From: Lytechinus pictus
Taxonomy: Eukaryota
Reading direction: 5' to 3'
NCBI RefSeq assembly: GCF_037042905.1
Contig: NC_087250.1
Location: 4,032,001-4,092,000 of the forward strand
DNA: 60,000 bases
Shown: piece after piece, positions 1-60,000 of the stretch
Numbering within the stretch: the first letter of the stretch is position 1
Layout of the letters: each line of letters starts with the position of its first letter
The notes under the pieces: generated by a model
The model's database searches: none
What the model saw: only the letters and a program-made list of their open reading frames with translations
Told to the model about the DNA's origin: nothing
Position numbers and translations under genes: made by a program

Positions 1-704
1 GAAATGTACAGTGTAATGCTTGTTGGATTTTTCTCTTTTTATTCAAATCAACTTTTTGTTGGAGTGGACTTGTCCTTTAAATGTAATTTATACATGATGA
101 TAAAATAACAATGTAGGCCTATGTGTTATCAAATAGTATGCTTGGTCTTTCTTAAAACACTACACTGACACACACACACTTATTCATTCAAACACCATAC
201 AACACACGTACCCTTACACCTACACATCCTCACCCTCACACACACTACCCTGGTTGTACACACACTCACAAACGCGCGTGCACAGAATTTAGAGAATTTA
301 TAGTTCTGAAAACCCATTCTGATCATTCTGATTGCTCGACGGTAAGAAAGTTTGAACGCTCTACTGGGAACACACATTTCTTTCCTAAAAGCCATATAAA
401 ACAGATGAGATTTTAATCGTATTCCTATTCTAGCAATTTAGAAAATTAGAAACCTTATTCAACCAGAATACAATGCTGATCAACATCACAGTCAATTTTT
501 AGAAAACACACAAGAAACATATCCACAATTCAGATCCAATGCTACCTTCTTAAAAAAAAATCCTGAAATCATTTGACTAATTTATTCATTACTTAGTAAG
601 GACCAGTTACGGTAGTCAACGTAGCACAGTTCTAAAAGAAAGTGCCTTTTCTCCCATTAACTCCTGTTATTTTCAAGGAATAAGTAAAACATGGATTTAC
701 GTAC

Positions 705-852
705 CATTCAGGATTAAATTGTACAAGCATCTTGTTTCCTTTGCACACAGCACTGAAACAGTTTGCCTGCTAATGCTGTCTAGATCTAGCAATGACCAAT
801 CATCGCTCATCTGGAGTATGACGTCACTTGACTGTATCACCGTTTTCGCTGC
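705..852 (-). CDS. RFX4: RFX4-like exon (dimerization region)
   Basis: [49 protein letters not shown]; tttgcag acceptor, gtacgt donor; phase 0 to 1. Confidence 0.85.
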
Positions 853-3800
853 CTGCAAACCATATAATGATAATAATGATATAAAAATATATATTATTAA
901 GAATATATACTAAAAATACAATGATGATAGATATGCAGAATTGATGATAATAATGATTTGTAATTGTTTGTAAATTTGATCTTTTAGTGAAATATTTTAA
1001 CACATAAACATGCAAAATAATTATAACTATAGTTAAAACAATAAGGTTCTGATAATAATCAAAATGACAGTAATAATAGTAAGAACAATAATAATAATAT
1101 TAATATTAATAATGATAATAATAATAATAATGATAATAATAACAATCCAATAGTTGTGAAGGAAACATTTCTCAAAGAGAATTAGAAGAAAACAGAAAAC
1201 AAACCCATTGACTGTTGTTAGGCTAATAACACAAATGCTTCCCATGATTCTGAACAAATGTAAAAGCATTTTTGCATCAAAAAGAAGCAACCAAAAAACA
1301 TAAATATGTACCAAATACCTGAGCTAGATGATTCAAAGTCATTTGCTTTTCCAAAAGGAAACTGAATCGAGCAGCTTCTGCATTAAACAAAAATAGTAAT
1401 AAAACAAGATATAGCTACATATCAATTTACCATTATTTTGTACCATAACTCTTTCGTCGATAATAAAATTAGAGAGAAGGCGGAAGAAAAGGGGAGGGAA
1501 TAGGCTGAGTGGTGGTAACCGGGAAGGAGGAACGTGAACATAATACAAATATTCTTCGTTTTATTGGTTGTATGTGGGTTTATTGAGCACCTAAAAAAAC
1601 ACTTAATCTCTCTAAGTAAGTCTATTGATCCAATGCTTGATCTGAAACAAAGAAAGAAATGGATATTGAAAAGTCGTAACACCTCTGACGAACAACAACG
1701 GAAAGAGAAAGAGCGAGAGGGGGAGAGGGGCGGGAGAGGAGGGGGGGGGGGCAAGAACACCTATAGTATCCGGTAATTCTCAAAGATAAAATATTGAAAG
1801 GGGTCATGAATTGTATTATACTGATTAACAGATCTGTTACCCATATTTTGCTTTTATATTTTACGAAAAAACATATTTTGCCCCCCCCCCCTGTCCTTCA
1901 AAAAACGCGCGCCCAGACCCCCATCTCCAATTTTTGCTAATCCTTCTCACATCATGGCCTTTATCTCCCATGCCCTCATCCAGGGGCGGATCTAGGATTT
2001 TCCAAAAGGGGGGGCAAATTTTTCCGAGGAAAAATTTGACAAGCAAAAAACAAAACACACACACACAAAAGAGGTCTTCACTTTCCAAGCGGGGGGGGGG
2101 GGGGCACGGACCGACTGTGCCCCCCCTGGATCCGCCACTGCCCTCATCATACTCCGAACACCACATTCCTGATGCTATAGCAACCAACACAATCCTACTT
2201 CAAAACCGACCGAAAGTTTATCATTGGTTTTAACTTAAAGGGATACTCCGGGCTGAATATATTTAAATCTGAATAGATAGAGTAAAATTCGCAAAGCAAA
2301 ATGCTGAAAATTTCATCAAAATTTAAATGACAAATAACGAAGTTATTGAATTTTAAGGCTTAGCGATATATTGTGAAAACAGTCATTTACCCGTCGTAAT
2401 GAATATTCTTTAGGTGGGCTGATGATGTAACATCCCCTTCTTTTCATTTCCTTATGTTATTACATGAATTCATAATTGTTTCATTTTTTTCAAACACATG
2501 TGCATGGTATGTCTCGCTTGTAATGAAATAAGTGTCAGCAATGAATACCTAATGCATTAAATCAGTTGTCATTCAATTTTTTTAATTCTTGAGTAGAAAA
2601 GAATTGAATAAATCTTATTTCATATAATAAAATACAAAAGAACAAGTGGGGATATGACATCATCAGTTTGCTCAATGAATCTTCACGAAGACATGCCTAG
2701 AACTGTTTCACCGGAATAATGCAAATCTTTGAAATGCCATAACTTTGTTATTCTTTGTCCGATTTTGATCCAAATTTCAGTGTTTTGTTTGTCTGATTTT
2801 TCTTTATCTGATCAAATCATATTCTTTTCAGCCTGGCGTACCCCTTTAATTGGTATGGACATGGGCGGAAATCCCAGGGGGGACAGGGGGGACGTGTCCC
2901 CCGTACCAAAAATAGTAGGGGGGGCACAATATCAAATGTCCCCCTACTATTTTTGGTCTTTTATGATGGAGAAATATGCATCATTCACATTCGAAATAAT
3001 ACATTTATTTTGGACTAAATGACCTTACATTTTGGGTAAAAACCTTCTTTTTTGGGGCGGGGCTTGTCAAATTTTCCAGAGAGACTAAACTAAGATGAGG
3101 GGAAGACTTGGAAAATAAAAAGAATCTTTCATGTCACTATATGAAATTTTCGCTCGCGCTCGCATTGCCTGTCAGGTGATTTTTCAATATGGAGCTTAAA
3201 TATCAAGTTTGGAAGTCATTATACATTACACATTTCAACTCAGAAATCGACCTTTGTAAAAGTGACAGCTTCATGGTCTGAATATTGACATTTTCTGCTC
3301 GCACTGAGCGCTCGCAAATTTCGAATTAAGTACCTATTATTTTTGTGTATTCCATTTAGTTTGAAAAAAAAATCAAGTCTGGTTGTCAAAACGTATCAGA
3401 TAGCGCTGGCTACTCGCTCGCATTTTAATTGGCGATTTATGTATGTCTCAATATTGGTTTTCATGACTGTTTATCAAAGATTTTGGCTGGCGATTTGCGC
3501 TCGCATTAATGGTTAAAAAATATTTTGACTGATGCATTCTATTAATAATTACAAAATTGCTTGAAATGTCCAGTTTTCAGGCCATAATATCATCAGATTT
3601 CTCGCCCTCATTAGGCATTAATAAATAAGATATTAATAATTTAACGATTAAATTGTCCCTTTTGTTTCATCTCGCGCTTAGCAAGAGGAATAAGAAGATT
3701 TTCATATGACATGTCCCAATTAAGGATGTCCCGGTCCTATGTCAAAACTAGAATGACAATGAAAAATATCAGCTCTTTATTAAGTGCGATCCATATCCAC

Positions 3801-6800
3801 CTCACAATTTTCCTACAAAGTGCTTAAAATATATAGCTGAAATTGACTCTTTTTCAGATTTTTCATGATAAAAGAGGTATAGAATGCCTAGATTCTAGGT
3901 CTAAATCTGAAACACGCGCATGTTTATTCAGATATTCAACTTGTTCTCTATTCAAATCATTATCCAGTTTCAGATCACAATATCAAAAATTTTCTGCTCG
4001 CGCTTTGTGCTCACATTATTAATGTAGAAAGATCCCCTATTACTCATCCTTTTCATGATTTACAAAACATGAATAGAGTGTCCCGTTTTTAGGTCTAAAT
4101 CTCGAATTTTTCTGCTCGCGCTTCGCTTGCATCAATCGGTTAGTTATATAGCTACCCTGTTCACGATTACGAAAATTGATTAAAATTTTCGATTCTTTTT
4201 GTAGAAATGTCAACAATTTTCAGTTCGCGATTCGCGCTAGCATTATTGATTGTTGAAATATGAAACGTCCTCATGGCTAAGTGCAAGCAGTCCTTAACAA
4301 GTACCTTTTCGATCAGTTCAAATAAAAAAAAAACATTTCATGGCAGCACTTTGCACTCGCATTAATGTAAGGACCGGGTATAAGGAAGGCCCCCAATTAC
4401 TCATCCTTTTCATGATTTGCAAAACATGAATAGAGTGTCTCGTTCTTAGGTCTAAATCTCAAAATTTTCCGCTCGCGCTTCGCGTTCGCATCAATTGTTT
4501 AGTTATATACCTATTATATGTTTCAGTTACAAAAAGTGCTTAGAATTTCCATTCTTTAGGCAAAAATTTCAAAAAAATGTAAGCTCGCGCTTCGCGCTCT
4601 CATTATTTGATTGTTGAAATATGTAACGTATTCATGGCTAACCTGTTCCATCACTTTCCATCTGCTCGCACTTCGCGTTTGAAGTAATTATTTAGTTGCA
4701 TATACATATTTTTCAGGATAACAAACATTGCCCAGAATGTTCAAATTTTAGGAAAAAATACATAAAATCCCCCCCCCAAAAAAAAAAAATTGCTCGTGCT
4801 TCTCGCTCGCATTACATAGATAATGATTATGATATTATATGTTTATGTTGAATTATAAGAATAAAGCTGAAAAGTGGCCATGAGGACTACTCCTTCAATG
4901 AAACAAACAAAAATCATCTTCGAGCGTCCGATGGGGGATTAACATATGGCTGGAAAAAAAATCGCACCCCCCCCCCCATTGGCGAAGGCTGGATCCGCCC
5001 ATGTTAATTGTCCCCCCTACCTTTCGGGACAGATTTCCGCCCATGGGTATGGAGTCTGTTGCGTTCGTGTGACAGTGACATCTGCTCTGTGCGACTCTTC
5101 TTTAGCTATCAGAGCCCGATTTCAGGCGTTCCAAGTAAGATGGGCGTGAAAGGTCAGTCGTCTTTATTGTCTTATTATGTTACTAATCCAGCAAAAGACA
5201 ACATGCATCGACTCTTAATATTGGCCGCCGTTATTTTGTTACTGTTCATATTTGCTTCAGCTAAAGCTGGTGAGTACAATGTGCCAATATAGTCCAGGAT
5301 AGAAGAGGCATAACCTTGTTTTCCATATTTACAATATTTTGTGATGGTTTCTTGTCAATTCGAGGGTGCTGATTACGAATCTGAATGATGCCACTCGTGT
5401 AACCTTGAGCATTTCCCGCAAATCGGCAAAATCCAATATGGCCGCCAAAATATGCATATTACCCATGAAAATCATAAAATTGCCAGCAAATTGGCTATAA
5501 AATGTATGTAATTGTGTTGCAGGAGTGTAATACTATCTGAAAAAATAATTTTTTGGACAAAATATTTATTTCTCGATATTAAAAATGGCCACCACAGACC
5601 TCTGTATACTCTATTATGTACAATATGAATAGGGAAAATTAATTTTTCACAAAAATTATCACTAAATCGCAAGTAATTGTGATCTATGGACGACGTAATA
5701 TATGAAAATCATCAGTGCTAACACGATATATCATTTATTATGTTATGTATTTTTATTGTATTTAATATTCAAAATAGCTGCCACTGGCCCAAATAGTATT
5801 ATTTTCTATGGCAAAGGGGCCAACAAAAATCGCAAGAGTGAGCACTAAAATGCATATTATTACGAGAAACGAGTGGAATACTGACTAAAAACGCAATTGC
5901 TAACGAAATATATTATTTAATATGCCATGTATGTGATAAATGCTGTATTTTGATATTCAAAATGGCCGCCAAAGGTCCTAACAGTATTATGTACAATGAT
6001 AAAAAGAGGACCAAAGAAATCAGAAGAGTGAGCACTGAAATGCATTTATTTGTGATGAATAAATGTCCCAAATTACAATGTACATAGTACTTTTTAGGAC
6101 CTATGGCAGCTATTTTGAATTCCAAAGTACAGCATTTATTACCTCCATGACCAATATGTAATGTATTTATTTAGAAATCATATTTAAGACAATATTTTTA
6201 CTCATACATCACAATTACATGCATTTTATGATTCTCACTCTTGTGAAAAGTAAATACCTTATACGCATGTTACATAATTTAGTTAGGGCTTGTATCAGCT
6301 ATTGAATGTCAAAATACAGTATTTATCACTTACATGGCAGAAGAAATGCTATATTTATAAAAAAAAAATCATGTTTTCAAATAATGTTTTATCATACAAC
6401 AGGATTTTATGGATTTCATAGTCAAGTCAATCCAAATTCTTACAAAATTACATCTCCCCATTTCCATTGTAAATAATACTGTTAGGGCCTATTTTAGGGG
6501 CCATTTTGAATTTCAAAATACAGCATTTATCTCATGCATGACAAAAAAATGATGTTTCACTAGAAAACATGTTTTCAGACATTATTTTACTCGGTGATCA
6601 CAATTACATGCATTTTATAGTTCTTACTCTTGTGAAAATTAATTTCTCCAATCGCATTGTACATAATGTATAATACGCCTATGGCGGCAATTTTGAATGT
6701 CAAAATAAAGCATTTATCACATAAATTGCATTTATATTTCGTTAAAAATTATGTTTTTAGCCAGTATTCCTCTCGCCTATCTTATTACTACTAATATGCA

Positions 6801-9800
6801 TTTTAGTACTCACTCTTGTGATTTTCTTTTGTCCCCATTAACATTGTACATAATACTGTCAGGGCATTTGGTGGCTTTTTAAATATTAAAATGCTTCATT
6901 TATTACATACATGACATAACAAATTATACATTTCGTTAGCAATCATGTTTTCATCCATTATTTCACTAAAAATCACAATTACTTGCATTTAGTGCTCACT
7001 TTTGTGAAATGTATTTTTCCCCTTCATATTGTACATAATATAGAATACAGGGGTCTATGGCGGCCATTTTGAATATCGAGAAAATAATTTTTTTGTCAAA
7101 AATTGTTTTTCAGAGAGTATTTCACTCCTGCAACACAAACACATACATTTTATAACCAATGTGCGGGCAATTTTATGATTTTCATGGGTAATTTGCATAG
7201 TTTGGAGGCCATATTTGATTTTGCCAATTTGCGGAAAATGCTCAAGGTTACACGAGTGGCATAATTCAGATTCGTATTCAGCACCCTCGAATTGACAAGA
7301 AACTATAAAAAATATTGTATATATGAAAAAACAAGGTTTGGTAAATTTTCTATGGGGCCTATCCTTGACTAATATTTTTGCAAACTTAAAGGTCAAATTC
7401 ACCTCAGAAAAATGTTGATTTGGGTCCATAAAGAAAAATCAGACAATCAAAATGCTGTCACATGCAAAGGAGAGAATCGATGATGTCCCTCACTCACTAT
7501 TTCTTTAGTTTTTTATTGTTTGAATTATGCAATATTTCTCTTTATACAGATTTGACAATAAAGACCAACTTGACTGAACCATAACATGTTAATGGCAATT
7601 CTACAAGTTCAGGGAGAAATAAAACTTTGTTTCAGAGAATGAGGAGAAAATTAAAATATTTCATATTTCATATAATAAAATACAAAAGAAATAGTGAATG
7701 GGTGATGTCATCAGTTCCCCCATTTGCATACTAACCAACAGTGCATGTATCTGTTCTGTGAAATTAAGCGAGATTTAACAATGTCCTAACTGTCTTATTT
7801 TACATCCGATTTTGATGAAATTTTCACTGTTATGTTTGTTGAATTTTTCTCTTTTTATTCAAATCAACTTTTTTTGCTAGGGTGGACTTGTCCTTTAACT
7901 AGCAATCCATGTCCTCAGTGTCTTTCTCTGTCTGTCCTTCTCTGTCGTCAATTTAATTCATGTTTTTTTTTAAATTCATTTTCGATAAATGAAACCGAAG
8001 ATCCGCCATTGACCCCCCCCCCCCATCTTTAAGACTCATTCATATCCGTTTGGTAACTCTGTTACACTTTAAAAGCACTGAGTTAAATTCTACCCAAAAC
8101 TGGGTAGAAAGGGAACATGCATGTTTGCTGTGTATTTTCCCCCCCCCATATTTTTCAACGCAACATTGAGTTTTGCTTTTTACAAAATCAACATGCATGT
8201 CCCTATTTTACCCAATATTGGGTAAACTTTTTTTTATTGTATTGACACTGAATTTTTTGCTGATTTACTTGTATAGTGTAAAAAAACAAATCATGAGCAA
8301 TCCATTTGCAAAAAAAAAAAAACATTTGCAAAAAAAACCCCGTTTATTCGGACATCATTTTCTCTACCAAAATTCGGGGACAAAATCTTATTAAAAGACA
8401 TTCCATTATCTAAGGAAAAACCAACCTTTGGTTGTTATGTTTGAATTTGTTTTCGCTTGATAAAGACAATAAGATGTTTGACGATATTTATAGCATACAC
8501 CTTTACCATGTTTTTGATGTATGAAAAACATGCGCGTTACCATGAATACTGCATGCATGTATGCAATAAATTCTGTTACTACCTTTTCATAGTTCATGCA
8601 ACCCTGAAACTGTAAATTATTATCATCAACTTATTTCAAATGCACATTACTCTAGTTTGGGGCGAGTAAAAATGGATTGGAATAGAAAAGGTCACGTAAA
8701 GGCCAAAATAATGGTGTGGGTAGTAAAACTATTCTTTTTTGACGTGATTATTCATTTTACCCATGTAGGCAGTTCAGATGACAGTGACGGGTGTCCTCCA
8801 GTCGTTCGGTTTGGGAAGGAACTGAAGCAAACGCCTACTTATCGCAGAGATACCAAACGCTCTTATGGAAAGCCTGGCACTGAGTCTAGCCATGAAGTGA
8901 AAAAGAAGTCTTGTGAGATATCTGGTGAATTCTCTTCTTAAGCCCCGCTTTATTGTTTCAATATATCTCAAATTGGTCGAAAATCGGAAGAAACTATCTC
9001 CTCGATTGTCTTAATGGGCCCATTTATGACTAGACACTCAAAGCCAACAATAAGTCCCCCAAAATGAACTTTTAGATTTCATCGGGTTTGAAGAAAAGCA
9101 CTTCCTAAGCTTTAGAATGATGTATAACTTGCCAAAATTGATCGAAAAATAACCTACACAAGAATTCGATTCAACTTATCGAGAGCTTCAGAAGGGAGAA
9201 AACAACAATTGAAGTTGGGACATCACTAATTTAAAAGCATGATAAGTGCACCCTGCACAATCTCTATGACACTTCAAATTAGTCCGCAAAAAAACTTGTG
9301 TAAAAAAATGTATCCTGTTTTCTATTCAACTTAACAACTTGAAATTTGGACAGTGTAGAGAAGACGAATTATTTTTTTTAATAGACATTCTCACCACCAA
9401 AGACCTATTTTGGCTATATACAGTGAACCTTTCCTGATAAATTATTGTTGGTTTGGAGGTGAGGAGTCACATTAAAAAATGATAAGTATTGGATTCATTG
9501 AATGCCCTTATTGGAAACAACATAGTTCGACAGAGTGTCAACAAATCGTCAGAACGTGAAAATCTTCCATGTTGATAGAGTAACTGTCTTAAATTGGGAC
9601 TTGTTTCTAGCATCAAGACTTCATACTGTGTCATACTAAACGATTTCCATACGGGCGTTGTGTGTAATACCTAGTATTCAACACCTCCTAAGCTCTAGTC
9701 CATCCGAACAAAAACTTGCTGAAAATGGAAAAAAATCAAACAAGCACAACATTTTTTTTTTCATTGAAACAATATTCATGAAATGAGAGCAAATCTAAAT

Positions 9801-12800
9801 CGCTTCGAAATAATTATGTATTGCTTATTTCATAAATCGATGATACAATAATGGTACATACAAATAAGGGAGTCGATGATGTCAAATACTCAACAATTCT
9901 TATTAGTCTGAGTAATTCATAATTCCCCTTTTCCTCTAAAAATATCCAGAGGAAAGTGAAAATGAGCAGTGGATATGATTTATACGACTGTAACCCTAAT
10001 CACATCTGAAAAATGGCGGGACTATATGTAGAATTACACGACTCTCCATTCATGCAAGCATCATTTATATAACAACCCGTGAAACAAGGAGTCGGTGATT
10101 TTTCACTGACCAATCCACTTTGAGCCAATCAGATGCAAGGATTTCAGTAGCTGATAACAAGCAATGAGTGAGAAATCACTGATTATTATTATTAACGAAA
10201 TGCTCCCCAGATAAGCAATGGGATCCCTGCACTGGTACTGCGGCCAAGGAGAAATGTGGATTGCATGGGGTCTGCACGAATGGGACCCTTAGCGGTTATG
10301 ATTGCCAGTGCGAATGTGATCACCAAGGTCCACACTGTTCTTCAATAAGTAAGTGATGAATAATACGTAGCAAGTTACTCCATGTCTCACAGCGTGTTCA
10401 AAGTGTGTTTACAGTGTGTTCATAATGTGTTCAAAGTGTGCTCATAGTGTGTTCAAAGTGTGCTCATAGCATGTTCACAGTGTGTTCACAGTATGTCTAC
10501 AGTGTGTTCATAATGAGTTCAAAGTGTGTTCATAGTATGCTCACAGTGTGTTCACGTGTTCACAGCGTGTTCATAGTGTGCTCATAGCATGTTCATAGTG
10601 TGTTCAAAGTGTGTTCACAGTGTGCTCACAGCATGGTCATAGTGTGTTCACATTGTGTTCATAGTGTGCTCATAGCATGTTCGTAGTGTGTTCACACTGT
10701 TATCAAAGTGTGCTTATAACATGTTCACAGTGTGTTTACAGTGTGTCACAGTGTGTTCACGGGGTGTTCACAGACAATCACAGTGTGTCTGTAATGTGTC
10801 CACACTGTGTTCACAGTATATTCAAAGTGTGTTCAGTGTTATCAAAGTGTGCTTATAGCATGTTCACAGTGTGTTTACAGTGTGTCACAGTGTGTTCACA
10901 GACAATCACAGTGTGTCTGTAATGTGTCCACAATGTGTTCACAGTGTATTCACAGTGTGTTCACAGTGTGCTCATATCATGTTCATAGTGTGTTCACATT
11001 GTGTTCATAGTGTGCTCATAGCATGTTCGTAGTGCGTTCATAGTGTGTTCACATTGTTATGAAAGTGTGCTCATAGCATGTTCACAGTGTGTTCACAGTG
11101 TGTTCAAGCGGTGTTCACAGTGCTTCATGTTGTGTTCACAGTGTGTTTGTGTAGTGTCCACACTGTGTTTACAGTGTGGCCACAGTGATTTCACTGTTTG
11201 TGAATATGCACTTCATTGCCTTCTGTCACAAACCCTTGTTCTGTTTTCTTTCTCTCAAACTTTCCCTATTCTTTTTTACTTCTTTTCCTCTCTCTCACAC
11301 ATTTATGACCAAGGTGGAATTCCCTTTCAAGCTAATTTTATTATAGAGATTTCTGAGTTTGACGTAAAGTAACTAATTTTATTTATCAATAAAATAAATC
11401 TTCAAAATGATTTGAACAGTTTTATTGTAACCAGTATACGTGCTTGAATTGCGGAAATCAAAGATTTTTTCCTCTCCGACATATTTCATGAGATTCAGTT
11501 AATTAGCAATTAGCAGATTTTTTTTCGAATAATCACAATTTACCCACGTTGCTGACATTTGAATATTCTTTATGATATTTCCAGTAATATAAAACTGGAA
11601 CTAACTAGATTTATGTGATCACCAATTAACCTTATTAACTATCAGCTTAACACGATTGAAAGGCATTAACTTGAATCATTACACGACTTATTCGACCCGT
11701 ATAATTACAATTCATTAAACCCATATATACATAAAACTGTCATTTACCCCTCCCCCCAATATTTGATACTTCCATTCCTTTACATTATGATCATGCTATA
11801 ATGAAATCAAGTGTGTCGGGTTTTTTCAGACAGCGCTAATTATACAGTAAGAGGGGTAAAGCAAACTTATTTCCTCCAGTCGCCCGTGACCTGATTTTAA
11901 ATAAAATATATTTTCAAAATATGAAATAAACGAGGCATGCTCCATGCGCTTAGTTGCGGGTAAGGGCAAATTTTGTATATATTATGTCATGACAAGATAA
12001 ACATTTAATTTTTATCCTGGATATTTTTTTTCCTTTCTCATCCATCCATGTGTTTCTACCAGTTTATCGTTCTTAATACATCCGATCTTTTCGCATTTAC
12101 TACGGGGAAACTCTCTACAACGCACCAATCCTTCTAAAAATGCAAGTCAAATCACAATGTCGAGCTAAGTGGCTTTTGTCGAAAGCTGTTGGACCGGGAC
12201 GGCATCGGAATCTCTGGACAACGACGCAATTGCAATTGCTCGTCCGGTACGTGCAAATCTTCGGATGATCTGCCGTCCCGGTCCACCAATTTTCGACAAA
12301 AGCCTCTCAGCTCTCCATTGTGATTTGACCTGCATTTTCAGAGGAATCGATGCGTTGTGTAGAGAGTTTTCCCGAAGTAAATGCGAAAATTACCTATTTT
12401 TGTTTTCTAGTACTGGATCTACCAAGGCTCGGATCTCCGCTGGGGATGACTGATGGCCGGATAAGTGCGGCTCAAATACGGCTGATGTCTCATATAAGAT
12501 GCATCGCTGTTTCTACCCCTGGCATTGTGTGTGAAGATATCATGCGACACCATGCCATTATGAAATTTTTCATTTCCAGTTTCAGGCCAAGCAACATCTT
12601 CGCAGAGGTTGATTTGAAATGCCCGCATAGAATCACCGGGATCGATTCCTTATTGGCCAGTGGGGAACTGTCGCATTTCCGTTTGTCCTTAAGCGACGTC
12701 ACTGGGGAACAATTCTATGACGCTATGGACGCATGTACCAATAAAACTAAGGTATAAAATCAGGGGCAGATTGAGGATTTTGCAAAGGGGGGATTTTTTT

Positions 12801-15800
12801 GTACAGGAAAAATTGACAAGCAAAAAAGGAAAAATTGATAAATAAAACAAGAGTTATAAAACCAGAGGCGGATCTAGGATTTTCCAAGGGGGGGGGGGGT
12901 ATGCTTTTTGTACAAGAAAAATTTGACAAGCAAAAAAAAAAAAAGAATGAAACAAAGTTATGGATCCGGGATTTTCCAAGGAGGGGGGGGGAAGGCTTTT
13001 TGTAGAGGAAAAAAATTGACAAGCAAAAAAAAAAAAAAAAAAAAAAAGGTTTTCATTTGCATTGCAAATTGAGGTCCAAAAATCATTGTAACCTATGTTC
13101 GATAATTTTTTTTTTAAATGTGCATTTTATTTTTATTGTAATCCTTTATGTTTGGATGCGAAATAAATAAAAATAAACTTGAAACTTTTGTTCCACGAAA
13201 AAAATTGACAACCCCCCTAAAAAAGGGACCGCACTTGCATATTCATGACATATTCCTAAAACAAGTGTTTGTTGTACATCTCAAGGGGGGAGGGGCACGG
13301 GCCCGAAGAATGACATAACTATGTTAATTATACTTTTTAATCTACAGACATTTTCAATGAAATGCCTTGTAAAAAAAAATAAGACTTGGCCGAATTTTTT
13401 TTCATGACACCGATGGAAGAGCAAACTATTTTTTTAAATATAATCTATTTCCTGAATTATATTCATTAGGTATTTGTTGCAGGTACATATGGCCTATTAG
13501 CACCGGCTATTGCGAGGATCATCAGGATTTTGATACCAGATCCGAATATCACTCAATTTATCTCTATGGGAGTCGAATTCTATGGAACGATTGAAGGTAT
13601 ATAAAGAAATTTAAATCTAGCAATGAATAGAGTCGATGCAAAATGAGCATAATGATCGATAAAAATAAACAGCACGGTGACTTTCGATCCAGAAATGATG
13701 TTTTCAGGGGTTCCATGACATTTGCTCTGGCGACAATTGCTCCCCTGTTAATTCCAGCCACTAATGTATCTGAGACGAAATAAAGCCCGGAGCAATTGTC
13801 GCCGGTGCATATGTCGTGTCACAATTTTCATGTGGTAAAAAGAAAAGGAGAACATAAAAGAAGGAAAATGAGTAAAGAAGAAAAGAGATCATCAAAAGGG
13901 AGCTTTGGGTTGTAAAACTCTATATTTGATTTTGGTATGGATCATAAAGAAAAATACTAAATTAAAAAGTAATTCTTAGACTAAACAAAATATGATCTAA
14001 TACCAACAAACAAATTTCAACATTTACAGGAGAAGGATTGTCATTATATCAAGCAGATTGCTAGAAAAAAAAGACAATCCCAATAGCACATTTACTACAA
14101 GCACTAATTATGGCCGATGAAGTGTTTAAGGAATATACCGGGTAACTATCACCAGTCCTCGCCTGGGTGGAATGCACCACTCCTCCCTGACCTTTTTAAA
14201 GGGTGGAGGCTGGTTTGAGCATAGGGTGGTGCACATCCAGGGGAGGTGTACTAAAGTGGTATGAGGGGGGGGGGGCTGCACGTCTTGGGCAGGTGGAACT
14301 AAAGTGGTATGAGGGGCAAGGGTGCACGTCTTGGGCAGGTGGAACTAAAGTGGTATGAGGGGCAAGGGTGCACATCTAGGAGAGGTGGAACTACAGTTAG
14401 GAAAATCAGCCGCTGAAAGCAAAAGAAGGGTACATATTTCGTTTTGCTTGCCAGTGTCTGAACTCATCAGCCTCAGCGGGAGGGTGCACGCGCATCCAGT
14501 GCACCCCCAGCCGACGCCCTTGTTTTCGTTGCCGATCTTCATTAATACCCACCTAGATCCTATTTAATAAAGGCTTGTTATAAGTATAATGGCAATCAAA
14601 TTGAATGATTTCAGTAGCTTAAAACTGTTATTGCAATTTTGTTATTGTAACAAGCTTTATACACTGTAAAAAAGTTCATCCAATATTGGGTAAAATGGGA
14701 ACACGCATGTTTGCTGGGTAAAATGATACCAAATACGTTGTAAATTTTACGCAATGTTGCGCTGAAATTTACCCTTAAAACATGCATTTTGTCCAATATT
14801 GGGGGAAAAATTACCTGACATGGATGCATGTTTTAGTTCCCTTTCTACCCAATATTGGGTAAATTTTTACTCAATCATTTTTTAGAGTGTGAAAGGGCTC
14901 CTGATTTGTATTATTTATATGTTAACATTGCATACCAGTCGCAGGGCCAGTGGAAATTTCAACTCCAATGAAGGAGATCAATGGTCCCGCTATCATGCTT
15001 TACCCGCCAATACCGCCCGGTGACATCGTAATAAACTTCACCCTCCAAACTAATGGTGTCGCTAGCTTCATCGCCTGTGACCATCCAAAAGGAAGACTAG
15101 TGTCTATCGCATCAGGTCGCTGCCGTGTTCTGGGTAAGCTATATCATCAGCAAAATCAGTATTTAGAGTATCCTTCCCGAAGTATATCCCTACTGTAAAG
15201 ACCGCAGGTTACTCAACATAATTGCAAATTAAATCTTTGATCAACAAGTGCGTTTTCACAGAAGACTTACACAAATAAAGAGTTTAGTTGCAAAAGGGGT
15301 TAGGTCCACTTTGGACCATTCCGAGAAAAAACATGTTTTTTATTCTCACTTATTGCAATATTCTTATGAGAAACTAAATTGTCATGATGTACTACCCTAT
15401 CATGTGAACATATAATTGGGTATAAAAGAAATCTACCTGTCTTCTAATTTGTTCCTATATATTAAAAAAAATATATATCATAGTGGACCTAACCCCTTTT
15501 GCAAGTTAACTGAAATGAATCCAATCTCTTTTGATTAAAAAGGTGATTTTTCTTTGCCACCTTTATTCACGTTTTCATTTGAATTTCAAATTGTCTTTGG
15601 TATCATCAGAGTGACTAAAAATTTAGAGGTGTAGAGACAGAAAACAATAAAATTCATGAAAAATGGACCTAACCCCTTTTGACAAAGGAGTTCTTCAAAA
15701 GAGTTTAGTTGCAAAAGGAGTTAGGTCCACTCTAAGAAAATCATTTTTTTCAATTCTTCCATATTGCAATATTCTTATGCGAAATTGAATTTTCATGAGA

Positions 15801-18800
15801 ACATAGAATTGGGTATTAGAGAAATTTACCTGTCTTCATATTTTTTAAGATATTCTTTTCCAAAAAAAAGTCTGTGTGGACCTAACCCCTTTTGCAACTA
15901 AACTGAAATGGACCTAAACCCTTTTGAAAAAAGCGAATTTTAATTGCCATTTTAGTACACTTTTTAATAGGAATTTCAACTTTTCTTCGGTATCATCTTA
16001 AAGAGCTACTAAAAATCTATACATTAAGACATAAAAATCAAATTTGAAAAAAAATGGACCTAACCCCTTTTGCAAGTGAGCTATTATTACAGATCGAGTA
16101 AGGCCTTCTGTACGCACGTCATTGGTAGATGCCTTATGTAGCACCAGGGTGCCTTTGCGTAAAGAATTAGAACTTTTTGATTTTGCAACCATGGCAACTA
16201 CCATGGTAACATCGCTCAACAGCCAATCAAAATCAAGGTTTCGACGGTAGTTTTCATAATGACACAAATACAATAGTTCTAACTCTTTTATGATTTATGG
16301 GCCCCAATGGTCACTGTTGGAATGCGTCGTACCTACTGTCAAAGGGCCCATTTCGCAAAGTTATAAACTATAATTGCAGCTTTGCTATTATTGTAACTAT
16401 CTTGAAAACCTGAATTTCTATTGGCAGTTGGGTCATGTTACCGACCTAATGGCATATTTACAGTAGAACAGATACAATCATGGCAACGTTACCATTATGT
16501 AAACTTTGACAAAGGGTCGGGGACATCAGCAGCCAATCAAAATGACGGTTCTATGATCGATACCATAAAGGCAATTCTACCACAGTTGTAGGATAAAACG
16601 ATCCTGTTTCCCCTTTATTTTTACTTTCAGTCATTGATACGAACTGCAAAAACATGGTAAGAGTACGTTTCAAAGGAACAGCTACTGGAACTGATGAAAG
16701 GATAAGACCAGTTGAAAGCAAATACGTGCTAGTGTGGGAGCAGGATATCATCAGGAAGGAGCGACCGCTGAGGGCGCTGATCACCCTGACAGAGCTACAC
16801 AATGACACAGAGATGATCACATTTCAACCACATGGCCAGGTTGCTCGTTCACTGAACTTCTCGTGGCGCGGGGCTTCTGGCGGCGGAAGATTGGTGTCTG
16901 TTGGAGTATCAAATACTGTTGACGGACGATTCAATGATTGTGATTTAGCTGGTGGTGACGACGATGGAGATGACACTGATGGCAAAGATGGTGGCGGTTG
17001 TCGTGATGATGGTGGCAGTGTTGGCGGCGATGATGGTGATGGTGATTGTGGTATTGGCAATGATGATACTGTTGCCAGTGATAGTAAAGATGGAAATTCA
17101 CTTTCCACACATTGGACCTTTTTCTCACCACACTTCTGTGTCCCATTCCATTAACAAACGAATGCAGTGATTACACTGCCACGTGGTTGCAGAATCATGC
17201 TTTCTTAGCAATCAGGTAGACAAATCGCCATCACTTGTTATGAATTGTAGTTGTAACTTCAGCCATGTTTTACTTCAATTCAATTCAATTCAATTATATT
17301 TCAATCATAAAATCATAAGATATATACAAAGTAACATGCAACAATCGAGATTTAATCTAATGAATGAAATTGGAGACTAATATGAAAGTTAAAAAAACTT
17401 GTAAGTCATAGTCCCCCAAAACATGTCTATGATAATATTATTCAAATTCAAAATAACAAAATCTTGTTTGCTATGTACATTAATAACTGAACTTTTTGTC
17501 ATGCTTTGATGGTAAAGCAATCATTCACAGACAATTTTTCTAGTATTTCAATTTAGTGTCAAATATGGTGCTAGATTTAACACTTGATACAAGTACACTA
17601 CAAATTTGTCTACACATACACACCACGGTTTAAGTTAAACCGAAGTTCTGAATACAAGCCTTTTGATTCACAATTTGAAAAATTGATAAGGAATACTTGT
17701 CTGTCCTCACATTTCGTTTAGAAATGGAAAATATTTCAAAGCATTTTTCGATACTTCGTACTTTTCAAATTTCTACTTATTTATTTTGAACAAATGGTAC
17801 GAGTCTACTGTATTTGGTTTGTACTTATATTTGTTACCCATTTACAAAAGTAAGCTCAATGTTCTTGTTGTCCTTTTTTCATCGTTGTTTTGTATTTCTG
17901 TAGGCTATTTGTGATGTGTATGTGGAAAATGATACAGAAATAAAATAATCCAATTCATCAAAAAAGAACAATTATCTGATTATATCATGACCTCTTCCCT
18001 TCCACAAAAAGATCGAGTGTTTACGCATACATACAAATCACTAGGATTATATAATAATTTTAACTTGAAATATGCTAATGAAAGTGTCGTTAATTTCCAT
18101 TAATATTGTCAATGAAATGTAATATTGGTTTCGTATTTATTAATGATTTGTTCTTTATTCTGTAACACCATTTTAACAAGTTTCTCATAATGTTGCTCTA
18201 TGGCTTTTTTTTTTTGGGGGGGGGGTATCTGTTAATGATTACTTACAATTAAGCTTTAAAAAATTAGCTAACTAAAAATAAATATATCATATTTACATGC
18301 ATACCCTGGTTTTTCTACACGTTTGGCACCCCGGCCGCGTCAGACCAAAAGACGTTAAAAGATGGGAGCTGCTGCTACCCTGTTTGGCGTTCAACGATTA
18401 AAGGGATAGAGCCTCGTCGATCTGGCGCTGCACAGCGGCTGCCGGGCCCACGATCGATTGGGCAAAGCAAATTTTCGGAGTATTTCATTTCGTGTCTATT
18501 TCGAACAATAAAATATGGATTTTCATCATTTTTTTTTCATGTATAGTGAAATCAGGAAGCTTTGAAAACCTGATAGATCTACAGACATTTCCATTGTTTC
18601 TGGACAGTCCATTTATATTTTTCTAAATTAAATTATGAATTTTGAAAATATCTTTGAAAATATGCTAGGAATGTTTTGAAAATGTAGTGCATTGCAATGT
18701 TGATATTATGTGATAATATTAATAGTTGTATTCGTCATTTCATTATAATAATGATGATAATAATGATAATGATAATAATAATAATAATCATTATCATCAT

Positions 18801-21800
18801 CATAATAACAATAGTAATAATAATAATAAAGATTGCATAATCGAAAGCTCTCTCTATGCGCTTTACAATGTAAGACATAAATATTTACATATTATAAAGC
18901 AAAGTAATTGCAAGAAATCAACTAGCTGTAAAAATAAAACCAAGCATAATTAAATCAAAGTTAACACAAGATATTTGGCAAATAGCATGTAAATGTATAT
19001 TAATTATTGTAAGATTGGAATTTCATTCGATTTGCCTTCCATACAAACGGCCACACATATTAAACAATTCAATCGTCACAGCATCTAATAGTTCAAGTAC
19101 GTTTGTGTGTATTTTTCTCTACCTGTTCATGATGATCACGTATATGTATATAATAATAATAATAATATACAAAATTTATAAATTGCTTTACACGGAAGTT
19201 TCAAAGCACTGAGAAATAATAAGAAAAAATATACGTTCAAGATATCTCAGTAAAAGAACAACAAACAAAATGAAAGTGAAAACACTAATTAATTATACAA
19301 ACAAATATAGAGATAATCGGCGAATATACAACTTAAATATAACGGGTCGAAAGTCATGTGTGTAAATTCAAATAATCCTAATGATTAAGAACACAATCCG
19401 ACATAAAAAATCTAAACACAGTATTATGATTAAAATTAAGAATGCAAACTAACTGAGGGGTATAATTTCATACAAAACACAATGAAAGCGAAAGATAGGA
19501 TAGTGAAACTCATTAAAAGAGGTGGGTTTTAAGGAGGGACTTTAACAGTTAGTTCTAACCGCATACATTCGTAATTCCGAAGCTTCGTTATTCCGAAGGT
19601 TCGGATATTCCGAAGGTTCGTTATTCCGAAGGTTCGTATTTCCGAAGGTTCGCAATTCCGAAGGTTCGTTGATCCAAAAACGAAATGAGGTTCGAAATTC
19701 CGAAGGTTCGTTAGTCCGAAAACGAAATTATTAACGAACCTTATTTTATTTTCGGACTAACGAACCTTCGGAATAACGCCACGAATGTTCGGATTAGCGA
19801 ACCCTTTAACGTTTCGGATTAACGAACATCGAGGTATAGGCAATTTACGTGTTTCGGAATTACGAACCTTCGGAATAAAGAACCTTCGGAATTACGAACC
19901 TTCGGAATTACGAAGTGTAACCAGTTCTAACGATGGTGCCTCACGAACATTAATGGGGAGATTTTCTTTCCAGAGGTTAGGGGCAATAACTGAGGAGAAT
20001 CTGTCACCGTAGTTTGTTTTGGCCAATTGGCCACTCGCTAGAAACGATATGAATATGGGTTATCAAGAAATTCAATATCAGCGAACTGTAACCCAACATA
20101 AGTTATGCATTGACATCACCGCGCCGCCATCTTAGAGGCTTATTTACTCCATTACCTTGCATGCGTAGGTAATCTGCAGCTGGCGCATCTCTGACATCTC
20201 CGTTCCCATGTATCCCTATATCCTCTGAGGGAGGGTGCTATGAGATTGTGACGTCACATGCATACTGTCTAAATATTCATCTGGTCTTTATATGTTGAAT
20301 ATATCTATTAATCTTCTTCAGCTTTTAAACTAAGAGAAAATATTGATTTACCTTCTAATTTGACTATCTGGAGACAAGTCGGACAACTATGTAGCGCCAT
20401 CTCCAGCCAAGTGTGTAATTCTTTCGAAAACCGACGGACCACACGACCGAGGCTATCCGGCAGGGGTTGCAGTAGACCGGGTATTAGAACAGTCGATACA
20501 GCCTGCGAACAAGATAGAGAACCAATATGATATGTGTGTATGTATTCAAGTCGGATATCCGGAAACACATTCTCTACAAAAACGCCGGTGTTGATTTAAC
20601 ATCAGCCCGGTATCTATTATAAAGAGTTGAAACAACACCACTTAAGAATCAAACCGATGTTGGTTTAACAATGATTGGTGTTGTTTAAATGCCTATCTGG
20701 TGTTAGCCTCGAGGCGAATTGGTGCTGGGTACACCTCTTTGGTGTTTTCCGAAATAAATACCGAGCTGGTGTTTAATAATTGCAGGGCCCGCTGGGAGAA
20801 CAGTTTTCGGAACTGAAGTGGCTACTCTCGGTAAATATGCCGATATTATTATTATTATTATTATAAATTAACACCGGCCTTTATTTCTGCAGTGTAAGAA
20901 CGAGTGGTAAAATCCGACGTTGACAAGTCATTTTCCTATCGTAAAAATTCATTTCATTTCGGTAACCCCCCCTTCCTCCCCACCATCACCTAAAATATCT
21001 GCAAATATGGCCATATCCACCAAAATTGTAATATTGTATAATTCAAACAATAAAATACAACAGAAAAAGACACTGTGTGGCAACATCGGCTTTTCTAATT
21101 TTCATTTACCCGCTTGAAATCAGTGAAAATAAAAGTTTACCATATTACATCCGATTTCGATGAGATTTCAAATGTTTCGCTCGTTTGATTTTTCTCTATT
21201 TATCCAAATCCCACGTTTTGATGGTTGAAGTTGGGTAAGGTTCCTATTTTATAGGCCTATACACAGAAATAAAGACCTAGAGGACATGTTTGTTGGCTTA
21301 TGTTTTCTTGAAATGGTGTTGTATTTACCTTATAAAGAAGAGAATCACAAATACCAATTAACCGGGCTACTCGGTCCGATTGGAGAATCGGTTTGACGTG
21401 CGCCGGCATTCCGTGCCAGAAGTGTAGCAAATAGTGTTGAACGTCATCAAAGTTTGCCCGGATAACCGTATCTAATATCCGTTGGCAGTGAGTGCGATAC
21501 ATGACTAAGAACGTTGTTACCTGAATGAAAACAACACACGAGACGGTTGTAACGAGTATGGAGCGCAGTTTGCCAAATAGTAATGAAAACTTTGTTTATC
21601 GAAGATATGCACTGGTTTTCGATAATTGGTCGACAGTGCTTCTTTTTTCGCGGAAGTCGTTTTGCGATACACCATGTGTAAAGTCCTGTACCGACCGCAC
21701 AGAAACTTTGTTAGCGCTAACTGAGGCCCTGTTACAACCGGTAATGTGGCAGCGATGCTTAATGTTATAATAATGCACTACTTACATACTGAAATATTTT

Positions 21801-24800
21801 TGTTGACTTCACAATACGAAAGATATGACTGGGCTTACTGTTAGCGTTCTGTTAGGCTAACAACGTTTCTGTGGACCCGGCACTGGAAGGACTTGGCGAT
21901 TAACAACGTGAACAATGTTACGGAGATCATGTGGGCAAATGGCGCACCATATAGATATATGTGTGTGTGCGTGGGTGTGTCAGGGTTGTGTTTGTGAGGG
22001 TGTGATGTATGTTGGTGTGTTGGGGTTGTGTTTGTTTGTGAGGGTGTGATATATGTGGGTGTGTCGGGGTTGTGAGCGTTTGTGAGGGTGTGGTATATGT
22101 GGGTGTGTCGGGAAAGTGTTTGTTTGTGAGGGTGTGATGTATGTGGGTGTGTCGGGGTTGTGTTTGTTTGTGAGGGTGTGATGTATGTGGGTGTGTCGGG
22201 TTTGTGTTTGTTTGTGAGGGTGTGATATAAGTGGGTGTGTCAGGGTTGTGTTTGTTTGTGAGGGTGTGATATATGTGGGTGTGTCAGGGTTGTGTTTGTT
22301 TGTGAGGATGTGATGTATGTGGGTGTGTCGGGGTTGTGTTTTTTTGTGAGGGTGTGATGTATGTGGGTGTGTTGGGGTTGTGTTTGTTTGTGAGGGTGTG
22401 ATGTATGTTGGTGTGTTGGGGTTGTGTTTGTTTGTGAGGGTGTGATATATGTGGGTGTGTCGGGGTTGTGAGCGTTTGTGAGGGTGTGGTATATGTGGGT
22501 GTGTCGGGAAAGTGTTTGTTTGTGAGGGTGTGATGTATGTGGGTGCGTCGGGGTTGTGTTTGTTTGTGAGGGTGTGATATATGTGGGTGTGTCGGGGTTG
22601 TGTTTGTTTGTGAGGGTGTGATGTATGTGGGTGTGTCGGGGTTGTGTTTGTTTGTGAGGGTGTGATGTATGTGGGTGTGTCAGGGTTGTGTTTGTTTGTG
22701 AGGGTGTGATATATGTGGGTGTGTCAGGGTTGTGTTTGTTTGTGAGGATGTGATGTATGTGGGTGTGTCGGGGTTGTGTTTTTTTGTGAGGGTGTGATGT
22801 ATGTGGGTGTGTCGGGGTTGTGTTTGTTTGTGAGGGTGTGATATATGTGGGTGTGTCAGGGTTGTGTTTGTTTGTGAGGATGTGATATATGTGGGTGTGT
22901 CAGGGTTGTGTTTGTTTGTGAGGGTGTGATATATGTGGGTGTGTCGGGGTTGTGTTTGTTTGTGAGGGTGTGATATATGTGGGTGTGTCGGGGTTGTGTT
23001 TGTTTGTGATGGTGTGATGTATGTGGGTGTGTTGGGGTTGTGTTTGTTTGTGATGGTGTGATGTATGTGGGTGTGTCGGGGTTGTGTTTTTTTGTGAGGG
23101 TGTGATGTATGTGGGTGTGTCGGGGTTGTGTTTGTTTGTGAGGGTGTGATATATGTGGGTGTGTCAGGGTTGTGTTTGTTTGTGAGGATGTGATATATGT
23201 GGGTGTGTCAGGGTTGTGTTTGTTTGTGAGGGTGTGATATATGTGGGTGTGTCGGGGTTGTGTTTGTTTGTGAGGGTGTGATATATGTGGGTGTGTCGGG
23301 GTTGTGTTTGTTTGTGATGGTGTGATGTATGTGGGTGTGTTGGGGTTGTGTTTGTTTGTGAGGGTGTGATGTATGTGGGTGTGTTGGGGTTGTGTTTGTT
23401 TGTGAGGGTGTGATGTATGTTGGTGTGTCGGGGTTGTGTTTGTTTGTGAGGGTGTGATGTATGTTGGTGTGTTGGGGTTGTGTTTGTTTGTGAGGGTGTG
23501 ATGTATGTGGGTGTGTTGGGGTTGTGTTTGTTTGTGAGGGTGTGATGTATGTTGGTGTGTTGGGGTTGTGTTTGTTTGTGAGGGTGTGATATATGTGGGT
23601 GTGTCGGGGTTGTGTTTGTTTGTGATGGTGTGATGTATGTTGGTGTGTTGGGGTTGTGTTTGTTTGTGAGGGTGTGATATATGTGGGTGTGTCGGGGTTG
23701 TGTTTGTTTGTGAGGGTGTGATGTATGTTGGTGTGTTGGGGTTGTGTTTGTTTGTGAGGGTGTGATGTATGTTGGTGTGTCGGGGTTGTGTTTGTTTGTG
23801 AGGGTGTGATGTATGTTGGTGTGTTGGGGTTGTGTTTGTTTGTGAGGGTGTGATATATGTGGGTGTGTCGGGGTTGTGTTTGTTTGTGATGGTGTGATAT
23901 ATGTGGGTGTGTCGGGGTTGTGAGCGTTTGTGAGGGTGTGGTATATGTGGGTGTGTCGGGGTTGTGTTTGTTTGTGAGGGTGTGATGTATGTTGGTGTGT
24001 TGGGGTTGTGTTTGTTTGTGAGGGTGTGATGTATGTTGGTGTGTCGGGGTTGTGTTTGTTTGTGAGGGTGTGATGTATGTTGGTGTGTTGGGGTTGTGTT
24101 TGTTTGTGAGGGTGTGATATATGTGGGTGTGTCGGGGTTGTGTTTGTTTGTGATGGTGTGATATATGTGGGTGTGTCGGGGTTGTGAGCGTTTGTGAGGG
24201 TGTGGTATATGTGGGTGTGTCGGGAAAGTGTTAGTTTGTTAGGGTGTGATATTATATGGGTGTGTCAGGGTTGTGTTTGTTTGTGAGGGTGTGATATATG
24301 TGGGTGTGTCAGGGTTGTGTTTGTTTGTGAGGATGTGATATATGTGGGTGTGTCAGGGTTGTGTTTGTTTGTGAGGGTGTGATATATGTGGGTGTGTCGG
24401 GGTTGTGTTTGTTTGTGAGGGTGTGATATATGTGGGTGTGTCGGGGTTGTGTTTGTTTGTGAGGGTATGATATGTGTAGGTGTGTCGGGTTGTGTTTGTT
24501 TGTGAGGGTGTGATGTATGTGGGTGCGTCGGGGTTGTGTTTGTTTGTGAGGGTGTGATATATGTGGGTGTGTCGGGGTTGTGTTTGTTTGTGAGGGTATG
24601 ATATGTGTAGGTGTGTCGGGTTGTGTTTGTTTGTGAGGGTGTGATGTATGTGGGTGCGTCGGGGTTGTGTTTGTTTGTGAGGGTGTGATATATGTGGGTG
24701 TGTCGGGGTTGTGTTTGTTTGTGAGGGTGTGATATATGTTGGTGTGTTGGGGTTGTGTTTGTTTGTGAGGGTGTGATGTATGTTGGTGTGTTGGGGTTGT

Positions 24801-25310
24801 GTTTGTTTGTGAGGGTGTGATGTATGTGGGTGTGTCAGGGTTGTGTTTGTTTGTGAGGGTGTGATATATGTGGGTGTGTCGGGGTTGTGTTTGTTTGTGA
24901 GGGTGTGATGTATGTTGGTGTGTTGGGGTTGTGTTTGTTTGTGAGGGTGTGATGTATGTGGGTGTGTCAGGGTTGTGTTTGTTTGTGAGGGTGTGATATA
25001 TGTGGGTGTGTCAGGGTTGTGTTTGTTTGTGAGGGTGTGATGTATGTGGGTGTGTTGGGGTTGTGTTTGTTTGTGAGGGTGTGACGCACTAGCGTACCTA
25101 CGGGGAGGGGGGGGGGAAGGGGGGCACTCTGCCCCCCCTGACGAGTCACAACCCATGCAAAAACGTATCTTTGCCCCCCCCCCATGACGGGCTTGAAAAA
25201 CCTTTTTTGCCCCCCCTGACGAGCTTGAAGACCTTTTTTTTTTTTTTTTTTTTGCTTGTCATTTTTGTCATTTTTTTTCTGGTACGAAATCCTGTATTTG
25301 TGATCGAAGA

Positions 25311-25344
<34 letters not shown>

Positions 25345-26285
25345 TTTGTCAATTTTTTTCTGGTACGAAATACTTTATTTGTGATCGAAGACCTTTTTTC
25401 TTTATTTTTTTTTTTTTGCTTGTCAATTTTTTTCTGGTACGAAATCCTTTATTTGACCTTTTTTTTTTTTTTTTTTTTTTTTTGCTTGTCAAATTTTTTT
25501 TGGCGGACGGTTTTTGCCCCCCCCCTGTGGAAAATCCTAGGTACGCCACTGGTGTGACGTATGTAGATGTGTCGGGGTTGTGCTTGTCTGTGAGGGTGTA
25601 ATATACATATGTGGGTGTGTCAGGGTTGTGTTTGTGAGCGTGTGATGTAAGTGGGTGTGTCGGGGTTGTGTTTGTTTGTGAGGGTGTAATATAAGTGGGT
25701 GTGTTGGGGTTGTGTTTGTTTGTGAGGGTATGATGTATGTGGGTGTGTCGGGGTTGTGTTTGTTTGTGAGGGTGTGATATAAGTGGGTGTGTCGGGAAAG
25801 TGTTAGTTTGTGAGGGTGTGATATATGTGGGTGTGTTGGGGCTGTGTTTGTTTGTGAGGGTATGATGTATGTGGTTGTGTCCTGATTGTGTTTGTTTGTG
25901 AGGGTGTGCCCATGTGGGTGTGTCGGGAATGCAAATCCAAGTATATTTCCATAATCTGATGAAAATAAGCATTTTGACCAATAAAATGTCAGACCATTAA
26001 TCGATCAATGAAATGTCATTTTCAAAATTAAAACAAAATATAAACATTTTCTTACTAGATCCTTGGAGAAATTGCTTGGGAAGCTCATTCCTTCTATAAC
26101 GGGGAAGTTTTGGAGAAGACATGTAAGCTTTGTTCGATGTGTATACACCAGGGTTTTTCGGCTTGCTCCTTGTTTAATGGATTCCTGTATAGGGCTAAAA
26201 TGGTTTATAATCATATTAAACAAAGTTTGCTTATCTTATTGAAAATGTATGATTTGCCAGATTAAAAAGAAAGTTCTGAAATTGT

Positions 26286-26327
<42 letters not shown>

Positions 26328-26536
26328 GTAGTAGGCTACTACTACTACTACTGCCGCTGCAGCTACTACTACCACTACTATAGTAGCAGTATTAGTTGAA
26401 GTAGAAATATTAAATGATGATACAAATCTTAATATTCGTGATGATGGTGATGATGATGCAACAATGGAAAGAAGAAGAAGAATTAATGTCCCGTTAATAA
26501 AATTATATATACATATATATATATATATAAATATAT

Positions 26537-26567
<31 letters not shown>

Positions 26568-29289
26568 ACGATATTACATTCCGCGTGTTGGACATAGATG
26601 AGATAAAAGAGGCAAAGTGGTAATGCATTGTACTTTTTGAAGTACAAGTATTATTTTGAAGTCCAAATTTTCGACGTTAAACACACGTCTTCTTCAGGGA
26701 TACAATACAGCTTTTTTGGAATTCAAAATAAACTCTGTTGGAACTAAGTACAATGCATTACCTCTTTGCCTCTTTTATATATATATAATCATACGAGGGG
26801 TCAAATCATCTTATAGTGGCCCAAACATGGAGTAGTGCGTATGCAGCGCTTTGTAAAGTTCCCTGGGGAGCATTCCAACAAGAGTTCCAGGACGCAATTT
26901 GTAGGCATACTGCATAGGCTTATATGCCATGGAATATCATAGGGGACCCCCACCACACTCAGATACACATTTATCTTTTATTATTGTTACTGCCCCCCCT
27001 CTCCCTCTTCTTAGTTTTCTCGCATATAACTTCAGTATTGCAGTATTACATGACAGGCGGAAACCAAATATTGATCTTCTTAAAGAAAACTTGTATTTCA
27101 ATCGTGTTCAATGAGTTGATTTAATATTTGATTTGCCGAGTGCTCCATGACGACAGGGTTGTTTACATTGACAACTAAAATATTTAATATAATCTTTTGT
27201 TCGCGTTTCCAGGGGTGACAGGGGAAACAATCCCCGGAATTCAGAAGTTGTGAACCAGGTATGTAGGGTCAGTGAATAATGGTCTAACCCCGCGTAGGCT
27301 TCTATTCCATCACCATGATCACGTGGTCATCCTTGACGCGTTCGCCTGCAGACAATTCATCTACTAACCGTTTTGTACTTTATCATAATAGTTTGATTTT
27401 GCACAGCGACGCAGTGCGCTTTAAAGAACATAGAAAATGTTTAGTCAAATGTCCGTTATGACAATGAGCAACCAAGAAGTCTTTGTCGAAAATTGGTGAA
27501 TCACAGGGGTCGCGGAACGGGGAGGGGGGGGGGGGTGGGAGCTTCAGCCCACCCCCACACTTGTTTCCAAAACCGTGTACAAAAATGTAAAAATTATCAT
27601 CAAATTTTTAGTTTTTGCATGGTCAGCCCCCACAGTCGGCTCAGCCCCCCCCCCCCCTAACTTTCAAAACCGTTCCGTGGCTCCTGAATCAAAACAGCAG
27701 TTTCGTCCTGGACAGTTTATATGATAACCAAACTCTTTGTGAACTTACTCTGAAAGTGCAAAATATAGATGAAGTTGAAATAGATTTTTTTTTTTCACTA
27801 ATCATAGATGAGAATTAGAATACGTGGGTATCAAACCAAATGTATCGTGTAGACTAAATAACAATTAGACCGAATGGATTTTACACTGTAAGACCCATCA
27901 GCTCGGTGTCTATAGGCCATATATGAAAACAGAGAGGTGTTCAAACAGGCACCACTTCGGTTTTCGGCTAACACCAGATAGGCATTGAAACAACACTAGT
28001 CAGTGTTAAACCGATATCGGTTTGATTCTTGATTGGTGCTGTTTTCTGATGTAGATACCGGGCTGGTGTTGAATTAACACCGATATTTTTGTAGTGTAGT
28101 TAGTGTGGTATTAGACTATCGGAGAAGTAGACCAACTGGTTGCAGGTAAATTTAATATGAACCGTATATGTAATACATAGCGAATCTGATATTATCTTTT
28201 ATTTGTTTGATTTCTTTTTCAAATTCCAAACTGGAAATACAACATTTAATTCTCCTAAAACACAGACATGACAGACAACGTTTGTACGCATATCACCTGA
28301 TGAACTTGAAAAAAATATGATCCATACGACAATTTGAAGAAAAATAATGATTATAAGAATTGTGTATCTAGTAAGAAATGTCCCACTTATTTTGGAACTG
28401 TTTTCTATAGTAATTATCATTATAATTATCACCACTACCAAGCCTATTACTATCGGTTTTTTATGTTATCATCATTGTTATTGTCGCGATTATTATCATC
28501 ATCATCATCATCATTATAACTGTATATTATCACAATCAATCTGATTATCATTTATTATTACCACACAGTTGAAAGTGGTTTTCAAAACCACTTCACATGA
28601 AGCAGGCTTGATGCTACGGGAACCCTTTCAGTGGCATCGCACAAAATTTGATACCGCAGCGTAGACATTCTACACACAGTGTGTGGAGTAGCGCACACAA
28701 AATGTGCGAAGATTGCTTCCCAAAGAATAGTAGAGTCCTCACGATATAAACCAGTTTAATGAGGCAAAGCGATCTTGAAAACTACATCACGATGATCGCC
28801 AGGTAGTTTTCCGAAACCGTCATTTGGAAGATCACTTCCAAGACCGCTCCAACCATTCTCATTACACTCTAAACTAATGTAGTTTCCACTGAACTAGTTT
28901 TAGGACAGTAGTGAGAACGGAGTCAAAATTTCCAACTGTATACAGATCCATCTTTTGAGTCTAAAGACATGAAAGAAGTGGGTGTAACCTTTATAGATTT
29001 GATGACAGATGGTCAGAAAAACATGAATACTGTGTAACTACTACGGTTGTTGTTATTGTTATTATAATTAGTGTTATTATACTCATCATCATTATACTAA
29101 CACTATCACTTACCCAGGCTGTTCTTTCTTGGAATCAGTTGATTCATAGTAAATTGATGACTCCAGTACTGCTAGACCGTAATAATGATATCTGGATTGG
29201 AGAAAATCATATAATACAGTTAGAATATTACTACTACTACTACTACTACTGCTCCTACCACCACAACAACTATACTACTACTACTACTT

Positions 29290-29331
<42 letters not shown>

Positions 29332-32300
29332 TATACTTAAAGGAGAATGAAACCCTTGAAACCAGCTGAATCCATATCAAAGAGAAAAATCAAAGAAACA
29401 TATTGTTGAAAGTTTGAGGAAGATTGAATGAATAATAAGAAAGTTATGAGCATTTGAATATTGAGATCACGAATGCCATGTAGATCCTCCCATTGGCAAT
29501 GCGACCAAGATCTGTGATGTCACACACGTACAACTCCCTCATTACTTTAGTACTTATTTCACTTATATTCTCACATTTATAGAGTCTATCACAAGGTGAG
29601 GTGTTCTCTTTATGAGAGGACAAGTACAGAGGTTTCACAACATTATATCATTGATGAATCGTTTGTCATATGATTAGAATGAGCAAAAAGAGATGTTTTG
29701 GGGTATATTTTCAGCGTCCAAAAGGGGAGAGTTGTTCATCTGTGACATCATAGATCTTGGTCGCATTGCCAATGGGAGGATCTCCATACCAATAGTGATC
29801 TCGACATTCAAATGCTCATAAGTCTTCTATTGCTAGTCCTATTTTACTCAAACTTTTGTTGATCTTATTCTTTGATTTTTCTGCTTTCACAAAAGCTAAC
29901 TTGCTCCAAGAGTTTCATTCTCCTTTAACACCACCACCACTGTACTGGAAATAATCCTGTAAAATTATATATAATTGCAATATCCTGAAGCTTTTTTTCA
30001 CATTTAAACATTGTTAAAGATCTATTTAAGCAAATAACGATCTGTCAAAGAGTATTTCCGCTTAAGTGAGCACCACTTCATTTTGAAATATTCGTGAAAA
30101 ATGATTTGCGCAGAACGTGGAAAAAGTTGTATGAATAAAAGTAGATATTAATCATAAAGAACACATGTACTTTAGCTGGAAAGATAGATATGAAGACATC
30201 TTTTACCCTTTTAACCTGTTTCCTTGCCCAAAAAAACTTCATAGAGCGCCATTGCGCCCCTCCCCTCCCCCACACACCGAGACCATCGTGATATCTGCTT
30301 TACACGTAGCTGTGATTCATATAAAAAGGCTTAGGCTTGATTTTCGTTTTGTTAATCAATGTCAAGCTTGAGAAAAGTGTAGAGAAATAAGTATTAAACG
30401 AAATATGGAATGTGGTCCCACTTTAAATGATAAAAGCTTAGGGACAGAATGCTGGAGATGTCTTAAATAAACTTGTGTTTCCATTCAGTTATCTTCTTAG
30501 ATCCAGTTAGCACACACAAAAAATAAAGATAAAGGTTGTGCTTACCTAGAGTTGAAACGTTTATTTGGGAGGCAAAGTTGTTTAAAAATGTTTAAATTAT
30601 CTGTTTTATCTCAATTTTCCAACAACAACAAATGTATAAAAATGAACCGCATGGTCAGTTTGTTTTCGCCTTTTTTTCCTTGACACATCGTGAAAATGAG
30701 CATTTCTGCGCAAACTCATTTGCGAGCTTTACAAAAAAAGACAGCGCCCACTCAAGTGTAACACTCTGAAGAAAAAAATACTTTTATGTTATAGATGAGA
30801 CCCAAACCCACGAATATTCGTGAAAAAAGTATTTCCATGTTGTATGTTTTTCAATTTCCAGGACTTTTTCAAAGTGTAAACTTTTTGTTGATATACGCAT
30901 TGTATAACCAGTCAACAGCTGCTTGTCGATGAAGAAAAGTTCACTTACTTTGATTGACCCCGTGTTCCAAGACGTCTGGTGGTAATTTGGGGAAATTGTT
31001 GTCGGATAATCTGAAAAAAATAATATCACCAATACTTTAACTAAATTTTAAAGACTCAAAGAAATGTTTTCTCTAAATTCCGTAAATTGAAGGTCAATCT
31101 AATAGATTGTGTTCAGGGACAAATCCAAAATTTAATGGAAAAGTTTCAGTCTTTAGACTGAAAACTCCAACCCAACCTTGGATTTGTCACTAATCGCAGT
31201 ATATTTCAATCTCAAAAAATTAATGAAGTACAAGCATAATTAATATTTTTTTTATTTATTCCCATTTAAGATCATATATATATATATTAACCCTTTGCGT
31301 GCGACGGGCTTCCACAGAAGCCCAGCGAGTCGTTCACTTAGCTACGACGGGCTTCTACAGAAGCCGAGATTTGTTTGGTTTAATTCGATGAAGTTTTTCA
31401 GCTTTTTCGTAATTGTTATGTACTAAAACCTTTCCCACTATTTCCTTTATAAACCTATTTCGACAATCAAATGAAAAAAATACACAGCTACGTGGAGAAA
31501 AATCCCTAAAATAGGAAATCATTTCAACTTTACCCGAATTTTTCGTTGGAGTCAGACGGGGAGGATAAATTTTGTGACGTGCACGTACGCGCGCGCACAC
31601 TAGGCCTGATCACGTGATTTGTTCTGATCACGTGATTTGTTTTGATCACGTGATTTGATCCATATCGTTGTTTTGAAAGATAAGCTAAAATCATTTCTGG
31701 AAGATCGTCACGTAATAACCTACGCGTTTATTCACGATTTTCGTCTTATTTGTTTCATCAAGACGATATCACTCTAGATAGAATGATATCTCCTTGGTTT
31801 CATCGATCGATTGTATTTTCAGAAAAACAAAAAGCTTGTAATGTCTTTTTAGTACTTTGAGCTGATCGCGGTGCACTTTTGAACTTTTTCCCTCCCCATC
31901 ATCCCTCATTATTTTTCTCTACTTTTCTAAAAAAAGAAGAGAAAAGAAAGCAGTTTAGCACACCATTTATCTTATGCTCTTTTCAAAAGGGAAACGTCCA
32001 TGTAGTTCATGATATCGGCACTACCGAAACAAAATAATGTCTGGGCGGCAACTCAAACAAATTCCTTCCGAAAAGAGCAGGATACAGATGGTCAACGCCC
32101 CGAACAAAAGGAAGATTAGCGTTTATCGGCAAGATTACCTATTGAATGCCCTTCGTACTTAGCAATACAACAAGTTTTTATGAATACTTTTCCGACCAAC
32201 ATACTTTATCTAAAAAAAAGAAAACAAAATTGTCTCAATTACCAACAAAACAGGTGCTTATGACATCGGTCAGTGATCCATTTTGCATAAAAGCGCTTCC

Positions 32301-35300
32301 CCTGGGTGATGATGCATATGAGGATGAAAGAAGAATCATTTAGGGAAATTATAGAAAAAAAATGTTTATATGTCACGGTGAACGAGAGAGAATGAGAGAC
32401 AGAGACGGCTAATAAAAATATATTATTTAATTCATGTCAATATACAGAATGAATTTATAATAGGTTAGGTTCTAAAAGCTCTTTATCTTATTCTCCTTTT
32501 TTCTCCCAGATGATTTTTTTTGCATTGAAAAGTTGACGGAAACATTATCACTTCAAATTATAAAACCAACAATGAACTAAGTTTCCTCGCCTGAAATGGA
32601 GGAAATAGAATGATATATGATGAGAAATTACGTTAAGGCACCCACTATAAAGAAAACGCGTTTGTCTGGCGTGTCACCAGACAGAACCCGCTCAATCCTA
32701 CAAACTTTTATTCATGTGTGACCTACACCCCCCCCCCCCCAAAAAAAAAAGGTTGATACCGACCCAAATTTTATTGATTTTCCTACTTTTTCGCGAATTT
32801 CTTTTTTTTACCGGCGAATTGCGTGGTAGAAAAGATTTCATATAGAAAAAAATTGTTTCCTTTACTGCAAACATTTGGGGCGCTTACCCCGGTTAGCATA
32901 TAAACCAAAATATCTGATTTTTAAAATATAAAACAGGGGCCGCTGAGCGCTTTGATAATGGAGGGGTTGAGCTGAATGTGGGAGGGAGTGGACTTGCCAA
33001 AAAGTCACAAATTTATATAGACTTCGGATTTTTTTGTACATGTTTGCTGAAAGGGGTGAGGACTGAAACTTCCTACCAACTCCGCAGCCTCTGTACTATT
33101 AGATAGAGACAAAAATGAATTCTAACTATTAGGAATGTTTTTTTTTTTTATTACTTTGTTTTCGGTTGTGAAACCAATGAGACAAATTGAAAATAGAACA
33201 AAACGAAAGAACAAATAAAAAAAAAACTTTTATTGCGTAGGCTATAATTTATTCAAGAAAAAAATACTTTCTCTTAATTTCAGTAATTGCTAGCATGGCT
33301 CTTTTTGAGGGAATAGTAAGATAAAGAAAGAAACGTAGAAAGTGACAAGAAGAGAGTTGGGAGGTATGATTTTTGACTCATAATTTTAGTCACTTTTATT
33401 CGATTTAACTCTTTGAAATAATTTCAGGATATTACAAATCGAATACCGGTGCGCAAAGCTCAGGAACAAAATTATTTTATTACTATAATAGCTGCGTGGA
33501 AAATCGAATTAAATGAGACATTTGATTTATGAAAAAAATATAAAAAAAGAAAATTACTTTTAGTGAAAGATTGAGGTCTCTGTCTTGCCATAACCCTAAG
33601 CCCCAAGTTCACAAAAAATAGTTTAGTTGTGCATTTTCATACGATGATGATCATCATCGTATTGTCTTTTGCGAAGATATCTACCCACGTTATCAATATA
33701 GAAAATGGAAGATGATACAGAATTTATTATGAAATGACAGTAACAATAGTAATTTTAAAAGGTTTTCGGGACATTATTTGAGAAACTGGGGGAAAACCCC
33801 CCAAAAATGTCGACATAATGACCACGATGCAATAGGACGAAAGGCCCATCTCCGATACAAGTTGGTAAAAACGAGGCATTCTCTCGGAAGCGTTTCCGAT
33901 GAAGAGAGAGGGAGAGAGAGGGGAGGGAGACGTTAGATGTAATGTAAAATGACAGGTACTGAGAAGGAAAAATCAGAGAGAAAGGATTGGGGGGATGGGG
34001 GCGGGTATATACCTCGTAATCCAAATCGGGAAGACGGAAGACGATATGTACAGATATAATTTAAATGAGAAGAACTCAGAGAAAAAAGGTGTAGAAGGGA
34101 GGGGCATAGAAAGACGATAGATATAAGGGAATGAAAGCGGTAGATAATACATTCAGTTTATAGGTTAGAAACCAGAGAAAGGGAAAACGAAGAAATCCCT
34201 TATTGGTACCGTTTTATAAATACATTATACATGTACATTTTATATTGACAAATGCGCAAAAATTAAACACATTTACCATCCGCCAGTCAAATAGGAGGAT
34301 TTCAGTAGCTTTTAAGTGTTATTGAAAATTAGTAAACAAATTTTATATAAAACGGGCCCCTGGTAATTTTTTGAACCCCCACCCCCTCCCGCTTTCCCTC
34401 GTTCTCTCATCCGATATTGCTCTTATTTTTGTCTTCTATTTCAAAGGAAACAAACAGAAAATAAAGGAATTTAGAACACCGTCTATCCTCCGCTCTTTTG
34501 AAAATGAAAACGTCCATGCAGTTCTTGGTCTCGGCAGTCCCCAAACAAAAGAAATTCATGGCGGACACTCAAACAAATTCCTTATAAAAAGAGCAGGGGA
34601 CAAATAGCCAACACCCTGGATAAAGGAAGATTAGTGTATTTCGTCAGGATAATATTTAGCAATACAAAAAGTTCTTAGGAATACTGCTTTTCATATTAGG
34701 ACAGCAACATTAAAAAAGTAAATGATTACTCAATTTATATTGACAACACATGCAGGCGCTTAAAACATGGCAAGAACATTTTCTTCTTGAGCATGACAGT
34801 GCTTTCTTCACAAAAAAACACAATTTCCCCTGGGTGATGATACACATAGGGATGGAAGAAGATGCAAGTGAGATTAAAAAAAGAATAGAAAATGCAAATC
34901 GAGATACATCTATAGGAGAATAATAAAACGACAGAAAGGATGGAAGGGAAAAAAGAGGAAATAGACCAAAAAGGTATAATGTAAACCATAATGTGCGCTT
35001 TTGCTATAGCATGAATATTTACTTAAAAAGAATTATAGAATACTAGTCCCCCACCTCAATTTGTAATTCACGCCATTTTATAGAATGAATTTGTCATGTT
35101 AGGTTTTGGAAGCTCTTCATCTCATTTTCTCCTTCTCTCCCATGTGAACATTTTTGCACTGAAAATTCGACAAAGCATAATCAGTTCAAACGCTAAAACT
35201 AACAATGAACTAAAAGTTTCCTCGCCGGAAATTGATGAAATAGAATGATAATTTACGTTGAGGCATCCACCTGAAAAAACCATGTTTGTTTGACGTGTCC

Positions 35301-38300
35301 CGACAAACCCCTCTCAATCTTGCACCTACCCCCCCCTAAAAATGTTATTAATTTTTTCGCCAGTTTCTTTTCTTTTTTTTTGTCTTTTGTTTTTCTGCCA
35401 AATAGCGTAGCAGAAAAGGATCCATTTAAAGAAAAAAAAAGACAGGTTGACCTTATATTTTTTACGGCAAACATACTATTGGGGCGCTTACCCTGGTGAG
35501 CTTCAAAACTCAAATATAAAAAAAAAATGGATAAATAAAAGGGACCGCTAAGCGTTTTTTATAATGGAGGGGTTGAGCTGAATGTGCGAGGGAGTGATCG
35601 GCCCCTAAAAATCATAAATTTATGGACTTCGCGTTTTTGTATACGTTTGCTGAATGGGGAGGGAGGGGGGTGGACTGACGCCTCCTACCGACTCGAACGC
35701 ATCTGTATTTAATTGAACGATTAAAAAGATAGAGACAAAACGGGATACAAATCTTTCTTTATTTATTACTTTTGTTTTCGGTTGTGAAAAAATCCAGAAC
35801 GGTTAAAAACGAATAAAATGAAAGAACAAAATAAAACACTTTTAAATTAAAAGCATCTGAATTAAATTTAGATGCTACCATTTCAGTAGATAAAAATAAT
35901 TTACTTTCTCTCATTGTGACAAAGAGTAATCGGTAGCATGGTTATTTTGGAGGGAAAAGGGAGATAGAAAAATGAAACGTAGAACGAAACAAGGAGAGCG
36001 TTTGGAGGTATGATTTCAGATCCACTATTTGAGTCATATTTACCCCCTTCGCTCTTTGAAATTGCAACAGGAAAACAAATCGAAGACAGGTATGCAATCT
36101 TCAGGAACAAAATTATTTTTTTATTACAAACTATAATTCATGAAAAGAAGAAGCCAAAGGCGATTTTTAGTGAAACATTGAGGCCACCGTCTTGTAGCCC
36201 AGAAGCCAAAAATCACAAAATAGTTTCGGACTTTCGTTGCGCAGCATCATCATCGTACTTGCAAGGGAATATTCACCCTTTTTTATTCATTCTGGAAAAT
36301 GAGGTATTTGGTATGCTGTGATTTTACCCAAAACGGATTATCGTCGTAATTATACACTTTGCAAATGATCTGTATACAAGGGGGTAAAGAGACCATTCAT
36401 GAGTAGCGTGACAATAGACAATGAAAAAAGCACCAGAGCAGACAACAAAGCGGTATCGATCGAACCCGACTCGTCCGCGCGTGCTGATTGCCCTTACGCA
36501 TTTTTGTACACACTGCCTATTGACTTGGGAAAAAGCGAAGATTTGACAAAAAAACACGACTTTTTCCTCATAAATTTCTTAACTATTCTGTTGATTTGAG
36601 AAGCGAGACCTTTAATTCTAGAAAGAAAAATGTCTGACCTTTCATCTTTACATTTACTAAAAATCCTGAAAATACTTCAGTTTGTCGCAATTAGCAATAG
36701 ATTAGGAAAACACCGCCACAGATCCATATACCAGCAATGTACAAAAACAGCTCCGCCGCAGGGAGAGGTATCCGGTTTCGCGGGCCCGCACGCAAAGGGT
36801 TAAGTAAATGGGTGCTGGCTGTGGGCGCAAATTTACAATGACAGAAAAAAAAATTAAAAGAAAAATTAATCAACAGCTCTGCCAACATATAATGAAAAAT
36901 TCTCCTCATACTTAATGTTAGAATGGATCCTATGGATAATGCAACTGACATTTAGTTTGGCCTTAATTCTTTACAATATTTTTTTTTATTCGACCCAGAC
37001 CTTCATCTACAACATGTCATTAGATTTTTTAATCTTGCCTTGTCATAAATTAAACACTTTTTAATGCACACGTACGTAGAAAAATAAAAATTCTCTATGT
37101 ATCAATAATTGTAGTCTTTAGGAATATGAGTATTACAGGGATACTCAAGGCTGAAAAGAATATGATTTGAACATATAAAAAAATCAGACAAATATAAAGC
37201 TGAACATTTGATCAAAATTGGACAAGGAATGATAGTTATGGCATTTTTGTATTATTCTGGTGAAACTGTTCTAGACATGTCTTCATGAACATTCAATGAT
37301 CAAACTGATGATACAATATCTCCACTAGATCTTTTGTACTTTATTATATTAAGATTAGAATTATTCAATATTCTTTACTCAAAGAGCTAGAAAAAAGATC
37401 AGATCAGCAACTGATTAGACTTAGAGCATTACATATTCATTGCTGCAGGGAGACATATCATTCACACATGTATATAAAAAAATAATTATGATTTCATGAA
37501 ATAGCATAAGAAAAAGGGAAAGTGGTGATGTGATATCATCAGTCCACCTAATGAATATTCATGAAGACGTGCACGTAGCTTTTTTCACAAAATATTGGTA
37601 AAATTTAAAATGCAATAATTTCAATATTTGTTATCAATTTTTAATGAAATATTCAGCATTTTGCTCGGTGAATTTTACAATATTTATTGAAATATAAATA
37701 TATTCAGCCCGGCGTATCCCTTTAATACTTAGAATCTTACTTTGCCAAAGCTCGCTGCATTGATTGGAATGACAGCTGAATGGCGACAGAAATCAAGGTA
37801 GTGAACGTAGAGGGCACTCCTTGGTATGCAGACCCCGCTCGACAGTTTGTAGTTTTCATGTAACCTTTGATGTTTGAATCGGAAAACAAGGAAGTGTGAT
37901 ATGATACACGCAGGAGAATAGGGTGGAAGAATTACTGAGATGTAATTACAACTTTATACACACCAAAGCTCATCTCAAATTCACACAGCCCCACATACAA
38001 CAGGCACACAGAGGTGAAGGTTTAGTCTCTCACAAACACCCACATCCGTCTGCATCCTTCCCACACACTCAAATATATCCACCATGCATGCTCACTAAGC
38101 ACTCACCATTACCTGATTACCATAAAATAAACCGTACGCATCCTTACCAATGCACATGCAGACAAATACCCACACCACCACCCACACCACATCATCTGCA
38201 CGTATAGCCCTAACCAATCACTCCCACCTCTTTCAGCAATCCACATAAAACTCATAGATCCATACACACCCACACTCTCGCTTGCTCCTCTTTCACAAAC

Positions 38301-39456
38301 CCACACCCACCCTGACACACTCGATTACTCACATACAGTCTCACGCCACTCCATCTTTCCTGATTGTCACCTGAAATCATTCAAGCACACGCATTCACAC
38401 CTACATACACACCCTTCCCGACCCTCACCCCCACACACACACCCTTCATATTTAATTTTATATAACGGGGCCTAACCATCATGATTTCTTTTATCAGATT
38501 ATCAAAACCACGACTTCCATAATGGTGGCTCAGTAGTAGAGCACCCACCCCAGGAGTCATACCAAAGACTTTAAAACTGGGACCATCTGTCTTTTTGTCA
38601 GGCGTTCGACGGAATGAAGAAGAATAATAAGTATCATGTTATGCAGGGTTTGCTAGAAGAACAGCTTACAGCTGGCATGGCTGAGCGTGACAACCTTGGG
38701 AGTTGGGTAAATAAGAGTTGTTATTATTATGAATGTTACAATAGCTACCCTTCGACAGGTATCCAATAGTATGAAGAAAAAAAATCTTCCTATCTATCAG
38801 AAATAATATTAGAAATTGAATTTGGAATTACAATTTTTTTTACAATCACAATATTCGTCTAAAATATTGCCCTTTCTTTAGATATACATGTATCCATTTT
38901 AGCCCGAAGGCCATCATTAGCTGAAATCGGAGGGAAAATAAAAATTCATCAACAAAAAGTAAATTTTCCAACCAAAGTTGAAAAAACAAATCACAAACTC
39001 ATTAAAATATGAAAATCCCCTTTGTCATAATACTTTTCATGAGACCCAATTTAAACTATACACTACAAAATTCACAAAATCCTGCAAATCTGGTGGCATG
39101 AGTCTTCATGGATACAAATCTACCTCTTAAAAACATTAATTTTAATGAACCATATGTTGATTTTCTTCTGTTTATTTTCCTCTATTAAAATCATTGCATT
39201 TGATTGGCTCAGAGCAAGTTGATTTGTCAGTGAAACTTATTGCAAATGTTCATTAGCCCCCTCCCCGATCTGCAGTTTGAACCCGGGAGTTTGAAGACCC
39301 GTTTGAAGACCCGGTCATTAATCTATACCAATAGATAGTCGTCGATTTTTTTTAAAATTGTTAATCTAAATTTTATTGAGTTACAGTCCTGATATATCTA
39401 ACTTACCACTTAATAGTCCTCGACATAGCTTGTCTCTTCCCCGGTTTATCCCCCAT
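705..39456 (-). CDS. RFX4: RFX4-like regulatory factor X transcription factor (multi-exon; 3' end beyond left edge, 5' end uncertain)
   Basis: Exons in transcript order: 39407-39456(+?), 37741-37864, 30949-31010, 29114-29191, 26056-26194, 21329-21520, 20352-20502, 1319-1377, 705-852. All introns are GT-AG and phase-compatible. Joined DBD reads [93 protein letters not shown] is RFX4/6-type; IPRSALY and IIRQQFP favour RFX4. Confidence 0.93.
1319..1377 (-). CDS. RFX4: RFX4-like 59-nt exon
   Basis: (E)[19 protein letters not shown] matches the RFX RxTSLNHLAQ motif; phase 1 to 0. Confidence 0.85.
1981..2140. mobile_element. hAT-like MITE
   Basis: TIR CAGGGGCGGATC / GATCCGCCACTG; perfect 8-bp TSD CCCTCATC at 1973-1980 and 2141-2148. 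Related partial copies lie at about 12760-13050. Confidence 0.85.
2239..2845. mobile_element. TTAA-targeting MITE with AGG termini (T2/Kolobok-like)
   Basis: TTAA-AGGGATACTCCGGGCTGAA ... TTCAGCCTGGCGTACCCCT-TTAA; an inverted relative lies at 37137-37721. Confidence 0.8.
2860..5045. mobile_element. 2.2-kb non-autonomous hAT-like DNA transposon
   Basis: TIR CATGGGCGGAAATC / GATTTCCGCCCATG; perfect 8-bp TSD GGTATGGA; many internal GCTCGCGCTTCGCGCTCGCATT-like repeats. Confidence 0.85.
5203..5269 (+). CDS. nested gene exon 1, signal peptide
   Basis: [23 protein letters not shown]|gtgagt; an in-frame upstream ATG also exists at 5140. Confidence 0.78.
5203..17154 (+). CDS. Nested antisense gene encoding a 515-aa secreted EGF / F5/8 type C (discoidin)-like protein
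   Basis: Exons 5203-5269, 8769-8924, 10211-10348, 12411-12751, 13470-13596, 14939-15133, 16631-17154. All introns are GT-AG with phases 1,1,1,0,1,1. Total 1548 nt, one open frame ending TAA. Confidence 0.8.
5290..7371. mobile_element. 2.1-kb foldback (long-TIR) non-autonomous DNA transposon, Academ-like
   Basis: Ends TAGTCCAGGATAG / CTATCCTTGACTA; arms complementary over several hundred bp; flanked by ATA on both sides. Class inferred from TAG termini and a 3-bp TSD. Confidence 0.8.
7390..7894. mobile_element. TTAA-targeting MITE (T2/Kolobok-like)
   Basis: TTAA-AGGTCAAATTCACC ... GGTGGACTTGTCCT-TTAA; the same right end occurs at window positions 1-80. Confidence 0.8.
8769..8924 (+). CDS. 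nested gene exon 2 (basic spacer)
   Basis: [52 protein letters not shown]; symmetric phase 1-1. Confidence 0.65.
10211..10348 (+). CDS. nested gene exon 3, EGF-like domain
   Basis: [46 protein letters not shown]; ccccag acceptor, gtaagt donor; phase 1-1 as is typical of EGF exons. Confidence 0.88.
   Translation: MSNGIPALVLRPRRNVDCMGSARMGPLAVMIASANVITKVHTVLQ
10385..11200. repeat. degenerate ~11-bp minisatellite (CACAGTGTGTT)n
   Basis: Tandem CACAGTGTGTT / CATAGTGTGCT variants directly after the EGF exon. Confidence 0.9.
12088..12389. repeat. ~300-bp imperfect palindrome (MITE-like)
   Basis: TTTTCGCATTTAC...GGACCGGGACGGCA mirrored by TGCCGTCCCGGTCC...GTAAATGCGAAAA. Confidence 0.85.
12411..12751 (+). 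CDS. nested gene exon 4, F5/8 type C domain N-terminal part
   Basis: [15 protein letters not shown]...[14 protein letters not shown]...FRLSLS...TNKTK; ttttctag acceptor. Confidence 0.82.
13470..13596 (+). CDS. nested gene exon 5, F5/8 type C domain C-terminal part
   Basis: [42 protein letters not shown] resembles the PxxARYIRI...LRVELYGC end of discoidin domains. Confidence 0.82.
14230..14395. repeat. short G-rich tandem repeat, about 44-bp unit, 3-4 copies
   Basis: GGTGGAACTAAAGTGGTATGAGGGG repeated. Confidence 0.8.
14660..14890. mobile_element. CACT...AGTG MITE (relative at about 8063-8280)
   Basis: TACACTGTAAAAAA ... TTTTTAGAGTGT; shared internal CCCAATATTGGGTAAA and CATGCATG motifs. 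Confidence 0.65.
14939..15133 (+). CDS. nested gene exon 6
   Basis: [65 protein letters not shown]; gtaagc donor; phase 1-1. Confidence 0.75.
15280..16082. mobile_element. two head-to-tail copies of a ~400-bp GAG-terminated MITE
   Basis: Copies at 15280-15693 and 15701-16082, each with TTGCAAAAGGGGTTAGGTCC / GGACCTAACCCCTTTTG inverted ends. Confidence 0.75.
16631..17154 (+). CDS. nested gene exon 7 (terminal), ending in a Gly/Asp-rich tail
   Basis: tttactttcag acceptor; [14 protein letters not shown]... continues into ORF 16654-17154. Confidence 0.7.
18330..18530 (+). mobile_element. 5'-truncated SINE with a Meta-SINE-like central domain
   Basis: GTCAGACCAAAAGACGTTAAAAGATGGGAGCTGCTGCTACCC core; a related copy with a tRNA A-box head lies at 38524-38730. 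Confidence 0.6.
19560..19922. mobile_element. foldback element of inverted TTCCGAAGGTTCG arrays
   Basis: Left array TTCCGAAGGTTCG, right array CGAACCTTCGGAA; 9-bp flanking direct repeat AGTTCTAAC (19551-19559, 19923-19931). Confidence 0.8.
20352..20502 (-). CDS. RFX4: RFX4-like exon (domain C)
   Basis: [50 protein letters not shown]; phase 0 to 1. Confidence 0.92.
21329..21520 (-). CDS. RFX4: RFX4-like exon (domain B)
   Basis: [64 protein letters not shown]; phase 0 to 0. Confidence 0.95.
21975..25927. repeat. 44-bp G/T-rich minisatellite (about 80 units) in an RFX4 intron
   Basis: Unit GGGTGTGATRTATGTGGGTGTGTCGGGGTTGTGTTTGTTTGTGA; interrupted at 25087-25551. Confidence 0.97.
25087..25551. 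mobile_element. hAT-like MITE inserted in the minisatellite
   Basis: TIR CACTAGCGTACCTA / TAGGTACGCCACTG; 8-bp TSD GTGTGACG. Confidence 0.85.
26056..26194 (-). CDS. RFX4: RFX4-like linker exon
   Basis: (G)[46 protein letters not shown] resembles the RFX4 KLGTLLPEFP region. The upstream tttag acceptor gives the required phase 2. Confidence 0.8.
26662..26700 (-). ncRNA. candidate minimal type I hammerhead ribozyme motif (Penelope-type)
   Basis: Minus strand UCC-CUGAAGA-A-GACGU-guguuua-ACGUC-GAA-AAUU-U-GGA; lies between 30-bp inverted repeats at 26603-26635 and 26746-26778. Confidence 0.45.
27504..27686. mobile_element. MITE with CAGGGG termini
   Basis: CAGGGGTCGCGGAACGG ... CCGTTCCGTGGCTCCTG; no clean TSD. 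Confidence 0.65.
29114..29191 (-). CDS. RFX4: RFX4-like DBD exon 3
   Basis: (K)[25 protein letters not shown]; phase 2 to 2; gtaagt donor. Confidence 0.9.
29341..29924. mobile_element. TTAA-targeting palindromic MITE (T2/Kolobok-like)
   Basis: TTAA-AGGAGAATGAAAC ... GTTTCATTCTCCT-TTAA; long internal inverted repeats. Confidence 0.85.
30949..31010 (-). CDS. RFX4: RFX4-like DBD exon 2
   Basis: [20 protein letters not shown](K); tttttcag acceptor, gtaagt donor. Confidence 0.96.
31291..36799. mobile_element. 5.5-kb non-autonomous piggyBac-like element
   Basis: TTAA-CCCTTTGCGTGCG ... CGCACGCAAAGGG-TTAA; no transposase-length ORF; large internal direct duplication. Confidence 0.85.
37137..37721. 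mobile_element. T2/Kolobok-like MITE, same family as 2239-2845 but inverted
   Basis: AGGGATACTC...TTCAGCCCGGCGTATCCCT-TTAA. Confidence 0.75.
37741..37864 (-). CDS. RFX4: RFX4-like DBD exon 1
   Basis: (W)[41 protein letters not shown]; phase 2 to 0. Confidence 0.95.
38524..38730 (+). mobile_element. tRNA-derived SINE (Meta-like core)
   Basis: GGTGGCTCAGTAGTAGAGCA A-box head, GTCATACCAAAGACTTTAAAA core, (TTA)n tail. Confidence 0.6.
39407..39456 (-). CDS. RFX4: RFX4-like 5'-most identified coding exon (frame open back to 39582)
   Basis: [16 protein letters not shown](W) ends TG|gtaagt, completing the conserved DBD Trp; start codon uncertain. Confidence 0.65.
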
Positions 39457-40718
39457 CTCTACGTACGATTTTAATGATATCGGGCTGATACTTAAATCTA
39501 ATGGATTAGGTGACCAGTATATAACATCTCCAGCTCGTTGGTGAATAGTATTAATATCGCCCGCGGAATGAGGGCCATTCTTCTACTTTATTGGCGGAGT
39601 ACTATTGTTGAGTTGAAGTGTGTAAATAGATTTGCCGCGTTATTGACATGATTGATAAAAGGAAATATACACATTAATTCCTTGCCAATTGTACAGGCGT
39701 AGAACTCCACCCCCTTCATTGGAATATGTGCATATGATGAAATTTTCCTCCTATCCTAGGGTGTGTTTTCATGGTTCTTTTATTTTGTGCCCTCTGCTAA
39801 CTTTCAGTTATTGCTTCCTTTGTATATTTCCATTTATTTGTCATTATAAACCTGGATAAAGAGTACTAACACAAATAAAATGTCATTCAAATAAATTACT
39901 TGCGGTGCATACAGGCCAGCCCCTCCCTGAAATATTGGGGGATATCCCCCCGCCTCCCGTGACCGACACCCATGTAAGCTAGCACTGGTTTTCATTGATG
40001 ATTCATTCCATGTTGGAGTGGGGTTTTTTTCATAATAGATAGCCAGGCCACCAAATTATCTGCGCCTTCGCGATTACCGGTGAAAACACGTCCACAATCA
40101 TAACTATACTGGACAAAAATCACCTCCCCCCTTTCCCTCTCTCTTCGTCTGCCTGTCACCCACACATACTTCCTTCTCTGCCCGCACCCGTCCTCTTCCT
40201 CCGTTTCTCTTCCGTTGTTTCTTCTCTCAAGCTTCTACATACCAACGTACGCTACAACTGTTTCTCTCTTTATCTCTCTCTCCCCCTCTCTCTACCTCCC
40301 TCTATACTTGTTCCATCTCCCTCACCCCGTCTCTCTCTAATGATATCAGTTATTGATACAATCGTGTTTCCCTTAACTGATTTTCGAACGTTTATTCAAA
40401 AGAATCACCGATGCAGCCCCACACTCCTAATAAGCTGCAATTAGACATTTTTCTGCATTATTCCATTCACATTTGTGTATTATGAGTGAACATATCAATG
40501 ACTTTGTGAGAAATGAAAGGGGACGAATTCAGTATTGAACATTACAGTGGCACCATATCACTAGCTGACACGGTTGTTTGCAGCACTTTACACGTTAACA
40601 ACAATGCAGCGTGTTTGAAGCAGATACTTGAATCGTGTGCTCTGTGTGAAACCTTCGCAGTAGTTTCAACTGAAGCAACATGTACAATATAGGTTATTCT
40701 TTCTACTAATCAGTCAGA

Positions 40719-42539
40719 ATGGCAGACAATTTCAACAAAGAGCAGTATTGTGACGGTAGAGACTGTCGGAATATCACGGATGTATCGTACTACGTTAAGG
40801 AGAAGAAGAACCTCTGTGACGACTGCGCCTCTAAGGAAGGTTGCATTGACGAATCTAGAAAGGGCGGGCCATATCTGCATTGCGAGAAACATGGTAAACC
40901 AGTCGAACTATATTGTAAAACACACGGTGAAGCCTTGTGTGTTGTATGTGGGATGGTAGACCATCGGCAGTCATGCGTGATTGAAGGCATGGAGTTGGCA
41001 ATCACCGAGGTTAAAGCGAGGCTTACAGAGCTTAGAGGAGGGGCAAAGGACAGACTGAATACTATTCGAGCATATGTCGACGAGATTGACCAGTGCAGGA
41101 CAGACACAGATGTCCATCTAGAAGATTTGGAACATGAAGTTGATTCGACAATTAGCCAAGCGATCGAGAAAGACAAAGATAGAGAGAATGCCGAGGCTGC
41201 AAAAGTCAATCTGGAAATTGATGAGAGGAATAAGAAGCTTCAAGAGGAGATTCTGAGGATCAATGCCGAGATTCGAAAGAACAATGAAGAGAGGAAGGAA
41301 CGATGTGAAACAATTCATGTAAATGCGCAGATTAGACAAGGGCACATGGAGAGCAAGCAGACTGGACTTCATAGAGACATTAAGAACATCGTCAAAGAGA
41401 GGGAGCGGAAGATTGGAGAGCTGGACAAATCATTCCGGGATGAAACAACGAAGATAGAGGATGCGATACAGAACTTGGACAATGTACTAGAAGACGACGG
41501 AAGGATCGTCAAAGACGGTCATCGTGTGGACGTGTCAGTGACCAATGAACTTAAGAAGACTCTAAACGTGGATGAGGTCAAAGAAATAACCAGTAGCATA
41601 TCAGGGGTGAAGTTCATGAAGGGTGCAAAGGGGAAACATTATGATGGAAGGATAGGTGGCTATGATGGCACGTGGAAGATGAGGCACACAATCAAAGTCA
41701 AAGATGAAATCAAACTTCCGGTTGTTGTAGGATGCGTAGATGAACGCAATGTTATCATAACAGACGACGCATCCGGAAGCCTCCATAGGCCTACATATTC
41801 GTTAGATATATACTCCAAAGAAATCAAGAAGGCGGTGACTGGTGACGACAGTTCACGAATCTACTCTTGTTCGTTGCTGGATAATGACCGGCTGGTTTGC
41901 GGTAAATATCATAAGGGTCATAAAGGGGATAGTTTGACTGGATGCATCAGTGTATATGATAGACGATGGGCCCATATCAAAGACGTCACCATACCATGTA
42001 AGAGAACTCGTGATAACGCACAGGTGGATGTAGCTGTTGACCAGGATCGGATGATCATCGCTTCTGAGAGGGGCCAGGCTAAGATATACGTCATTAGCCC
42101 AGCAAATGGCAAGCTCTCGAAGACTGTAAAATGTAGAAAGGATGCAGTGATGCTTGGTGTATTATCTTCATCAGGTCACATCGTCTCTCGTCCTTATCAT
42201 CTAGATAATCTAATCTTCATCACTAACAGACAGGGTGGTCATGTAGACATTCCCAACCATGCGCACAGCCACGTCATTGTGGAAGCTTGCATCGATCCTC
42301 TAACAGACGCCCTCTACGTTGTAACACCAGATAGTCCAGAGTGCAAGGCATGCGTGATTGATGAAGTGACAAGTGTGGGTGAAATGACCAAAAGGGTGAT
42401 GTCATTTCCTCTATCAACCAGACTGGCGAATAGATGGGATCACGCGATAGCTTCCCGCGTAATAATGACGTCATCCGGGAAGATAATTGCCAGCGATGGA
42501 GAAAACATCATCGTATTTGAAAGCAGATTCACCCTCTAA
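40719..42539 (+). CDS. RING-less TRIM-like protein: B-box zinc fingers, coiled coil, NHL/beta-propeller-like C-terminus (606 aa)
   Basis: Uninterrupted 606-aa ORF. Degenerate B-box1 (CDGRDC...LCDDC), B-box2 CEKHGKPVELYCKTHGEALCVVCGMVDH, a long heptad-rich helical region, then beta-rich repeats (VDVAVDQDRMIIASE, ACIDPLTDALYVV, IMTSSGKIIASD). An acceptor-like ttctactaatcag just before the ATG suggests a 5' UTR intron. Confidence 0.88.
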   Translation: MADNFNKEQYCDGRDCRNITDVSYYVKEKKNLCDDCASKEGCIDESRKGGPYLHCEKHGKPVELYCKTHGEALCVVCGMVDHRQSCVIEGMELAITEVKARLTELRGGAKDRLNTIRAYVDEIDQCRTDTDVHLEDLEHEVDSTISQAIEKDKDRENAEAAKVNLEIDERNKKLQEEILRINAEIRKNNEERKERCETIHVNAQIRQGHMESKQTGLHRDIKNIVKERERKIGELDKSFRDETTKIEDAIQNLDNVLEDDGRIVKDGHRVDVSVTNELKKTLNVDEVKEITSSISGVKFMKGAKGKHYDGRIGGYDGTWKMRHTIKVKDEIKLPVVVGCVDERNVIITDDASGSLHRPTYSLDIYSKEIKKAVTGDDSSRIYSCSLLDNDRLVCGKYHKGHKGDSLTGCISVYDRRWAHIKDVTIPCKRTRDNAQVDVAVDQDRMIIASERGQAKIYVISPANGKLSKTVKCRKDAVMLGVLSSSGHIVSRPYHLDNLIFITNRQGGHVDIPNHAHSHVIVEACIDPLTDALYVVTPDSPECKACVIDEVTSVGEMTKRVMSFPLSTRLANRWDHAIASRVIMTSSGKIIASDGENIIVFESRFTL

Positions 42540-42780
42540 AAGCAATGACGATTTGAAGTCGTGCTAACATATTTGCTAGCAAAAGTCCATTCACTCGAAG
42601 AAGAGTGCCAAATCCGCTCCTTTACACTTTATTAGAGAGTTGAAAAATTGGTGCTTAAAGTTCGTTGTTTACCTTTTTTGTGTTAGTGTTGAGCTGATAT
42701 TTACATCAGCACAGCACCATAGAGGATGAGACTGGTGTATTTGGGACCTATCTCACAAGATGTTCAGACATCAATAAGTA

Positions 42781-43022
42781 CACTGCAAAACCTCCGGTGT
42801 TGATTTAACACCAGCTCGGAAACTATATATGCCCACACCAGAGAAGTTTTGAAACAACAGCAGTTTGGAATCAAACCGATGCTGTTTTGATACTAATTGG
42901 TGTTGTATAAACATCTATCTGGTGTTCGACCAAAACGAAACTGGTGTTGTTCAACACTTCTCTGGTGTGGACATATATAGATTCCGGGCTGGTGTTAAAT
43001 CAACACCAGAATTTTTGCAGTG
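42781..43022. mobile_element. palindromic TA-flanked MITE (relatives at about 20570-20894, 27883-28097, 44212-46590)
   Basis: TA-CACTGCAAAA...GGTGTTGATTTAACACCAGC ... GCTGGTGTTAAATCAACACC...TTTTGCAGTG-TA. Confidence 0.85.
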
Positions 43023-44112
43023 TAATGTCATGACAATATTTCGTTTTAAATTGAAATGAGGTCTTGACGTGGCTAGGAAAGATAAATTGACTTACGCTTC
43101 TATTAGTTCATACACCAAACCAGCACGGTAACGGAACTTGAATTCACTCTGGGATTATTATTATTATTATTATTACAACTCGCATAAAGTGGGGAAGGAT
43201 CTAGGGGAGAGGGGTGATCTGCGAAGGAGGGGAAGCAGGTGCAAGGATCGATTGATGTTTGATTTCGGGCTTTTAAGAAGCACCCCCTCCTGAGGGTGCT
43301 AGAAGGGCATTGCTCTTATCCTGCATGTGAAATAATTTATGTTAAAAAATTTTGAAGGGAAATCACGGAAGTGGTTTATCGTACACCATGCGGTGAGTTC
43401 TGGGACTAAGGGAAAATAATAGAAGTAGAAGCGAAACGGCAATAAGACCATCTAAAGACCTGAAACAAACCTTCCAGAAAAAAAATAATGTAGGACCTTG
43501 AAGACAACTTAGATTTTAGTCAGAGACTGATAGACTACCAAAGGCCTTTGACAAATCAATGTGATCTTTCAAAGACTGACATGGATCACTGAAAAAGACT
43601 GACCAAGACCAGAAAGAACTGTGGAAGACTGGCTTGTACTTCTTTTGCAGTCATCTTCCAACGGATTTTCAACAGCCTTTAACAGATATTTTATACAACA
43701 AAATCATTCTAAAAAAACCAATGCCTTTGATTAGTCTTTCGATGATCCTTTCATGATCTCCCAGCATTCTTTCCGTGATCTCCGCAAATATTTTTTTTCA
43801 TAGATTGCTGAACGATCGTAGAACGGCTAAGATCTTTGAAAGTTCATGGAGAGACTACTGAAAGACAACTGACTAAAAGAATAATTGACTCGGACAGGGA
43901 TAGTGGCAGCCCTGTGAAGATGAAATAAGCTTCATTAATTGACTTTCAGCAATCTTGATATCCGTTGAATTAGGGATTCAATTAAAAAGAGTTTTGGGTC
44001 TGTAAATCTGTACCAATATTAGTCAACAGAAAGTAGAATTATATCACTATTCATGCAGGTCGTATTGTCCACCCCCTCCCACATATGATGGTGTCGCCGA
44101 GAAGGTCATAAT

Positions 44113-46768
44113 CAAGGGCGGAAATATCTCCCCAAAGGTAGGGGGACCAGAGGGCTGGAAAATTTGCCAAGCAAAAAAAAAAGAAAGAAAGAAAAAGAAA
44201 GGTTCAAAAGGTGCAAAAACAACGGTGTTGATTTAACACCAGTCCGGAATCTATATATGTCCATACCAGAGAAGTGAATAAACAACACCGGTTTGGTTTT
44301 GGTCCAACACCATATAGGTGTTTATACAACACCAATTAGAATTAAAACAGCATCGGATTGATTCCAAACTGGTATTGTTTCAATACTTCTCTGGTGTGGA
44401 CATATGGGCATTTTTTCACCACAGATGGACACAGAGGCAAAAAAATCAAGTTGATATTCATGTCAAATGCTTTATGTTTTTTAATAAAACAAGACCTGAA
44501 GTTTCTGAGACAAAATTTTTTCCGACCCTGGTTGCCATTTTCTATTTCAAAATGGCTGCCAAAGTATGGATACAAATTAGTGTTGAAAATAGTATATTGA
44601 TACATATTTCGTTTTGACAGATTTTTAAAGAACCGGTTTGATCATGATGTTTTCGCCTGTGATTTAGCTTGATATTACAACACTTTTTAAAATCCCACAG
44701 AAAGAAACACCAGTAATTCATTCTTCTGACAAAAAAACATTGATGAAGTATGTGATATGGTATGTAATGTCAGTTACCGAAAACATGAACTTTTTTTCTC
44801 ATTTCCTGGAAAAGAGGATATATTATATGAAACTTGGTAGATTTCCTCTCTAGGTAACACCCTCCCTTCTACACCAAAATTAAAGATTACCAATTAACAA
44901 TGAAGCCATAGGGTACCATTAAATATATGTAATGTCAGTTACCAAGTTGAAAATGTAATGTCAGTTACCGAGATGTAATGTCAGTTACCATGATAAAACG
45001 TTGGTTACCAATATTGAAATGCAAATATGTGGTCAATTTTATGGTGAAGAAATATTGTATACTTGTTATTTAAGTCTTTCACTTTAAAAGTCACACCAGA
45101 AGGAGCTTGCTATTCACTTTTAAAAGGTATAGTTCACAAGGAATACTATATGAAATTATGAAGGAAGCTGCAACATTTTTTAAGCTTAACATTGTGATGA
45201 AGGGGATTTCCAGGGTCCCTTTTTTTAGTTTCTAGGATTCTTTTGAGCATAAAGTAAATTCCTGGTTTTTATACCTGTTAGTAGTGTGGATGTGTGATAC
45301 AATTTTGTTTTTGGTTTACAAGTATAGATGAAAAGTGAAATTTGACAGTTCTGATCAATGTTGCATGGATCTACTAAAACTGTGGTGTTTTTTCTAATTT
45401 ACAAATAGTTCAGTTTCAGCTTAGAAGCTGGAGTTTATTTTTTGTTGACAGCTTATAAAAGAAATTAGCAAAGAAAATGATTAAACAAGTTATGAAGAGA
45501 ATTGAAATCCGACAGATATGAACAAGCATTGCTTGCACTGACCAGAATAGAAATCAATAAAACTACATGGCTGCATGAGATTCGGGGGAGGGGTACATGT
45601 AGCCTAGTGGAGGAGACCCTTATTCATTTTGCCGTTTTTGAGGGGAGGGGGAGGTTGGAGAAGGAAAAGGTTTAAAAAGTCAATATAAAACTGATGAATA
45701 TATTATGGGTGCATAGTCAGAAAAATCCATGTGTACAGTCAATGCAATATTAAATTACTATAAGAAAACATGTACCTGCTATGACCCCCCCCCCCGAGTA
45801 AGTAAAACATACATTTCTTATTTTTTTATAATAAAAAATTTGAAGTATTATGATTTTAAAAAGCCTTACATATAAGTACCAAGAAAATTATGCCTTTGAA
45901 AATCATATAGCACTGGTAATTGTTAATGTGTATTGTCAGTTACCGACAAGTAATTATAAAAATGTTCAAATCAAAGAAAGGAATTAAGAAAAAGAAAAAG
46001 TTTTTTCATTAAAATGTTCCTAGAAACTCGGGTATACTTCCACATCAAGCTCACTTTCATGTGAAGCCCTGCACGGAAGATACAATGCAATGATTCCACA
46101 CATTTGACTTCCATGTGTTATCTCTATGGCAAATTAAGTGTAATGTCAGTTACCAGCATGGTTGTGGAAAAATTATCATAGTCCCCAAAAGACAAAAACG
46201 AATTGTTTAATATTTTGACACATCTTAACCTAGTAACGGAGGGATATTTACATATTCAAATTATTTCTTTATCTACTCAGGGCCATGAGATATTTCAATT
46301 TTAATGAACACCCTGAAATTGCATGTCCTTTTGCATAATGTCAGTTACCGACACATTTTTGCTTGCTGATGCGTTAAAAAATGTGGTTACATAGGAAAAC
46401 TTAGTATCAGAGTATACAGCAAGGTTCACTTTATTAACTCTATCAAAAGCAAACTCCCATCATTTGTTGTTTTAGAGATACACACAATGAAAGGTGTGAA
46501 AACATTGTGCCGTGTAATGTCAGTTACCGTGAAAATGCCCATATATAGATTCCGGGCTGGTGTTAAATCAACACCAGAGTTTTTGCAGTGCAGAAAGTAA
46601 GGTCATCTCGTCCAAAATACATGTTTCATTTCGATTTTGAATGATGTATTTCTTTCCCTCATAAAAAACAAAAAATAGGAGGGACATTTGATATTGTGTC
46701 CCCCCTACTATTTTGGGTAGGGGGGGGGGGACGCGTTCCCCCTGTCCCCCTTAGGATTTCCGCCCATG
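44113..46768. mobile_element. hAT-like element carrying two nested insertions
   Basis: CAAGGGCGGAAAT ... ATTTCCGCCCATG; TSD GTCATAAT/ATCATAAT. Confidence 0.75.
44406..46540. mobile_element. 2.1-kb non-autonomous DNA element with a 4-bp ATAT TSD (possibly Sola-like)
   Basis: TIR GGGCATTTT / AAAATGCCC; splits the host MITE arm GGACATATATAG; about 8 copies of TAATGTCAGTTACC. Confidence 0.75.
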
Positions 46769-47364
46769 ATCATAATATATCTGCATGTTACATTTATCAA
46801 ATGTGATAAAAGTGTTGTAATATCATACATTTCCATGTCATAAATAAATACAGTTATTTAGGCTCCTTTCATTCAACTTATCTTGTATTATATTCAGGAT
46901 TATTATTTGAAAATGCACTTGTATACATTCTCAGTTTCTGCAAAGCACTAAAATGGAATTTGGAAGTTTCTATATCGTTTCAACAATTTTATAAACACGT
47001 TTCTGTAAAAGTTGAAAATCAGCTCCCCCCTCTCTCTCTCCATGAGAATAATGTTAAATGCGATAAAGATAAACCTGCATTCTATAATACTGTATGATTA
47101 TGTACACAATCATATTTATTCATTCATGATTGTCATAATAGAAATATTCAAACATACTCAAATGCATTACAATTTGGCATAAAGCTTTGCAAATCCGTAG
47201 CTCTAGCTACATTTTTACAAATAATTGCTCAGCAATAGTACACGACAAACCAGTATTTCTGATTATACTTCTCAAAATCTGTGTGAGAAACTTTCAACTA
47301 CAAATAAAGTGCCATTTTTTCTGGCTACCATGACAAATTATTAACTAGTCGTTGTTGTTCCTAT

Positions 47365-47767
47365 GGTAAATTGCCAATTTGTCTACTGCCAACTCGACCA
47401 CTCACCACATGGTCTACTTTCATTTAGTCTAATGCCATTCCATCCATCAACATTGTCTAATAACCATTTGGTCCAATAAACATTTTATCCAATCATCACT
47501 TGGTCTAATCACCATTTCGTCTATGACCATTTCGTCTCATAACCAGTTGGTCTAATATTCATGTCATTTTCATTCATTTTGTACAATTAACACTAATTCG
47601 ACCAAATGGTATAATGGCTATTGGACCAACTGGTTATTAGACGAAATGGTGAGTGGGCAAATTGGCAATTAGACCATGTGGATAGTGGGCGAACTGATGG
47701 TAGACTGAATGATAGTAGACAAGCTGGCAATTGGACGAATTGGCAGTAGACCAATTGGAAGTTAACT
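47365..47767. mobile_element. foldback element with inverted short-repeat arrays
   Basis: GGTAAATTGCCAATT ... AATTGGAAGTTAACT; 8-bp TSD GTTCCTAT. Confidence 0.75.
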
Positions 47768-47880
47768 GTTCCTATGTATTGTGTATATTATCTGTTTCTT
47801 TTCCTGAAATCACATGAGTCAATAACTCAATTAAAAATTGATAAAATGTATGCGTCATCCACCTTCACATAGTATACAAA

Positions 47881-48460
47881 TATACAATGACACCCGAGGA
47901 TCTGGCTAAAACTATTCGCATCGAAGGAACATCACATAGCACTATTCTCCCGAGGGCCATCGGCCCGAGGGAGAATAGTACTATGTGATGTTCCTGAGTG
48001 CAAATAGTTTTAGCCTGTTCCGAGAATGGGTCATTGTATATTTGTTTTATATCCCTTCCACTCATACCATTTTACAGCGAAACGATTTTAAATAAGTCGA
48101 TATAGAACAATCGTTGAGAAAATGATAGGTCTTGCCGTATGGATCGTCTGTTCAGCGAGCGCACCTGGCCCGGTACTTGGTTAGTGCAGCTCGCCGAAAG
48201 TTTCCCGTGGCATGCAGTGGAGAGTACCGTCTGGCTGAGCAGCGCTCTGCTCGCATCGCACCGCACAGCTCGCGAATCGCGAGGTAGGGGGGGGGGGTCA
48301 AAAAAACGTATAGTTCACTTTTTCCCTAGGGAAAAAACGGACTATGCGTGACGTCAGCAAGGAAAATGAACTATTTCATGGCAAACGTTTTTCGTAGTAA
48401 AACTATTCTTTTTCTCCTTGTGTACACTCTCAATACAACGATCTTAAGTAAGGGATATAA
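47881..48460. mobile_element. hairpin-terminated repeat of unassigned class
   Basis: 160-bp palindrome at 47881-48040 centred on CCGAGGGCCATCGGCCCGAGG, plus TTATATCCCTT / AAGGGATATAA inverted pair. Confidence 0.55.
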
Positions 48461-48557
48461 TAGCTTATATTATCGCATAATACAGGCCCACTACTATCAA
48501 ACATAAAGTTTAATGTATACCCAAAGTGACAAAAAAGCCAGATTGACAGTTGATTAA

Positions 48558-48961
48558 CCCTAAATAGACTGGGCTATTTCGACGCCTAAGAAGACGGGGG
48601 GGGGGGCTGATTCAGCCCCCCCCCCCTTATGATCTCAGCCGTCGATCGCGTGATCGCGACGAAAATTGGCACGCGCGTTACCCATGGCATTATCTACGAA
48701 ACAATAACATCAAATTCTGCGAAAAATCTCAATGCTCATTAATTATGCTAATTTATGTGTAAAATCATAAGTTTGCTCTAATTAAAAAAAATAATGCCCC
48801 TAAAATGCTAATTTTTGTTTCACATACTCTTTATAGGCATCTGATTAAATTTATTTTAAAAAAAATGTCAAAATCACATTTTTAATGTATTTTTATTGAG
48901 ATCATTCACCCCCCCCCCCCCCAGTCTCCTTAAGCGTCGAAATAGCCCAGTCTATTTAGGG
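48558..48961. mobile_element. piggyBac-like MITE
   Basis: TTAA-CCCTAAATAGACTGGGCTATTTCGACGC ... GCGTCGAAATAGCCCAGTCTATTTAGGG-TTAA. Confidence 0.88.
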
Positions 48962-50868
48962 TTAAGCCTAGGATTGTCAAAATCAACTCGTTACATATTA
49001 TTGAATTTGTTTGCTTCTCACTGAACAAAAAAAAAACTGACATGAATTGTGTAGAATGATCTTTTCAATTTGTGGGTTATTTCTACTTGTTGACATGGCG
49101 ACCAGACAGGTTCAAAGTCTCATACATTGAAATCGGCAGTATTCATACAGTTCAAGTTTAGCACACACATTTAACATGCAATTTATGTTGGGAAATGCGA
49201 ACATGACATAGAAGGTTCAAAGTCCTTAAAATATTAATGATAGACAGATACATGAATACCATGTAGAGACTCATCCAGTACAGGGGAAAGAGGAGGGGGG
49301 GGGGGTGTTCACAAAGATTTGTGACTTAGGGGGTGTTGCAAGAAAATATTTGCGATCAATTGAAAATGTTCTGTTCCAATTTTACAACTGATAGATCAAC
49401 GTTAGCTGTAGCAAATCAGATTAAACTTCTTGTTTCAAGGAGAAGATTAGCAATCAATTTCAATAATTTGCAATTAACTACAAGACATACGGTTGATTTA
49501 GGGACCAAAAATAGATTTGCAATTGATCGCAAGTTTCTTGCAACACCCCATAAGAGTTGCATTTAAATGCCTAGTTGCGTGCATTATTACAGGCATGGAG
49601 GCATTGGTCAGATCATGCTAAGAGGACGTGCACTATTGCGTAGTGATCAATAAGATTGCGCGTTGCATATCATGTACGTGTCAGCATTTAAGTGCGACAC
49701 TAGGTCATTCTTAAATCTTTGTCAAACATCCCCCTGGACTCGTCTGAGTTATATTGTAAAGTGTGTCATAGGGTTGTCTTGACTAAAGTCAAGCCACAAT
49801 GCAACTACGTAAATATTAAAGAAAATATTCCTACAAATATATTGATATATTTGCCTTTAGTGCAAAATACCAAAATCTATGATTTATTGCATAAATCAAT
49901 CAATTAAAACATGAAATAAAAGGCCTTTTGTAAATTTAGCAACACAACTTCATAGATTAAAATAATTCTTGACCCTTGTGCAAAATTTTGAGGCAATACC
50001 CCGACCTATAGCCGAGATTTCGGGGGGGGGGGGTCATAATGGCCCCTCCCCAGTAATAACAGCCTTTGAAATACCCTGGGACTACTAGGATTAAAGCACT
50101 AACCTTTAATACATTCTCAGTGACTGCATACAAAATACTACAGGCAAGAATAATATCCTCAATTTTGAATACCATTCCACGAGATGCAATTAAATGTATT
50201 TAAAATCACAAACATTATCATATAAAACACATTTATTCTATATCAACACTGTTTTACGGCATATTCAGTCATATAATCCAGTAATGAATTGGAATCGCAA
50301 TATCTACTACTTTTTTTAAGGGGGGGGGGGTAATAAAACAGTATATGGGCTTATCACATTGGACTTTAATTTGCCTTCAAAAACATATTTCATCGAGATA
50401 TCTCTCTCTGAAGATGGGTTTTGGTTACTGGATGCACTCTATGTGTTGAATAACTAAAAAGGAGACGGAATAAATTTATAGGGGAAGGGGGGTAACAAAA
50501 CAGTATCACGTTGGAGTTTAATTTGCATTCAAAACATATTTCATTGAGATATCTCTCTCTGAAGATGGGTTTTCGTTACAGGATGCACTATATATGTGAT
50601 TTCAAGTTCGGTGTTGACCTTTTGGTGCTGGTGTTAGGTCAATTTTTACACGATTATAACACCAAACATAAAATGAAGATGGTCCAGAAAAGTCACTCAC
50701 TAGTCGTTGAGATGTCAATAATATGACCTGGATCAGTTTTACAAACTCTGGTAAGTTTTGGAGCAAGGGGAAGCAATCAAAATTTCAACACCAACACCAA
50801 TACCAAGGCCAACACCGGACTTGAAATTACCCTATGTGTTGAATAACTAAAAAGGAGACAGAATAAAT

Positions 50869-50955
50869 CTATTTGCCCGGTTCCACCTCTGCTATGAAAG
50901 CTCGTACACATCGATCACATTGCTCAAACATCCTTTCAAAGGCCTCCTTGTCATA
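50869..50955 (-). CDS. ACP1: ACP1 exon 5
   Basis: YDKEAFERMFEQCDRCVRAFIAEVEPGK*. Confidence 0.9.
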   Translation of the reverse strand, partial: YDKEAFERMFEQCDRCVRAFIAEVEPGK

Positions 50956-53900
50956 CTGTATATAATAAACCAAAAAAAGGAAAAAAATTGAGAGAATAAA
51001 AATGAACACAATATTCTCAGATGCAATTATCTCGAGAACCAAATAAGAAAATATTATCATCATGGATAAGAGTTGTTTATATTATTATTATTTAACTTTA
51101 TATATTTATATACACATGAAGAAATATCCCCCCGGCTATTACATATGAAATTAACATAGCAAAAGGTTGCACATGTGGACATGACTATTCATATAATAAA
51201 TCAAACACTAAAATTAAAAGGAAACAAACGGCAAAATGTTGCACATGTGGACATGACTATTCATATAATGAATCAAACACTAAAATTAAAAGGAAACAAA
51301 CAGCAAAATGTTGCACATGTGGACATGACTATTCATAAAATAAATCAAACACTGAAATCAAAAGGCACTAGGCCTATAAACCCTAAAAGGACTGGGGGGC
51401 ATGATGGCCCCCCCCCCCTCTCGACGCTTCATACGATATTTCCCGAAACGCAAAAAGATAGCGCCACAAAATTTTATGACTTTTTTCTTTAAAGTCTCGC
51501 GCAACTTTTAAGTTCAAATTCGTGACATACGGGTATACTATCGCGATGTCACATGACTTTTTACGAGGCAATGTCATGTCGAAAATGGCTCATTTTTATA
51601 CTTTGTGTACAAAATCTATGGGAGATGAAATTCATAAAAGGGTGATTATTTTTCATTCTAATTGGTATGCTAAATTAATTTAGGGTTTACTATAGTTGTT
51701 AAATGGTCTGTAATAATTTCCATTGAAAAAAATAAAAACAAAAGATAAAAAAAACAAGGAAATACATAAGAAATTCTAAAAACAAAGAAATACATAAGGA
51801 AAAAATTGGCTTTTGCAATTTTTCTTTGTGGAAACCATTAAATTAGATGACATCTGCAAAAAAGAAAAGAAAATTTGAAGTGAAATAGGGTGTAAAATAT
51901 GCAAATAATGTTTTTCATGAATAAATTTGCATATTTTTTTCAAAATAATTAAAAAATAATTATTTACAATTTTTTTTATACTAGCTTGTAGTTAATGTGG
52001 TAAAGAATGCCAAATTTCGGCGCGATCGCGCGAACGGCGGCCATGAAGGCCCCCAATCCCCGTCCTCAATACATCTCAAATAGCCCAGTCCTTTTAGGAT
52101 TAAGGTATTTTGGATAAGTGGTTCATGTCTCTCGACCTTGAACCACAACCCCACAAGGGGTTAAAATTCCACTGTTGCATTCGCATCATTTAGCAATGCG
52201 TCTATCTACATTTTACAACTCTCCATCCAGGGGTAGTATATTTCATTTCATTTCATTTCATTTATTTCACATTAAAAACCAATACACACAATTACAAAAG
52301 ACAGAAAAGGAAATTACTCCATGTATATATAAAAGTAATCCAGTAGGAAGGAATTTCCTTGAATGTTCGAGCAAACGATCATGATAGCCGTGCTTAATTC
52401 GGGGAAATAGTATGTAGCTTTATAGTTCTAAGGCTTGAGGACTATATAATTTTAGCATATCATTATTATTATTATTATCATCATCATCATCATTTCTGGT
52501 AGATATTATAAATACTCACAAAGTAGGGGTTTTCTACAATCTTAATCCCATTTTCTCCCCATATATTCCTATCACCATCATCATCATAACAGTCATCATT
52601 TCTGGTAGATATTTCAAATACTCACAAAGTAGGGGTTTTCTACAATCTTAATCCATTTTTTTCTTCTTCATATTTTCCTATAATTAAAATCATCATCATC
52701 ATCATTTCTGATATTGAAAATACTCACATAGTAAGGGTCTTCGACAATCTCATTCCCATTCTTTCCATATTTTCCCATCAGGAGAACCTCTGCTGTGCTA
52801 TCCTTAGGCTTGACCCTGTTGATATTGCTACAATGATAGATAAAACAAATAATGTTACAATGAGAGATAAAACATAATTTTAATTTATTTTATTTATAAT
52901 ATGTTTTCTTCTGCATTCATGTCATTCTTACAATACATTTTTCCTAACAAATAACAAACATAATACAAACATAATGAATTGATTACTGTTGTTAGCATGA
53001 ATCATACATGAATTGTACTAAAACTATAATTCCAAACAAAAATGATCTCCTACCAAATTATTTACAATTTTGAGGAGGATATATTTTAAGGTGATTGCCT
53101 AAACAATGGTAGTTCTGGAGTAAAATTCATTAAATTGATTGATACAGTTATAAAACAGAATCTGTTAGTGCAACAATAATAATAATGATAACAGCAATAA
53201 TAATAATTATAACAATAAAAACAATAACAATAATAATAATAATACAGTAATTGGTAACCAGCATTTAATACTCTCTTCATAGTCCACTTAATCACATCAT
53301 TTACTAACAATAAATATTGGCATTCATTTTAATTTAATTTTCTGGAGATTCCATATTATATTTCCCTTGTCAAGACTCAGGCATTATAAGAATTTGGGAA
53401 ATATATATGGCCAGTCAATAGCCAGTTTATAATATGCACAAAATATGATTATTGCCAATTTGACGAGTGTAAGCAGATTAATTTATACCGACAAAATGCT
53501 AACCAGCCATTTAAAAATTTATTGATACTAATTAATACAGTTTTAGTATCATAGTTTTGTTTTGTCCAGTGTTTGTTCGGCTTTTTGTTGTCTCATTTTT
53601 AGTGTAACTTCTATATAATTATGTTATTTCAATTTCTACCATTATTTTTTAGTTGGTCTTTGTAAGGTTTATCCTTTATTTATCGTCTATTCATGTATAT
53701 TGCATATATTTATACATTTCTTGATTGCTTTTTATGAACGAAAAATAAATACAAATTTAATATTATCCCCAAAGTTTTTATTGCTTGATTTGCTTCATGA
53801 ATAAATGCACGCTTACCTCATATTGCTTTCATCAAAGCCAAAGATGTAGTAGAAGTCTTTGAAGTCCTGTTTGGTTATCTGAAATAAAGAAGGTGATATC

Positions 53901-56900
53901 ATAATAAAGGGCAAATTCTACTCACAACCGATATTGCCTTCCTAGAGGTGCATGTAGGACCAATCAATGTCTTTATCAGGTGGCCCATTTCATGGTAATA
54001 TCCATTTATATAGCAAAAAAAAACTATTTCTATTCAATTTCGCTGCAAGAGCTTCCCAGATGCTGTACATACTATTGCAATAGATAGGTTGTTTATTTTA
54101 ATTTGAAATTAAGTAAAGTTGTTGAATTCCTAACGTCGAAGGGAAGTGCATAGTTGATATAAGAAATGACCTATCTCCTAGTGTTGCTTTAGTCTTGTGT
54201 GGGGGTACCTGCAATGTGAGTGTATCTTGTGAGCTCAAAGGTGATGGTCATGTGATCTGGACTTTAATTTCAAGAGATCTGAGAACTTGGGGCCTGACCA
54301 TTGAGACCTTTAAAGACTATAATTAGGATCTTAAATGTGATTCTTTTCCAGACAGGTAGCCCGTGTAATTCTCTCAATAATGGGGTGACTAGAGAGAATT
54401 TGGGAAGACGAAATATTGAAACTCGTTATCATTCGAATAACATTCCTAAGCTCTATTGATAAACAAGTGAAGCACCTCTGGCAGTCTCGCCTGCATTACC
54501 CGATTCATTATAGCAGCAGTGCTGACTTTGAAAACCACTAAAATTATTCACAAAAACACCATTCATATAACGATATAATACTATGTTCATTGACCCTAAA
54601 TGATATTTGACCTTGATCATGTGACCTGAGACTTGTGACACTTAATTACCCCTATGTCCACATTCTATATCCATAAATTTTTAAAGTTATGTGACCTGAA
54701 ACTCAGGCAGGATGTTCAGTACTACTTGATTTTAAAACCTTATGTCCAAGTTTCATGAACTAGGTCAATACTTTCTTAGGTATTTTTTTGTTTTTATGTT
54801 TCTAAGTTATGATGTCATTTCAAGATTAAGAATTCAATGTTGACGCTGCCGCCGTCAGAAAAGCAGCGCCTAGAGTCTCACTCTGCTATGCAGGCGAGAC
54901 AATTTTTTTACAATAACATATTTCTAACATTCTTAAGCTACTGAAATCATTCCTTTTGATTTGCTGATAGTGAAATTGTGCAAAATGGGACCTTGATCTA
55001 GCGAAGTATAAAAGCCTCTATGCTGCACCCACCCCCCCCCCCCAAAAAAAAAAAAATTATGAAAATTTGATGAGCATAACTTTCAAGATAGGATCGTAAT
55101 CGTAACTTATGACCAGCATTGTGGCGTGCGCCTGTAATTCAAGCTATGTGGGGAAGTTACAAATTGATGCAGAGGTTCGAGCCCTGGTCACGTCTTTCGG
55201 ATGGTGACGTTAAAGGTCGGTCCCAGGCGTAAATAATCTGATTGATACACGTCTGTCAAAACTCCAATACACACACACCCACAAAGACCAAGATACAAAA
55301 CAGTTATTTTAATTCTGATCTTGCAAACCTGTCAAATATGTCTGAATGAATGAATAAACGATTGAATGAATGAATGAATGAATAGATGGATGGATGAATG
55401 AACAGATGGATGGATGGACAGACAGACGGATGGATAAATGAATTAGTTAATGGATAAATGAATGAATGAACGAATGATTGATTGAATGAAGTAAATAAAT
55501 TAATTAATTCATCAATACATGAATGGATGACTGAATGAATGGAGAGTCGATGAATGAATGAATAAATCAATGGATGAATGGATGGAAGAATGAATGAATG
55601 AAGTAAACAAATTAATGAATTAATTAATACATGAATAAGTGAATAAATAGACAAATAAATGAATGAATTAATAAACTAATAAACAAATTACCTGTCTAGC
55701 AATATGTTTGCTTTGTATATTCATATTTTTTTTCAAAGTTTCATTTGTCCTAGGGTCCGGCTCGTCTCCTATTTGATATGTTGAGGTCGCTGCACTGTCG
55801 ATCTTCCAATCCGATGCAAAACCCTTCTCCTCTGCAAGCTTTCTAAAGATAGCCTCACCGGTCACAGATCGGCAAATGTTACCTGGTAAAGACAAAATTA
55901 ATCCATGGGAAATTAGTGTAGGGTGTAAAACTAAAAACCTACTTGACGAGAATAAAATAATCAGTTTTAAAACAACAGCATAACTCAGGAACTAAACAGC
56001 AAACATAACAGATCAAGAACAGAAGACAGAGAATAACTAAACGAAGAGACTGGATCTGTAATATCGTACCTGTGTCTGTGCATTTGTTGTTGGTACAGTA
56101 ACATAACATTATTTAAAGCTAACTAATGAAATTCAAGAAAATAGAAGAACCCAACTGAAATGTAATAATCCAATTCATAATATAAACCAATGAGGAATAA
56201 GATGACGGTGATAAAAGATGTCTGGGTGATTATGTATTAATGGCATTAGAAACTAAGGAGTCAGGTGAGGGATGGAATAGAGAAGGAATGAAAGAGAATC
56301 AGAGGAAAAGAATCCAATGTAGAGAAGGATGAATGAAAACTTAATATAATTAAACTCTAAACCTAAGTTCAGACTGCAAGGGCAGTGCTGAAAAGAAATG
56401 AGATTGAACTAAAGTCTAGACGGAACAGAAATGTAAAACAGCTGAAGAAAGCACAAGTTAAAGAAAATGAACAAAATAGGAAAATGGCAAAATAACCATC
56501 CTACATTAGCTTCCCTTCTACCTATTATGAGCTACAAGACGTGTATAGAGGGCGACAACATCATGAGCAGCGCTAGATAAAAAAATACTTGCATCGGCCG
56601 ATATATTTCATGAATCTTAGTTCTTACCCCAATGCTATTTCCCGCTTCAACTGGTCTAGCGTGCAGGATATTTTAGCATCGAGGTGAGATTCATGATATT
56701 TATCTGCCGATGCAAGTATTTAAAAAATCTAAGTTAGCACTGCTCATGATATTATCGCCCTCTCTATACGCGTCTTGTATGTTTTGTAGCTAGGGCCTAG
56801 ACTAGGCTACGATAACAGAGACAACAAAATGGCGACAATAAGTCTGTGAGCATCGTGAGTAAATGCTCCTCTACTTTTATATTTTCAATAATTTTATGTT

Positions 56901-58300
56901 TAATATCATTAAAAAATATGACTCTTTAGTGCCACAAAGGGTCCAAATAGTATTGCAGCCCATTTACTTAGATCTACATCCTACATAAGTTTGACTGAGC
57001 TCAAAACCCTAAAAAAACATGTATTTTGGAGCAACTTTATTGTTGCAAAAATATTTGGTGCGTGTAGTGCAATGGCATCCCGTCACTGGCTCTGTGGAGA
57101 TTAAACACGTCACCGATATGACATTAATCTCCAGGAGCCTCCCGAGTCCTGGCTAGCTGTGCCTGTGTACGTGTGAGCGGAGCCGGAGGAAGATCGAAGA
57201 CACTTATTCTATGAACAAGGTTAGTTTACTCCCTGTGTGGTGAAATAAGGTTGGACATGTTTGGCTTATTTTCTCTTTTTCTTTGGGACGAATGCTTGAT
57301 TTATTTTACACTGTCAGTTTCCATTACAGCTATTCATCATATAACTTGACTCTTAAGTAAATTTGATTCTTTAAATTATTTTTTTCTTAATTAAAAATAG
57401 AGATAGAAAAATTTCAATTGTCTTGCCATATTACTTTCCACCAATAGAGGGCGTACACAAAAATATGCCCAAAATTCAAGCTTTCGAGCGCTCTGGTGAA
57501 TACAAAAATTACTCCCAAGTTACTAATAAAAAATAAATTGCAAATGTATGGATATAAGTATTTGTGCTGTGTACATCATTGGCATCTTAGCTGTAGATTT
57601 CGACAGGCAGGATGATAATGAACCCGGGGGGGGGGGGGCACTCAGTATATAATGCATAGTGGGTATGTGCTGCGGAGGGGACCCCCATTTAGGCATTTTT
57701 ACACTCAAATTTCCGTTCCAAGGCATAGCATTTTTGTCTTGAGAAAAAGAGCAAAGAAAGCCGCTCCAAAGCATAGCATTTTCTTCATATATCGAGAAAA
57801 AAGAAGAAAGAAATCCACTCCAAAGCTTCACATATTTTCCGTTACGCCGTTCCGGCCGCATTGATCTGCTACAATGAGCCGCAATTTTGGTGAAAAGCGT
57901 CCGCAGAGCGCTGTCCGTCCATCGCCTCTGTTCCGAAGTCTGTTATTTCCGATGACCCTCTTTCTTACAATAAGCCCGCTCCAAGGCCCCCGTTTTTGTC
58001 TCGCCCGTGGCACATACCTACTACTTTTTTTGGTCGAGTACCCCCCCCCCCCGGGTAATGAACCCTTGTCTTGACTTGAGTGGATCGAAGAATAAGAACA
58101 AGAACCGCCAGACTGACAAAAAAAAAGGTTAGTGGGACTGAGTATGAACTACCAGGTACTGATGAATGCATTCTGACAACTTTGTCCCAACTAGAAGCAC
58201 CCCTTCACATCTAGTTTTCCAGAAGTCATATCTATTATCGTACTACTTAGGACTCACCAAGGCAAACGAATAAAACGGATTTATTTCCTGCGACAGCCAT
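50869..58300 (-). CDS. ACP1: low molecular weight phosphotyrosine protein phosphatase (160 aa, 5 exons)
   Basis: Exons 58258-58300, 55692-55882, 53817-53878, 52728-52827, 50869-50955 (483 nt). Has KSVLFVCLGNICRS P-loop, IDSAAT, HIARQ, DESN and DPYY motifs; phases 1,0,2,0. Confidence 0.96.
51159..51363. repeat. 72-bp tandem repeat, about 3 copies
   Basis: GCAAAAKGTTGCACATGTGGACATGACTATTCATA starting at 51159, 51231 and 51303. Confidence 0.9.
51381..52099. mobile_element. piggyBac-like MITE (degenerate ends)
   Basis: CCCTAAAAGGACTGGG ... CCCAGTCCTTTTAGGA-TTAA. Confidence 0.7.
52728..52827 (-). CDS. ACP1: ACP1 exon 4
   Basis: NINRVKPKDSTAEVLLMGKYGKNGNEIVEDPYY|gtgagt. Confidence 0.93.
53817..53878 (-). 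CDS. ACP1: ACP1 exon 3
   Basis: ITKQDFKDFYYIFGFDESNM. Confidence 0.93.
55111..55283 (+). mobile_element. SINE with 7SL-like head, B-box, V-domain-like core and (CA)n tail
   Basis: GACCAGCATTGTGGCGTGCGCCTGTAATTCAAGCTA..., GGTTCGAGCC, TTTCGGATGGTGACGTTAAA, TACACACACAC. Confidence 0.6.
55343..55670. repeat. degenerate (GAAT/GGAT)n microsatellite
   Basis: TGAA/TGGA tetramer runs adjacent to the ACP1 exon 2 donor. Confidence 0.9.
55692..55882 (-). CDS. ACP1: ACP1 exon 2
   Basis: GNICRSVTGEAIF...IDSAATSTYQIGDEPDPR...HIARQ. Confidence 0.96.
56533..56779. repeat. ~250-bp palindromic MITE-like element
   Basis: TACAAGACGTGTATAGAGAGGGCGA ... TCGCCCTCTCTATACGCGTCTTGTA. Confidence 0.8.
57623..58055. 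mobile_element. MITE with CCCGGG(G)n termini
   Basis: CCCGGGGG...GCACTC / GAGTACCCC...CCGGG; flanking direct repeat TAATGAA. Confidence 0.8.
58258..58300 (-). CDS. ACP1: ACP1 exon 1
   Basis: MAVAGNKSVLFVCL G|gtgagt. Confidence 0.93.
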
Positions 58301-60000
58301 TTCAAAGACTCCTTTTCCGAGCAAGAATCAAACGAAAGAGAAATTATTGGAATAGCGTAGCCTATGGTGTCTTTAAGCTTCCAAAGGAAAAATGAAAAGC
58401 GAAAAGAATCTTTAATCTGAACTGCACGCGGATTGAACAAGCCTTGTAGATATAAAGTTCTGCATGCATCTTTTGTTACTCACTCTCCGGGGGCGGTGGC
58501 TCAATTTTTGCCAGTCGTTTGTATTGCTCTCAATTTTACATGTTTGTTGTCATATTTTTTCTCGGTATTTTCCCCTTTGTTTTCATTTTTCTTATTCCAA
58601 TTTGTTTTTTATTGGCACAATTAATATAGGCCCTATGATAATTTATATTACTTCAATGTCCAAGGTGGAACCGTCAAGAAAATAATTGTTATTGATCGAG
58701 TATTGACAGAAAGTAAAAATACAGATTACAGGCAAAAAAATCTTTGTTTTGTTCTAAGTCAGCAGAAAACAAATAAAAAAATCACGGTGGGTTGAGAATG
58801 GATAATATCCTTTCTCCGGTGAACACCTTCGAGATTGGCCGTGGCAACATTCATGTACATGCAAGCCTAAAGTTAAAGTTGACATTCCCCGATCCCATCA
58901 GGGCCTTGGGAACGAGGGTGTGCTGGCTTAATTTTCACAAGCAAAAAAAAAAAGTTTTCATTACAAAATGAAGCTCATTTGGTCACGAGACTTGACAAGC
59001 GCATTAAAAAAAAATGGGTTCACTACAAAATGTAGGTTATTTGGTTACCTAAAAGATTTCCAGAGCTCCCTAGACCATCGCGGTGATGGCCAACGATTTT
59101 GTTTTTCTTTTGTTATTTATCGTCATGCCCTTGGGGAAAGAATGGAGAAGTATGAATGAAATGAAACATTAAAAGAGTTGTCTAAAAATTTACTTTTGTT
59201 TACATTGATTTTGTTTCATTTTATGTGTATGTCCAGCTGGCACAAACAACCTGGGTTGAAATGTTCATATTGGTAGCAATGTTGTTATGGAAAGTTAAAA
59301 TGTATCTTTTTATTGACATCTAGCAAAAATGTTAGAAATGTACAGTATGATCAAGTCACTTTTCGCCCTTTTCCACTGACACAACGTGAAAATCAGCATT
59401 TTGAGCATATCGATAACCAAAATGGACAGTACTCACTCAAGCGTAATAGTCTGTTAAAATTAATCATACTTTCTTCTCATAGATGAGACCAAAGCCCAAT
59501 AATGTATTTCCAAGACGTTTTCCAAGCTTGAGCTTTTTATTGATATGCACTGTACAACTCGGGTTATGAGGCCTATCCTGATTATAAGAAATCTTCCATG
59601 TAGTCCAACCACGTGTCAAGAAATAATAATTGATTTCGACAACTTGAAAATAATTGGTACTAATAAATAATATTCTGTGAAATATTTTTCTCTTGGTAAA
59701 TGAAGAGATATCAGATTTATATGGGCCTCGTATAGTCTGAAAGCTGATAATAAAAGACAAAAGGGCGTCAGTTTTTCATAATTTGGGGACTGTGACCTAA
59801 TTAGGAGACTGGTTGGAGCTTCTCGTTCCCTTTCAGTATTTTAAATTCTGACGTATTTCCCCCATTAATGCCCCCGTTTCCTCCATATGGTTTTATTTTG
59901 TTTTGGGTACATTCACTTTTACAGTGGCGGCGGCGTATTTCCTTTTTTTTTTTTTTTTTTTGAGGGGGCCGGAAGCCAAAAATAAAGGCTTTTATATCAA

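Follow-up and report, generated by a model that had tools for sequence, protein, structure and literature searches.

An antisense gene for a predicted EGF-discoidin protein in the probable intron 7 of an RFX4-like gene of Lytechinus pictus

The RFX4-like exons

The window, a 60,000-nucleotide stretch of the Lytechinus pictus genome (contig NC_087250.1, positions 4,032,001 to 4,092,000), carries exons of an RFX4-like gene on the minus strand and a seven-exon gene on the plus strand. RFX4 is a transcription factor of ciliogenesis and neural genes. Joining the exons of the N-terminal half of the RFX4-like gene (n = 7) to exon 8 and the exons of the C-terminal half gives one 1617-nt frame that encodes 538 amino acids. 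The reconstructed gene has 13 coding exons, nine of them in the window and four beyond its left edge, and spans approximately 56.6 kb of the minus strand; all 12 introns are GT-AG. Coding exon 1 (39456-39407), which carries the ATG, is followed by exons 2 (37864-37741), 3 (31010-30949) and 4 (29191-29114), over which the RFX DNA-binding domain extends, and by exon 5 (26194-26056). The BCD domain starts in exon 6 (21329-21520) and continues in exon 7 (20352-20502) and exon 9 (705-852), between which lies the short exon 8 (1319-1377). Exons 10-13 are found 9-17 kb past the left edge of the window.

Intron 7 (1378-20351) is the longest of the 12 at 18,974 bp, beginning with gtaaat and ending with tgcag. 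Exon 7 (151 nt) is flanked by ttcgcag and gtaaat, and exon 8 (59 nt) by aatgcag and gtattt. Exon 7 ends in phase 1, with the residues IVKLE and a single G, to which exon 8 contributes AA, and the join is stop-free. A preliminary description of this DNA had proposed that the two exons are phase-compatible and colinear with RFX4, and this is supported by their canonical splice sites and by an alignment to the RFX4-like protein of Diadema antillarum that is gapless across the DNA-binding domain, the BCD domain and the exon 7/8 junction. When the Diadema protein was used in tblastn, residues 230-286 matched 20505-20335, residues 281-300 matched 1378-1319 and residues 300-349 matched 855-706, in the same order. 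Against the Diadema protein (602 aa), 285 of 529 aligned residues of the reconstructed protein are identical; the reconstruction is the shorter of the two and differs from it in a divergent C-terminal tail. The L. pictus genome holds a single copy of each RFX4-like half, on the same contig and the same strand, and the RFX4 exons in the window are 79-93% identical to those of L. variegatus.

An RFX winged-helix DNA-binding domain (RFX_DNA_binding, PF02257) is present in the window exons, with profile positions 8-48 in 37741-37863 (E 9.6e-11) and 49-68 in 30951-31010 (E 4.3e-7). For BCD_RFX (PF25340), scored on the separate pieces from exons 6, 7 and 9, profile positions 1-69 fall in the open reading frame 21260-21595 (E 9e-19), positions 61-121 in 20311-20595 (E 1e-11) and positions 132-169 in 706-852. 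In Diadema, the same domain is a single match to positions 1-262.

The plus-strand gene

Seven plus-strand exons between 5203 and 17154 total 1548 nt, that is, 515 amino acids and a stop codon, and their six introns are all GT-AG. The structure put forward in the preliminary description, seven GT-AG exons joining into a 515-aa frame, was reproduced exactly. The coding sequence lies wholly inside the minus-strand interval 1378-20351. Exon 1 (5203-5269) encodes the initiating methionine and a hydrophobic, signal-peptide-like leader of 22 residues, exon 2 (8769-8924; 156 nt) a basic module flanked by cysteines, and exon 3 (10211-10348) an EGF-like module. Exon 4 (12411-12751) holds the first two thirds of a discoidin (F5/8 type C) domain, and exon 5 (13470-13596) is assigned the end of that domain from its position directly after exon 4. 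A second domain starts in exon 6 (14939-15133) and is completed in exon 7 (16631-17154), which also encodes an acidic tail rich in Gly, Asp and Cys and carries the stop codon (17152-17154).

A homolog was found in L. variegatus: isoform X1 of LOC121416650 (XP_041466063.1, 515 aa) aligns without a gap over its full length and is identical at 444 of 515 positions (86.2%), with per-exon identities of 79-92%. A gapless, full-length alignment to a 515-aa protein of another species shows that the model is not a product of chance, and by sequence comparison the gene is the ortholog of LOC121416650. In isoform X2 of the latter, exon 2 is skipped in frame, which fits the exon 2 boundaries in the window. 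LOC121416650 belongs to another species and has no assigned function, and its position relative to RFX4 is known from accession order only. An older L. pictus model of the nested gene is only 217 aa long and differs from the window at eight of 214 residues aligned by tblastn. An in-frame ATG upstream at 5140, with an alternative donor at 5152|gtcagt, accounts for the L. pictus model that starts with MGVK. Start codons at 8672 and 8711 in the open reading frame of exon 2 were discarded, given that homologs have an upstream signal-peptide exon corresponding to 5203-5269. A candidate exon at 16428-16498 was also rejected: with its good donor it introduces nine stops, variants that stay in frame depend on poor donors, and no such exon occurs in the orthologs.

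Domains and family of the nested protein

The protein comprises a signal peptide, a basic Cys-flanked module, an EGF-like module, a divergent discoidin domain, a second domain and an acidic Gly/Asp tail. The family to which it belongs consists of proteins with an F5/8 type C domain, as indicated by a profile of the family and by Pfam on the relatives. Against the PDB, the family profile matched the C domains of factor VIII (E 1e-14; per-domain 3e-6 and 1.5e-4), the b domains of neuropilin-2 (E 5e-9) and the C2 domain of lactadherin (E 1e-5); the factor VIII matches include both C1 and C2. The closest known domains are the factor V/VIII C domains, the neuropilin b domains and those of the MFG-E8/lactadherin type. 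Furthermore, Pfam F5_F8_type_C (PF00754) matched five of 11 family members, with a best E of 2.3e-5. When the translations of exons 4 and 5 from the window were searched singly, Pfam gave no hit at E<=1, and exon 5 is covered neither by the matches of the family profile to the PDB nor by the Pfam discoidin matches. The Pfam EGF matches in the nested protein are likewise sub-threshold: EGF_Teneurin reached E 0.0056 and 17.2 bits, below the gathering cut-off of 24.3, and EGF_2 only E 0.87. The cysteine spacing in exon 3 looks EGF-like, as judged by eye only.

For the C-terminal part of the nested-family protein, phmmer against the PDB gave a best E of only 0.95. An Atlas search with residues 277-445 returned Methyltransf_FA clusters (0.89-0.90) with beta-sandwich-like structural neighbours, which is a lead only; the second domain is possibly a beta-sandwich. 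AlphaFold2 run on the 11-sequence family alignment gave an unusable model (mean pLDDT 29.5, pTM 0.18).

The nested protein belongs to a multigene family that is small and lineage-restricted. Only five relatives were found among 1.84 billion representatives, and relatives that are only 35-48% identical still have the cysteine-rich modules and the core motifs of the discoidin domain. Paralogs with the same exon boundaries occur at two loci on a single contig (C17). The nested protein resembles the MFG-E8/lactadherin type in that a signal peptide is followed by EGF-like and discoidin parts, in that order, and MFG-E8 and lactadherin clusters ranked first in an Atlas feature search (score 0.78; lead only). 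However, it has one discoidin domain in place of two, its Lytechinus discoidin sequence is too divergent for detection by Pfam, and it adds the exon 2 module, the second domain and the acidic Gly/Asp tail. The sequence comparisons made gave no sign of orthology to MFG-E8. To judge from its domains only, the nested protein is probably a secreted adhesion or ligand-binding protein. A literature search with the LOC and XP identifiers of the gene found no mention of them.

Public annotation of the RFX4-like gene

In the NCBI annotations of L. pictus, L. variegatus and Strongylocentrotus purpuratus, RFX4-like is recorded as separate N-half and C-half genes that are cut at intron 7, and two annotation generations each for S. 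purpuratus and L. pictus show the split. Because the sides of intron 7 are treated as separate genes, the 515-aa gene is intergenic by those annotations. The earlier proposal of a complete gene nested antisense in an RFX4 intron is upheld by the comparative evidence and is at variance with the public models, which split the host. The three camarodont N-half models found (262-298 aa) all stop directly after KLE; in Lytechinus the reading then runs into the intron and meets a stop after 14 codons, and one S. purpuratus model has another terminal exon. The five C-half models from L. pictus, L. variegatus and S. purpuratus are 260-262 aa long and, in the two read at sequence level, start at the methionine inside exon 8. 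Unlike the models of these three camarodont species, the Diadema model is fused.

The split point falls in the middle of one Pfam BCD domain. The public models break BCD_RFX into positions 1-111/113 in the N-halves and 125-262/266 in the C-halves, and the positions absent from the half-models are the 12 codons of exon 8 that precede its methionine. On the assumption that consecutive accession numbers denote neighbouring genes, the nested gene and the C-half are neighbours in L. pictus (XP_054757435/36), as are the N-half and two pieces of the nested gene in L. variegatus (XP_041467472/73/74). The accessions of the N- and C-halves are 580 apart in S. purpuratus and 1423 apart in L. variegatus.

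One host gene or two transcription units

We favour, as the probable arrangement, a single 13-exon RFX4-like host on the minus strand with an independent seven-exon gene on the plus strand in its intron 7, and the public N- and C-half models are likely to be an annotation split of one gene. The RFX4 pre-mRNA would be transcribed through the nested gene and then spliced from 20352 to 1377, giving a 538-aa product that combines an RFX DNA-binding domain with a single BCD dimerisation domain. The nested gene would have entered the long intron as a duplicate of its family, which is the most likely route by which it arrived there.

The alternative is that camarodont RFX4-like comprises two transcription units, produced by fission or by an obligatory internal promoter together with an intronic poly(A) site. 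The first product would combine the DNA-binding domain with half of the BCD domain; the second would start at the exon 8 methionine and comprise the remaining BCD half and the C-terminus. The 515-aa gene would then be intergenic and not nested. In L. pictus, L. variegatus and S. purpuratus, the public models are cut at exactly this point, the N-halves have ends of their own through the Lytechinus read-through and the separate S. purpuratus terminal exon, and the methionine within exon 8 is common to Lytechinus, Strongylocentrotus and Diadema. However, the cut divides a single Pfam domain. After a fission, the codons before that methionine would be 5'UTR and free to decay, but all 12 are still open, eight of the 12 are identical to Diadema, and they follow a strong acceptor (a polypyrimidine tract and CAG) in the right phase for exon 7. 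Truncated predictions typically yield models that begin at the first methionine of an internal exon. The two-unit explanation is regarded as unlikely, with one chance in its favour for several against. Two further observations count against a single gene: pipelines that use RNA-seq data joined the halves in none of the three species, so that the junction may be rare or unused, and the accession numbers of the halves are far apart in S. purpuratus and L. variegatus.

A related and more doubtful proposal is that RFX4 is now undergoing fission in camarodont urchins and that the nested EGF-discoidin gene, transcribed head-on, drives it. Through intron retention, exonization or cryptic polyadenylation, RFX4 transcripts would terminate within intron 7, and expression of the C-terminal RFX4 exons would begin at an internal start. 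The outcome would be a DNA-binding half whose dimerisation domain is incomplete, and a dimerisation half from which the DNA-binding domain is missing. This would explain why the split at intron 7 appears in three species, in contrast to the fused model of Diadema.

The plus-strand frame itself might be non-functional, either a duplicate in decay or an artefact of prediction that has stayed open by accident. The Pfam searches of the nested protein alone gave no domain above threshold, its relatives number just five in 1.84 billion representatives, and the older L. pictus model is short and departs from the window at eight residues. In addition, the comparison with RNA reads yielded no transcript support, either for this frame or for the host junction from 20352 to 1377. 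In that comparison, three raw RNA runs and one contig run were set against the stretch 1250-21249 at 90% likeness. A search of sequencing runs gave a best share of words with the stretch of 0.06, and none of the runs listed truly contains it. In the three raw runs, most matched reads were 90-95% alike, approximately 92 in 100 continued into unlike sequence, and read depth across 1250-21249 tracked repeats. The expected exon junctions were not among the 15 of 1197 joints listed, from reads that were mostly 90-95% alike and repeat-dominated. On the other side, there are 515 open codons and six canonical introns, the L. variegatus protein has the identical length without an indel, the 86% identity between the two is similar to that of the adjacent RFX4 exons (79-93%), and the cysteine-rich modules and discoidin core motifs have persisted in far more distant relatives. 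A non-functional frame is considered highly improbable.

Comparison with known systems and implications

Animal genomes commonly have antisense genes nested in long introns. The arrangement itself is ordinary, and both genes are already in public records. As in Drosophila tim2/2mit, a protein-coding gene on the opposite strand lies wholly within a host intron under the single-host model. Human nested genes have been analysed for transcriptional interference, and a described signature is that host transcripts end prematurely, with retained introns or exonization on the upstream side of the nested gene (PMC3786989, PMC3814207, PMC5174743, PMC3192792). For the pair in the window, interference or mutually exclusive expression is only a possibility. 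The pair occurs in a genetically tractable urchin and suits tests of transcriptional interference.

The single-host model suggests that the RFX4-like half-genes of Lytechinus and Strongylocentrotus should be merged into one 13-exon gene, with consequences for gene counts, orthology tables and the quantification of expression in developmental models that are in wide use. The locus also adds a small, lineage-restricted family of predicted secreted EGF-discoidin proteins. In the sea-urchin RFX4 literature consulted, the structure of the gene is not treated. Like RFX4 of other deuterostomes, hemichordates and vertebrates among them, the gene in the window has RFX DNA-binding and BCD domains. Its best database matches are proteins named RFX4, and the RFX4 label rests on these source names; one urchin entry is labelled RFX6 in UniRef.

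An antisense gene in the probable intron 7 of the RFX4-like gene

A seven-exon gene of 515 aa had been described antisense within an RFX4 intron, and its exon count and protein length were reproduced exactly. Guided by three Lytechinus proteins, themselves found with exon 4 as query, tblastn located seven plus-strand pieces, which with their splice sites define exons at 5203-5269, 8769-8924, 10211-10348, 12411-12751, 13470-13596, 14939-15133 and 16631-17154 (1548 nt, 515 aa, six GT-AG introns). Distances of 3.8 kb and 3.2 kb separate the nested gene from the host exons on either side. Isoform X1 of L. variegatus LOC121416650, included in the P0003 protein cluster, is likewise 515 aa long, and 444 of 515 residues (86%) are identical with zero gaps (78.6% to 92.3% by exon). 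Isoform X2 (463 aa) is without exactly exon 2, which is frame-neutral because it measures 156 nt. P0001, an older 217-aa model from L. pictus, begins MGVK and ends by read-through into intron 4; its start is present in the window as an upstream in-frame ATG at 5140 with its own donor (5152/gtcagt), use of which would yield an isoform lacking the signal peptide, like P0001.

On the minus strand, host exons 7 (20502-20352, 151 nt) and 8 (1377-1319, 59 nt) have canonical acceptors and donors, and their proposed phase compatibility holds: exon 7 ends in phase 1 and exon 8 opens with the two missing bases, giving a stop-free join. Pfam matches to BCD_RFX, the RFX dimerisation domain, cover profile positions 1-69 in the ORF at 21260-21595, 61-121 in the ORF at 20311-20595 and 132-169 in the exon at 852-706, and the RFX DNA-binding domain falls in exons 37863-37741 and 31010-30951 (all minus strand). 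Of 267 candidates for the upstream BCD exon as query, 217 proteins reached E<=1e-5; the top 120 of these 217 are nearly all named RFX4, and among them Diadema antillarum RFX4-like (P0007, 602 aa) is the sole full-length echinoid entry. By tblastn, P0007 aligns to the window as 20505-20335, then 1378-1319, then 855-706, in agreement with the colinearity claimed in the preliminary description.

The host was reconstructed from the seven exons upstream of intron 7 (the N-half), exon 8, exon 9 and four further C-terminal exons; these last four are found 9-17 kb outside the window, to its left, and are likewise on the minus strand. The resulting frame (1617 nt, 538 aa) has 12 GT-AG introns, of which intron 7 is the longest at 18,974 bp (runner-up, 9,517 bp). 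Its predicted product aligns colinearly with P0007, is gap-free through the DNA-binding and BCD domains, and is identical at 285 of 529 aligned positions. Host and nested gene each form a coherent model, one on either strand. Exon, frame and alignment checks uphold the observation of a seven-exon antisense gene between RFX4 exons 20352-20502 and 1319-1377, and its structural reading as a gene nested inside an RFX4-like intron is likely to be right.

The window is low-GC animal DNA, placed on contig C6 (4,032,001-4,092,000) of an 812-Mb assembly, and its encoded proteins match Lytechinus. The translated C-terminal RFX4-like exons appear, by eye in the printed pair, identical to L. pictus XP_063956699.1. 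A 44-bp minisatellite at 21971-25084 (~71 copies, 93% matches) and 25551-25927 (~8.6 copies, 80%) makes up much of RFX4-like intron 5; it has a strong G/T skew (the 22-24 kb bin reaches a GC skew of 0.92), and long spurious minus-strand ORFs result from the array.

Split public models of the RFX4-like gene

RFX4-like is absent as a single unit from the public gene models retrieved for three camarodont urchins. The N-half as query returned three camarodont entries, P0004 (276 aa) and P0005 (298 aa) from S. purpuratus and P0006 (262 aa, partial) from L. variegatus, all ending shortly past ...KLE. P0006 runs on into the intron (in the window, read-through gives 14 codons, then a stop), P0004 probably does likewise, and P0005 uses another terminal exon. 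With the C-half, downstream of intron 7, as query, L. pictus and S. purpuratus yielded 'RFX4-like' proteins (261-262 aa), both beginning MTLNHLAQ at an internal Met of exon 8; the clusters add one L. variegatus entry (261 aa) and a second entry each for the other two species.

The halves are parted within a single domain: Pfam matches BCD_RFX once in Diadema (profile 1-262), but the N-halves match only 1-111/113 and the C-halves only 125-262/266. The profile positions missing from both correspond to the 12 exon 8 codons ahead of the Met. In the window these codons contain no stop, follow a pyrimidine-rich CAG acceptor in phase with exon 7, and match Diadema at 8 of 12. On this domain cut and these conserved codons, we take the split to be an annotation artefact or dominant-isoform effect, with a predicted exon 7/8 junction, and not as two genes. 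Neither half has a second copy in the L. pictus genome, where the other N-half matches are more distant RFX paralogs (42-62% identity). Contig C6 carries a second RFX-family locus (16,756,457-16,772,548), probably a further paralog, which is 48-57% identical to the N-half across the DNA-binding and BCD regions.

Neighbourhood in other species was read indirectly from accession numbers, on the assumption that numbering is map order. The nested gene and C-half of L. pictus are consecutive (XP_054757435/36), as are, in L. variegatus, the partial N-half and two parts of a second nested-gene copy (XP_041467472/73/74); if numbering follows the map, the N-half would be followed by the 3' part and then the 5' part of the nested gene, as in the window. 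The complete L. variegatus copy (XP_041466063/64) is 14 numbers away from the C-half (XP_041466049), and all L. variegatus entries lie on one 47.8-Mb contig. The wide gaps between N- and C-half numbers (1423 in L. variegatus, 580 in S. purpuratus) may stem either from duplication in the assembly or from genuine separation. Among the L. variegatus records P0002, P0132, P0003, P0133, P0006 and P0134, the nested gene has two model sets, one complete and the other cut into 5' and 3' parts of 235 and 229 aa beside the partial N-half, which suggests a duplicated or mis-joined assembly of the locus.

RFX4 transcription would run head-on through ~12 kb of the nested unit, and the truncated N-half models resemble published interference signatures. 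The link between the nested gene and RFX4 model truncation is nevertheless weak, since RFX4 is also split in S. purpuratus, although neither the exon 4 protein search nor the HMMER search of 1.84 billion representatives found a nested-gene homolog in that species. The first minus-strand AATAAA, 601 nt into host intron 7, is uninformative in AT-rich sequence. About 10% of D. melanogaster genes are described in nested structures (PMC3814207), and beside these the pair is an ordinary kind of gene organisation. Both genes are already in public annotations as predicted proteins; usefully, the analysis also indicates that three urchin annotations have probably split RFX4-like wrongly.

Domains, paralogs and intronic repeats of the nested gene

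As a single sequence, the nested protein gave only sub-threshold EGF matches in Pfam. The exhaustive HMMER search returned five proteins at E<=0.001, namely the L. pictus model and four unnamed fragments of 121-161 aa (35-48% identity). A profile of 11 family sequences matched PDB entries for factor VIII C domains (E 1e-14), neuropilin-2 (5e-9), and factor V and lactadherin C2 (1e-5), and 5 of the 11 members match Pfam F5_F8_type_C; exon 4 is therefore assigned a divergent discoidin domain on profile similarity. Exon 5, directly following and outside every match, probably completes it. MFG-E8 and lactadherin clusters rank first in an Atlas feature search (score 0.78, a lead only), residues 277-445 have database leads only, and the C-terminus is an acidic stretch rich in Gly/Asp/Cys.

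Two paralogous loci on contig C17 of the same assembly (28,381,779-28,397,247 and 15,612,063-15,620,240; L012-L017) share the exon 2, exon 3 (EGF) and exon 4 (discoidin) modules at 34-56% identity, with the same exon 4 end (...TKV). Nested genes are commonly described as duplicates landed in long introns (PMC5174743), and the C17 paralogs would fit such an origin. Exon-2-like modules alone occur at seven more places, on C5, C13, C2 (two), C8 (two) and C9.

Nested intron 3 contains an 11-bp repeat array (unit TCACAGTGTGT, ~74 copies, 10387-11187) with higher-order periods of 64 and 128 bp. In intron 1, long inverted repeats at 5338-5652 and 7000-7312 (235 nt at 87%, 111 nt at 79%) flank ~1.4 kb, an arrangement resembling a transposon bounded by terminal inverted repeats. 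In the sequencing runs mapped to the locus, the adjoining bin at 7253-7919 has by far the deepest read pile and is therefore a high-copy repeat. A 94-nt inverted repeat at 12111-12364 (84% complementary, 66-nt loop) resembles a MITE-type hairpin and stops 47 nt short of nested exon 4.
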